NCBI GenBank assembly: GCA_016748015.1
Contig: JAAOMT010000479.1
Location: forward strand, 337,824 to 401,823
Length of the DNA: 64,000 nucleotides
DNA from: Geosiphon pyriformis uo1
Taxonomy: Eukaryota; Fungi; Glomeromycota
Direction of reading: 5' to 3'
The translations under genes and the position numbers were made by a program. The notes below the pieces were generated by a model. It ran no database searches. It saw only the letters and a program-made list of their open reading frames with translations, and had not been told where the DNA came from. Positions 1-64,000 of this stretch are shown piece by piece; the first letter of the stretch is position 1, and the number at the start of each line of letters is the position of its first letter.

Positions 1-186
1 TAGATTTGTGAGTAGTATTATCACTTACCAATTAATACAACAGCTTTAATAAACTGTTGACAGATCTGTCTAGACAGTTATTGTTACTACAAATAATATA
101 AAAAAGACCCCAGTAGAAAAAATTGATAACTTTCTCTTTACTATTAATGAAATTACTATTCTAATTAAAGTTCTTGTTATGGATGC

Positions 187-1029
187 TGTTACTTATAAAA
201 TATAGGAAGTATATTAGCACATAAATTAACCAATTAGAAGTAGCCATAGTAAATATGGAATTCCAAAATTTCTCTTAAGAAGAATTGCAAGATTTCAGAA
301 ATTTTAAGATTCTTATACAAAGAATTGCAGGATTCCAGAATTCCAGGATTTCTCTCAAAAGAAATTGCAGAATTCCAGGAATTCCAAAATACCTGGTGTG
401 AAGAATTGAAGAATTGAGGAATCTCAAATATGTATATATAGCGATAGTATTAGAAATAGAAAAAACAAACCTCCCAGTTTAAATTTGATCTAAACAATCT
501 TCTACATTACAAATAAATAATTATTTACTATTTTAATCTACTCTTCACTATCAACACTTTATGTTGATAGTAATTAATACTTAACTACACTAGAACAATA
601 GCTCTTGATCATGACTATTGACAGAATACTAACTTGTAATTGCTGTTACTTATTTCTTTATCTTCTTTATTTTTTTTTATTTCTTTTATTATTTCTTTGA
701 TTTTACTAAATTGATTAAAGATTAAACACTAAGATACAGACATTATAGGGACTGGTAAAAGACCCATGAAACAAGGGTAAAACACTCATAAATTTGAGGA
801 TAGCTTATCAGGAGAATTACCAGCCACCATGCTGAGAAAAAAATTTGATGGAATTGTAATTCTGGGAGACTACTAAAACAACTATTGAATCTCTGTCTAT
901 TATACAAAAGACTTTATAATCAAATCTTTAGATCAACAAAACTTTTAGATACCAATGCCAGAATATTAATTAAGCACCAAGTTACAGGTTTGTTATTTGA
1001 TTTGAGACCCCAAATAATTACCTGTAACA
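187..1029 (+). repeat. 5' LTR of Gypsy A
   Basis: Colinear with 18577-19418; TGTTAC/GTAACA termini; GGAATTCC/GAATTGCAG internal repeats. Confidence 0.95.
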
Positions 1030-1031
1030 TT

Positions 1032-1048
1032 TGATGCTCTCTGTGAAG
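1032..1048 (+). promoter_or_regulatory. Primer-binding site of Gypsy A (mutated TGG>TGA)
   Basis: TGATGCTCTCTGTGAAG begins 2 nt after the LTR end and resembles the complement of a tRNA 3' end (possibly elongator Met; not verified). Confidence 0.7.
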
Positions 1049-1091
1049 TATAATCTTACAGAAAACTAGCACTATTAACAATCATCTAAAA

Positions 1092-4000
1092 GTGGCAAAA
1101 TCAGAAATCATAGGAGCAAACCATTTAGGATTTACCAAATTCTTGTTTCAACAGTATAGCCAACAATTAGGATTAAACAATAACTACTTTCCAGCAGAAT
1201 CAGCCTTCAATTTTTATGTCAACAATAAAATCACAGACTGCTTAGGAAAAATGGTTAACATTGAATCTACAAGGGAAAATTTCTATACAGAATTATTTTA
1301 ACATATCAGCTTACCAAGAAACTACAGTTTTACACCAATCATCAAGGAAATCAATCAAACTATTGAAAGGTATACACAACAACAATTTCCCATTACCTAT
1401 GCAGACAAAGGCAAAGGAAGATTGCAAACACCAGCAGTAACACCAAAACAAATACAACCACTTACTTGGAAGAAAACCAGAGTTGAATCACCAACCAATC
1501 TATCATACCATTATATACCAGAAAGTGCCATTAATATCTTATCAGCAGACGCATCTACATTAAATATGACATCAACTTTTAGACAATTTCCATTTCAAAG
1601 TAAACAAAAAAGTGCAGAGTTACTAAGACCATATGGAGAATATTTTAAAGGATTTAAATTGTGATTACCAATGCCGATTACTGCCACTTCAACCAAATTT
1701 TGGAACCACAAGTCCATGGGAAGTAATAGAATCAGAAGAAGAAAAAAGTGAGAATCAGAAATTTACTTACCAAAACCCAATTCTAGAAAATCCAGAAGTC
1801 AAAACTCCAAACATTCAAACCCAGCAAACTCAACACAATCCAAACCCCAAAACAATTAATCAGCAAAACTTACCTCCAGTAATCGTTATTTATCAACCAC
1901 CAATTGAACCAATTATTGAACTAATTCAACAGCAGTCACTTCAACTACCTCAACAACCACAACAGCTGCTTTAATAGCTGTAACAACAACTTCAACAACC
2001 ACCACCACAACAAATTGTAACACCAATGGCATATGCTCCTATCACCAAACTTGAAAAATTTACCAGCAAAGAGGACAATGCCCAAGTGTGGCTAAATGAT
2101 GTGGAAAAAGCCATCACAACCAATGGATGAGATGATGCTAGAGCCATGCAAACTATCTCCTATTTTCTTCAGAATACTGCTAATTTATGGTACCAAAGCT
2201 TGGTTAACAAACCCCAAGATTTCAATGTATTCAAGCTTGCATTCCTACAATATTTCAGTAATAATAATAGCATTAACCACTTGGCAAACACTTTTACCAC
2301 CATCAAACAAGAGAAAAATGAAGCAGTCACTACTTATTTAGAATGTTTTCACAGAAATCTGTGCCAAATTCAGGCCATACAGGCTGATTATTTTACAGCA
2401 TCACAAATTCTAAATCAATTTATTAGAGGTCTGCACAATAGCATTCTTTAATGCGTATGTTTAATGCATCTGACAGATTTTCAAGCTGCCATTACAAATG
2501 CCAAAGATTTTGAAGCAGCTGAACTTGAAGCTAACCACATGCAAACTGTCAATCTAATAATAAATGGATCATTTAAATTGAATTCTAAGTTGAAACAATT
2601 TAGTGATTCCATCAACCAAAAATTAGAGGAATACTTAGCTAACAATTAGGCAATCTATTAACCTTCACAATGATAGAATAATTAATTAAATGCAAATTAT
2701 TTCCAGAATTAGTCATGTCTATCATCTTCAACCAATTAACAGTGACAGCAGAAGATGCATGTTTGCCACTACTGTAGTAAACAAAGACATTTGAGAATTG
2801 ACTGCAGGTTAAAAATAGATAACCAACAATCAGAAAATTAATATCAAAACTCTGATTGCTAGTTTCCAACTCCGAGTTATCAAACCAACTCAACACCATA
2901 TTAACCAACTTACCTGCCAATAACATAACAGCCAATATATCAACCACTCATATATCAATCCCCAGTTTATCAACCACAATCACCAATAATATATCAACCA
3001 CCACAGCCACAAATAATTTATCAGACACTTGCAGTTCAACCACCACCATTAAACCCAGCTCAAATGACATCAAAAAACCCTAGATCAAGAGTCACCCAAA
3101 ACTGGAGATCAATGATGGTTGTTTACCAACCAATTTTCAGTTTATCTAACCAGCCATCAGGATCATAACAGTGGAATTCAGAAACTGGGTATACTTAAAA
3201 CCCAAGTTTTCAGAACTATTTAAGTCTTCTGGTTACTCCAGAAGACACCTTATCCAACAACTTGGAGACAAACCAGAAATCACTTACCAACAACATACTT
3301 CCAGCCACTGTTATAGAAGATGAATCACTCACAGCTATATTTCCTTTCAAAATTGAGGACTCGACATCTACACTCTTGTTTAGTGAAGTCACACTTGAAG
3401 AAAAACCAATTACCACCATGTACACTGATGCCAAAGTCAATGGTCACTCTATTAAACTCATCTTAAACAGTGAGTCAGCAGACAGTATTATCACCAGACA
3501 ACTCATGAATCAATTAGGTTGCTAAGTTGACCATACTGTCAGTGCTAAGATTATAACAGCTGATAGAGCAATGAAAACTCCAATCAGCAAGATTAACAAT
3601 TTACCCATTAAAATCAATGGCATTATAGTACCCATCAAAGTCCTAGTGATGGAAGCAACACAGTATCAAGCACTTGTTGGCAATGACTGGCTGTCCAAAA
3701 CCAACACAACACTAGACTGGAACACACAGGAGCTTCAACTTAGCCAAAATGATCAACACACATGTGTACCAGCCATGTGTGGTCATTTCAAGACCACCAA
3801 CATGCCAATACCACTCATCAAATTAGAAGAAAAAAAAGAAAAACCTACCTGGAAAGCATACCAAGTCTCTTGGGCTGACAAAAACCACAATGAGCTACTA
3901 TTAATACTCTCTTGGGATGACAATAGAAAAGAAAAACAAAAAAAAGAACTTACCTGGAATACCAACCAAGCCTGGGAAACTGACAATGATCAAGACAAAC

Positions 4001-4233
4001 TAACAACAACTTGGAAGTGGAAAGAAGACAATCATAAAGAAAAAAAGAAAAAGAAGAAAAAAGATCCAATACCAATTACCACTCACTGTTCATATATTTA
4101 CAGTCAACTACAATTGTTTAATTATTGTTAACTGAAACTAGAGTGCATCAATTGTGGCAAGAAATTGTTATCACTGAATGCATGCTGTGACAATAATAAA
4201 GAATACCAGACAGCAACTAAGTTTTATTGCCAC
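1092..4233 (+). pseudogene. Gypsy A gag-protease-start of Cys-rich region (disrupted)
   Basis: Capsid-like MAYAPITKLEKF..NQFIRGL; protease LILNSESADS (from DSGS) and QYQALVGNDWL; many transition-generated stops. Confidence 0.85.
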
Positions 4234-5089
4234 TGTTACAGTTTAAGAATTTAGCAAAAAGAATCATAAAAATAATACAAACTATTCAATCATAATATAG
4301 TACAGTAATAATCTTAGAAAGGTAATGATTAACATAGTAGCAAACACCATCTCACGATAGTGGCAAGCACCAGTTCACAATAGCAGCTAACACCAACTAG
4401 TGATAACAGCAAACACCAGGTTGAAATATCAAAAAGAAAGTATTTTCTCGTAAAACTACAAATATGTATATATACAGTAGTTTTAATATTGGGAAATAAT
4501 CAATCAAGTAATAAAAATCATAACTTATCAAGCAACAGATCCAATTTTATCCAACACACTCCACTTTAAATCATACTTTCAAATTAAATATCCCAAGAAA
4601 TCTTTAAAAATCAAAAAGAAATGAAAAAAAATATTTAAAACGGAACTATCACAACCCAAAGTATTAAGAAACTTACTTGTATTATTTATTGAATGAAACT
4701 ATCATTCATCAACTGAATCCCTTGGAAGAATAATCCTTGATCAAGATTATTCACGTTGTTACTAATTGATAAAAGCTTTATTGTGAGAATTAGAAAAGCG
4801 CTAAAGACCATTAACATTCTGTGTTTCTAGATTAGAGAAACACATCAGACAATTGCAAGGATAGCCTCAGAGAAAACCACAGACAGTGGGTAGATTTCAG
4901 TTCAGCCTCTGAGAAGGAGTACATAAACACACACAACAATCAAGAATTAAAGAAGCAACAGTAAAAAGAAAGCCTTTAGTGTAACAGTAACATTATCACA
5001 CAAATAGAATTGAGGAACTCACGAAAGACTGATTGCAATTAAAGCGGGATATCAGCAATTAAATATAACAAGAAAACCATCCCGTAACA
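4234..5089 (+). repeat. 5' LTR of Gypsy B
   Basis: TGTTAC...GTAACA; 3' half nearly identical to 13065-13449; four ~23-bp tandem units at ~4335-4422. Confidence 0.93.
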
Positions 5090-5091
5090 TT

Positions 5092-5108
5092 TGGTGAACC
5101 CTATGAGG
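5092..5108 (+). promoter_or_regulatory. Primer-binding site of Gypsy B
   Basis: TGGTGAACCCTATGAGG, 2 nt after the LTR; TGG is complementary to tRNA CCA. Confidence 0.8.
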
Positions 5109-5171
5109 AAAGAAAATCAAAAAGGAAATAATAATTAGCAATAATTTATTGCTAAAAAGGAAAAGACAAAA

Positions 5172-6965
5172 GTGGCGACAAAAACCCCTAATCTTACTGT
5201 TCTTGAATTTTGCCGTGCTATTTACACACAAAATCAGAGTGATCTTGAATTACCAGAAGAGTGTTGTCCAGCAGAATCTGCCCTCACTTATTATATCAAC
5301 GCCAGAATAAATTATCATATAGGAAAGGAAGAAGAACCACACGACGCAAAACTTGGATTGTATAGAGAATTATCACAATACACTACAAAAGAAGTAGCAG
5401 TAATAGCCGCAACTATTGTTAAAATCCATCAAGAAATTGAGCAATACGCCAACGAAAATTTTCCAATATCCACAGGAAACACTAGGGAACACGCCAACAA
5501 AACCAAAGAAAATTTAGAAACTAATCAGGAAAGTAACCAGCAAAAACTAGGAACACTAGCTCAAACGCCAAAGAAAACTGTCATTCAATCAATAAAGAAA
5601 CAACGTATTTATTCACCAGAAGATAAATCATACCATTTTTCACCAGAAAATAAGATACAAATTCCATTAGGAGCTGCATCATCATCAACATCAACTTCAC
5701 AAACGCCAAGAACTTCTAGTTATATTGATAAAATTAAACAACGTAACTGGGGAGACATACCAATTACAGGAGGATATTCATCACTATTCCAAAACCCTCT
5801 TTTTCAGCCAAAATTTAGAACGGGGTTTGAAAACTGTAAAGAGGAGTCTGAATCAGAATCCAAAAAAGAGACCAGTGAAAAAACAATCACAAAACCAGTC
5901 ACTGGAACAAGCAGCCAGTCCAGAAACCAAGAAACTCGTGATCAAGAGGAAGAACTGGATATAAGAGAAGCCACCTTTAGAAACACTCAAGAAAATATCA
6001 TCCCACCTCCTCTTAGACCAATAAATCCACCAGTAGAAAATGGCAACGAAATGACCACACCATACATTGCAAGACTAACAGATTTCTCAGGAGAGGAAGA
6101 AGAAACGGACGTGCACACATGGCTCAGAGAAGCACAAAAAGCCATCCAGGCAAATAACTAGAACAACCAAAGAGCAATTCAAACATTACCTTTCTTCCTG
6201 AAAGGCACAGCTGACTCGTGGTATCAAAGCCTGGAAACAAAACCCATGAGCTTTGCCGAATTTAAAAATGCACTCCTGGAGTATTTTAGTGACCTAAACA
6301 TCGTAATCCAACTACAAAACAAATTCAATACTATCAAGCAAAATACTGGTGAAACTGTCACCCAATACCTTGCTCGATTCAATCGAATTCGCCGTCAGAT
6401 TGAAGTGATTGAACAAGGATACTACACTGATCCTCAGGTTTTAAATCAGTTTATTAGAGGATTAAAAAGCAGCATTTTAGGAAGAGTACGCTCTGCCCAC
6501 CCTAATTCCTTACCAGAAGCCGTTACACTCGCTAGAGCCCTTAAATCGGCTGAGAAAGAAGCTAACCATAGTCAAATGGTTAATATGGTAATGGAGGAAA
6601 ATAAGACAGAAACATTAGAGAAAAGAGTAACGTGATTAGGGGAGGAACTCTCTAAGAAAATAGAAAGTTACCTCATCCTGGATCTGAAAAAAAATACATA
6701 CCAACCACCCCAAAGACGCAGCCAGGAAGTCAGTGACAGTCGAAATAATCGCTCATCGCGCCAAGAATTCAGAACAGAAACATGCGCCTGCCATTTTTGC
6801 AAATGCATAGGACATTTGATTAGTCAATGTCGAACACGAATGATGCAAGAAGCACGCGAAAATAATTACTACGCGCCACCCCAAATGCCCAGAAACCAGT
6901 ACACGCCAATACCACGCCAATATCCCATCACGTATCAAAATCAAGGAGCTTACTAGCAACAGCCC
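5172..6965 (+). pseudogene. Gypsy B gag (N-terminal extension, capsid, CCHC knuckle) with a few premature stops, in frame with pol
   Basis: ORFs at 5172, 6246 and 6966 share one frame; LNQFIRGLK capsid motif; CHFCKCIGHLISQC knuckle at ~6790; the stops are TAG/TGA derivable from TGG/CGA/CAG. Confidence 0.88.
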
Positions 6966-9900
6966 ATGATAGCCAACCCGAATTGGCATCCTGAGGCCCA
7001 AAATCAGCCCATGTGGAACCAAAATGCGTTGGTCCAAAGGAATCCAAACCGCGCCGGAACCAATCAGCAAACCAATCCAAACTACCAAAATTATCAACAA
7101 ACTTATCTTAATATACTGAAAAACCTGATCATCGGAAACAATGACGGTAGAAACATAAACAGAACCAAAAATTCCTCCAAATTGAGCCAGACAATACCAC
7201 CAGCAGTTGCCACCAAAGATAGCAGCCTCACAGCTATTTTTCCTTTTGAATTAAAGGAAAACGAGGCTATGTTCAGTGGAGCAGCATTGGACGAAAAACG
7301 CCCAATCACTGCTATGTATACGGAAGCCACTGTAAACAATACCTCAATCAAACTTATCTTAGACAGCGGATCTGCTGGAAGCATCGTAATGCTTCAACTA
7401 GTAAACCAACTGGGTTTCAAAGTTGATCGTGCTGCAATGTCCCAAATCATAACAGCCGATGGAAGTACAAAGCTGCTTCATGGCAAAATCAACTCATTCC
7501 CTTTCGAAATTAACGGCATAGTAATACCTACAAAAGTATTAGTAATAGATGCTACACAATATCAAGCGTTAATAGGGAATGACTGGCTAACAAAAGCCAA
7601 CGCCACCCTAGACTGGACTACCCAAGAGCTTCTGATCAATTATAATGGCCACCAGGCCAAAATTCCAGCCACCTGTGGCCACTTCCAAAAACCCAGTGCC
7701 AACCAAAGACCTACCTTCGAATTTGAGGAAAATCCAGCACTACCAGCCATCAAAACCTATCAGCTCTCTTGGGCTGATGACCAAAGAACAGGACTACCAG
7801 CCGTACCAACGTGGACCAGCGAAGAAAAATCCGAATGGAACCAGGTAAGTTCACGAAGAAACCACCAGCGATGCAGACCAAAGCTAGAATGCTCAGTTTG
7901 CAAGAAGAAACTCTCGTCTATGACTGTGTGCAGCACACCGGACGAAGACCCAAGAAACCCCACCCACTACTATTGTAACCGTTGTAACAAAGAAAAATAC
8001 GGTTACCAAGAAAGACACGGAAAATGGGACGAAGAACCGTGCCTCGCTTGTGGAGAACCATTACCAAGAGGGTGCGACTGGAACGACTTACCAGGCAGAG
8101 GAGGAACGTGTGACGCAACTTGCCAATACACGATCCTCATCTGTGACTGGGTAAGAGGAGGAACGCCGTTCGAAGCAGTGTTCAACAGAGCGTTAAAAAG
8201 ACTACAGCACTACCCACACGACGAGGACAAGTTGTACAACACCGCACAAGCCAAAGTAAGAGGAGGAACCACCGAAGAAATACGACGTTGGAAAGAGTCA
8301 GCCGAAGTAGCCGACGAAGTCGCCAGCTACAACATGTTCGACCCAGTGGACGAATTCCAGGACTACTACCAACAACTATGCCCCACTCGACAAGAGCAAG
8401 AACAATATCTCGCCCAAATCAACACTTACCTCTGCGAAAACTGTCTCATCCCATGCCAAAATCAGTGCTGTGAAGAGTGTCAAGACGAAAGGGACTTAGA
8501 AAGAAAAATGGAAATTGAGAATCAGCAGTCTCAAAATCAATCAATAAATCAACAAGACTCACTTGACGGTCCCGAGTCAGAAAAATTTGTAGCCTATACC
8601 AACATAAAACAGGTGACCAACATCCAATACTTCGACAACGGGCACTTAGGAATAATACCCGAAAGAGCCCATCCAACTGACGCCGGATTCGATCTACATT
8701 ATCCGAAAGACCAATCCACAACGTTACCACCCAGGAGCATCACCAAAATCGACCTAAAAATAGCAGTTGAAATTCTGCCAGGAATAATGGTTCAAATGGC
8801 GTTGCGATCAAGCCTTGCGAAAAAAGGAATAAGCGTTCAAGGAGGAGTAATTGACTCCGGATACACTGGAAATTTGATGGTTTTGCTACAGAACAATTCA
8901 GAAAAGCTTTATACCATTGAATCTAAGGAAAAGATTGCACAAGCAATTTTCCTACCATTGGTAAAAATTGGGAAATTCATGCCAGTGGAAAATCATGAGG
9001 AATTGTCACAAACAACGAGAGGAACTTTTGGTTTCGGATCGACAGGAAAAAGAATTGAAGCGAATTTTGCTGAAACAATAAAGGAAAAAAGCAAAGTAAT
9101 TAAAAATGAGCGGTCTATCATGCTCTTACCATATGGAAAATCAGAAATAAGAATAAAAAAGACAATTAAAGAAAAAGACCTAATATTTGAGCCCTACCCA
9201 GAAACTTGTCAACAGTTTCTCATAGGACTTACTAACCTTTTTATTCCAGCTGATAAAGCTCAATGGATAAAAATTTTTATCGCAAACACCACAGAAGAAT
9301 CCGTCTACATTCCGGAAAATACCATCATTGGATACCTCGGAACGGAGCTAGAAAATGCGTCAACACCACAAGAAATTCTAAATTTCCCAGAAATCGCCCT
9401 CTACTGTGAACTCACTTCAATAAATTGGCAACAACCGGTAGAATGCTATCAATTTACGCCAGAAGAATTGGCCAAATTAAACATTGGAACAATGGATCCC
9501 GACCAACAGCGACAATTAAAAGCATTAATTTTAAAATACTCTGATATATTTTTAAGAAATAGCGAATTTAGAAGAACCAACTTGGTTCAACACCAAATCC
9601 CCACTGGAGACGCCAGACCTGAAAAACAACGCGCTTACCATGTCCCACCAATGGAGCATAATTTTATCAGAGAAGAAGTCCAAAGCATGTTGGAAAAAAG
9701 AATAATACAACCATCAATGAGCCCATGGTCCTTACCAGTTGTTTTAGTAAGGAAAAAAAACGGAAAAATTAGATTTTGCGTCAACTATCGCAAACTAAAC
9801 AGCAAAACAACCAAAGACTCATACCCAATACCGTTAATTGACGAAATCTTTGACATTTTTGGAGGAGCAAAATGGTTTTCTACACTGGACTTGACCAGTG

Positions 9901-10880
9901 GGTACTGGCAAGTGGAAATGGACCCAAAGGACAGGCATAAAACAGCATTCACAACACAAAATGGCAATTATGAGTTCAATGTAATGCCATTTGGATTAAC
10001 AAACACTCCCGCGACATTCGAAAGACTAATGGACGTAATTTACTCTGGAATCTTGTGGCAATCCATTGTTGTCTACTTGGATGATACAAATGTTTTCTCG
10101 TCAAAATTCACGGATCATCTTCAACATTTACAACAAGTTTTTGAGAGATTGAGACACATTGGACTTAAACTAAATCTAGAAAAATGTTTCTTTGGGAAAA
10201 ATGAGCTAGCATTTTTAGGACACGTAGTTGGAAAAGATGGAATAAAACCAGATCCATCAAAAATAGACAAAGTGAAAAATTTTCCAGTACCTCGAAATGT
10301 TTCAGAAGTTAGAAGCTTTTTAGGACTTGCATCTTACTACTGCCACTTTGTAGAAAACTTTTCAAACATCGCCAAACCCCTTAATTACCTACTATCTAAA
10401 AATGTGAAGTTTGAATGGACTGAAGCACAACAAAAAGCTTTTGAGTACCTTAGACAAAAGCTCATTGAATCACCAATAATGATCTATCCGAATTTCAACA
10501 AGAAATTTATTTTGGTCACAGATGCCTCTAGAACTGGACTTGGAGCCATTCTGTCACAAAAAGATGATAATAGAAGAGAACGTGTAATCGCTTATGCCAG
10601 CAGAAGTCTCAGTACGGTAGAACAAAACTACGCAGCACATAAACTTGAATGCTTAGCAGTAGTCTGGAATTGTGTTCACTTTAACACATATTTACGGTAC
10701 CAACCCTTTGAGATTACGACAGATCATAGAGGTCTGGTCTGGTTAAATAACAAGAAAGCGCTAAAAGGAAAATACGCCAGATGGTCACAAATGTTAGCAC
10801 CATATAATTATATTATCAAATACAAAGAAGGTACCAAAAATGCTAATGCCGACTGTTTGTCAAGAATGAGACACACATAA
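6966..10880 (+). CDS. pol: Gypsy B pol: aspartic protease - Cys-rich domain - dUTPase - RT - RNase H (no integrase)
   Basis: LILDSGSAGS; AHPTDAGFDL/RSSLAKKG/GVIDSGYTG/RGTFGFGSTG; LDLTSGYWQV, MPFGL, YLDD; TDASRTGLGA..NADCLSR, then stop. Confidence 0.95.
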   Translation: MIANPNWHPEAQNQPMWNQNALVQRNPNRAGTNQQTNPNYQNYQQTYLNILKNLIIGNNDGRNINRTKNSSKLSQTIPPAVATKDSSLTAIFPFELKENEAMFSGAALDEKRPITAMYTEATVNNTSIKLILDSGSAGSIVMLQLVNQLGFKVDRAAMSQIITADGSTKLLHGKINSFPFEINGIVIPTKVLVIDATQYQALIGNDWLTKANATLDWTTQELLINYNGHQAKIPATCGHFQKPSANQRPTFEFEENPALPAIKTYQLSWADDQRTGLPAVPTWTSEEKSEWNQVSSRRNHQRCRPKLECSVCKKKLSSMTVCSTPDEDPRNPTHYYCNRCNKEKYGYQERHGKWDEEPCLACGEPLPRGCDWNDLPGRGGTCDATCQYTILICDWVRGGTPFEAVFNRALKRLQHYPHDEDKLYNTAQAKVRGGTTEEIRRWKESAEVADEVASYNMFDPVDEFQDYYQQLCPTRQEQEQYLAQINTYLCENCLIPCQNQCCEECQDERDLERKMEIENQQSQNQSINQQDSLDGPESEKFVAYTNIKQVTNIQYFDNGHLGIIPERAHPTDAGFDLHYPKDQSTTLPPRSITKIDLKIAVEILPGIMVQMALRSSLAKKGISVQGGVIDSGYTGNLMVLLQNNSEKLYTIESKEKIAQAIFLPLVKIGKFMPVENHEELSQTTRGTFGFGSTGKRIEANFAETIKEKSKVIKNERSIMLLPYGKSEIRIKKTIKEKDLIFEPYPETCQQFLIGLTNLFIPADKAQWIKIFIANTTEESVYIPENTIIGYLGTELENASTPQEILNFPEIALYCELTSINWQQPVECYQFTPEELAKLNIGTMDPDQQRQLKALILKYSDIFLRNSEFRRTNLVQHQIPTGDARPEKQRAYHVPPMEHNFIREEVQSMLEKRIIQPSMSPWSLPVVLVRKKNGKIRFCVNYRKLNSKTTKDSYPIPLIDEIFDIFGGAKWFSTLDLTSGYWQVEMDPKDRHKTAFTTQNGNYEFNVMPFGLTNTPATFERLMDVIYSGILWQSIVVYLDDTNVFSSKFTDHLQHLQQVFERLRHIGLKLNLEKCFFGKNELAFLGHVVGKDGIKPDPSKIDKVKNFPVPRNVSEVRSFLGLASYYCHFVENFSNIAKPLNYLLSKNVKFEWTEAQQKAFEYLRQKLIESPIMIYPNFNKKFILVTDASRTGLGAILSQKDDNRRERVIAYASRSLSTVEQNYAAHKLECLAVVWNCVHFNTYLRYQPFEITTDHRGLVWLNNKKALKGKYARWSQMLAPYNYIIKYKEGTKNANADCLSRMRHT

Positions 10881-10987
10881 AAATCATCAACTCACCTGCC
10901 ACAACAACAATGAACAACCATCTTTACAAAAACCTCAGCCAATACTTGGAAACACTACAAATAGACGAAGAAATACCAGTAAAAGAG

Positions 10988-11006
10988 CTGTCTCTTATAC
11001 ACATCT
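10988..11006 (+). other. Tn5 mosaic end / Nextera adapter (assembly contamination)
   Basis: Exact CTGTCTCTTATACACATCT at a chimeric junction. Confidence 0.97.
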
Positions 11007-11546
11007 ATTTTATATTCACAAAATACTTGGAAATGGAGCATACAAGCTAAGACTAGATGATAAAATATTAAGAAAAGCAGCACATGGTAACCGGCTGAAA
11101 TTCTATTACAGTAAACCAGTAATAACAACAAAAACACCCAGAATTGGAACACAATTACCTTTAATTCTACCAGAACAAATTCCACGAGATTTAGAACCAA
11201 TAGTTTTAATTGAACATTATTCGAAAAGATAATTAATCTTAGATCACAGCAAAAATGATTTAACAATCATAAAAACGCATGCAAAAGATTCCAAAATAAC
11301 AGTCAAAATTAAAACAATGATACTTATTCCAGAAAACATCAACAATATAACTCAACAATTAGTTGAAAGCTTACAACAATTAAAATCCGATCTAGAAATC
11401 ACAGTTAATAGCTCCAAAATAACATACATAAAAAGAACAATAGAAAATCCAAAAACAAGAAAAGAACATAATTTCGAACCATATAATATTGCCAAATATA
11501 ACAACAAATTTATTAGCAAAGTTATTGAAAAATTAGAGATAGCATT
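11007..11546 (+). repeat. Misplaced copy of the integrase 3' end plus ORF3 start (matches ~12654-13044 and extends further)
   Basis: Near-identical to the downstream copy; bounded by the adapter and a 20-N gap. Confidence 0.9.
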
Positions 11547-12962
11547 NNNNNNNNNNNNNNNNNNNNAGTAAAAGAGCTAATTAAGCTCCAAAAATTAGCA
11601 AAACACTATTTCATCCAAAATCACATACTTTATTACCGGAATCGACAAAATCCAGATAATCTATTAAGAGTTATAACCATGGATGAAAAAAAAACTATCT
11701 TATTTAACATGCACTCAGATATTCATTCAGGCCACTTTGGAAAAACAGCAACCATCCAACGTGCAACTAGCCGTTACTATTGGCCAAAAATGAGTTCAGA
11801 CATAATCCAATACATAAAAAATTGTGACCCATGCCAACGAAGAGAAGGAGCAAAAACAATGGAATTATTAAGACCAATAAAAGTTGGACAGCCATTTAAC
11901 AGAATTGGAATTGATTTAGTTGGACCCTTACCAATAACAACAAGAAACAACCATTATATTGCAGTAACCATAGACTATTTCACCAAATGGCCAGAAGCTA
12001 GAGCTATTAAAACAGCTGATGTTATTTCCGTAGCTCAATTCGTACATGAAGACTTAATTTGCCAACATGGATGTCCACAAGAATTGCTATCAGATCAAGG
12101 CACACATTTCGTAAACAGCACCTTAAAAGAACTTAGCCAAAAATTTGGAATTAAGCGACCACTGTCATCACCATACCACCCTCAAACAAATGGATTAGTT
12201 GAAAGATTTAATTGCACATAATGCGAATCACTGGCAAAAATTAGTAATGAACATAAAAAAAAATGGGATTTGTTCATACCAGCAGTACTATTAGCATATA
12301 GAACAGTAAAACAAGATACTACACAATTCACACTGTTTGAACTAGTTTATGGAAAAAAAGCCACATTACCCATTGAACTTACTATCCCAACTTATCCAAG
12401 TGATACTATCACGGAAGCAACATTTCAGAAAACACTACTTAGAAAAACATACGAATTAATGGGAACTTTAAAAAACAAAAGAAGAAAAGCAGCACAAAAT
12501 ATTGAACAATCACAAAAACAACAAAAAGTGAGACATGATAACCAGTTACCAGATAATATAATTAGCTACAAAATTGGAGATAAAGTATTATTGCATCGTA
12601 CAAAAATGGAAAAACAGTGGAGTGGAAAATTTGATCACAAGTGGGATGGACCATTTTATATTCACGAAATACTTGGAAATGGAGCATATAAGCTAAAACT
12701 AGATGATAAAATATTAAGAAAAGCAGCACATGGTAACTGGCTGAAATTCTATTACAGTAAACCAGTAATAACAACAAAAACACCCAGAATTGGAACACAA
12801 TTACCTTTAATTCTACCAGAACAAATTCCACGAGATTTAGAACCAATAGTTTTAATTGAACATTATTCGAAAAAATAATTAATCTTAGATCACAGCAAAA
12901 ATGATTTAACAATCATAAAAACGCATGCAAAAGATTCCAAAATAACAATCAAAATTAAAACA

Positions 12963-13044
12963 ATGATACTTATTCCAGAAAACATCAACAATATAACTCA
13001 ACAATTAGTTGAAAGCTTACAACAATTAAAATCCGATCTAGAAA
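12963..13044 (+). CDS. Gypsy B ORF3 (unknown function), truncated by the N gap; longer copy at 11317-11546
   Basis: MILIPENINNITQQLVESLQQ.. resembles the ORF3 N-termini of A, C and D. Confidence 0.6.
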
Positions 13045-13064
13045 NNNNNNNNNNNNNNNNNNNN

Positions 13065-13449
13065 CAACTGAATTCCTTGGAAGAATAATCCTTGATCAAG
13101 ATTATTCATGTTGTTACTAATTGATAAAAGCTTTATTGTGAGAATTAGAAAAGCGCTAAAGACCATTAACATTCTGTGTTTCTAGATTAGAGAAACACAT
13201 CAGGCAATTGCAAGGATAGTCTCAGAGAAGACTCCAGACAGTGGGTAGATTTCAGTTCAGCCTCTGAAAAGGAGTACATAAACACACACAACAATCAAGA
13301 ATTAAAGAATAACTTACATCACAACAGTAAAAAGAAAGCCTTCAGTGTAACAGTAACATTATTACACAAATAGAATTGAGAAACTCACGAAAGACTGATT
13401 GCAATTAAAGCGGGATATCAGCAATTAAATATAACAAGAAAACCATCCA
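13065..13449 (+). repeat. 3' LTR of Gypsy B (5' part lost in the N gap; terminal 6-bp deletion)
   Basis: Matches ~4710-5089. Confidence 0.9.
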
Positions 13450-13453
13450 TCAC

Positions 13454-16400
13454 CCATGCCTTATTGAATGCTTTGGAAGACTAAAACGAGTAAGAAAATA
13501 GAATAATAAGCTATGCTTGGCTTGTGGAGAAACTTTTCTCGACAAAGAAATGTAGAATAAAATTCCTGGAAAAAATAGAACATGCGATGAATCATGTCAG
13601 TACATGATTCTCATAAGCAACTGGATAAGAAAAAAAATGTCTATAGATACTGCCTAGAGATGAACAATCAAATGCTTAGACAGTTGTCCACATGATGATG
13701 ACAAAATTTGGTGAATGGCTCTCACAAAAATTGAAGAAGTGTTACCAAAAGAAATAAGAATGATCAAAAATAACCCACAAGAATCCATAAAGCTCAACTG
13801 GAATCCAGAACCAGCCATAAATCTTTTGAACTCAGAATAATTCTATGAACACTACCAAGAGCTAGCACCCACAAGAGAAGAGCAGAAGCAATGCTTAGAA
13901 GAAATCAACACTCAATTATGTGACCACTATTTGATTCTATGTGACTTTCAATATTGCAATAAGTGTAACCTCATTTACAATCTACCAACATGCATGATCT
14001 ACATGATCTTAGAAGAGAAAAAACCAATTAGCAGCTGTACATTGGAATTGAAATCAGATTTTGATCCCAATTCAAACTTCGACAATAATGATGACAAAAA
14101 CAATAGTTCCAGCTTTGCTCAATATGACAACAAAATTAATAACAATTTAGACTCCAATTTAAACTCTGAAATATATATCGCACTTCCCAATCTTTCTAAG
14201 GAACAAGAATTCAGATAGTATAGTAACAACAATAAAGACATTATGCCAGAACATGTGCATGATACAGATGCAGAGTTTGATCTGAAATATCCAGGGAAAG
14301 ATTTCATCAAACTAGAACCCCATTTGCACACTTGCATTGATCTCAAAATAGTACTGGAAATTCCAGCAATAACAATAGTATAGTTAACATCTAAGAGTAG
14401 CTTAGCAAAAAAGGGAATCAACATTAGGAGAGAAATAATTGATGCAGAATACATAGGAAATATTATTGCTATGTTACAAAATAACTTGAAAAAGACATAT
14501 ATTATAGATTCAAACAAAAAAATAGCACAAGCAATATTCCTATCTCTGGTAAAAATAGCTCAATTAGTATTAGTGGGAAACAGAAAAAAATTAGGAATTA
14601 CAGCTAGAGGGATACAGAGATTTGGATCAACAAGTAGAATAGATATACCAGTTAATATGACAGAAAAAGAAATTGTTGACAAGGGAGAAATTATTTCCAC
14701 CCATCAATCAATTTTCATTCCACCATATAATCAGTACATGGTAATTATAGAGAGAAAAGTGAAGGATCAGGTTCAAATTTTTGAGACAGAAACAACACTT
14801 TGTAAATCAGGAGAAATTAGATTAGTCCATTTACACATACCAGCCAAGAACCATGGTCACATAAAAATTCTTATCTACAACAACACAGGAAATGTCATCA
14901 GGATACCAGAAAGAACAACCATTGGATACTTAACCACCAAAATTGAAAACCAACTGCCAGACATCATTTTAGACTTTCCACAACTTTGCAAATATGTGGA
15001 TATTACATCACAAACAATCTATGGACAAGAAAAATGTTATCTGCTCCAACCAGAACAATTGAAACAAATAAACTTGGGAAATCTAGACTCACTACAATAT
15101 ATGCAGCTTAAGATGTTACTTAACAATTTCAATGACATCTTTGCCAGCAAAAACAATTTAGCAGAACCAACATAATCTAGCACCAGATCAAGACTAGAGA
15201 TACAATGCCAATTAAACAAAGAGCATACTGGATACCACCAGCCAGCCATAAAATCATTTGTCAAGAAATCAACTGGATGCTTGACAATAGATTAATTCAA
15301 CCATCAATAAGTCCATGGTTGTTATCAGTAATACTAGTTCATAAGAAGAATGGAAAAATCTATTTTTGTGTAAATTACAGAAAACTGAATAGAGTAACCA
15401 AAAGAGATAGTTACCTAATGCCAAAGATTCAAGAACTGTTCAATGCTTTTGGAGGAAAGAAATGTTTTCAATGTTAGACTTAAACAGCGATTACTGGCAA
15501 ATAGCCATAAAACCAGAAGACAAAAAGAAAATGGCTTTTACAACTTGAGAAGGAAACTTTAAATTTGAAGTAATGCCATTTGGCTTAATAAATGCTTCAG
15601 CCACTTTTCAGTGACTTATAGAAATTGTTTATATTGGACTACTATGGAAATCAGTAATTATATACTTGGATAACACCAACATGTTCTCAAAAACATTTGA
15701 TGATCATCTGCATTATCTCCAACAAGTGTTTGAAAGACTAAGAAGAGCCGGATTAAAGCTAAATACAACCAAATGTTTCTTTGGGAAAACTGAACTCAAG
15801 TTTTTGGGACATGTTGTGAGCAAAATCAAAATCAAAATGGATCCAGACAAGATTGAGATTGTCAAAAACTTTCCAGTACCAAATAATCTCACAGAATTAA
15901 GAGCATTCTTGGGATTTGTTGGATACTACTGCCACTTTATTAAGAACTTTTCCAAAATAGCTCAACCACTACACCAACTTCAAACAAAGAACACTAAATA
16001 TGAATGGACAGAAATTCAACAAGAAGCTTTTGAGACATTAAAAAAAAAGCTTATTCAAGCTTCAGTATTAATCTATTCAGATCATAGCAAGTTATTCATA
16101 ATTACAACTGATGCATTTGGTCAAGCATTGGGAGCAGTATTATCTCAGAAAGAACTGGACAGATGAGAACATCCAGTAGCATATGCCAGTAGAAGCTTAA
16201 GTCTAGCAGAAAAAAACTATAGAACTCCAGCATTGGAACACTTAGCTATCTATTAGGCTATTATTAAATAGAAAGAATATTTGAGCCAAAAGTTTGATGT
16301 GTATACTGATTACAAAGAATTAACTTCAATTCAAAAGCAAGAATTTGAAGATGACTGCCATGCCAGATGAAAAATAGAACTTGCACCATTTAATTATACA

Positions 16401-17890
16401 GTACATTATAAAAAAGAAAAAGAAAACGGAAATGCTGATGAACTGTCACAAATAAGACAAATCTAAAAACATTTCAACCCAAAAATATAACAAAAAATGA
16501 ATATACAAAAATACTAACAGCTTTAACATTATATAAATACTCAATTGTTCAAGGAGAAATTATTTCAAAAAAAACAAAACAACATAAAACAACAATCAAA
16601 ACATTTATCAACCACCAAAATATACTTTACCAGAAAAACAGAAAAAATCCAAATCAACTAACCAGAGTAATCACAGAACCAAAAAAAAAGACAATATTAT
16701 TTAACATGCATTCAGATCCAACAGCAGAACATTTTCATAAAAAAGCAATCATAAAAAAAACCAGAAAGAGATACTATTGGCCATCAATGTATCCAGATAT
16801 TAGCCAATATGTTCAGAATTGTGATACTTGTAAGAGAAGAAAAAGAACAAAATCCAGTGAACTATTGAGACCAATCAAAGTGAGACAACCATTCGATTAT
16901 ATTGGAATTGACTTAGTTGAACCATTAACAATTACCAACAGAGACAACAGATATATTGCAGTAGCCATAGATTATTTCATAAAATAGCCAGAAGCAAAAG
17001 CCATTCAAAGAGCAAATACAGAATTCATTGCCAAATTCGTTTATCAAAACTTGATTTGTTGACACAGATGTTCAAAAAAATTGTTATTGAATCAAGGAAC
17101 TTACTTTGTGAATAGAACATTAACAAAACTGAATCAAAGATTTGGGATAAAAAGATCATTATTATTACCATATCATTCACAAACAAATGGGCTAGTTGAA
17201 AGATTCAACAAAACATTGTGTAAAGCCATTGCCAAAATCAGCCAAAAAAACCAAGATGAATGGGACTTGATTATATCATTAGTATTATTTGCTTATCAGA
17301 CAATGAAACAAGACACTATACAAGCAACACTATTCAAATTAGTATACAGTAGAATGGCAACTCTACCAGTTGAAATAGAAGTCAAAACATATCCAACAAA
17401 ACCAATAACAGAAAAGAATTTTCAAAGAACATTGTTGAGAAGAACATATGACTTAATGGAGACATTAGAAAACACACAGCAAAGAGCAGCTAATAACATC
17501 CATAGGTCACAAGAAAGACAAAAAGAAAGACATAATAACCAATTACCAGAAAAACCAGTTGAATTCAAGATTGGAGACAAAGTACTTCTATATCATACCA
17601 AAGCAGAAAAACAATGGAGTGGAAAATTTGACTCCAAATAAGACAGACCATTTCACATAGAAAAAATTCTTGGAAATAGAGCTTATAAATTAAGATTGAA
17701 CAACAAAATCTTAATCAAAGCAGCACATGGTAATTAACTGAAACAATATTACCATATATCATCATTATCTACCAGTAATATTCTACAATTAGAAGTACAA
17801 CAAATACTAGTCCAACCAGATAAAATTCCACAAGATCTAGAACCAATAATAATTATTGAACCAAACACGTCAAATTGAACAAAATAAAGA
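13454..17890 (+). pseudogene. Gypsy A pol remainder (Cys-rich, dUTPase, RT, RNase H, stop 16466) and separate integrase (ATG 16497)
   Basis: HDTDAEFDL, KKIAQAIF, RGIQRFGST; MPFGL, YLDN; TTDAF; HSDPTAEHF, GIDLVE, NGLVERFN. Confidence 0.9.
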
Positions 17891-17932
17891 ATATAAACAG
17901 ACATAGTAGACATGATAAAAGACATCAGAAAA

Positions 17933-18563
17933 ATGGAAATTACTGACAATATTCACTCACTAGCACAACAACTCTTTCAATTAATTTAACAATGGGATAT
18001 GGAAATTACCATCAACCAACAAACCATTAGATACAAAGATACCAGGAAAATACCTCAATACAAAGTACAGAAAAAAGCAGAAAATGCTGTTGACAAAATA
18101 ATTTTGAAAGTAAAATTGGCAATAGAAGAGCCAACAAGTGTTACCACATATTAAGAAGTGACTAAAGAAACTTGGATGTAGTGGATACAACAATTTTCAA
18201 AAAACTTTTGTTACTTTCACTTAGAAACAACATCTGAATATTCAAAACTTATATACAAATAAAACAAAATGATTATTCGATACAATAATACTATAACAAC
18301 TTAAGAAATTTGTGGGAAAGAACAATTTAACAACACAAGCAAAAGCCATCTATTGATTGTATGCTGGATTTCAAGACCAACCAGAAATCTTACTTAATCT
18401 GGTAATAAACAACATCATTATTAACCAGATGGAAAGAATAACAAATGCCCAATTCAAAGAGTTACAGAACAAGATAACACAAATAATTCTTAAAAAAAAA
18501 GTTCAAGAAATACTCAACAACAGAGAACTAGAATTAAGAGATCTCAATGAAACTTAATATTAA
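17933..18563 (+). pseudogene. Gypsy A ORF3 (env-position ORF, unknown function)
   Basis: MEITDNIHSLAQQLF...KAIY*LYAGF..QMERITNAQFKEL; stop codon abuts the PPT. Confidence 0.7.
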
Positions 18564-18576
18564 AAAGAAAAGATAA

Positions 18577-19418
18577 TGTTACTCATAAAATATAGGAAGT
18601 ATATTAGCACATAAATTAGCTAATTAGAAGTAGCCATAATAAATGTGAAATTCCAGAATTCTTCTCAAGAGAAATTGCAGGATTTCAGAAATTTCAGGAT
18701 TCTTGTACAAGGAATTGTAGGATTCCAGAATTCCAGAATTCCTCTCAAAGGAATTGCAGGATTCCAAGAATTCCAGAATTTTTGGTGTGAAAAATTAAGG
18801 AATTGAGAAATCTCAATTATGTATATATAGCAATAGTGTTAGAAGTAGAAAAGACAGACCTCTCAGTTTAGATTTGATCTAAGCAATCTTCCACATCACA
18901 AATAAATAATTATTTACTATCTTAATCTACTCTTTACTATCAATATAAAGTGTTGATAGTAATTAATACTTAACCACACTGGAACAATAACTCTTGATTA
19001 TGGCTATTGACGGGATACTAATTTGCAATTGCTGTTACTTATTTCTTTATTTTCTTTATTTTTTTTTATTTCTTTTATTATTTTTTTGATTTTACTAAAT
19101 TGATTAAGAATTAAGTGCTGAGATACAAACGTTATAAGAACTGGTAAAAGATCTGTAAAACAAGAGTAAAACACTTATAGATTTGAGAATAGCTTACCAG
19201 GAGAATTACCAGCCACCACACTGAAAAAGAAATTTGATAGAATTGTGATTCCGGAAGACTACTAAAACAACTATTGAATCTCTGTTTATTATACAAAGAA
19301 CTCCACAATCAAACCTTCAGATCAATAAAACCTTCAAATACCAATGCTAGAATATCAATTAAGTACCAAGTTACAGGTTTGTTATTTGATTTAAAACCCC
19401 AAATAATCACCTGTAACA
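18577..19418 (+). repeat. 3' LTR of Gypsy A
   Basis: Preceded by PPT AAAAAGAAAAGATAA; colinear with 187-1029. Confidence 0.95.
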
Positions 19419-22400
19419 ATGCACTTCAATATCAAGCTTTTGTCAAAAACAATTGGCTTCTTAAAGCCAATGTAAACTTAGATTAGAAAACACAAGAATT
19501 AAAGATTTTATACTAAGAACAATATATTTGAGTATTTGCTATATATGATATTTTTAACAAATAATCTAAAAAAACCCCAGTGTTCAAATTTGAAGAAGAA
19601 AAAAAAATGCCAATTACTGAAACATACATGGCTCTTGAATTAACATTCAATTGGGCTGAAGAAACAGAACAAGAAATCTTTAAAGAAACTAAAGAATAAA
19701 ATATTGTTTAATATTCTATACCAGAATCATGAAAACAACTATCTTATACCTTACTTAAATATAAAGACTACAACAAAAAGCTTTTGTTAATAGAAGCATG
19801 CATATTTTCAAAAGAGGAATATAAAACACATACCTGTTATTTTTGCAAAACATACTATAAAGAATGATTCAGATACCTCAAATAAAATAAAAAATAGGAC
19901 AACACTCTTTGTTTTACATATGGAAAAATACTATCAGAAGAATACAACTGGATTAATGTTGCAATAAAAAAGGAGTTTGTAATTAAATCTGTCAATATGT
20001 ACTTTCAATTGTGAAAAAAATAAAAAAAGAAACTCTTTTTGATGCAGCATATAATAATGCTCTTAATAAACTTTACTATTACTTACACAATGCTAAAATA
20101 ATCTATGAATTAGCCATAATTTTAATCAATAAGAGAACCCAAAAAAATATAAATCAAATAAAAGAAGCAGAATATATTAAATATACAATAGAATTAGCTG
20201 AATTTGATTACAAAGACAAAGTAGAAATATACTACCAAATTACAAGTCATGCTTATCTGATCAAAAAAGCTTAAATTCAACAATTAAAGCAAATAAACAT
20301 TTAACTATACAAAGAATATACCATGCCTTGTAATGACCAATGATATCCAAAATGCTATACAATTAATATTTACTTGCTTAGTGAAAATAATAAATACAAA
20401 ATTGATTTTAGAAAACCTAAACCAAAAGAAAAAATTGCAACAATCCTGATCTATTTTATTAAAAATCAGTCTGCCATACAACTTTAATACTTTGACAACA
20501 ATAGACAAGAAATAAAATCCAAAAAAGTCCATAAAATAGATACTAAATATAATATATAATACTCAGAGAAAAACACTTTGGTTTTTTAATCAAAATCTCT
20601 AATAAAAATCAACCTAAAAATTGTTCTCAAAATTTTACTAAGAACAATGATTCAAATTGCATTCCAATTATTATTGGCAAGCAAAAGAATTAACATTAGA
20701 GAAAAAATCATAGATACAAGATATACTGGAGATATTATAATTTTGTTACAAAATAAAACTAATAAATCATTTAAAATTGAGCATGCTAAAAAAATTGTTC
20801 AAGCAATTTATCTATTCTTAATCAATATTTCAGGTTTATAATCAGTTAACAACAGAGAACAATTAGAAAAAAGTGAAAAAAAAACCCAAAGTTTTGATTT
20901 AACTTGATGATTTATAGTTCCAGTAAACATAGCTTTTAATGTATAAAATAAATTTTACCAGATTTTTCAACTTTTTCAATCAATTACTATTTTACTTTTT
21001 AAAGAATATTACAAAATCTACACTTGCTCAAAGCTTACTACCATTCAACAAATCTTTGAGTCAAATAAACAAATCTGTTTAAAGCATGAAATTTTAATCC
21101 TAAATGTTTATATTCCAAAAAGAATAAAAAAATTTCAAGTTATATTCTACAATCTTAACAACTACCTTATTATTTTATTAAATAAATTAGAAATTAGAAT
21201 CATATATAACAACATTTTTCAAGATAAAATCTTTCAGATTATCTCTAATTTTATTGAAATTGTGAAATATACTCTACTTTTAAATCCAAACATTACTCCT
21301 ATTATTAAAAACTACCATATTTTAAAAGAAAAACTTTCTCAAATCAACATGAGTTCCTTAGAACTCCAATAATAAAGACAATTAAAACAGTTAATTGTTA
21401 AATATGCTAATATATTTGCCAAAAATAATAATAATCTTGAAAAAACTAATATTATATAGTATTAGATCTATATAAGAAATATTCTACCAAAATATTAACA
21501 AGCCTACTAAGTTTTACCAGCTAACCACCAATTTATCAGAGAAAAAATTCAATAAATGCTTAATAATAGTCTTATCCAACTATTAAAAAGCTCTTGGGTC
21601 TTACTAATAGTCATTGTAAAAAAAATGGCAAAATCAGATTTTGTGTAGATTATTAATAATTAAATAGTATCACAATCAGGAATGCCTATTCACTACCAAG
21701 AATTAACAACATATTAAATGCTTTGAGAAAAACCAAGTTCTTTTCAACTTTAGACTTGAAAAGCAAATACTGGCAAGTTGAAATAGATTTTAAAGATTGT
21801 TCCAAAACAGCTTTTATTATTCAAGAAAAAAATTACAAGTTCAACATAATGTTTTTTAAACTTTGTAATATACTAACAATATTCCAAAGACTTATAAATG
21901 TTGTTTATAAAAAACTTTATGGCAATTAGTAATTGTTTACTTAGATAACACTAATATATACTTCCCAAGTTTTAAAGCTCATCTAATTTATCTAAAAAAA
22001 GTTTTTTAATGATTACAAAAAGCAAGATTAAAATTGAACATTAAAAAATATTACTTTGGAAAAACAAGTTTAATTTTTTTGAACATATTATCAGCAAAGA
22101 TAGAATTCAATTCAATTCAGAAATAATTAGTGCTGTTAAAAATTTCAAAGTTCTCCAAAATACTACAGAACTAAAAAAATTTGTAAAATTAGTCTTTTAT
22201 TATCAAAAGTTCATCAAAGAATTCTTTAAAATTGCTAAACTATTCAACCACCTAACCAACAAAGATGTAAAATATTAATAGACACAAGTTCAACAATAAA
22301 CATTTGACATTTTCAAAAAAAAACTTATCACAGCCCCAATTTTTGTCTATTCAGATTTCAGTAAAAAATTTCAGTTAACTATTAATGCTTCACATATAAC

Positions 22401-24720
22401 TTTTGGTGCTATTTTATTACAATTGGATAACAATAACAATAAACAAGTAATTGCCTATGCCAGTAAAACTTTCAAACCAACTGAACTCAAATATGAGTTT
22501 ACTAAATTGGAAGCAGCAGCTGTTATTTGGGCTCTAAAACATTTCCAGCAATATCTCTAAAATGAAATCCAATTTAACATTATTACAGATAATATTGGTC
22601 TCAAATGGCTCAACAAAAAAAACTCTGAACTTAATACCAAACAATCTTAATGGTCTGATTTCCTAGCAAACTACAAATATATTGTACACTATAAATTAGA
22701 CAAATTATATACAAATGTAGATAGTTTTTCTAAAATAAGACAAGATTAAATTCAATACTAATAAATTATCAACTCAATAATAGTCAACAAACAAAAATAG
22801 ATTCCAAAAACTACAATAATATTAAAAACTATTTGAAAACTCTTGAAATACCAGAAAACTGGTCTTTAATTAAAAAACACTGATTACAATACCAATTCAA
22901 ACAATATTTTCTGCACCATAACAAAATCTATTATTAAAACCACCAAAACCCAATAAATCTACTTAGATTAGTCCAACAAAATAAATAAAAAAACAATATT
23001 ATACAACATACACACAGATTTTTTATTAGGACATCTAAAAAGAGACAGCACAATATAAAAAACATTAAAACATTATTTTTGACTTCATATATACTAAAAC
23101 ATTTAACAATATATAGAATTATGTAATAGTTATTAAAGAAAAAAAAGAACTTGTTTCATTGAATCTTTAAATTCAATCAAAGTTGAACAACCTTTTAACA
23201 GAATAGGAATTGATTTATTTAGACCACTACTTATTACCACTCAAAGAAACCATTATATTGTAGTTGTTATAGACTACTTTACCAAATAATCTAAATCCAA
23301 AATCATCCAAAAAGCAGATACAAAATTGATAGCAAATTTTATCTATAAAAACATTATTTGTAGACATAAATACTTAATTGAATTTTTATTTAATTAAACA
23401 CATTTTGTGAACAACTTGATACAAAAAATTTGTAAATAATTCAATATTAAACAATTTTTATTATTACTATATTATCTATAAACAAACAGATTAATAGAAC
23501 ATTTCAACTAGACATTGTGTAAATTATTGGCCAAAGTCTCAACCAATTTTGAGCAGAAATAGGATATCTTTATTCTATTAGTATTACTAGTATACAGAAT
23601 ACTAAAACAAAATACTACAAAACACATATCCTTTAATCTAACCTATGAAAAAACAGCAATATTACCAATTAATTTCATTGTAAAACCATATTCTATGCAA
23701 TTAATTAATAAAAATATTTTCAGGAAACACTTTAATAAAGAGTCTATACTCTTTTTAGTACTTTAGAAAAAAATGACAAATAGCAGCTATTCATATTAAA
23801 TACTTATAAGCTTAACAAAAAGAATGGCATGACAATAAATTGCCACCAGTTATCAATAAATTTAAAATTGAAAACAAAGTTCTTTTACACAGAACTAAGA
23901 CTGAAAAACAATTGAGTAAAAAATTTGAACATAAATAGAACAAACTATTCTATATTTGTAAAATTCTAAGCAATAAATTATACAAGTTAAAACTTGATAA
24001 CAAAGTTTTAACAAAAGTTACACATAGGAATCAATTGAAACATTATTATTCCAAAAACAATCCTAAACTATTAATTTTACAAATTAGTACATATTTTCCT
24101 TTAATTAATCTTAAAGATATTCTCCAAAACTTAGAACCAATATTTATAATAAAACAATAACCAAACCTAAACATTTAATTTAACATTAAAAATACACAAA
24201 ACAAAAATAATAAATAATTACAAAAAAACCCAAAACCAAAAATATATAAAAACCCAATACCCAAAAATATTTTCATATTTTTTCTTTTCAAATTCTTTCA
24301 AAAAATTTAATTTTTAAATCTTTCAAATTTTATTTCACAAATTTATATTATTATGATTATTTCATAAAATATTTAACAAATATTCTAAAAATTAATATTA
24401 GTTTTGAAAACACTTTCTGACTTATTTATAACAATTAATAGAAGTCAAATTAATTACATTTAAAAAGAAACTACAATACCAATAGGAATTTTTTATCTTG
24501 TCAATCCCCTAATCACTACAAGAGTGAAAGAATTTTTTGAAGAAATTTCTTTACTTTATTCCTTTTCCTCTTGTTTATTTAAGTCATTTCTTCCAATAAT
24601 TCTTTTTTTGTCGTGATAGAACTGGTGGGTGTGTTTGCTGGTGGTTTTGGTTTGTTATCAACTGGGTCAGAGTCCTGTTCTGTCAATAAAGATGCCAAAA
24701 AAAAGGTGTGAGTTAATAGT

Positions 24721-26581
24721 ATGTACTTTTACAGTCCTTTGTTCAAGAAACCAAAGAAACCTGAAGCTTCTGGTGCTATTGTGGATTTGTCAGCTGGGCT
24801 TTTGTCTGCTGAGATGTTGCGAGCTACTGATATTGGGCACGACAGATCTTGGGGCAGTGAGATAGAAAGCAAAAAAAGCAGTATGAATAGATTGTCGGAT
24901 GTGGAAAACTTGAGAAACACAATTGCTGAAGAAACAAGCTACATTGACTCTAATGCTTTTGAAATGGATAACATAATAGATAATGCAACTCCCAAGAAGA
25001 CAAGAATGAGGACTTATGTATTGGTGCAACCTCCAAAAGCTCCTTCTTTTGTGAATACAAGTAACAACAATAGTAAGTTGGTGTTCTTGGTGCCTAAATT
25101 TGTTGGATCCAATCAGCTGCCATCTGCCGAATCACATGCCCTAAAGAAAAGAAATTTTGAGCCAGTAAAATCATTTGCATTGGATGTTGAATTGTCAGCT
25201 GTGCCTGGAAAGACTAATAGTAATAAATTAATGATGATAAAAAAAATTTTTTATTGAATTGATGGTTTTGAGAGGGGTGTCGACTCCCTCAAAGTTTCTT
25301 GGGATCATCAAATCTTCTTTCACATCTGAATTGAGTCTAAAAAAGGCTAGGGAATTGGCTGTTCATGAGAAAATTGTGGTGAATGTTGATGTCAAACAGG
25401 TAAACAAACTCACAAATTGGGTAATTGTTGTCAAAGAAATTCTGGTTAATCTTCCCAAATCAGCTGTAGAATTTGTTTTTTCTAAGTTTGGAAAGATTGT
25501 GTCAATTAAGATGCAATTGATTGGCCTGTGGCAGAAAGCTTTGGTCAAATATGAATCATCTGAAATTGCTGAGTTGGTCATGACTAATTGGTCTGTCTTT
25601 ATAGGAAAAAATTCTGTTCGGATGGTAAAAGCTATTGGTAATAAACATTCATAGGTTTCAAGAGATCAGCATCAGGCTTTGCTTTATACTTTGTCTGTTG
25701 GCACTACTGCTCATGATTTGTCTGGTTTATTGGATTTGTATGGTAGGAAAACCTGTTTTATTGGCCATAATCCCAATTTTTATGTACGTAACAGATATGC
25801 TGTGGTTTGTTTTGTTGATGAAGCATCTAAATTGGCTGTTATTGGTTTTGTTCCAGTTTTTAAGAGTATGAGTTTACACTGGGCTAGTCTTTTATTGGCA
25901 TGTTGTGCCAAATGTAGACAATTTGGTCATGTTTCTGATATGTGTTTGGTTGGTGGGAATTCTGAAGTTTGTAGGAAGCAGGTGGTAATTGATCAAGATC
26001 AGATTCATTTGGCTGGTATTTATAAGAAGAAGCAGGCCCCTATTGCTCGTCCAGTTTCTTTTGGTAAAAAAACTTGGGTGCAGGTTGCTGGCAGATCCCT
26101 ATTCCATGTGGTTCCTTGAGTTACTCTTGGTGTTGATTCAGTTTCAGGTGCTAATTCTTCTTCTTTGGCTTCTACATCTTTTGTTGTCTCTGAGTTAAAT
26201 GATCATTTGGCTGCTCTAAAATGTTCTTTGGAAATTTTATCTAAACAAGTCTTTGGAATTCTGAGAAAGTTGAGTTTTGTTGAGTTGGTGTCTTTGGCGC
26301 CCTCTTCTTGTGCTTTATCTCTGGCTGTTTTGGTGCCTGTGGCCTCTGTTTTGGATTCAAATATGGCTATAGATGACATGTTGATGTCATCTCCTCTCTC
26401 TCTCCTGGGTGTTGGTGAGCTGGTTAATGGTTTTAGTTCAAGCAGTTCAAAGATTCTGACTTCCAAAGTGGGTGGTTTGAAATCTAAGATGTTGGTTCTG
26501 GAAGTGTCAGTTGGTTCTGTTTTGGCTAAGTTGGATATTTTGTGTTCTGATTCGGATTTGTTGTTGCTTCTTTTTTCTTAA
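24721..26581 (+). pseudogene. LINE ORF1 (RRM-like plus CCHC knuckle), disrupted
   Basis: FSKFGKIVSIKM RRM-like segment; CAKCRQFGHVSDMC; coiled-coil-like C-terminus; ends in TAATG. Confidence 0.82.
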
Positions 26582-29500
26582 TGAGTGGTTTAGTTTAAAA
26601 GGTGGCTACTTGTAACATTAGAAACATGACTAATTTAGAAAAACAGAAGGACATTGTTTGTTGGCATCTAGAATCTGATAACATGGTTTTCTTTCTTACT
26701 GAAACTAAGTTAAAAGTAAGTGCTGGTCTTTGAATTAAGGACAAGTTTGAGAGTGTCAGAATTTTTATGTCTGGTCTAAAGGAGAGTTTTCTTGGTGCAG
26801 GTGTAGCTGTAATTATAGATAGTTCCTTGGCCTGTCATGTTTTGAAGATTGAAGAGATTCCTGGTCGGGTCATCTCTGTTTGTTTGCTGTTTAAGAATAA
26901 GCTTTTGGTTATTTTTTTAGGTTTGTATGCTGGTGTTTCTGCCAAAACACATTTTGTTCAAGCTCTCAGCATTAACTTACTTATCTCTAAGGTGGTTAAT
27001 AATAGTTTTTTTGTGGTTGTTGATGGAGATTTTAATGAGGATGGTGCTAAGAGATGTGCTAATTTTAGGAAGTGTTCGGATTTGGGATTGGTCAACTCAT
27101 TAAGTAGTCACTCTCTGAGTAAGTCGCCTACTTGGAGAGATTCCCAAGGAGTTAAAAAAACTATTGATTATATTTTCGTGAGTGAGGTTTTTTCTTCAAC
27201 TGTTGTTGGCCGTAGTGTTATCTCTGTGTCTGAATTTTTTGACATTGATCATGATATGGTTGGGATCTCAGTTGGGTTGGAGGACTTGGTTGATGCTTGT
27301 CTGAATGGTATTTGCAAGCAGACTAACAAAGACCACTGGAAGTATAGGATTAAAGATGCTGATGTTGTAAAAGATGATTGTTTTAAAGATTGCTCTTCAG
27401 TTAGGTTGTCTTTGCTTTCAGATACTTTTTTGGTCTCGAAGAGAAGAGGGGATCTGAATGGGATGTGGGAGGTGTTGAAAAGTGCTGTTTGTGATTCAGC
27501 TGATGAGACTTTCTCCAAACATTGGTTCTGTAAATTTGATTGTCCTAAAAACAAACAATCTTCAAAATTTTTTAAGCTGGAATCTTTGGTTGTCAAGATT
27601 ACAAAAGATCTGTGTTCGGGTAGATTGGTGGAAGTGGATCGTCTTGTTCAGGCTTGGTCGACTCTTGATACTGTTAGGGTCTCAAAGATTGCTGTTTTGC
27701 TTGAAAATGATTCAAAGTTACATAAGCTGTGCAGTTTTTTGTTAAAAGTCAAGAAAAGTTATCGAAAATCCAAATACCATAAGACTGAGTTGGCTAGATG
27801 CAAACACATTAAAGATGCAATAGAGAAATGTATGGAGAATTTTAATTCTAATAAAGGTAGGATGATCAGGAGTGTCTTAGAGCATCTTTTTCACAAAATT
27901 GTGTTGGATTATTTGGTGATTAATAATAAGTTGATTCTGGATCCTGTGGAGATTCGGTCTAAAGTAGATGAAATCATGCTGGGCTGAATCCACAAATAGA
28001 GAATTTCTTTAGCTTTATCTGGTTTGTGGGCTCATCAGTATGCCCTTTTGAATCATGTAAATGATAGTGTTTTTTCAGACATGATGAATAAGATTGGCTT
28101 GAGTGAATTGTCTCTGATTGTCAGTGAACTGTCTGATGGCAAAGCTGCTGGTCTTTCTGGTATAACAAATAAGTTGTAGAAACATGGTGGTGCTAAAATG
28201 TTGGCTTGTTTTCTTGATTTGCTGAATTCTTGTTTAAAAGCTAGTAATGTGTCTGATTTGTGGAAGAAAGCTTGGGTCTCTATGATCCCTAAGCTCTATG
28301 AGTAGGATAGCATTTTGACTAACACCAGGCCAATTGCTCTAATTGAGATGGCAAAGAAAATTTTATCCAAAGTTTTGTCAGATCAGATTTTTTCAGTTTG
28401 CAGCAAGTTTGACATTTTTCATGGTGACAATTTTTCAGTTCTAAGAGGTACTTCAACTCAGTCCCCAGTGTTTGCAGTTGGCTTGATTGTGGAGAATGCT
28501 TTGGAAAAAGGCTGGAAAATTTGGCTGGCTCTACAGGATATGCATAAAGCTTATGATTTGGTTGAGTGGCATTATTTGAAGTCCAGTCTGAAGCGCATCA
28601 AAATGTGCAGCAGATTCATTGAATTTTTTGGAAATATTCATGAGAATAGAATTAATAAAATTATGACTGATTTTGGTTTGTCAAATGGATACATTGTTCA
28701 TAATGGTTTGGATCAGGGTAAGGTGTTTTTTTCACTTCTTTGGAGGATTTTTTATGATCCTCTTTTGTGTGAGATCAAAAGGCAAAAACATTTGTGCAGC
28801 TACAAGATCAATTCAAATTTTGTAGTAAAGTCTGGTAGAGTCAAATCTAGTGGTGGCATGTCATCTTTTTTTGCTGCAGATGCTTTTGTTGATGATACAA
28901 TCTGGGTTGGTAATGGCCAAATCTCGACACAGTACATTCTAGACATTGCAAGTGAATTTTTTAATATAAATAATATTTCAATTAACAATAACAAAACTGT
29001 GGCAATTTCTATTAATCAGAGAGTGAGAGATGCCTCTTTGCACATCAGTGGCCAACCCATCTCCATTGCAAAAAAGAGTGAATTTCATAGATATCTTGAT
29101 ATTTTTTTGTCGACAAAGGGCTTTTCAAGGCCAAGTCTTGCCAAAACACATGCAGATGTAAGGTTTTTCTCTAATTTGGTTCTTAAGAAAGCGGTTTCAG
29201 ATAAACAGTTCTTTTACCTAATTTCAGCAGTTCTTCAGCCTATTATATGTTATCATACGCAATTCAGTTTTGTCACTAAGAGTGTGTATCGAAAGTGGGA
29301 TATTATGATCAGAAAGGAACTTAGAGCTAAAATGTTTTTGCCAAAGGATTTCCCTATTGAGACATTGCACCATCTATCTTTATATGGTTTGAAGTCTTTT
29401 GAGCAAGTACAAGCTAAGGCCAAGATTGCTTTAGTGATTGGTTTCTCCAATGCACCTGGAATTCTCAGTCATCTGTTTGAACACCATGCTTTGGACTTGC

Positions 29501-31260
29501 AAGTTTTGGTTTGGACTCCTTTGAATCTTTTGTGTTATCCAGTTAAGTTGAGGGTTTGTCTGCTGAACAATTTTCTGGTGGGAGTTGTGAGAATCTTCTT
29601 GAATACGGGTGTTTTTTTGGTTGACAAATTATTTAATGTATTTCACAAGCCTGGCCGCTTTCCAATGTTGGACATTCTGGGTGTTTTATGTTATTTTAAT
29701 GTGGTCTATTTATTAAAACATTTTGGTGTTGCTTTTGGTGACTGTTTGCTATCTAAGTGGAATTGTGTCATGGATTGGAAAACTTTTCATTGTTGGAAGA
29801 AATTGAGCCTTAGGGGTCCTGTGCCAGTTTGGTTTAATAAGGTTTCTGTGCATATGTGTAGTGATCTAGTGAATTCAAGTGATGGTAAGATGTTGGATGG
29901 TTCTAGTTTTTTCTATTCAACTAATTTCTTGGCTGTTTATGAGCGCCTACAAGAGATCTGGACAGAGGAGTTGAATATTTTCACTAATGGCTCATTAAGT
30001 GGCCTGAGCACATTAGGTGTGACTTGTGGAACAGCTCCTTATTTCTCTGAGGTTGATTTGGGTGTTGGTGTTAGGGTTCAAGGTCTGTTGTCTTCTATAC
30101 TGGTGGAATTACAAGCAATTGCTGTGGCTTTGAAGTGTGTTCCATCATCCTGCTCTGTTGTTGTTTATTCTGATAGTTAAGCGGCTTTGGATGCATATAT
30201 GTCTGTATGTGAATTGGGTTGACTGGACTTTTACAACAAATGCTGGATAGAACATTGTCATATTGCTAATTTGGTTAAATTGAAGGACATTACTGTGAGA
30301 TGGGTTAAGGTAAAAAGTCATTCTGGTGTGGTTGGTAATGATTGGGCTGATGCTATGGCTCATGCTGCATCTCGATCTAGTTTGTCTCTTCCAGTTGGGG
30401 TTTATGAAAAGTTTCTTATGGCAGATGGTCTTGTGGTTTCTGGTAATGCTCAGCATTTTATCTGTGATGTTGGCAGAACTGTGTGCTGTGTCTTGTGAGA
30501 AGCTGGTCCTGGTGTGAGTGTCTTGGCCAGCTCATTTCTTCATTGTATTGATTGGAAGTGTACTGTTTCTGTTTGGCATCTGAATTCTCATATGCTGGCA
30601 GGTTTTACTAGCAGAAAGTTAACTGCCCTACACACATATTTAATGAAGACTGTTCATGGTAGGTTGCCAGTGGCAGTTCACAAGAGATTGTATAATGTTG
30701 GTTACCCAAGTGTATTGTGTCTAATGTGTAGTGACATCAAATTCTCTGATCATGCTTTTACTTGTTCGGCAGATTCACTTCTGTGTGCGGAGGTTGTGGC
30801 TGATCACATTGAATTGTGGAAATCTTTGGCAGAGATTTACCTTTCTGCTTCATCTTCAGTGCTGAACATTCTTGCAAATGCTTTGGATGTCAGTATTTAT
30901 GGTGTTTTATACAAGGATTTTGTTTTCCAAGATTGGATTGGTAAAGCTGTTTCTATTTTCAGTGACAGGAAGAAAGCCCAGTTATTTGTTGTTGAGTTTG
31001 TTCACCATCTTGCAGGTAATTATTATGATCATTTGTGGCTGTTAAGATCTAAGTTTAGGATTGGTATAAAAAAAGTTGGTCTGGTTTGTGATGGTGATGG
31101 GAATTTTGCTGTGTTACGTGGTCTACCTAGGCTGCTATCTGATGGTATTGTTCACATGTTAGGTGTAGTGGAATCTTTTGCTGTCAGTTTTGGTTTGCAC
31201 AGGCATTGTTTGTTCTTTTCTGGTTTAAATAATGGTAATGAGGTTCTGGTAAGTGTGTAG
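26581..31260 (+). pseudogene. LINE ORF2 (APE endonuclease, RT, RNase H, C-terminal Zn finger), one frame with several stops
   Basis: TCNIR, TETKL, GDFN, IDYIF; RPIALIE, QDMHKAYD, AFVDDTIW; FTNGS, ELQAI, VYSDS, VKSHSGVVGNDWAD; CLMC..DHAFTC. Confidence 0.92.
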
Positions 31261-33179
31261 TGTTGCCTTGATGAGCCTGAGTGGTCAGTCACATGTAGTA
31301 AGTGCATAAGCCATATTTAGTTTGAGATATTTTGCTTTATCTCTGTATGCTAGATAGTGTTTAGACTGCACTCATTAAAATAATAATAATAAAAAATACT
31401 AATAGTAAATAATTCTTAAAATTATCACTCTTATAGAAAAAACACAAGAAATTATTCTGAAAGTTAATTATCAGAACTTTTGAAGCAAGCTCTAAAAAAA
31501 TTTTTTATTTGTTTATATTGACATTTCACCAAATGTTACAATATATTAAAAACTTCTACAGTACTTTAATAAACAGAATAATAAATATACTCTTATATAT
31601 ATTTTTTTTCATATTAAAAAAACACTTTATAAACAAAAATTAGAACTTGCAGCAACAAATTTCACTCTTAAAGCTATATAAAAACAAATTTACAATGAAT
31701 TTAAGACAGCAGCTAGACCAACAAACACTTATTATAAATTCAAAGCAGTATTTAGACTCTACAACTTATTTAATACTTGTAAAAACATTCTACAAAATCC
31801 AATACTCCAATCAATAAAAATACAATATATTAGTAAACTCACAGAACTAAAATTCTAATAATTTTTAGACCAAATTACCACAATTATTTTAGACCACTAT
31901 CTTAATATTACAGATAATACTTGGACTTTAATAAAACTCAGTCTTAAAGAGAAAATTATATAATTAATAAAATTTTAATTAATAATTAGCATAAAATTAT
32001 CTTATTATTAACTAGCACATACAAATATCATTTCAAATTATTACTTATTATTTAATCAAATTATCAAATATTACTATTTAATTAGTAATCCGATTTATTT
32101 AATAGAAATTAGAATAATCAAATTACACAATACCCTAAACTATGTAATATTTAAGAATTTACTGAAATTTGTAGAAATTTGCCAAAATAATGGATAATTC
32201 ACTAAAATAGTTAATAATTCATTAAAATAACTTGTAGTTTGTTGAAATATATTTTTAGTTTGTTAAAATTATAGCAAAAAAGAAAGTTTGAGTTTATAGA
32301 CTAATATTACAACAAGTTATATAAAAAAAGAGCTTTTTTTTTGAAAAAATATATCTTATCTTATTTAGAATTATCTTAATTCGAATTAATTAGTTTTACA
32401 AAAAGTAATAAAAATATCAAATACTTAAAAAACCAAATTTCTTAACTATTTGCATTTGAAATTCTCCAAAAACCCAACTAATGTTTTGAAATTAATTAGT
32501 TACCAATTTCAGTAATTCGTTAATGACTCCAAATCTGGACTGAAAATGATTCCTTTGACAAAATTCTATTTTTTTTATATTTTTTATTATAATTTTTAAG
32601 ATATTCTACAAACAAAATTTATGTAGAAAAGTTGATTTTTGTAGCAAAGTAACTACATATTTTAGTAAGCTTCCAAATAAGCAATTTCTGAAAAAAAGTT
32701 GACTTTTATTACAAAGTAATTACATATAATAACTGATACAATATTGGCCATTCTACTTATAAGCCTAACAATTTAAATTATAAAAAATAATTTGAAAATA
32801 AATTCAGTTATCAAAGGTTCTATAACTTCTAATAAATGTAAATTCACAGCAAATAAATATTAATAATATTCTAAAAAAGAGACCAAAAATCTTTGGTAAT
32901 ATTGTAAATGTCTCTTAGCTTACTTGTTTATAATCATTTTAAATTGGATGTATTTATATATATTTTGTATGTTATTGTGTATATATTATGTTTTCTAATT
33001 TTATTTGTTAATTTGTGCTATTTATATTATTATTTAATAATTGGTTAATATATTTTAATATTATTATTTTTAATTTTTGTTAATTTTTATTAGGTAATAT
33101 TGTCAATTTATTAAAGGTTTTTTTAATATTGTCAAATTTTTTTATTATTTATTATTAAAATATATTTTATATATAAAAA

Positions 33180-34660
33180 AAACTAATTAGCAAAAGACTT
33201 TCAATTATCTCAAACAATGACTTATTAAAACTTTAATTTTGATTTATTCAAACTTCAACAAATATTTTATTATAGCTACAGATGTCTTAAAAAATACATT
33301 AAAAGCTATTTTATTACAAATTAGATTGAATAATTAAAAATATTTAATTATATATACTAGTCATAATACCAATATTGTTAAAAAAATATATAGTATTATT
33401 GATCTAAAATATCTTGCTATTTACTAAGTTATATAAAACTAAAAACATTATTTTTGTTAATTATTTAATTTATATACAGATTATAAAAAACTGATTTGGT
33501 TACTTAGTAAACCACAACTTAAAAAAAAATATGCAAAATAAAGTACTTATTTGCAGCAGTTTTTATATAAAGTATATTATAAAAAAAGAGCTAAAAATAC
33601 CAATACTAATGGTTTATTAAAAATAACTCAAATTTAATTACAAACTAATAAATACAACTACTTATTAATAACTATATCAATATTTGTCTATATTTTAATT
33701 TAAAAAAAAACTATCTTAATAGAAACAAAATGCTATACAGAAACAAACTCAAAACTATTTTCTGTATAATAACTAATTATATTGTTAATAATGCCAAAAC
33801 CATCTTATATCACAATAAATTATAAAAAATACTGAAAAAAAATACTGAAAAAAAAACTGTTTTGTTTAACATATACTTGAATTCAATAGCAAAACACTTT
33901 AACAAAGATGCTATCTTAAAAAAAACAATTAATCTATATTATAATCTATAATATATAAGGATATTTTTGAATATATTCTCAATTGTAACTTCTGCCAAAA
34001 AAAAAAAACCAGAACAATAAAACCATTTTGTCTTATTCTAGTTAGAAATTTATTTGATAGAATTGGAATTGATTTAATTGGACTTCTTTTTATTATTTCT
34101 AAAAGAAATTGTTATATTGCTATAGCTGTAAATTATTTTACCAAATGACTTAAAACTAAAGCTATTCAAGTAGTAAATACCAAAACAATAATTAAATTTA
34201 TATATTAAAATCTGATTTGCCAACATGAATGCTTAAAAAAACTATTATCTAACCAAAAAACTTATTTTGTTAATAGCACACTTGCCAAATTGAGCCAATG
34301 ATTTGGAATAAAATAACTATTATTATTATTATATTATTTTTAAACAAACAGATTGATAAAATAATTTAACCAAATATTATGTAAAGCATTAACAAAAATG
34401 AGTTATAAAAATACACAAAAATGAGATTTATTTATATTTTTAGTATTATTAACATATTAAACATTGAAACAAAATACTATTTAGTTCACACTATTTGAAC
34501 TAATCTATATAAAAAAAGCTACATTACATATTAAACAAAAACTACATATTTTTTTGATTGAAACAATTACCAAAGAAAATTTTAAAACTATTTTGTACCA
34601 AAAAACATACCAACTTATAGAAACATTAAAAAACAATCATAAAACAGCAGTTGACAATAT
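33180..34660 (+). mobile_element. Extremely decayed Gypsy RNase H-integrase relic (related to C/D)
   Basis: YFIIATDV, DLKYLAIY, YTDYKKLIWLL, FDRIGIDLIG and FTLFELIY motifs are still readable. Confidence 0.8.
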
Positions 34661-37600
34661 TAATTAGTGCTAATTCTAATGTTAATTTAGACAAATTAAT
34701 ATAAATTTTCTTAATAATTATTTCTTAATTTGTTTTGATATTGGCACATTTTAAATTAGTATTTACTATAATTTATATTAATAATTAACTTATTAACTTA
34801 ATTGAAACTAAATTCAAATATAAATATTAATTTATAATTTTATAAAATTTTATAAAAATTAAAATATTCTTAAAACTATTAACTTAATAAAACAATTTTT
34901 TAATAAATTTCAATTTATTATTTATATTTTTTTCTAAAATAATTAGGCTGAATTGAAAACTTTTATTTTATTTATTAACCAAAAAATCTTATTATTTTTA
35001 GCAATTATAATTAACAAAAAAATTCAAAACTTTATTATTACTTATATAATTAACAATAAATATAAGTAGTAATTTAATTAATTTATATGTATTAATTTTA
35101 ATATAATATAATATATTATTATTTATATTATTATTATTTTTTAAAATATTTAAATTAATAAAGCAAATTTTCTTAATAATTAAATTGTTTAAATCTTGGG
35201 TTTTTAAAATTTTGTTTATACTGTTTATTTTGCTGTCTATTTTACTGTTTATTTTGCTCTTCTAGGACTGACATAAAATGTGTTTACTTTTACTCAAAAT
35301 ATTAAAAATCAAATATTTAGCAAAAGTATTAATTAGGACAATATTTAGATTAAAATTTTTTGGTTTTTTTGTTAATGTTATTGTAGATAAATATAAATAA
35401 ATATCAGTTTTTTTGACACCAGAATAAGATTTTATATTAATTTTCTTATTACTAAATCTATTAGTTAAAAATATTACTGGTTTTATAACAACAACAAAAT
35501 TAATATTAATAGAATACTTATTATAATATATAAATAAAAAAATATAATATAAAGAAACTATTATAATTCTTTTATATTTGTTGTGATAAAGTAATTTACA
35601 AAAAAAAATTTTTTTTGTTTTTATAAATTAAATTGATTATATTTTTAATAATATATATTGTAATTTTTAAATAAGACTGATTATTAAAAAATATATATAT
35701 ATATTAGAAGTCAGAACCAAATTATCAAAATTTGTCATTAAACTTATAACTAATTTGAACAAATTATTTAATTATGTTTTCAATCTGACTATATTTAAAA
35801 ACACCAAAAAACTTAATATAAATACAATCTTATTACTAATGACTATATTTAAATTCTTTTTTATTGTAATATTATTTACTTAATTTTATAATAGAAAAAT
35901 TACTAATAATTAATATCTAAAATCAGATTGGAAAATTATTGGCATAAGTATATTTAATTTTTTAATTAATTTGTTAATTTGGTTTGTAAAATTGGCAAGA
36001 CTGTATTCTAAACTAACAAATTAATATTATAATTAATATTAATAATATAATATTAATAAGAAAATAAAAAAATCAAAGCTTTATTTTTTATTAAAAAAAA
36101 CTGGATTTAAAATACTAAAACTAGTATTAAAAATATTAAAACAAAACTTTTTAACATTTTAAAAAAGTTGTTATTAAACATAAAAAAAAACAAAAAAAAC
36201 AACTTAGTTATTAGTTTTTTATTAAATATTTTAAGACTTTTTACAAAAATTATATTAAAAAAATTTTTAAAAAATTTTTAATCAAAGATAAAAACAATAT
36301 TATAAATTAATAAAAAACTAATTTTTAATTGATTTATTTAAAAAAAGTGTTTTTATAAAGTGTTATTAAACAATTTTAATAATTATAAATATTTTACTAA
36401 TAAAAATATTACCAAATACTTTAAAAGATAAAAAAAATTGCAATTTTTTACTTTTTATTATAATCATAAAAATATAAAAAAAAGATTTTTTTTTAAATAT
36501 AAGTTTAAATAATTGATCATATATACATAATTTATGTTTAATTTTAATATATATAAATATTAAAAAGCCAATAATTAAATTTTATTTTATTAAAACAATA
36601 AAAAAAATATTATTTATTTTAAAATTTATTATTATTATTATTAAAACAAATAAATAGTTTTCTTAGTTATTATATTAATTATGTATATATAATTTTTTGG
36701 CTTTTAAAATAAAAATAAAAATAAATTATATATATTTATGTTTATTTTTTTTATTGCTTAATAAAATGTGATATAACTATTATCTATAAACATAAAACTA
36801 AAAACATTTTATAATAAATGCAGTTCATAATTTGTTTGCATGTAACCAGCTACCATTATTTTAATTTTAAAAAACATAATTAAATAAAATAATTAGTAAA
36901 AACAAACATTTAATTATTAATAAAATTTTTATTTAAATTAAATTTTTTAAAAAATACCAATAAAAATATGTATAATAAAAATAAAAATAATAAGTATTTG
37001 TGTTATTAAAATCAGCTGTAAATTTTTTTTGAATAATTTATTTAGATCCATTTTAAGTTAAATTTAACTTACAGTAGATTCTAATACACCAATTTTTTAG
37101 GAAAATCAAATTAAAAATTTTTTGAACAAGATATTTCCATCATAATATTGAAAACATTAATATAGAATATTTATAACTTCAATGTTGATCCAATTGTGAT
37201 GAGCCAAAGTAACAAATGAAGAGAAAATTACCATAGTACAATTCTGGGTGAATTGAGTTAACCTGCTACAGCGGATGTACTTTTAGGCTTAATTAGTTGA
37301 TAAAGTTGCGGAGAAATGAGAAATTTCAAAAAAAAACTTATTTTGATACTGAGCAAATTGTATTTCAAAAAGTTCGAAATAAACTTTTTACAATTATGAT
37401 TCCGTAAATTCTGGGATTGAGAGCATTAATAATTAAATTTAATTTGGTTCACACTTTCCAATAAAACAGAGATATAAAACTTTCGATTTCAAACGATATT
37501 TTAATGGATTCTTTCATCTTTGAAATATTAAATTTCGGGTAATTTTCACGAAAATAAGAGAGCGAACAAATTTCTTTTCTTGCATAACTTTATTGTAATA

Positions 37601-38515
37601 TTGAAGATTTAAATTAAAACTCACCTTTCTAACCGTTTTCTTTATTCTTTAACGTTTCTAAGAGAATCCATAGTAAAAATTACATTTGTCTACCTTGGTT
37701 TTAATCCAACTTTAATAGCTTTTACCTCGACAAAAATAGTATTTACAAGCCCTACTATTAAAAACACAATTTCCCAAATTGGTACTTTTATTCATTTATA
37801 CCACAGGATATGAAATGATTTTTGGAATGGAGAGTTAAAAAATTTTCATCGATTTGAAAAGCTTATATTCAGATGGATTTAAAACTGGGACATGAGTTTT
37901 ACACGAACGTCAAAGGACCGACTCTCCTATGTCTAACTTATTCCTTGGCTCCTATCATTTGGAAGCTTTAAGAAATCATGATAAACTAACGGTGAGAACT
38001 AAAAGTTGCAATAACGCCAATGTCAATTGAATGTCACCAAAAGACGCTCCGTGACTGACGAGGGCAAATAATCTATGACGCTTCCTCAATTCATAGCAAC
38101 CATAGATTGTTTGACAAGTTTGAAGTTTAAAAATAACACTCTAGCTCGACAATACGAGTGCAATTATGGTTAGAAAACGCTTATTTTATTTATGACGTTA
38201 AACACGCACCTGAGTTCTTGAATAGGAAAGCTTCACTTATCCATTTTTTTGGAACAATTCAAAGAGTATTTGCCGGAGAAACTACAAAAATTCACCAACC
38301 GCTGTCCTACTAAGAATTTTCTTTTTAAATGAAAAATGGTCAGGGATATTTTTTGTTGGATACGGTTTTTATCTTTAAGATTTCATTATTTACAGAAATT
38401 GTCTATATTTTTTGAAAGGAATTCATTTTCAATTTCTTTTCGAATAGCTTGAACGTCAAAAGTTGTTGCAATAATAAATGATACAATGTCTGCAGAGTGA
38501 TATGGAGGTAAATGT

Positions 38516-40148
<1,633 letters not shown>

Positions 40149-40432
40149 GATGGTGTGCTATTGATATTTTCAATTTCGTGGCCAAGTGACGAGATAAGGA
40201 AAGGGGGGGGGTTGGAAGGAAAACCAGTGGGATTTCGAGAAGGGTTATAGTTCGGTCGAGCGGAAAAAAGAAAACCTTGTAAACAACCATAATATATATA
40301 CTTGTAGAAAATGGCGCATAGGATCACAGGGGTTTATATTTACCTAAAGTGAACTGGCAAACTTAGTGGCTCGTCATAAACTCGTCACACATCAATTCTA
40401 ACCGTTTTAGCTTGAAGAACTTGGGTCATCTT

Positions 40433-40647
40433 CGCGAAAGGTAAAACAATGATTGTGGAATGTTGGGTGACGCGCCACAAACGCGAAAAAATTCAATAGA
40501 GTATAAATTGGGTAGAAATCAGATAGAAAAGTTTTCAATTTCAAAATTTTAACTTTTAATAATTTGATTCAAAAGATTCAAAGAAAAAAATATAATTTTT
40601 CATTTTGACCACAGGTGCAACTAAGGTTAGAAGTGAATTTAACGCGT
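40433..40647. promoter_or_regulatory. Cluster of MCB/SCB/E2F-like CGCG boxes upstream of the CDK
   Basis: CGCGAAA at 40433, ACGCGC at 40470, ACGCGAAA at 40481, ACGCGT at 40642. Confidence 0.45.
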
Positions 40648-41829
40648 TAAGAACATATATAAGATAAGCTAAATTTTGCGATACAAACTTTTAGAACGTG
40701 ACAAGTTGGGTATGCAGGATTGTGTAACAAATTTCTTGAATTCAAAAAACCCGGGGTTAGCTGATATCTGTGTGCACTGACACTGAAAACCTTTTTAAAG
40801 TTTGTATGGAATTCTAAATTAAGTTCTTTTCTTTTGGAGTTTGAAAATAACTTTGAGGGTACTTGTAAATGCTTGGTCCCTACAATGTTACGTGTTATGT
40901 TATAAGCAAAGAGAGAAACTAAATATTTTTGCATTTCACTGACGACCCCTTGACTGCCTTTTTCGGAAAAAATGAAATGGAGAAAAAAGCCGAATTCACA
41001 TGAAAAAGTTTAAAAATTAAAAGACCTGGCATGATAGATAAATTATCCTGCATATATATGTATGAAAATTTTTGTAGCTAGCAAACCAAAATTAAAGGCA
41101 ATTTTTTGAAAGAAAGTTAAGTGCATAAAATACAAGGCCATAATTTTGAACTGGCAAACCATGAATAAAAATCAATATTTCAAAATATTTTATTATTTTT
41201 ATTATTTTTATTTTTAAATTTGAAATCAATTATTTAAATTTGTAATTTTGAATAAATGTAAAATATAAATAATTAATTGAAATATAAATAATCAAAAAAA
41301 GTTAAATTTAATTATATTTAACAAATATCTAACTTATATAAAAAATTTATAATGATAAAAATTAAAATAAAATTTTATTTATTATATTAAAATGTAATAA
41401 ATTTTTTAAATATTTACCAAAAACAAAAATTTAATTATTTTTATTCATCTTTATAATTAATTTATTAAAATTTTGTTTATTTTAATTTAAACAAATTATA
41501 AATACTAAGTTTAATAAATTTTTTTATAAATTAATTAATAATTTAATTTATTAATTATTTATTGTAATATGATATATTAAATTTATAATATAAAAAATAA
41601 ACTATTATAAAAAATTCAAGATTTTAAACTTAAAATAATTAATAACTTGGTTAAAATTTGTGAATATTAAAATTTATGGTTATATTATTCAAAAAAATAT
41701 AAAATTAGGTCGAATGCTATATAAGCCTGGTTTAATGCTAAATTCATATATAATATTTAATTTTGAAAAGTATTATTAAGTAATTTCCCTAAATTACATG
41801 ATTCTCGCAAAAAAAAATTACTGAGCAAA

Positions 41830-43716
41830 ATGATACTAAAGATTCTTTTTCCATTTCCATCTAAAAAAATTATTAAACCTATTAAGAGAAAGCTATTTTG
41901 GGAAATATTTAACTATTCACGAAGGACTCATTATACTTTACCTCGAAATGTGACCGCGAAACTTATCATATCGCGTCAAACTCTCACCCAACCTTTTCTA
42001 TTCCTGTCGCCCTCAGGCTCAAGAATAAGCCCTAGATTTATTCAAACTCGCCAATTTTGCTCAGACTCCGCTGCAAGCATTGGTTCCCCTTCTGAAACCG
42101 TGAAATCACAAGATCTCTTAAAAGTAGAAACCCAGTGGTTCAATTTATCATTCTATACCTTTAGACCAATTGATTCATCATCTTTAATCAAATTGCGTGA
42201 TACTATGATGGCACGGTTTTTAGAGTTTGGGATTTTGGGGAGAATATATATAGCTACCGAAGGCATCAATGCTCAAATGTCCTGTCCTCGTGAGAATATT
42301 GATTCTTTGAGAAATTATTGTGATGGGGAACTGGTTCAATTTTTTGAAAAGAGGAGGAATGATGACAATGAAGGTGGGCTTGTAGTCGAGGATGAAAAAA
42401 TAATTGGTGATTTCAATTATTCAACTTCATCTGGGCAGCGTGCCGCTTTTCGGAAGTTGACCGTCAAAATACGAAATCAAGTATATAAAAATACGAATTT
42501 TTATGAAATCTGTCTTGTTTTGTTGTGACAATAATACAAAAAATATATATAAGGCATGTTTGATTTCTAATTCTCTTCTTTTTTTAAAATTTTTAGATAG
42601 TTGTCGATGGTTTTCCTCCCAACTCCTATGACCTGAGTAAACAGCCTATTCACTTATCTCCGGATGAATGGCATCTTAAATTATCGATGAAACCACCCGG
42701 TGCCAAAACAATTCTGATTGACATGCGAAATCATTATGAATCGTGAGTAATTGTGACCTTTCTTATGGATGGAATGGGGGAAGTATTGCTATTTTGTTTA
42801 CAATGTCAAATAATACTTTGTTTTTTGGCTTCCCCCTTTCCATCAGTAATTGGGATCAATGAAATGTGGGAGAGAGGTGAATACGTTATTTTGATGCAAT
42901 TCATATTTTCCCATGATAATTTGATTATTTTTTATAATCAAAATTTGCATAATTTGCATTTAGAGAAATTGGATATTTTGAAAATGCGATACGTCCAGAT
43001 GTGGATACATATCGTGATAGCATTAAGGCAATGAATGAAATATGTGTCAGAAAACAAGACCAAGAGATCTTTATGTATTGTACAGGTATAGAGTATGAGA
43101 GATTTCTTGATTATTTAAGAGTTACTCACATTTTTTGATATTTGATAAAGGGGGTATTCGCTGCTCAAAAGCTGGTGCTATCCTGCGTTCCACCGGATTC
43201 GAATCTGTGAACGTTCTCAAAGGCGGGATTACAGCTTATGGGCGGTATATTACTTCGAATCCCCACATTACTTCACTCTATAAAGGTCGGAATTTTACAT
43301 TTGATCGACGTTTGGGGGAACCAATAACTAATGACATAGTCTCGGAATGTCATACATGTGGTCAGCCTTGCGACAAGCACACTAATTGCCGTCATAAAAC
43401 CTGCAATTTGTTATTTATTCAATGCAAGGATTGTAAAACGAAATTAAAACGCACCTGTGGCAATCCTACATGTCTTGAGATGGCTGAGGCTTGGGACAAA
43501 CATCATGGGGATGTTATTGCAACTATAGACCCTTCAGTACTGGAATCGATCAAATTCATCGACCCAGTTTTTGATGATGTTAAACCTGGACTTACCTGTT
43601 GGTATGATCATGGGCGTCGTACACGCCCTCGCTTGGTGATCGAAAGATTGGGCGGAAAGGGGCACAGTTTGAAAAGTGAGATAATCGAAGAGCTTCTCAC
43701 TCGACAAGCTCTGTGA
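41830..43716 (+). CDS. trhO: UPF0176/TrhO-family rhodanese-domain protein (TSTD2-like), probably mitochondrial; exons 41830-42480, 42597-42742, 42964-43085, 43151-43716
   Basis: GRIYIATEGINAQ, IDMRNHYESEIG, YCTGGIRC, LKGGI, FTFDRRL and a C-terminal Cys cluster; canonical GT-AG introns join in frame. Confidence 0.92.
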
Positions 43717-44265
43717 AATATTTATTCAAGATATCAAGAAATTTTTTGATTTCTTTTTGAATTGGTGTCATCAACATTAATTATTCTTTGGGGGTGGATA
43801 CCTTAAATATGAATATGGATTCAGAATATTTAACAGTAATAAAGGAGGGAACGCTTCAAAATCAGCTCCATTTTGCTTAATTTAAATCCAAATGAGAACC
43901 AAAAAAAAGATGAGTTTTATCATTAATGTGATTTATTTTTCAACTGATTTTTGATATTCACAATCTGACAAGGTTTTAAGAGTAGGTATTTTATAAATTT
44001 TACTTTCTATTTTACAATTCATTGAATTCTAATTCAATAGAAAATCTCGCCAAAGAATAAACTGCTTTATCGAGAAACATAGCCAACAGCAAAACAATAA
44101 TAATGATCTATCAACTACAGAATGAATCCTATAGGCTACAATTATAATTATCAATTAGGAATTTTAATTAGGGTCGAAATTTAATTAACAGCTAAGCCTA
44201 AAGTTTCCATAGTATAAATCAAACCCAGCTTTTTTACTCACATTGATTTCATTTCATTCGAGATT

Positions 44266-46070
44266 TCAGTTTATTGAAAACTCCGCCATTTCTGATTTTT
44301 TATCATCGACTTTGGGATCCAGTTGAGAAATATCTGCAACTCTTTCTTTTAAAGAATCTGTCGCTGTTTCCTCTCCTTTTCCGGAAACAATCGGAAATTT
44401 TTCAATTTTCTCGGTCATTTCTGATTCTAGAGTGAAAGTTTCCCATTTGTGATGGCGCACGAAATTCATAGTTAAAGGCTTTTCGTCGGATAGCAGTACC
44501 ATTAATTGAACCCGCTGAGGATTTTCTATTGACAGTATGAAAAAGGGATTCCAGATCCGTTATTACCGAGTTTTCTCCTTGAATATTGGCTTCATCTCGA
44601 TCAGACCCACCTGAGGCATCCTGAATATCTTGTGCGGCTTTCAAGTCTTGTCCACTAGATCGCAGCCAGTAAGACCAACATTGACCTGCAGTTTTGGACC
44701 TAACATGTTCGGCTATCTTAGCCCAATCCATTTTATAAATGGAAACTGCTTTCTCAAATGCTTCGGCTTCATCAACAGTCCAATAGATATCTCCATAACG
44801 ATACCTAACAGATGCCAAAGTCCGCCCTGGCAATCGCTCAAGGATTTTTCCCCAGTCTTCCCCAAATTCCTTAACTGCTTGGAAAAGCGTTTCATTTTCT
44901 TCCTTTGTCCAAGGTTTTTTGGAAGCCACTGGGGTATCGTACCTAACATGGATCTTTTCGATGGGTTTCTTAACTGCATTGTTCACCTCGGACAATTTCT
45001 TGTCAAGAATATCCCCCAAACGAGTTTCCAAAGAGTCTTGATATTTGGGTTCTTTTTGGGTATTTGGTTGAGTTTCTTTTGATTTCCACGGAAGACCTTG
45101 AGATCTTGATTGTGGTAATTTTTGCTCCAATCCTTTATTATTCATTAAATACTCAAATTTTTTTTGACAAGCTAAAGTTGATCTTGAAGAATTAAAGGAT
45201 TGGCTCGAAATTAGCTCGAAATTCTCGCCGTATTCTTCGACGCCTTTCATAAGTTTTTGAATTTCTTCAGAACTCCATGGTGGAAAATGGGAGAACTTTC
45301 TTTCGTATGCAATCTCTACAGAAGTGGGTGATCTTTTTGATTTAAAATGCTTTTCCGATATTAACTTCCAATTTTTCCCCTCTTTTGCGACACTTTCCAC
45401 GAGTAAAGCTCTTTCCTCATGGGTCCAAAATGGCCCCCTATATCCCGTATGAGATCCTGTATTTTGATTTTGGTATTTTGGCACAAAATTATTGCCTCTG
45501 TCGGTTGATTCAGAATCGCTATTTTTACGAAATGTGGGCAGTGATTGCTCTCCGCCTTGTAGATTTGGCACGAGTGCTGCCTGTCGAGAGGAGGGTGAAG
45601 ATCTGTTTTTAAAGGGTTAATTACATTAATTTAAAATATGTCCATGTTCCAAACAATCGAATTAATATTGCCCTAATGACCTATGGCTTTACTCACTCTT
45701 GCAAGTTTCTGGAGTGGCTTACTAGTTCTGGAGTATTCTTTTTATCGAAATTGAAGCGGCCAGATTCAACTGACCTATTCATATTTTGTCTATAAATAGC
45801 AGGCGTTCGTAGAGTGGGACGCAAGTCACCGCTGTTTTCGTTCTTTGAAGGAGCAATAGGAGCGTCAAAGGGAGAAGGCTTGAATTCCCGATTACCGGAG
45901 GTAAAAGGATCACCAGTTGATGGTATGTTAGGGTGTTGAGAAACATGAGAAAAGGAAGTGCCAAATGGATCAGGTGGTGAATATGTCACTTTGGAGTTGG
46001 ACAATTTTCTCTTGCACAACCATCTTCCTGGGTCACCCCAAACTCTGCGAATCTTTGGAATTTGTAACAT
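44266..46070 (-). CDS. Myb/SANT four-repeat protein; exons 46070-45697, 45602-44500, 44426-44266 (or a stop at 44402 if the last intron is retained)
   Basis: Four W(T/S)xEE..W/F..I..R(S/T) repeats (FWTHEE, PWSSEE, PWTKEE, YWTVDE); in-frame GT-AG junctions. Confidence 0.85.
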
Positions 46071-48180
46071 CTTTTAAAAGCTGTCTTGTTGGAACTTTGG
46101 ACGCGTAGTTTTGCAGGAAAAAATATACCTGGGGTCTTGAATGAACGTGACTCACAAAACCTATGAACATATCCCTTTATAATCTTTATATTGATTAAAC
46201 TGTAGTTTTTATAATAGGTTAAAAAATTGCTTTTTTACTTGTTAAATACATATAAAAAGATAATGTTCTTTAAAAAATAGTAAACTTTTTCTTTAGATAT
46301 TTACAAATTTACGTCAAATTTTTATCTTATTTGGATATTTTATTAAAAAAAATGCGTTGAGTAGAAGTACTGTATAAACTCATATATTTTTTTAGTTATA
46401 TAGAAATTATAAATATAAAATTGTATAAATTAATATAATACAATTATTTATTTATTTATTAAGAAAAACAAAAAACCCCAGTTTTAAAAAAACACAAAAC
46501 TGGTGGTTTTTTATAACTATTTTTTTTGGTATTATTAATTGAAATTTAAACCAAAATTAACCTTTATAATTAGTATTATTATTTAACATACATTAATTGT
46601 TTTATATTTATTATTAATTACCTATTAATTATTTAATTAATAATCTAATTTATGTAATACACAAATATAACTAATATAATAATCAGTTATGTAATATATA
46701 ATATATTAAAAGGTTTGTAGTAATTTGTTAAAATATTTAACAGTTTACCAAAATATTTAAATATATATTTAAATTTTAAAAGTTTAACAAAAAAATAATG
46801 CAAAAATTTGATTTAAAATACATAAAAAAAAACTTTTTTCTTTAAAAAAATGTATTTTATTTAACAATAAATATTTTAATTTAGAATTAATTATAATACA
46901 AATTGACAAAATATATTTTGAATAACTTATAAATAAATATATTTTGTAAAAATTTTAATTTATTTATATTATGACTATAATTATTTAAAAACAAAAATCA
47001 GTTATTTTTATAATTTTAATAATAAAAAGAATGTTAAGATTTTTTTAATTTAACGAAAAATTATTGTTTTAAAAAATGTTTTTAATATTAAATTAAATAA
47101 AAATTTTTTGATTATATAATTTAACATATTTTAATTTTCAGTTATTAAAAATACATAATACTTATTTTTATGTTTTAAAAAACTTTTAATATTACTATTA
47201 TAAAAATTGGCATTTTAAAAAATATTTTTAAATATTAATATTGCTATAAATATTAAAATTTTAAACTACTTTTTTGGATTAAAAAATAATCTTATTAAAT
47301 AATTTATAAGTTTTAAAATATTTATATTACTATTCAATTTGCTACTGTGTTTTATTTTGTTGTAAATAAATTAATTATAAAAATAATTTTTTTTAAAAAA
47401 CCAAATATAAAATTTGGTTTTAATAATTGTTAATTTAACTTGAAAATTTATAAAATTTATAATATTTGTTAATAAAAAAATTAGCAAAATTTGATTGTAC
47501 AATATAACTTAAAACAAAAAATTGTAAATGAAATACATTTATTTAAATAAAAATTAATAAGTTGTTTTTAATTTTTTAATTAAAATAGGTTTAATATATA
47601 TCTAAATAATTAGTTATATACAATAAATACATAATTTATACTTATCAAAGATAAATATATAAGTTATATACATAATTAAAACAATAAAAAAATTTATTTA
47701 ATTATGAGCTGTGTTTAATATGGAACATGTACATGTTGGATGTATTTAAATAGCAGTTGGATTACACCATATGTTTAAGCAATAAAAAAAATTAATTTTA
47801 CATATTTTATTTTATTAAAAAATAATTGTTAAATTATCACTATTTATATTAATTATTATACAATAAAAAGTTTTTTGCCATCAATTTTAATTATTTACAT
47901 TACAAAAAAATCTTTTCTCCTGAAACCGCCTTAATATACTCTAAATTTTTAATGCGTTCATAAACTATTTTATTATAAATATTAAAAATACAATAATTTT
48001 TGGTTTATTGAAATAGAAAACGTAATTATAGATTCAAAGCTGTAAAATCAAATTATTGAACATTAATAAAAATATTATTTTATATTATAGTTATCAATAT
48101 TAATATTTGCATTTTTACTTACAATAATTTTATAAAATAAGCTCAAGTTTATTAAGAAAACACATTCGGTTAATAAAACA

Positions 48181-48428
48181 TTCAAGTTAAGGAAACTGAA
48201 CAAAATGTGACATAAAACGTTAGCTTGGGCATGTGAACTTCTCAAGTTGAAGCAGAAAATTGTAATGACATCGGTATCTGAAACATACACAAGCAAGATG
48301 TGTAATCATTATGAAAATTTTGGTTGAGAATAAAGTGCGATAAATGTAGACTTCATATTAATCAAAATCTAAACAGCGCTCGAGAAATTTTTCTACGGGT
48401 ATTGCTTGGCGGAACCTTGGTCATATAA
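48181..48428 (+). pseudogene. Fanzor / IS607-type TnpB C-terminal relic (RuvC, Zn ribbon)
   Basis: RKLNKM*HKTLAWA..VSETYTSKMCNHYE / KCDKCRLHINQNLNSAREIFLRVLL*. Reverting A>G (AAT CAA AAT->GAT CGA GAT, etc.) gives YTSKMCNHCG..CDKCGLHIDRDLNGARGIFLR. Confidence 0.8.
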
Positions 48429-48716
48429 AATAACTATGTAATTGATTGATTAGCCTTAGCGATAGGTGATCGATTTAATATATCCAATAGGGACAGTATG
48501 TATAAATGATCACTTGAGAAGTTTACGAAATACGTGAACATTATTTTCTTAATCATTTTGAGACCATAGCTCTCTGTTTTAAAACCAAACAATTGCGGTT
48601 TATAATGCACAGAATTGATGAAAAAGAGGGGGCTCAACTGTATCAGATATTGAATTAAATATTGATCTAGAACTCTAGTCTGAATTTTCATACGTGGATC
48701 CTCGGGATTTTGTGTT

Positions 48717-51567
48717 TCATTCGTCTTTTAATCTACGATCTGTACAATCGATTCTTAGTAAACCCGCAGCCCCTCCTGAAGCTAACCACACGCCAGCGCA
48801 CTCATTAGGACACCAAGCGACCTATAACAACATCAAAAGTATGTAAAATGTGAAAATTTTTACTCGCAATACAGGTATATAATTTACCCTTTGAAGAGCT
48901 TCTTCGGGAGCAAATGACGGGGTAGGCATATTTTCATAAGTGATAGTGGGAAAGAGTGTCTCCTGAAAATCGAGGAGATAAAAACACCTGAGCAACGCAA
49001 GAATGATGAGGTTAATATCAACATAGGCGTATAGATTACCTCCGCTTTAATATTTTCCCATAGGCGAAATTGCATCTTAGCTTTATTCCATGTGAGGCGA
49101 TAAACAATTACTTGAAGTGGTCTCTGATTTATGATTGAAATAAGATTATTAATTTCAATTTAATTCTTAAATAAACATGATTGCTTACCTGTCGCCTATC
49201 TCTTAGTCGACATATATTAGTAATTTTCACGGTGCCATCAGTTGAACACGTTGCAATAAAAGGATGGTAAAAAGAACACGAAGTCCCCTACAAGAAATAG
49301 TCAATATAAAAGTAAAAGAAAATGTGATATAATTTAAAACTTGCTAAGTATTATACCCAGACATAGCCTCGATGAAGCACTATTCCAGTCGTTTTTTTGG
49401 GATCATCCATGCGAAGATAGCGCACAGAATTTTCGGAATCCGTAAAGGCTACACCTCCATAATTGCTTGCCCAGCAAAAAGAGACCAAAAAAGCTAAAAA
49501 GCATAAAACTCAATAGGCTGGCTTGTTTGAGCTTTCTATGCACAAGATTCTTCGATTAGAAAGATAAAATTCTTACAGCGAATCCTTTGGAATACGTGTT
49601 TTATCCACGGATCTCGATAGTCAAATATTTGTAATCTACCATCATGACTGCATGTCATTATGTGAGTAGGATCTTTAATCGAGTTCCAAGAAAGATCACG
49701 AACGCAAGAATTATGTGCAGCAACATAGCTCGCTGGATATAAAGCTTCAAAAAGAATTGGTCAATGTTTGGTTAATGAACAGAGCTGAATAAAATGGAAG
49801 GCATTTTTTTGCTTACCATCCTGACTCATTATGCCACCATTAATTTCCCATTCTGCTATAATACTTTCCAAATTCCAGATTGCTACATTTCCTGGAAAAG
49901 AATAAAAATCAGAAAATATGATATTATCTCTAGACAAAGAGGATCCATTACCGTTCGTGCAACCACTAGAAAACTTCGTATGGCCTCCCCAACTGAGAGT
50001 CCAACATAGAGTATCAGATATGGAAAATGTGAACAATGGCTTTTTAAATTTTACTAAATTTGATCAATGAATTAGGCATAAATTAAGTAAAAATGACATA
50101 TTTTACAAAAGCAAATTTACTGAAAAGGGGTTCTTGTATTGTGTTTTTCATCTTAAAATGTTGTCGAATGCTTTCTGGGTGTGGAACGGAAAAAAATCGG
50201 ATTGTTCCATCTCCGAAAGAACCGGCAAGAAGCCCCAGTCTTGAAAAAAAATTTCCATTTTCAATCAAGTCGATTTGCTATAAATCGGACACTAATTAAT
50301 CCGAATATTAAATTTAGTTTCTGCAGCAATAAGGTTTAGCTCACGTCATATGCCCCATATGGGCACCATTTCATATCGAAAGCACACCCAAATTCATGAC
50401 AGATTACAAGATCCAACTTTGGTGGCGCAACATCGTTTTCATATTGACGACAATCTATCCGCCAAATTTGAATGGCATTTTCCAATTCGGTTGTTTGGCA
50501 TTCCCCTATAGGATGATGCTCTTGGGTAGTACCCTTGAAGCCTGCGACAGCTAAGTACTGCTGATCTTAAAAAATATTATGGGGGCTTATTTAGCTAATA
50601 ATTGAAAAATATTATCAACCATTAATAAGATAGAGGTACCTGGGGATTTGATGGAAGGACACCATTGAATACACCAAATCGATCCGCCAGAATTTAAAAT
50701 ATATCCAGTTCTTGATGGGGATCGATTGTCTTGAGGTAAATTATAGCATCGATGGTTCGAGTAACTCAAAAGAAGTATAAAGCTTGAATTTCAGTGGAAT
50801 CAAGAAATATTTGGCTTACGGATTGGAAAGGATTGATATTGCGGTAATATTACAGGCTCTTCATCTTCTGGCCCTATGGTAACAATATAAGGTTCTTTTT
50901 GGTAGGGTAAATACAAACTTCCAGCCCTGTGTACAAGTAAAGTAATAAATCGATTCAGATGGCAAGATCTTTTGACTTCTAAATGACGCAAAAAGATTTT
51001 TCACACCCACTCTATAGGAAGAAGCTGGATACCATCCAGTTCAACTTTCAAATTGGGATACACTTTTTGAGGAAGCTCGTTGAGATTAATTCCCACTGGA
51101 CGCAAAAGATCTGTTTCAGGTCCAATAACTATTTCTTTCCATGTTTCCCCGAATACTTCTCCGACATCTCCACGTGTATATTCAAACTTATTATGAATCT
51201 TCTGCGTATGAGAGAGTCTGGTCTTTTTTTCGATGTCTACTTTCTCTACATCAGAAAGTGCCCCATCAGCCTCTTGACCATTATCAAGAAATTGTTCATC
51301 ATCAGAGATTTTCGAGGTCTTAGTGATACCGATTCCAGCTGCTTTTTTAAAATTCTGGGTTTTGTTTTTCTTGACAGGGAAATTATTTTTTCTTTTTACT
51401 TTAGGAGGCGTCTTTAATGATGCTTTTTCCTTCAAAAGTGTGCGTTTTTTCCTATTTGATACCCGCGTTGCTTTCATTTCGGACGAAGTAACTGTAAGGG
51501 CTTTATTCGAGCTTTTTTCAATAACACAATCACTCTCATCAATTTCCTCTGTGTTTTTTTTGACATA
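48717..51567 (-). CDS. TFC6: TFIIIC tauB WD40 subunit (Tfc6/Sfc6/GTF3C2), multi-exon, with its 5' end cut by Tc1
   Basis: GGSIWCIQWCP, YLAVAG, DMKWCPYG, RLGLLAGSFGDGTIRFF, C-terminal WLASGGAAGLLRI; exons read are open and have GT-AG borders. Confidence 0.82.
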
Positions 51568-52737
51568 CAGTCTGGGACAAAAAAAATTGGACAAAAAAAT
51601 GCATCTTACAAGATTTGATCTAGTTTAACCAATTTTGGTTAGATTGTGGTGAGGTTAGTTGGAAATGAATGCGAAGGTAAGTGGCTATTGGCTTATATAT
51701 TTTTTTTGTGCATTTTATTAATTTTTTTTTTAATTCTCGCGCGAAAATGGCAACATCCAAGCAAGAAATGCAACGACAAACAGTATTGTATTTTTGGAAC
51801 CAAGGAATACGAATTGCAGCGGAAATACAGAAGCGAACAAATATACCACGTTCTACTATTTACAATATTCTTAAAAAACTCGAAAAAACCGGGGTGGTGG
51901 AGCATGCAGGTGGAAATGGTCGGCCAAGAAAGATTAAAGGGGTTGCTTCGCGAGTATTACAATCGTACATCAAACGGGATTCCTCAATTTCAACGAGAAC
52001 TTTGACAACAAAGTTGTCAAAAATAAATGTAGAGGTATCCTATAGAACAATTGGGAGGCATTTAGCATTTCTTGGTTACAAAAAAGACCTTCCTCGGGCC
52101 ATCCCAATGCTTACTGATAAACATAAAGAGAGGCATTTGGAATGGGCTTACCAACACTTGAATGACAATTGGGACCGAACTGTTTTTACAGATGAAACGG
52201 CCTTTTGTTTATTCCGGAACACACTAGAGCATTGGTATAGAGGTTTACGGCCCACCCGTGCCATTCCAAAAGATCGAACAAAAGTCTTTGCTTGGGGTGG
52301 TTTCTATAAAGGAGGAAAGACAAGTTTATTTTGTTTTACTGGAATAATGGATAGTCATTTTTACATAGAAATTCTTCGTATTCACCTGCCTGAAATTAGA
52401 CGACTTGAACCCTATTGAAAACTTGTGGGCTATTGTCAAGAATAAGGTAGAAAAGCGAATGCCCGAAAATTGTGACTAGTTAATGCAGTTTATGGAAGAA
52501 GAGTGGCGGATGATTTCCGGATCTACCCTTATCGGGTTAGTAGAATCAATGAAACAGCATTGTGAGATGGTGATTGCGAATAAGGGGGAAAGAATATTAT
52601 ATTAATATTCTATTAATTTTTTTTAATAAAATAATGTGCTTTTTATCTTTCTAATGATATATTTTTTGTAAAATTTGGTCCATTAATTAAAGCACAATAA
52701 TTAGTTTTTTGTGTCCAATTTTTTTTGTCTTACACTG
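51568..52737 (+). mobile_element. Tc1/mariner (IS630-Tc1) DNA transposon, internally deleted
   Basis: TA TSDs at 51566-67 and 52738-39; ~26-bp imperfect TIRs CAGT(C/G)T(GG/AA)GACAAAAAAAATTGGACA. Confidence 0.95.
51747..52605 (+). pseudogene. Tc1-like transposase, non-functional
   Basis: HTH N-terminus, VFTDETAF, WGGF; a deletion at ~52402 removes the second catalytic Asp and frameshifts into DLNPIENLW; an additional stop follows. Confidence 0.9.
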
Positions 52738-52739
52738 TA

Positions 52740-54023
52740 TAATTGTTAGATTTTAGAGTTTCTATTAGGGACTTTGTTTCCGAGTTCATCACTTTTAAAT
52801 TTTTAACTTTTTTGTTGTCTGTTCCCTTCATGTCCTCAATAGATAACTTTTTTCTCTGTGTATATTTTCTCTGTGTATATTTTCTCTTTGTAGGCTTTGT
52901 TAATCATGTTGTTTCTGAAGTAGTACTTGTTTGAATATTAAGTTGCTTTTCTTCTACTTCTTTTAAGTCCTTAACAGATTCCTTTATTGAAATCTCTTTA
53001 CCTTGAGTATATCTTTTCTTGATTGATGGTTCTGTTGAATACATTGTTTCCAAAGTAGCCTCTCTTACAGTATTAAATAGTTTTACTTCTAAGCTCTCAG
53101 TATATTCTCCCACTGATAACAATTTTTTGTAAGTATATCTTCTTTTCTTTAGAGGTTCTGTTGGTTGTGTTGCTATTAAGCTAGTGCCTACTGAAGTATT
53201 AGATAGTTTGCTTTCAACCCCTCCTATTGATGATTTTTTTCTTAAAGTATATTTTCTTTTCTTTAAAGGTTTTGTTTATTGGATCATTTCCGAATTAGTA
53301 TCTATTGAATCATTAACTAATTCATCCTTGGTTCTTTTCAAGGTTCTGGTAGACTTCTCTATTAATAAAATTTTCTTCTGAGTATATTTTCTTTTCTTTG
53401 AAGGTTTTGTTAATTGGGTTGTTTCCACAATAATAGCTACCTTATCATCTTTTTCTTCCAAGTTACTAACAGACATATTAATTAATAACTCTATTTTTGG
53501 AGTATATTTTCTCTTTTGTAGACATCCTGTTGACTGTGTTTTCTCTTTCCAGATAATACTTGTTAGAGTGCTTGATAAATCAATTTTAATTGCATGTATA
53601 TTTCTATCTATTGTGTTTTTTGATAAATTTTTATGAGATGTAGTTTTACTATTAGCTTCAAGCTTATTTAATGGTCTTTTATTTGAAGTGCCAAGTAATG
53701 AATAGTTATCTTGTTTTGTACTAGCTTCTTAAATACTGTGCTTGGTTACTTTGAATATATTAGCTTTGATAACATAATTACTTCTAAGCTTTCTTTTTTC
53801 TTTTGTTTGAACTTCTCCAGCATCAATTCTGGTTCAGTTGTTTCTAGTACAATACCAATAAATTTAATAATAGAATTTCATTTGTTACCTTTGACCCCAG
53901 TATTAAGTAATTTTTTTGCTTATGCCTTTTCTTTAGATTTGGTTTTCCCTTTTGGGTTATTCAAAAAAAATTTAAAGAAATATTGTTTTTAAAGAGAGAT
54001 TTAGGACTTGCTTTATTTATCAT
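52740..54023 (-). pseudogene. Orphaned, decayed 5' coding region of the Tfc6-like gene with about six KRKYT-type repeats
   Basis: Long near-open frame with TGA/TAA interruptions; the SET..TKP.KKRKYT..K repeat continues across the TA site into the intact exon. Confidence 0.65.
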
Positions 54024-54563
54024 GATTTCACTTGCTTTTCAATATAAGACTTTGATTCTTAAAAAATTAAAAGCATATATAGTAAGAAATATTGTTTGTT
54101 TAATTTCAAAGAAATAATAGATCCACTTACTAGTAATTATGCTATAGCGAAAAGATAGATCTTATAATCTCAGTTTTCTTAAATAATTAATTTTATAATA
54201 TATTAATATTTATTTAAATTTTGCCAATAAAATTAATTATTGTATTATTTAATATTTAGAAAACTACTTTTTATAAATTTATAATTATTTAAAAAAACTT
54301 ATGCTATAAAATAAATATATAACATAAATATTGAATAATTAAATTAAATTAAATTAAATTACAAAAACATAAGTTATATTAATTTAATGATGAATTTGAT
54401 TTTTGGAAAAAATTTTTTAATTAATAATAATAGTTACAATTTTGTGTATATGCCAAGTAATTAATTATTATATGCTAATTAATTTTTGTTGTTGAATTCT
54501 AAATATGTTTATTTTAAATATTAAATGACAAAATTTTATAATAATAAAATTTTAATAAAAAAA

Positions 54564-54659
54564 CATAAGCCACATCTATTTTAGAGTAGTTTTTACTGTA
54601 TTGTAATAAGTGGTGATTGGACTACACTCGTTATTGCAAAATAAATAAATAAATAAAAA
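54564..54659 (+). mobile_element. 5'-truncated LINE 3' end (~95 bp)
   Basis: CATAAGCCA..GACTACACTCGTTA plus (TAAA)n matches the 3' UTR at ~31306-31390. Confidence 0.65.
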
Positions 54660-55067
54660 GATGTTAATTTTTTATTTTAATTGTTTGATTAATTTAATTT
54701 TTATTAATTTTTTTATTTTAATTATTAATTATTCAGATAATTGGTTATATATAGCAATATAATTTATGTTTATTGTATACTATTTTTAAGTTATATATTC
54801 ATAGATAATAAATGAATCATATTTATATATACAAAAAAAATTAATTATTATTTTAACATATTTTTTAAAAAAAAAACTTTATTTATTATATTTTTTAATT
54901 TTTTATAAATTATTAAAAATAATAACATAATATTTTTAATAATATTTTTGATTATTAACCAAAATAAAAATCTGAATGTGTTTTTTTAAGTTAAAAAAAC
55001 AATTTTTTTTATGTTAATAATAATATATTATTATTAATTATTGAAATTTGCTACATAAAAATATGTA

Positions 55068-56065
55068 TTTTTTTTTTATTTCATTTAACAAGTGAAGTCT
55101 AAACACAACCTAATGCTATACATCAAAAAAACAATTTAAACTAAGTGTGAATCATGCACTTTTTACATGTGACCAGCCACTCAGACCAATCAAAACAACA
55201 TTACACAACTATATAAACCAAAACTGGATCACTTAAACCAGAAAAAAACAAACTGGATTTGCGAAAGCCAAAACGAATACCAAAACCATCAGCAATACCA
55301 AGCAATTTGACTATACCAGCAGAAAACTTCAAAACCAAACCAGAGACTGAGATAAGAGTTGAGCCATCAAGTAAAATCAATCTATTCTTTTCTATGTAAG
55401 CACGATGTTTAGCACGAACTAACTAGATATCAGCCCTAAAAGTAAGACCAAGAGAATACACAAATTTGACAACCTTCACACTGGCAATCTTGGGATCATG
55501 GAAGATAGAAACAGTCTTACAAAACCAGCCATCAAAAACAAAACCTTTATAAAAAGCTGTGGACACAGAAGAATCAGAGACATAGGATAACAACAGCTGT
55601 AATATGTCCGAAAAGGAATAAGAAAGACCAAAAACTGCCTTCCAGGAGCTCATATAAGATTCCAATAAACACCACTGAGCAGATTCATCAACCTTATAAG
55701 AAAACACATGATCCAACACCTCCACTTCACCACAATATAAGCACAACACATTAGGATACAGCCTACTATAAAGATGCTTCTAAACAGCAACTGGCAGCTG
55801 GTGGTGCAAAGCTTTCATAAAATAAGTGTGTGTATTAGCCAAGAGTTTGCTGGTAAAACTGGCAGCCATATGCAAGTTAAGATGTCATACCAATGATAAA
55901 CAAAGCCAATCAACTTCTAAGAGCAAACAACCAGCCAAAAACTTAGAACCAGACTCAATCTTCTAGCACACATGGCAAACTAAACAATAAATATTACAAA
56001 CAAAATGTCTGGAGTTGCCAGAAACAATTTCACCATTAGCAATCAAGAAATGTTCATTCAGGTGG
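55068..56065 (-). mobile_element. LINE2 3' part (end of RNase H, Zn finger, 3' UTR, poly(A))
   Basis: CLYCGEVEVLDHVF; 3' UTR homologous to 31260-31380; poly(T) at 55068-55077. Confidence 0.9.
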
Positions 56066-56957
56066 TGTTATGGGTGATTATTTCTGCTGTTAAATTAAAT
56101 AACAAACCCGTAACTTGGTGCTCAAAAGCTACTTCCATGGATAAGGTTCTGCAAGTGTTGTATCTGAAGGTTTTGGTTGAGTCTTTTGTATAATGGACAG
56201 AGATTTAATAGTGTTGATAGTAGATGTATCTTTCCAAGAGTTTTTCCAATTTTTTTTTCAGCATGGTGGCTGGATTTAGTTTGGCAGTCGTGCTTTTCTG
56301 GTAAGCTATCTAATAATATATAAAATCCTACCCTTATTTCTGGGTCTTTTACCAGGCTATTTTTGATGTCAATAATTCAGTGCTTAATCTTTTAATCAAT
56401 TAGTATACAACAACAAAATCAAAAAAAGAAAGAAAAGAAAATAAAGAAAATAAAAATAAAGAAAATAAAGAAAATAAGCCAAGGCAATTTGGTACGTTAG
56501 TATCTCATTAATAGCCATGATCAAGAGCTATTGTTCTAGCATGATTAAGTATCAATTACTATCAACATAAAGCATTGATAGTAGAGAGTGGGTTGAGATA
56601 TGAAATAATTATTTATTTGATGATTGGGAACTGGAATGTTGCTTAGATTAAATCTAAACTGAGAGGTCTGTCTTTTCAGCTTCTAATCTTATTACTATAT
56701 ATACATAATTGAGATTTCTCAATTCCTTAATTCTTTGTGACAGGAATTCTGGGATTCCTGAAATCCTGCGATTCCTGATGAGAAAAATCCTGGAATTCTG
56801 GAATCCTGCAATTCCTCGCCGAAGAATCTTGAAATTCCTGGAATTCTGCAATTCCTCTGAGAGAAATTCTGGAATTCCACATTTACTATGTCTACCTCTA
56901 ATTGGCTAATATCTTCCTGACTAATAATACTATATTTCCTATATTTTATAAGTAACA
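56066..56957 (-). repeat. Solo LTR of the Gypsy A family with discordant flanks
   Basis: Reverse complement begins TGTTACTTATAAAATATAGG and ends AAATAATCACCCATAACA, like LTR A. Confidence 0.92.
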
Positions 56958-59010
56958 ACGGTTCATTCCACATACACAAAGTGTTAGGAAATGAAGCTTA
57001 CAAATTACAATTGGAAGACAGGATTTTAAAAAAAGTAGCACATGGAAATTGGTTAAAAATTTATTATGTAAAACAGAAATTATCATCATCAATACCTCAA
57101 CTAGGAACACAAATTTCATTAATCAGACCAAAAGATATACCATGAGATCTGGAACCAATTATCATCATCAAAATGTAGACAATGTACAGCAAATTAAAGT
57201 GGGGAATTCAAATATATATAGCATCTGAAAAGCAGCAAGAAACAATAAAAATTTCAACATGGACCTTTCAGATCAAATTTTAAAATTATCTAAACAATTA
57301 TTTGAAACAATTCAAAAATCAACATCTTAAATAGAAATTATAATTAATAGAAAAAAAATAAGATATAGAGATAAGGAGAAGAAAGGGATGAGTGAAAGTT
57401 CAACTAGAACTAATTGTTCCTATCTCTACATTCTGCCTGAGAAAAGAATTTTGTAAAAAAGAATTAATTCATCTTGGGCAGGGCTCGAAGAAAGTGTGGA
57501 GAAATGAGAATTATTTTATAAAAGAAGATACTTGGTCTCCAAGCTCAAAGAAATAAAAAAAGCTTTAGCTCATAAGACCAAACTCTCCAAAACAGGGGAG
57601 TAGACACCTGACAATGCCCAGGAATAGAATGAAAGACTTCCTTCAGCATATTGGTTCTACAAAATTGGTGAACAACTAGATTTGAAAACACCATATGGAG
57701 ACCTCAGCCAGAAAACTTTCAACAAAAAAGCAATGCAACAAATAGAAAAATTTGTAAGAAGAAGCAACCTGACCCTATACTACAAAGCAGCATACTGATT
57801 ATATGCTGCTTTCTAACATTGTCCAAATGTACTGTTGTATGGATTTATAAAAATAATAACAGTTAACAACATAAGACAAATTACCAATCGACAGTTCAAA
57901 GACTTATAAAAAACAATACTTAACACAACCATCGAATATTACACGAACAAAGACATAGGAACAGATACATATAATTTCGCAGGAGCTCAATACTAAAAGG
58001 AGAGGGATAATGTTACCTGAGTAAAAAAACCGATCTGAAGTTAGAAAAAATGTGACCAGAATGTGACATAATACAGAATAGTGTGCAATAATGTTGAATA
58101 ACGTGTTATAACTTAGAATAGTGCAGAATAATGCATTATAACATAAAATAACACAGAATAACATGTAATAACACCAGATAATGTGTTATAACATAGAATA
58201 ACTGGGAATAACATAGAAAAATGAAGCAATAACAGAAATAACAAAAGCAATAGTTAGCAATAATGAAACAATTAGAAGCAATTCTGTAAAACCAAAAAAA
58301 TGTATAAAAGCGAGTAGTTGTAGAAGAAAAAGAGAGACAGACAGATAGATATGAACCACTAGACAAGAAACAAATATCTATTACTCCTTCTCATTTATTA
58401 TATTTCCATATTTATCTTCTGAAATAAATCAATTATCAAAGAAATCAGAATCACAAATTCATGTTTCCAAACTGTGTGGGATTTGTGTGAATTAACCATT
58501 GTTTTATATCTTTGTTTTAGGACAGATGCTCTTAGCATAACCACTTTGGACTATTAATGATTTGGACCAATCATTCTTGATTATGGCAATTGACAATACT
58601 AATTTATCTTTTTTTTTCTTTTTTTCTTATTTTCTTTTGTGGAGCAGTAACATAGTAAAATCAACTGTCTGGGAATAGACTTCGTGATAGCCTGGTAAAA
58701 AAAGAAGGCTCTCCCTAAGTTTTGGATATTAATATTATCTTCTTAGCTTACCAGAAAGGCAAAAAGACACTGCCAGACCCTAATGACTGCACTCATTAGC
58801 TCAGAGAAGAAAAAAGACATTGCAATTAACGAAAGACAAATTCTGTGTCTTATAATCAAAAAACTCAATGGATAAATTCACATTCAAAAATAGATCTTCC
58901 GAGACTGATAATTGAGACTAAGCCAACAGAATTATGTGAAAGATACATTACCACTAATTGAAAGCACCAAATGTTACCATCTCTATTACCCACCAAGTTT
59001 ACTCATAACA
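56958..59010 (+). mobile_element. Gypsy C 3' fragment: integrase tail, ORF3 (57259-57996), PPT (57995-58010), 3' LTR (58011-59010)
   Basis: GSFHIH..DLEPIIIIKM; AAAAGGAGAGGGATAA|TGTTAC; LTR homologous to 59744-60852. Confidence 0.9.
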
Positions 59011-59743
59011 TTGCCACCCAAAACAACAAAAGAAGATTTATTAACCACCTTAGCAATCATGAAATTGATATTATTAGTCTAAGAGAAATGAACAGCCAGA
59101 GATGTCTCAGCATAAAACCCCAAGATAGACACAGAAAGTTTATTCTTAAATAGCAACTTGACTAATAGAAGCCGATCTGGCACCTCAGAAACTTTATAAA
59201 CATAATGAGCTAAAGAAGTATTCATGATAATTGCAACTCTAGCACCAAGAAACCCTTTGTCCAATCCAGATGAAAAAACCCTAACTCTATTGAATTTATC
59301 TCTAATCCAAGGCCTATTGCTAGACCTCAACTTTGTTTCTGTAATAATTGAAACCAAATTTCCAGAATCCCTATGCCAACAAACAACATCTTTCTGCTAG
59401 GCGGGGACATTAATACTGCAAATATTATACATCGCAAAATTCCACATGAAATCATTCATTAAGGAATAAGAGAAGTTGACAAGCCCAAGTCAGAGCACAA
59501 ACAATCCAATTTTTCTAAGACACATTCAATCAACACCTCCAAAGCCACCATTTTAGATTCCAATCCACCTATTTTGGACATTAAAACTTTAGAACTATTC
59601 AAACTAAGATCAGAAACTGAGTTAGTAACAATTGACAGAGATGGAAAAGGAGACATCATTGTGACATCCAGAGCCATATCTGAGTCCAAAATGGGTGCAA
59701 CAGATGCAAAAACAACCAAAAAAGAAATAAGAGGTTTGGACAC
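59011..59743 (-). mobile_element. LINE2 middle fragment (ORF1 C-terminus, TAATG junction, endonuclease N-terminus)
   Basis: SKIGGLESKMVALEV; IITETKL; homologous to ~26320-27030. Confidence 0.9.
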
Positions 59744-62700
59744 TGTTATGGGTAAACTTGGTGGGTATGAGAAATAGTAACATTTAGTGCTCTCAATTAT
59801 TGATGATGCGTCTTCTGCATAATTCTGTTGGCTTAGTCTTGATTATCAGTCTCTGAAGATCTATTCCTGGATGTGAATTTTACCCATTGAGTTCTTTGGT
59901 TATAAGGCACAGAGTTTGTCTTTCATTGATTGCAATGTTTTTTGTAAATGTAAGCTTTCTTCTCCAAGCTAATGAGCGCAGTTGTTAGGGTTTGGCGTTG
60001 TCTTTTTACCCTTCTGGTAAGCTAACAAGATAATGTTAATATCCAAAACTTAGGAGGAGCTTCCCTCCTTTACCAGGCTATTACAAAGTCTATTCCCAGA
60101 CAGTCAATTTTACTATGTTGTCACTCCACAAAAAAATAAGACAGAAAAAGAAAGAAAAAGAAAAAGAAAGAAAAAGAAAAAGAAAAGAAAAGAAAAGAGA
60201 GAAAAGAGAAATTAGTATCGTCAATTGCCATAATCAAGAGTGATTGGTCCAAATCATTAATAGGTTCGAAGTGGTTATGCTAAGAGCATCTGTTCTAGAA
60301 CGGAGGTACGAGACAAGGGTTAATTCATGTAAATTCTACGAAGTTCGAGAATGTAAATTTATGATTCTGATTTCTTTTAATAATTGGTTTATTTCAGGAG
60401 ATGAAATAGGGAAGATAATAAAGGATGAAGGGATATAGATATTTTAATTTCTGGTTTAGAGGTTCATATCTATTTTTTCTTCTCTGTCTTTTCTCACTTC
60501 TACAACTACTTGCTTTTATACATTCTTTTGGTTTTACAGGATTGCTTTCAATTGTCTCGCTATTGCTAGCTATTGCTTTGTTGTTTCTGTTATTGCTTCA
60601 TTTTTCTACATTATCACTAGTTATCTTATGTTATAACATGTTATCTGATGTTATTATATGTTATTCTGTGTTATCCTGCATTATAACACATTATCTTATG
60701 TTATTGCGCACTATTCTGTGTTATTCTGTGTTATAACACATTATCCAACGTTATAACGTATTATCCAATGTTATTGCGTGTTATTCTGTGTTATGTTATG
60801 TTTTGGTCATGTTTTTTCATAACTTTGGATCGGTTTTTCTACTCAGGTAACATTATCCCTCTCTTTTTAAAATTGAGCTCCTGTGAAACCATATGTATCT
60901 ATTATTGTGACTTCGTTCGTGTAATGTTTAATTGTTGTCTCGAGTATTGCTTTTTGTAGGTCTTTGAACTGTTGATTGGTTATTCATCCTATGCTATTAA
61001 CTATTATGGTTTTTATAGATCCATTTAGTAGTACATTTGGGCAATGTTGAAAGGTGGCATATAGTCGGTATACTGCTTTGTAATGTAGGGTCAGATTGTT
61101 TTTCCCTACAAATTTTTCTACTTGTTGTATTGCTTCTTTGTTGAACGTTTTCTGGCTGAGGTCTTCGTATAATGTTTTCAAGTCAAGCTGTTCTCCAATT
61201 TTGTAGAACCAATAAGCTGGAGGAAGACTTTTTTTCCATTCTTGAGCATTGTCAGGTGTCCACTCCCCTGTTTCGGGGAGTTCGGTCCCATGAGCTAAAG
61301 CTTCTTTTATTTCTTTGAGCTCAGGGACCAAGTATCTTCTTTTGTAACCTTTTTCTCGTTCTTTGTCTCCTTCTTTTCCACCCCCCACCCGAAGACAATT
61401 TTTCCTCCCACATTGCCTTTCGGGTGGTGGGTAAGAAAGGAAACATTTAGTTCTAATTGAACTCTCGTCTTCCCCTCTCCTGTTCTTATCTTTGTACTAT
61501 ATCTTTTTTTTATCAATTATTATTTTTATTTGAGATGTCGATTTTTGAATTGTTTTAAATAATTGTTTAGATAATTTTAAAATTTGATCTGAAAAGTCCA
61601 TGTTGAAATTTCTATTGTTTCTTGCTGTTTTTCAGATGCTATATATATTTGAATTCCCCAATTTAATTTGCTGTCTGTTGTCTACATTTCAATGACGATG
61701 ATTGGTTCCAGATCTTGTAGTATATCTTCTGGTCTGATTAATGAAATTTGTGTTCCTAGTTGAGATACTGATAATGATAATTCCTGTTTTACATGATAAA
61801 TTTTTAACCAATTTCCATGCACTACTTTCTTTAAAATCCTGTTTTTCAATCGTAATTTGTAAGCTCCATTTCCTAATGCTTCATGTATGTGAAATGAACT
61901 GTCCCACTTTGGGTTGAACTTTCTACTCCACTGTTTCTCAGCTTTTGTACGATGTAATAGTACTTGGTCTCCAATCTTGAATTCCATTGGTTGTTCTGAT
62001 AGATGTTTATCATGTCTTTCTTTTTGTCATTTTTGAGCATAACTAATATTGTTAGCTGTTGTTCTTTGATTGTTTTCTAACGTTTCCATTAGCTGATATG
62101 TTTTTTGGTGTAAGGTAGTCTCAAAATTCTTTTCATTAATTGTTTCTGTTGGGTATGATGGTATCACTCATTTAATTAATAACATAGCTTTTCTTCCATA
62201 GACTAATTCGAACAGTGTGAACTGAGTCATATTTTGTTTCAATGTTTGGTATACAAAGAGTACAGAAGGTATGAATAAGTCCTATTCTTGTCTGTTTTCA
62301 TGACTTATTTTTGCTAGTGCTTTGCACAGTGTTCTGTTAAATTGTTTTACCAGTCTATTCATTTGTGGATGGTATGGTGACGATAAGGGTCTTTTTATTC
62401 CAAACTATTGGCTTAGTTCAGTCAGCGTATTATTAACAAAGTGTGTTCTCTGATCAGATAATAATTCTTTCGGACATCTATGTCGGCAAATTAGGTCTTG
62501 ATGCACAAATTTGGCAACTGTTTTGGCATCGGCCATTTGGATTGCTCTGGCTTCTGGCTATTTTGTAAGATAGTCTACGGCTACAGCGATATAGTGATTT
62601 TCTTGAGATGTAATTGAAAGAGATCCAACCAAATCAATCCCAATTCTATCAAATGGATTTCCAACTGGAATGGGTCGAAGTGGTTCTGTTGATTTTGCTC

Positions 62701-64000
62701 CTCCTTTTCGCTGGCATGCGTCACAATTGAGCATGTATTCGAAAATGTCTTTGTGTATCGTTGGCCAATAGTATAAGTTTAGTGTTCTTTTGAGGGTAGT
62801 GTTTTTGTTAAAGTGTTCTGCAATCGGATCTGAGTGCACGCTATATAGTATAGTTTCTCTTTTACTGTCCGTGATTAGTTGTTGTGAGTTGGGATGGTTT
62901 CAGCATTCTCATTGATATAGTTGATTGTCTTGAATAAAATAATTTCAGGCTTGTTTTTGTATGATACTCTGTTCCTGTTGAGATAATATCTTCTTGAAAC
63001 GTAGTATCAATAGGTATTGATATAGTCATTGATAAGTGAGTGTGTCCATAAGTCTGGGATTAGGTTTGTGGCATCCTCGACAAACTGTCAGTATTGGTGT
63101 TCTTGAATCCTTCCTTGTAATAGACTTTGAGTGGGAATTGTTGCAGATAAGTACTCCATCTCACATATTTTTCTTCTAGTTGTGGATTGTTAAGTAACCA
63201 AATAAGTCTTTTGTGGTCAGTATATAGGTTAAATGGTTGACTGAGGTAATGTTTCCAAGTCTGTATGGCTCAATAAATGGCAAGACATTCCAGATCTGTT
63301 GTGCTGTAATTTTTTTTTGCTGGGCTAGTGCTGCAACTAGTGTAGGCAACTGGGTGTTCTCTATTGTCCAGTCCTATTTGTGATAAGACTGCTTCTAAAG
63401 CATTTTTCGAGGCGTCTGTAGTGACAATGAACTATTTAGTAAAATCTGGGTAAATCAGGATTGGGGATGTGATCAATCACTGTTTGAGATAGTCGAATGC
63501 TTTCTGTTGATCTTCCTTTCACAAGTATGATACATATTTGGACAACAATTAATAGAGTGGTTTTGTGATGTTCGAGAAACCTTTGACAAATTGATGATAA
63601 TATCCTGCTAATCCTAGAAATCCTTGTAATTCTCTAAGGTTGATTGGGGCTGGAAAATTCTTAACTTTTTGTACTTTATCTGAATCGGGTTTAACTCTGT
63701 CCTTGCTGATTACATGTCCTAAGAATTTTAACTCGGTTTTTCCAAAGAAGCACTTCCCGGGATTGAGTTTCAATCTGGCACTACAAAGGCATTCGAAAAC
63801 TTGTTGCAGGTGGAGCAAATGGTCTTCAAATGTTTCGGAGAACACATTTGTGTCATTTAGGTAGACTACTACTGATTTCCAAAAGATTCCTTTGTATACG
63901 ACATCCATCAGGTGTTGAAACGTGGCAGGAGTATTACAAAGTCCAAAAGGCATTACGTTAAACTTGAAGTTTCCGTTTCGAGTGGTAAACGCTGTTTTTC
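59744..64000 (-). mobile_element. Gypsy D (same family as C), 3' portion: RT, RNase H (stop 63060), separate integrase (63049-61682), ORF3 (61601-60867), PPT, 3' LTR (59744-60852)
   Basis: MPFGLCN, VVYLNDT, VTDASK, HSDPIAEHF, GIDLVG; PPT at 60853-60868; runs off the window end. Confidence 0.93.
60143..60210 (+). repeat. (GAAAA/GAAA)n tract inside LTR D
   Basis: Direct reading; it is the expanded polypyrimidine tract of the LTR sense strand. Confidence 0.9.

Follow-up and report, generated by a model that had tools for sequence, protein, structure and literature searches.

The window, a 64,000-nucleotide stretch of the Geosiphon pyriformis genome, carries nested retrotransposons in various states of decay beside genes that retain CpG, and it raises the question of what has turned so much of the cytosine in these repeats into thymine. 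An initial annotation had proposed RIP-like hypermutation, not restricted to CpG, in an early-diverging fungus. The placement agrees with the Geosiphon names on 118 of 120 Pol relatives and 120 of 120 LINE relatives among the matches listed; the rhodanese gene by itself pointed only loosely to fungi.

Table 1. Features of the window. For genes, "transcribed" is based on two RNA-like sequencing runs; none among the runs listed is recorded as RNA. GC4, GC at four-fold sites; o/e, observed/expected.
Feature	Positions	Strand	Remarks
Older Ty3/Gypsy element H, host of A	19423-24500 plus 1-186	+	GC 0.23, 0 CpG
Ty3/Gypsy element A, 5' LTR	187-1029	+	87.3% identity to 18577-19418; TGT...ACA ends
A internal, 5' part (gag, protease), decayed	1030-4233	+	tblastn with B proteins; GC 0.35, 6 CpG
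Young Ty3/Gypsy element B, nested in A	4234-13448	+	201 CpG kept
B 5' LTR	4234-5089	+	
B gag-pol	5145-10880	+	
B integrase ORF	about 11567-12878	+	
B 3' LTR remnant	13065-13448	+	Cut by N gap, irregular end
A internal, 3' part (dUTPase, RT, RNase H, integrase), decayed	13455-18576	+	Pfam; pol alignment
A 3' LTR	18577-19418	+	Partner of 187-1029
Decayed LINE (RT, RNase H)	24712-31260	+	Family has same C>T signature
Ty3/Gypsy relic (RNase H, integrase)	33095-34671	+	GC 0.18, 0 CpG, TC/AC 0.62
AT desert adjoining relic	34700-37000	.	GC 0.116, 0 CpG, TC/AC 0.53
Intergenic AT desert	41200-41700	.	GC 0.072
Control: transcribed UPF0176/rhodanese gene	41830-43716	+	GC4 0.38-0.40
Control: transcribed Myb-domain gene	43968-46127	-	GC4 0.33, CpG o/e 0.77
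Intergenic AT desert	46200-48000	.	GC 0.127, TC/AC 0.38, 5 CpG
Control: transcribed single-copy gene, 628 aa, 12 listed introns	48573-51558	-	RNA joints; GC4 0.33, CpG o/e 0.84
Third LTR, related to those of A (outgroup)	56066-56957	-	74% identity

Both LTRs of element A have lost cytosine

The initial annotation had counted about 29 transitions and 2 transversions in the first ~245 columns of the A LTR alignment, and our recount gave 30 and 2. Over the whole length (840 columns), transitions rose to 101 but transversions only to 5, a surplus that departs from a 2:1 ratio (P = 7.6e-13) and also from 4:1 (P = 6.5e-6); all five transversions were A<->T exchanges, with none at a C site. The 5' LTR had lost C or G at 55 places and its 3' partner at 46, with losses on both strands. 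The reciprocal changes described earlier were thus borne out; they exclude editing of the cDNA before insertion and show C>T action on both strands after it. The third LTR provided the direction of change, having G or C at 52 of the 74 transition columns that were well aligned and in which it showed one of A's two bases.

Mutations affected 32 of 101 CA, 21 of 62 CC, 35 of 108 CT, and 10 of 14 CG sites, and 88 of the 271 non-CpG cytosines were mutated. When sorted by 5' base, these non-CpG losses were 47/109 after T, 21/59 after C, 8/34 after G, and 12/69 after A (5' pyrimidine over 5' purine, P = 3e-4), the preference that had been noticed as GG, CC, and GA sites. The internal region of A showed E>K at 23 of 65 columns, D>N at 16 of 40, and altered glycine at 16 of 29, compared with ~16% loss per C in each LTR; in its 3' part, G, P, E, D, and A columns were altered by C>T or G>A. 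The proposed origin of the transposon stop codons from TGG, CAA, and CGA was also supported: of 10 stops in A, 9 occupy family Q, W, or R columns, and when the more distant B proteins served as reference, the share was 12/17 in A, 23/46 in H, and 11/17 in the relic.

The same spectrum in related copies

Twenty-seven other genomic copies of the B family showed C>T at 283 of 1293 CG opportunities (21.9%) and at 561 of 9876 non-CG opportunities (5.7%), compared with T>C at 26 of 16131 (0.16%) and transversions at 16 of 51997 (0.03%). In all, 844 C>T changes stood against 26 T>C changes and 16 transversions, and C-site transversions amounted to 11 in 22441. Non-CG C>T was therefore 35 times as frequent as T>C and CG C>T ~135 times, with CG ~4-6 times faster than non-CG. 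The remaining dinucleotide rates were CC 7.1%, CA 6.1%, and CT 4.2%, of which CA, unlike CC and CT, is inflated by CpGs lost in B itself. A site-level count that is immune to shared descent gave CG 62/66, CC 102/170, CA 74/160, and CT 80/187, with T>C at 14/834 and transversions at 13/2722.

Contigs of other copies indicated that B itself had lost C or G at 44 places. By context, B's own losses were counted at 23 of 166 CpG and 12 of 559 non-CpG sites; by effect, 22 were missense or nonsense and 12 synonymous. The idea of a cytosine mutator not restricted to CpG was therefore correct in that C>T is directional beyond CpG, but needs qualification in that CpG is strongly preferred in both comparisons. 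DNA contigs of other copies aligned on B revealed 218 C>T/G>A places and 8 transversion places, and short-read contigs and annotated proteins yielded the same B-family spectrum.

CG and non-CG losses covaried among the copies (Spearman 0.66, P = 2e-4). Non-CG loss per copy ranged continuously from 2.5 to 16.7%, in protein alignments whose identity filter would conceal dense mutation bursts, and one near-unmutated copy is still transcribed. Non-CG site means depended on the 5' base (T 9.2%, C 5.9%, G 3.5%, A 3.1%; P = 7e-18), and even purine-flanked cytosines showed C>T at ~20 times the T>C rate. A strand bias (7.0% minus versus 4.4% plus) was mostly lost when cytosines after T and cytosines after A were taken as separate classes, but persisted in part for those after C and G. 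Plant-like CHG targeting was rejected because CHG and CHH losses were alike (4.8 versus 5.9%), as was spill-over from CpG, given that non-CpG loss showed no trend by distance to CpG.

The LINE family behaved similarly. Among pure non-CpG diagnostics, P>S reached 14.4% versus 1.2% for S>P, G>D/E 10.1% versus ~0.5%, and H>Y 18.8% versus 0.17%. The C>T spectrum thus extends over three families, two of LTR elements and one of LINEs. The LTR pair of B (12 transitions, 8 transversions) was left out because an N gap cuts its 3' LTR. An inverted pair (56958-59013/59741-61902), considered as an LTR pair, proved to be two separate copies (295 transitions, 71 transversions) and had supporting use only.

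Probable methylation-linked deamination

For the C>T change that transposon copies undergo on both strands after insertion, we modestly favor as explanation CG and non-CG methylation followed by deamination of 5mC that escapes repair. Repeats are predicted to be methylated in both contexts, CG by a DNMT1/DNMT5-type enzyme and non-CG, more weakly, by a putative DIM-2-type enzyme whose flanking preference would yield the TpC bias. The methylcytosines would be deaminated steadily without repair and would pass directly to T, as suggested by the near absence of C-site transversions; by analogy with Dim2 in Zymoseptoria, the process may operate during vegetative growth. Among the causes originally listed, non-CG methylation appears to fit best and a free deaminase worst.

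The CpG excess in vertebrate germlines is ~10-15-fold. The 35-fold and ~135-fold excesses found here are larger, so plain passive decay seems insufficient, and their size leans to enzyme-coupled or unrepaired deamination. We see the erosion of transposons as a probable slow genome defence, linked to methylation, that the usual RIP tests would miss. We propose only tentatively that Glomeromycotina, and perhaps also Endogonales, actively mutate their repeats by means of an enzyme, a RID- or DIM-2-like protein, in the order CG > TpC > CpC > purine-C. Such a mutator, if real, would be a counterpart of RIP outside Dikarya, invisible to index-based screens. Were it linked to RID and to a stage before meiosis, it would preserve a fossil trace of sex in a lineage long regarded as asexual.

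RIP and other sources of C>T change

RIP, which depends on RID and takes place before meiosis, typically produces bursts of clustered, strand-polarised mutations and acts more strongly on closely linked repeats. The near-exclusive C:G>T:A change of RIP was present here (844 C>T changes in the B family, 101:5 in the A LTRs), yet the term RIP-like, as originally worded, was not supported by the comparisons that follow. The B-family copies had no CpA or CpT preference (CG > CC > CA > CT), and A, B, H, and the LINE all had composite RIP indices below zero (-0.28 to -0.84). In the pooled B family, under an identity filter that hides dense bursts, same-strand neighbours numbered 268 (270.6 expected) and close pairs 159 (versus 180), indicating neither strand coordination nor excess clustering; among four single-copy strand-run tests, two reached nominal significance (P = 0.017 and 0.023; others 0.87 and 0.22). 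No linked-LTR excess was seen in the one element that could be compared, the internal region of A being mutated at least as much as its LTRs. Given the CpG preference, the negative index, and the lack of pooled clustering and strand signals or of a linkage signal, the pattern failed these tests for canonical RIP.

A true RIP of broad, TpC-leaning character, in which a RID-like enzyme with homology recognition acts over many weak rounds in a cryptic sexual or parasexual stage while methylation separately removes CpG, is unlikely. In its favor, all three repeat families tested show a very large C>T excess that is pure and affects both strands, RID is stated to occur in the AMF clade (PMC8298701, in the excerpt available), and weak rounds would blur clusters while leaving the two nominal strand signals. 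The absent CpA preference, the negative index, the null pooled tests, the heavily mutated interior of A, and the transcribed, near-unmutated B-family copy argue against it.

Deamination at methylated CpG only (DNMT1/Masc2 type) agrees with CpG being fastest but not with the 35-fold non-CpG excess; of DIM-2-linked repeat mutagenesis, which would also entail a functional DIM-2 gene and non-CG 5mC, gradual non-CG C>T in repeats is seen at the level of the mutation pattern. Unrepaired chemical damage in closed chromatin, whether spontaneous C>U that uracil excision removes poorly or dipyrimidine damage by UV in a fungus living at the soil surface, would explain steady unclustered accumulation and the dipyrimidine-like 5' preference. 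It is nevertheless improbable: changes were not restricted to dipyrimidines (ACA was hit at 6/29 and GCA at 3/13 in the A LTRs), tandem CC>TT occurred in 0 of 277 CCY codons, GG>AA in 8 of 717 (~6 expected), and tandem pairs in the A LTRs were 1 same-copy versus 4 different-copy.

Editing of the AID/APOBEC kind is marked by strand-coordinated clusters, a strict TpC or CpC motif, and a bias to minus-strand cDNA. A TpC-preferring deaminase of this kind acting on silenced or replicating transposon DNA would suit the 5' T preference, but this bias is only ~3-fold, both strands are hit, purine-flanked cytosines also change, and strand-coordinated clusters are absent. Uracil processing yields C>G, whereas C-site transversions are nearly lacking here, and the reciprocal LTR changes exclude pre-insertion editing; we regard a deaminase as quite improbable.

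Introns and four-fold sites beside the repeats

The reported confinement to repeats beside CpG-retaining genes was supported by composition. Fourteen introns had GC 0.278 and CpG o/e 0.85, and 656 four-fold sites had GC 0.346 with CpG-forming codons retained. The equilibrium GC predicted from the transposon spectrum is ~3%; since intron and four-fold GC lie far above this value and CpG is kept, we infer that the C>T process is restricted to repeats. The TC/AC ratio, which polypyrimidine tracts partly confound, was 1.72 in introns versus 0.38-0.62 in the relic and deserts. The two RNA-like runs covering 37-51.6 kb yielded too little for a gene-level SNP spectrum: just 2 substitutions plus 3 small deletions, all from low-depth contigs of a single run. 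A genome-wide C>T bias masked in genes by selection could account for intergenic stretches of 7-13% GC without shown repeat origin, but the intron and four-fold values make it very unlikely.

Nesting and decay

A 4-bp target duplication (ATGC) borders element A on both sides. The pol alignment of A stops at residue 341 and resumes at 343 beyond B, and H pol residues 142-203 lie at 14-199, the alignment continuing at 19355-19951. GC declines from B (0.37) through A (0.31-0.35) and H to the relic, and stops per 100 codons are 1.07 in A, 3.34 in H, and 3.87 in the relic. The suggestion that decay follows nesting age holds for B within A within H, as the pol continuity indicates, but not for the 33-kb relic, which lies outside H and whose age rank rests on decay, a circular argument. 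The suggestion that decay ends in AT deserts holds where the 34.7-37 kb desert adjoins the relic, of which it is likely the end stage, but the deserts at 41.2-41.7 and 46.2-48 kb are without demonstrated homology, having only short low-complexity matches.

AT-rich metagenome Gypsy pairs (18 chosen pairs) also reached transition/transversion ratios of ~4-26, and we therefore rejected that ratio alone as proof. An artefact, whether from selection acting on live elements, errors of reverse transcriptase, or mis-assembly (B spans two 20-N gaps with a 392-bp duplicate), is hardly credible, because the metagenome controls were mostly synonymous and undirected (C>T 14 versus T>C 10, and 7 versus 8; directional comparison in 8 groups), B's own losses are mostly missense or nonsense, A retains its target duplication and continuous flanking pol, and short-read contigs and annotated proteins agree.

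Comparison with other fungi

The Geosiphon pattern resembles Neurospora crassa RIP (RID/DIM-2) in its near-exclusive C:G>T:A change, hit repeats, apparently spared genes, and AT-rich relics; it differs in that CpG is fastest, 5' T is favored, CpA is not, the index is negative, and no clustering or linked-repeat excess was detected. A k-mer screen reported RIP as confined to ascomycetes (PMC12543289, excerpt). Dim2-dependent mitotic mutation in Zymoseptoria tritici is likewise C>T in repeats; in the available part of that report, it is methyltransferase-linked, >95% C>T, targets methylated repeats, and needs no meiosis, but CA takes >98% of the changes and CG escapes, whereas in Geosiphon CG is fastest and CA, CC, and CT are all hit (PMC8016269). 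DIM-2 is described as preferring CpT in methylation (PMC13297926) and CpA in mutation (PMC8016269, excerpt); the 5' T preference seen here counts against a DIM-2-type reading.

Hypermutated transposons of Basidiomycota and Tuber, which are methylated, share CpG-first erosion, and Pucciniomycotina share the 5' T preference; according to the accessible sections of these papers (PMC3318451, PMC4352252, PMC4165359), the excess there is at CpG or TpCpG, whereas in Geosiphon 561 of 844 changes (~two thirds) are non-CpG and 5' T acts on non-CpG sites. Phycomyces blakesleeanus, of the same phylum, has CG and CHH methylation of transposons with DIM2 and DNMT1; its genomic levels (3.4% CG, 0.9% CHH) give a ~4-fold ratio near that of the Geosiphon mutation rates, and the available text describes methylation only, not mutational erosion (PMC11258239). 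An index-based signal in Entomophthorales is also a RIP-like claim outside Dikarya; in the part available, it is based on CpA/TpA indices, negative in Geosiphon, and includes no alignment-based spectrum (PMC10515909).

For Rhizophagus, excerpts report 32.5-49.5% of cytosines methylated by LC-MS, along with DNMT1, DNMT2, DNMT5, and DIM-2, as well as RID, in the AMF clade (PMC8298701), and mCG sites as 13.8% of cytosines (PMC8647823); we take the difference to imply non-CG 5mC, the AMF methylome sequencing, in the same partial text, having scored CpG only. The methylation reading accordingly predicts non-CG methylation in a glomeromycete. Our literature coverage, to which the Geosiphon genome paper is external, yielded no published account of this pattern in Glomeromycotina, and the accessible portions of PMC12344493, PMC13443276, and bioRxiv 2025.06.16.659975 contain nothing on it. 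RIP signatures are stated to be undetected in AMF and Mucoromycotina (PMC8647823, excerpt, citing Venice 2020). An irreversible, repeat-focused C>T process at 35-135 times T>C is scored negative by a CpA-based index, so "no RIP in AMF" may partly reflect the test used. LTRs make up 41% of the Geosiphon genome (PMC11952901), and as long as C sites are retained, the ages of Geosiphon LTRs and its Kimura landscapes probably come out much too high.

Directional Cytosine Loss in the Element A LTRs

The two long terminal repeats (LTRs) of the Ty3/Gypsy element A differed by 101 transitions and 5 transversions over 840 columns (P = 7.6e-13 against a 2:1 ratio and 6.5e-6 against 4:1), and every transversion was A<->T. 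The initial annotation had counted about 29 transitions and 2 transversions in the first ∼245 bp, closely matched by our 30 and 2 in 245 columns. LTRs of one element are identical at insertion, so these changes arose in the chromosome. A related third LTR carried G/C at 52 of 74 informative columns, indicating that most changes are C/G losses; the two copies lost 55 and 46, on both strands. The proposal that cytosine change extends beyond CpG held, as 88 of 271 non-CpG sites were changed (∼16% per copy); by context, the values were CA 32/101, CC 21/62, CT 35/108, and CG 10/14. Likewise, 9 of the 10 stops of A in family-aligned columns replaced Q, W, or R codons, as had been supposed.

Three Ty3/Gypsy elements are nested in the window (B within A within H): the pol alignment of A stops at residue 341 and picks up at 343, and the pol of H runs on across A. 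Decay rises with depth, GC being 0.37, 0.31-0.35, and 0.23 and CpG counts 201, 22, and 0 in B, A, and H, respectively. The proposed rank of a Gypsy relic (GC 0.18) in this order is circular because the relic lies outside the nest.

Among control pairs of related Gypsy elements from metagenomes (79 loci), transition/transversion ratios were mostly ∼2-3 and reached ∼4-26 in AT-rich ones, so a high ratio alone is not diagnostic. Polarization was possible in two AT-rich groups, and there change was mostly synonymous and balanced (14 C>T versus 10 T>C, and 7 versus 8). Direction and missense content are the diagnostic features, and both distinguish Geosiphon. One metagenome element (L006, 6611 bp; GC 0.29, CpG o/e 0.06, a single pol stop) is CpG-free yet nearly intact. 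Stop-bearing, unpolarized pairs (L060, L064, L041, and L055) with high non-CpG transitions (217/565, 66/332) possibly reflect the same process in other hosts.

Mutation of Related Copies

Among the 120 best listed of 171 matches to the Pol of B, a young copy, 118 were named Geosiphon pyriformis proteins (identity ≤91%); all 120 listed of 414 LINE matches were from this species, and on these grounds the window most likely belongs to G. pyriformis (Glomeromycotina). Short-read contigs of other B-family copies (4200, from a run that is perhaps the window's own sample), aligned on 6900-8400, differed from B at 101 C>T, 117 G>A, 44 A>G/T>C, and 8 transversion places. We read the 44 as losses of C/G by B itself. 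At the 35 of these listed, C/G made up 42-100% of depth, and the contexts (CG 23/166, CA 2/198, CC 3/183, CT 7/178) indicate that, in a young copy, CpG loss runs at ∼6 times the rate of other cytosines; listed losses within the pol ORF altered the residue at 22 of 34 places. A spliced contig over 6955-8326, present in two RNA-like runs, skips 7552-7714 and 7970-8091 (GT..AG, minus strand) and has C/G on its side in 32 of 33 transitions relative to B; it represents spliced antisense RNA from a family copy that has hardly mutated.

When the 118 proteins were aligned to the codons of B, counting only missense changes with a single-base explanation, rates were 20.7% at CG, 7.9% at CC, 6.9% at CA, and 5.0% at CT, with 0.47% for T>C and 0.09-0.31% for transversion classes. 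The 27 proteins in which well-conserved windows spanned 100 or more codons gave CG 283/1293, non-CG 561/9876, T>C 26/16131, and transversions 16/51997. The contrast was kept at the level of sites (CC 102/170, CT 80/187, T>C 14/834, transversions 13/2722) and 171 of 302 changed sites were singletons, so shared descent is no explanation. In 120 LINE copies, exchanges explained only by non-CpG C>T were strongly one-way (P>S 14.4% versus 1.2% in reverse); G>D/E stood at 10.1% versus ∼0.5%, H>Y at 18.8% versus 0.17%, and C>Y at 7.9% versus 0%. Subfamily structure or mis-set majorities probably explain the larger values of some reverse and transversion classes (I>V 12.4%, N>D 5.7%, Q>H 5.0%).

Non-CpG changes favored a 5′ pyrimidine in B-family site means (T 9.2%, C 5.9%, G 3.5%, A 3.1%; P = 7e-18); the A LTR values were T 47/109, C 21/59, G 8/34, and A 12/69. 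CHG and CHH did not differ in the B family, distance to CpG was without effect on non-CpG change, and CG and non-CG losses covaried between copies over a continuous range.

Mechanism

We conclude that the pattern is real and strong, a variant of cytosine mutagenesis that is probably repeat-directed. The best fit, which we favor somewhat, is that repeats would be methylated at CG and more weakly at non-CG, the methylcytosine being steadily converted to T. Such methylation would account for the CG excess over non-CG, their covariation, the near absence of C-site transversions, and the unclustered build-up. C>T was 35 times as frequent as T>C at non-CG sites and about 135 times at CG. The vertebrate CpG excess is smaller, which makes it likely that the conversion is coupled to an enzyme or that T:G repair is missing. 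Excerpts of published work describe CG and CHH methylation of Phycomyces transposons, with DIM2 and DNMT1 (PMC11258239), and mitotic C>T caused by Dim2 in Zymoseptoria repeats (PMC8016269). For Rhizophagus, such excerpts give 32.5-49.5% total 5mC (PMC8298701) and a 13.8% mCG share (PMC8647823), from which we infer non-CG 5mC, the isolates and methods being different.

Broad-context RIP, alike in outcome, is unlikely, and we do not file the pattern as RIP because hallmarks of RIP that were tested are lacking. Pooled tests gave no strand coordination (268 same-strand neighbors versus 270.6 expected), clustering (159 close pairs versus 180), or CC>TT tandem excess, under an identity filter on protein alignments that would drop dense bursts; two of four single-copy DNA tests of strand runs gave P = 0.017 and 0.023. 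The unlinked interior of A was changed at least as strongly as its linked LTRs, and A, B, H, and the LINE all scored below zero on the composite RIP index, with weakly positive values confined to the two AT deserts scored. One source restricts RIP to ascomycetes (PMC12543289), another, citing Venice 2020, notes that its signatures went undetected in Mucoromycotina as well as in Gigaspora (PMC8647823), a third makes an index-based claim for Entomophthorales (PMC10515909), and CpG/TpCpG erosion is described in basidiomycetes and Tuber (PMC3318451, PMC4352252, PMC4165359). A full-text literature search, with the Geosiphon genome papers and supplements outside its scope, returned no report of the pattern for Geosiphon or other Glomeromycotina. 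Unrepaired damage is improbable as the source of the changes, and a deaminase slightly more so.

A bias of the whole genome is very improbable. The transposon spectrum predicts an equilibrium GC of ∼3%; RNA-defined introns (n = 14) have GC 0.278 and CpG o/e 0.85, four-fold sites (n = 656) GC 0.346, and, judged by composition, a genome-wide process taking neighbors to 12-18% GC and zero CpG would be expected to spare no introns. TC/AC was 1.05 in B, 1.04 in A, 0.92 in H, 0.62 in the relic, and 0.53 and 0.38 in deserts, with 1.2-1.6 in gene regions and 1.72 in introns (raised by polypyrimidine tracts); a TpC-biased mutator predicts a falling ratio, which fits the drop from B and A to the deserts. 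As to decay ending in AT deserts, 34.7-37 kb is plausibly the end stage of the relic, and a repeat origin at 41 and 46-48 kb is unproven. An artefact is scarcely credible.

Element Structure

Positions of the repeats in the window
Feature	Position	Content	Basis	Target duplication
Element B	4234-13448	gag, protease, dUTPase, RT, RNase H, integrase	Pfam	
Element A	187-19418			ATGC
LINE	24.7-31.3 kb			
Gypsy relic	33.1-34.7 kb			

Beyond the relic lie AT deserts and transcribed host genes. In B, a pol stop follows RNase H (10878-10880) and integrase occupies a separate ORF (11567-12878). The integrase end has a 392-bp duplicate (98.5%; 11007-11398 and 12653-13044) beside N gaps (11547-11566 and 13045-13064); B is perhaps a scaffold that joins two copies. 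A Tc1/mariner element at 51576-52729, adjoining a gene, has terminal inverted repeats and a transposase with a frameshift or deletion; its CpG o/e of 0.88 suggests that it is young or unmethylated. Four degenerate repeats (114-135 bp) at 52984-53448 lie where CpG is depleted and remnants of ORFs persist on the minus strand. Tandem arrays of a 10-bp unit (58097-58245 and 60581-60814) occur in the 3′ region of each of two Gypsy copies that belong to one family and are inverted relative to each other.

Follow-up and report, generated by a model that had tools for sequence, protein, structure and literature searches.

Here, we describe a Tfc6 locus in a window of 64,000 nucleotides from Geosiphon pyriformis uo1. 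A Tfc6/TFIIIC110 (GTF3C2-family) gene lies on the minus strand, with a Tc1/mariner element directly upstream and the remains of a coding sequence beyond it. An earlier note on this DNA had described a dead Tc1 between these two pieces. That arrangement holds: the upstream relic is decayed and free of RNA contigs, and the Tfc6 gene on the other side is intact, expressed and single-copy. The features are as follows.

48717..51477, minus strand: Tfc6/TFIIIC110 (GTF3C2-family) gene, supported by spliced contigs, an exon-by-exon frame check, orthologue tblastn and a profile
51478..51567, minus strand: interval of 90 nt from Tc1 end to start codon; probably the 5′ UTR or TSS zone, without a stop in the gene frame and without ATG
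51566..51567: TA target-site duplication, gene-proximal
51568..52737, plus strand: Tc1/mariner copy, 1170 bp, antisense to Tfc6, the 5′ end of its transposase facing the gene
51681..52418, plus strand: transposase ORF of 245 aa with HTH_Tnp_Tc3_2, its frame lost at a 122-bp deletion
52477..52737: distal 261 bp of Tc1, where 7 of its 12 private changes fall, every one C>T/G>A; the CC>TT of the distal TIR is among them
52738..52739: TA target-site duplication, distal
52742..53728, minus strand: coding relic of 329 codons with stops TAA 53278-76 and TGA 52906-04, and 6 or 7 K(K)RKYT units ~40 aa apart
52850..52892: tandem duplication of a 15-nt unit (2.9 copies, 96% matches) that reads KYTQRKYTQR within the relic
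53729..54023, minus strand: 5′ end of the relic, decayed further, with stops in all frames; candidate ATG 54023, with a stop after 20 codons
54024..55100: AT-rich spacer at 12-15% GC, separating the relic from degraded retroelement DNA that lies upstream of it

The gene is an orthologue of Tfc6/TFIIIC110, complete, expressed and present in a single copy. It has 13 exons with 628 codons between ATG 51477 and the stop at 48719-48717, and these are open throughout in the exon-by-exon frame check. All 12 introns are GT..AG and are confirmed by spliced RNA contigs (run X1), which span 48573-51433 of the locus at an identity of at least 99%. This RNA evidence consists of assembled contigs from a single run, in which the TSS is not resolvable and gaps prove nothing. 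The WD40 exons had been called clean from the sequence alone, and they are both open and spliced in the contigs. Likewise, the gene-strand frame is open over 51624-51004, as previously read, with ATG 51477 in frame and the first usable one; it is also the sole in-frame ATG ahead of the conserved region, whose RGD..W motif lies at ~51177. Since RNA contig coverage ends at 51433, leaving a gap of 44 nt to this ATG, its use as the start codon is predicted, and the 5′ end of the mRNA lies beyond the contig. A splice acceptor at the contig end can be ruled out, there being no AG at that position. Transcription most likely starts between 51434 and ~51570, which would be just outside Tc1 or at its very end.

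The exons share 40–60% identity with glomeromycotan orthologues (tblastn). A profile built from these orthologues (the window's own protein was searched exon by exon only) matches GTF3C2 (8cli_C, 2.8e-38) and yeast tau91 (2j04_B, 8ffz_E and 9gc3_B, ~1e-16) in the PDB, and these structures outrank every other WD40 protein. By homology of the WD40 propeller, the window gene would thus encode a TFIIIC subunit. A check of copy number, suggested beforehand, finds no other Tfc6/GTF3C2 homologue in the genome. Yeast Tfc6 (tau91) and human TFIIIC110 (GTF3C2) resemble the window gene in being homologous TFIIIC WD40 beta-propeller subunits by this profile comparison, in being single-copy, and in having a basic, low-complexity region ahead of the propeller. 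They differ at the N-terminus, where the yeast and human proteins carry ~170-280 extra residues, whereas glomeromycotan orthologues have 10–58 residues before the RGD motif. The window protein has 100, with the dead 330-codon repeat relic upstream in addition.

These N-termini bear directly on the proposal that the gene is an N-terminally truncated core factor, which they do not support. At 628 aa, the window protein is the longest in the family, compared with 439–589 aa in the glomeromycotan orthologues found, and has the most residues ahead of RGD. Because orthologues manage with 10–58 residues there, nothing conserved has been amputated. The earlier note had itself said that orthologues without the upstream repeat region would refute its reading, and KRKYT repeats are indeed absent from every glomeromycotan Tfc6 orthologue found, none of which comes from the close relatives Ambispora or Archaeospora. 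Upstream regions of three orthologous Tfc6 loci are stop-dense, and in R. clarus a mere 348 bp separates the Tfc6 ATG from a divergent neighbouring gene. The 100 N-terminal residues have no BLASTP match in the N-termini of R. clarus and P0001. What has mutated upstream is coding sequence that related fungi lack, and Tfc6 is therefore not crippled.

The transposon is a young, dead, internally deleted Tc1. It is 99.0% identical to the family consensus and, as the earlier note had it, is flanked by TA on both sides, its 35-nt arms starting with CAGT and being 89% complementary. TA stands at both ends in six of the seven Tc1 copies compared. The sister copy L010 has both HTH and DDE_3 domains; in the window copy a private 122-bp deletion cuts the DDE domain, which leaves the element dead. 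Its proximal end lies 91 nt upstream of ATG 51477, head-to-head with Tfc6, and hence in the promoter or 5′-UTR zone, outside conserved coding sequence. Metagenome scans for an empty-site allele or another strain found none.

It had been suggested that the gene-proximal TIR evolved into a splice acceptor. The sequence features behind this suggestion (CAGTC versus CAGTG in the two arms, poly-T..CCCAG, and CTAAC boxes) are all present; the supposed private change is not, since six of the seven copies have CAGTC. The poly-T and CTAAC boxes are kept or slightly degraded in most of these copies, and the TIR change that is private to the window copy is CC>TT at 52730-31, in the distal arm. An acceptor-like sequence common to most copies compared does not amount to an acceptor evolved at this locus. 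Nor do the RNA contigs favor use of a 5′ exon or acceptor derived from Tc1: 51434-51721 is free of them although the adjacent contig reaches a depth of 113, and none of the run X1 contigs has a joint touching the Tc1 end, a weak argument as these are the contigs of one run. This end also has, within it or beside it, a poly(A) site in antisense orientation and uATGs at 51604 and 51565. It is possible that the Tc1 end contributes to a promoter, head-to-head with the transposase gene.

Upstream of Tc1, the minus strand carries a real former ORF. The relic frame (codons 54109-3k) has two stops in 329 codons, as against 34 and 32 in the remaining frames of this strand; shuffled relic sequences contain 28 stops on average, and none of 20,000 shuffles has two or fewer. 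The earlier note reported stops and a frameshift here. The two stops are there, and there is no frameshift across the 329 codons; 5′ of 53729, no frame stays open. The genome has a single copy of the relic, no run X1 RNA contig lies on it, and searches of Pfam, of its own genome at the protein level and of the ESM Atlas find no relatives beyond the relic itself. Tc1 was also said to sit inside a coding repeat region, which is not so: KRKYT units occur upstream of the element and none downstream. A profile HMM of seven units gives no signal on the 187 downstream residues (compared with 1000 shuffles), and blastn of the two Tc1 flanks against each other yields nothing better than E 0.25. The transition/transversion ratio among the relic's repeat units is 1.46, a value that says nothing either way about an excess of transitions. 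With Tc1 removed, the open frames of relic and gene are 1 nt out of register, and joining them thus calls for one more indel, such as one in the A8 run at 51554-61. In amino-acid make-up, the relic resembles the clean N-terminal part of Tfc6 exon 1.

The relic lies in DNA of a very different composition. CpG counts made by eye in the earlier note prove exact, with 2 in 52740-54023 (1.28 kb, o/e 0.08) and 16 in 51001-51567 (0.57 kb, o/e 0.81), and Tc1 does retain its CpGs (32, o/e 0.90). The border between CpG-void and CpG-normal DNA coincides exactly with the distal Tc1 end; on one side is a CpG-normal gene island at ~37-52.7 kb, and beyond it the CpG-void compartment. Other copies of the element show what happens in such compartments. 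Ten hypermutated Tc1 copies carry 95–152 C>T/G>A changes and 1–7 other changes per copy, for example 138 and one in L013. Their GC content is 0.26-0.30 and CpG o/e 0.08-0.18, compared with 0.36-0.38 and 0.8-0.9 in clean DNA; the relic, at 28% GC and o/e 0.08, falls in the former range. CpG-void flanks surround all ten mutated copies, and CpG-normal ones all three clean sisters. In the window Tc1, private changes hit 7 of 81 G/C sites in the distal 261 bp and 5 of 347 elsewhere (Fisher p 0.002, the cut-point being chosen post hoc), and those in the distal part look like leakage from the hypermutated flank. The decay of the relic proposed earlier, if taken as slow and neutral, does not fit its composition, which is that of fast, compartment-wide C>T/G>A hypermutation. 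A tRNA or other RNA gene that could act as a chromatin barrier was sought and none was found.

This pattern is reminiscent of RIP and of its leakage into single-copy neighbours. Such effects are known from Neurospora and from the AT-isochore effector genes of Leptosphaeria. Shared features are changes that are almost purely C>T/G>A, collapse of GC and CpG, stops in adjacent unique coding DNA, and sharply bounded AT-rich compartments. The excess of C>T/G>A typical of Neurospora-type RIP is seen here, but its CpA preference and its restriction to duplicated DNA are not. The preference runs CpG 0.56 > CpC 0.29 > CpT 0.21 ~ CpA 0.19, and unique flanks and the unique relic are hypermutated while clean multi-copy Tc1s are spared; unlike in RIP, the state of the DNA follows its chromosomal surroundings, not its repeat status. 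RIP signatures have been reported as undetected in Gigaspora or Mucoromycotina (PMC8647823).

Our preferred interpretation, which we regard as probable, is that a complete Tfc6 has a young, dead Tc1 in its 5′ zone, at the border of a hypermutated compartment that holds the relic of a dispensable extension. Any DNA within the CpG-void compartment would have undergone fast C>T/G>A hypermutation, and the KRKYT near-ORF would be the hypermutated relic of a lineage-specific coding sequence. As suggested by strand, adjacency and amino-acid composition, it may have been a low-complexity, basic N-terminal extension of this same Tfc6. Such an extension would be dispensable, because no orthologue has it.

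The earlier note instead had Tc1 hitting a continuous exon and cutting off a functional N-terminal domain, after which the 5′ piece decayed and the element came to supply a promoter, 5′ exon or acceptor. This seems to us unlikely, given that the extension occurs in no orthologue, that no family member has a longer ORF than the one left here, and that the frames at the empty site are off by 1 nt. The acceptor-like TIR and CTAAC boxes of most copies, the stretch without a contig beside a deep one, and the antisense poly(A) site and uATGs at the Tc1 end all count against it as well, and an essential gene would need an internal promoter and ATG that functioned instantly. It does account for a CpG border placed exactly at the distal end of Tc1, and for C>T changes that entered the element after insertion. 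Timing is also compatible: lacking frameshifts over 329 codons, the relic died recently on the background mutation clock, and hypermutation can saturate while ~1 other change per 1.3 kb accrues, as in L013, such that the time since Tc1 insertion could suffice for the relic's decay. We considered and dropped the clock argument that the relic must predate Tc1, as hypermutation saturates with almost no other change. A bidirectional promoter is conceivable, since the 5′ end of the transposase faces Tfc6. A rather unlikely scenario built on such a promoter is that Tc1 insertion shifted the limit of a compartment undergoing C>T hypermutation, and probably methylated, and uncoupled the old promoter, whereupon genome defence overran a lineage-specific N-terminal exon. 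Tfc6 would now run from a promoter at the Tc1 end, shared head-to-head with that of the transposase, and this promoter together with the transcribed element would be a barrier to hypermutation.

Alternatively, the relic may never have been part of Tfc6, being a separate upstream gene or having been placed there by ectopic recombination between two Tc1 copies. The frames out of register, the absence of repeats downstream and the abrupt change of composition at the element all agree with this. In the reconstructed empty site, moreover, a TGA at 51476-74 closes the relic frame and overlaps ATG 51477, and the TA at both ends in six of seven copies makes a simple insertion and a recombinant indistinguishable by TA. 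Yet the relic is on the same strand as Tfc6 and abuts it with no room for a promoter between, its amino-acid make-up is close to that of the clean N-terminal exon 1, recombination would take two insertions plus an exchange, and the element is not a patchwork of clean and heavily mutated sequence; we judge this origin improbable. Least credible, indeed very improbable, is that Tc1 sits within an intron and that Tfc6 still starts upstream, with a short exon (ATG ~52836, donor AAA/GTGATG at 52793/92, branch CTAAC at 52749-45) spliced to AG 51547-48. Without Tc1, the candidate intron would measure 74 nt, in the 60–90 nt range of the 12 confirmed introns, with CTAAC 27 nt before the AG and the exons in phase. 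However, the first AG (CAG 51549-50) is out of phase, the in-phase second is a GAG acceptor of a kind found at none of the 12 confirmed introns, the present intron, at ~1.24 kb, would stand beside introns of <100 nt in the rest of the gene, and no contig lies on 52628-52826 or 51434-51567.

In itself, a housekeeping gene that tolerates a Tc1 in its 5′ flank, beside a dead coding relic, is ordinary. Host-tolerated Tc1/mariner insertions in 5′ regions or exons likewise leave a gene functional with a TA-flanked Tc1 in its 5′ part, and the Tc1 alleles of C. elegans, removed by cryptic splicing, are an example. Unlike in that system, no chimeric or Tc1-skipping transcript is seen among the contigs here; Tfc6 has its own ATG downstream, and its coding sequence needs nothing from the element. 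The value of the locus is that it offers a clean, natural landmark for a compartment border in a glomeromycotan that diverged early. Unique coding sequence saturated with C>T adjoins a dated transposon that is nearly untouched, which makes the locus useful for studying how fast and how sharply bounded hypermutation is, and whether active promoters stop it. It also indicates that Tfc6 takes no harm from growth and loss of its basic N-terminal region.

On the minus strand, read 5′ to 3′, the locus consists of an AT-rich spacer (54024-55100), a lysine-rich near-ORF with KRKYT repeats, a Tc1 element, and an open exon running into the WD40 exons of Tfc6. An earlier note described this layout well and over-interpreted it, holding that Tc1 had amputated the Tfc6 N-terminus, that the 5′ piece had decayed, and that the gene was now driven from the transposon. 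What the locus shows is an intact Tfc6 that tolerates a Tc1 insertion in its 5′ flank, at a hypermutation border and beside a dispensable coding relic.

Features of the locus
41830-43716, plus strand: rhodanese/UPF0176 gene
44402-45571, minus strand: 389-aa ORF with four Myb repeats, immediately downstream of Tfc6 and in the same CpG-normal island
48717-51477, minus strand: Tfc6
51568-52737: Tc1 element, starting CAGTC and ending CACTG, with 35-nt arms 89% complementary and TA on either side
51681-52418, plus strand: transposase ORF, matching HTH_Tnp_Tc3_2
52742-53728, minus strand: coding relic (more decayed 5′ end, 53729-54023)
60000-64000, minus strand: degraded Ty3/Gypsy remains (RVT_1, Tf2-1-type SH3), CpG o/e ~0.5

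RNA contigs from run X1, which is recorded as uncertain in kind, cover 48573-51433 at ≥99% identity and omit 12 stretches, 60-90 nt long, that all have GT..AG ends on the minus strand; the contigs therefore represent spliced RNA. With these introns removed and ATG 51477 as start, exon-by-exon reading gives 13 exons open for 628 codons, to a stop at 48719-17. Exon 1, searched against 1.8 billion cluster representatives, yielded four weak matches, one of them a Dentiscutata protein (P0002, 536 aa). Orthologues of this protein came up by word search in Gigaspora, Rhizophagus clarus, Funneliformis, Acaulospora, Diversispora, Entrophospora, Paraglomus and Basidiobolus; the glomeromycotan proteins are 439-589 aa long and all match the window exons, and the window Tfc6 is roughly equidistant from all other glomeromycotan orders. 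A profile built from eleven of these orthologues scores best on human GTF3C2 (8cli_C, 2.8e-38) and yeast tau91/Tfc6 (~1e-16), with all other WD40 proteins ranking below, so the original family assignment was right. The copy-number check proposed with it gave a single locus: P0002 finds no second Tfc6 in the 128-Mb genome.

In the orthologues the conserved RGD..W motif lies 10-58 residues after the annotated start; in the window gene it lies 100 residues after ATG 51477. The DNA upstream of the Tfc6 ATG is stop-dense and devoid of a KRKYT-like ORF in R. clarus (348 bp, up to a divergent UBC gene), Gigaspora rosea (1.06 kb) and Paraglomus (1.47 kb). Orthologues lacking the repeat region were the outcome named beforehand as speaking against an amputated core factor, and that idea fails. 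Judged by sequence comparison, nothing conserved is missing from Tfc6; the loss is at most that of a lineage-specific, dispensable extension.

The relic frame has 2 stops in 329 codons, versus 34 and 32 in the other two same-strand frames and a mean of 28 in shuffles (0 of 20,000 with two or fewer), so it genuinely once encoded protein. Its K(K)RKYT units, six or seven in number, are spaced ~40 aa apart. These end at Tc1, since a repeat-unit profile gave no score on 187 downstream residues and blastn was also empty; the element does not, as had been thought, interrupt a continuous repeat region. The relic may once have been a lineage-specific extension of Tfc6, given its strand, direct adjacency and like amino-acid make-up (relic versus clean N-terminal part of exon 1: K 17% and 19%, T 13% and 9%, S 10% and 9%, E 8% and 9%). 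However, when the empty site is reconstructed by removing the element and one TA, the two open frames are out of register by 1 nt, which argues against such an origin. In this reconstruction the relic frame continues for 31 codons, and its closing TGA shares bases with the Tfc6 start codon (ATGA, 51474-51477), probably by chance. The relic also contains a 15-nt tandem duplication (52850-52892; 2.9 copies, 96% identical), apparently younger than most of its C>T changes.

The window Tc1 is 99.0% identical to its family consensus and has lost 122 bp of its DDE domain in a deletion private to this copy, so it is young and dead; one sister copy has both HTH and DDE_3. Its nearest sisters are 97.5-98% identical to it, and single-copy DNA lies on both flanks. 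As nearly all copies are bordered by TA, the element could also be a recombinant uniting unrelated flanks. The acceptor-like features read earlier as a change in this copy (CAGTCTGGGAC at the transposase-5′ end, a poly-T run and two CTAAC boxes) are common to most of seven aligned copies (CAGTC in six); within its TIRs, only the distal-arm CC>TT is private.

As to transcription, the 5′-most X1 contig (depth 113) stops at 51433, 44 nt short of ATG 51477. There is no other in-frame ATG between 51477 and the conserved region, so real mRNAs must begin upstream of 51477. Neither 51434-51721 nor the relic is covered by any X1 contig, and assembled contigs cannot show a start site; a start within 51434-51567 is weakly favoured, because a long unique leader through the interval should yield a contig. 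Transcripts beginning in the last 150 nt of Tc1 would bear upstream ATGs at 51604 and 51565. The Tc1 5′ end could act as a bidirectional promoter. One contig from a sister copy (six differences from the window Tc1; window equivalents 51722-52305) is antisense to transposase; it is spliced across a 75-nt GT..AG intron (corresponding to 52113-52039) and has an A25 end at the equivalent of the A-run 51722-31. This end points to polyadenylation of antisense read-through within the element, whose interior seems to contain antisense signals for both splicing and poly(A) addition.

The CpG counts of the earlier note were exact on recount: 2 in the upstream piece (52740-54023, o/e 0.08) and 16 in the downstream exon (51001-51567, o/e 0.81), with 32 kept in Tc1 (o/e 0.90). 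Overall GC in the window is about 30%. A CpG-normal island spans ~37-52.7 kb, with CpG-void stretches on either side and degraded retroelement DNA upstream of the relic. The Tc1 family falls into two classes.

Tc1 copies by mutation class
Clean, 4 copies (window copy, L008-L010): identity to consensus 99.0-99.8%; C>T/G>A 3-12, other 0-2; CpG kept 84-100%; GC 0.36-0.38; flank CpG o/e 0.5-1.1 for three sisters
Hypermutated, 10 copies (L011-L020): identity to consensus 87-92.5%; C>T/G>A 95-152, other 1-7; CpG kept 5-12%; GC 0.26-0.30; flank CpG o/e 0-0.35

Mutated sites are mostly independent between copies, and per-cytosine rates run CpG 0.56 > CpC 0.29 > CpT 0.21 ~ CpA 0.19. Flanks are CpG-void around all 10 hypermutated copies and CpG-normal around all three clean sisters; only the window copy sits on a border (left 0.76, right 0.10). 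The relic (GC 0.28, o/e 0.08) and clean exon 1 (GC 0.38, o/e 0.81) parallel the two classes. By relic composition and Tc1 comparison, the upstream coding decay is compartment-tied C>T/G>A hypermutation. Each of the 12 changes private to the window Tc1 is C>T/G>A, and seven lie within the 261 bp adjoining the void flank (Fisher p 0.002, with the cut-point chosen after seeing the data), so the process acted here after insertion.

Whether Tc1 arrived before or after the relic died is about even. Insertion first, with hypermutation of the relic later, accords with a compartment border falling exactly at Tc1 and with a relic free of frameshifts. Prior death of the relic accords with the 1-nt offset between frames and with a plausible preference of DNA transposons for chromatin borders where a promoter lies open, and it spares an essential gene from needing an internal promoter and ATG that worked instantly. 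A CpG loss of 92% need not greatly predate a Tc1 that is still 99% identical to consensus: in copy L013, 138 C>T/G>A changes stand against a single change of any other kind, which makes saturation fast by the background mutation clock.

The bimodal pattern of the Tc1 family suggests that a RIP-like process bound to a compartment operates in this glomeromycotan. Since RIP signatures are stated as not detected in Gigaspora or Mucoromycotina (PMC8647823), hypermutation at this locus merits separate study.
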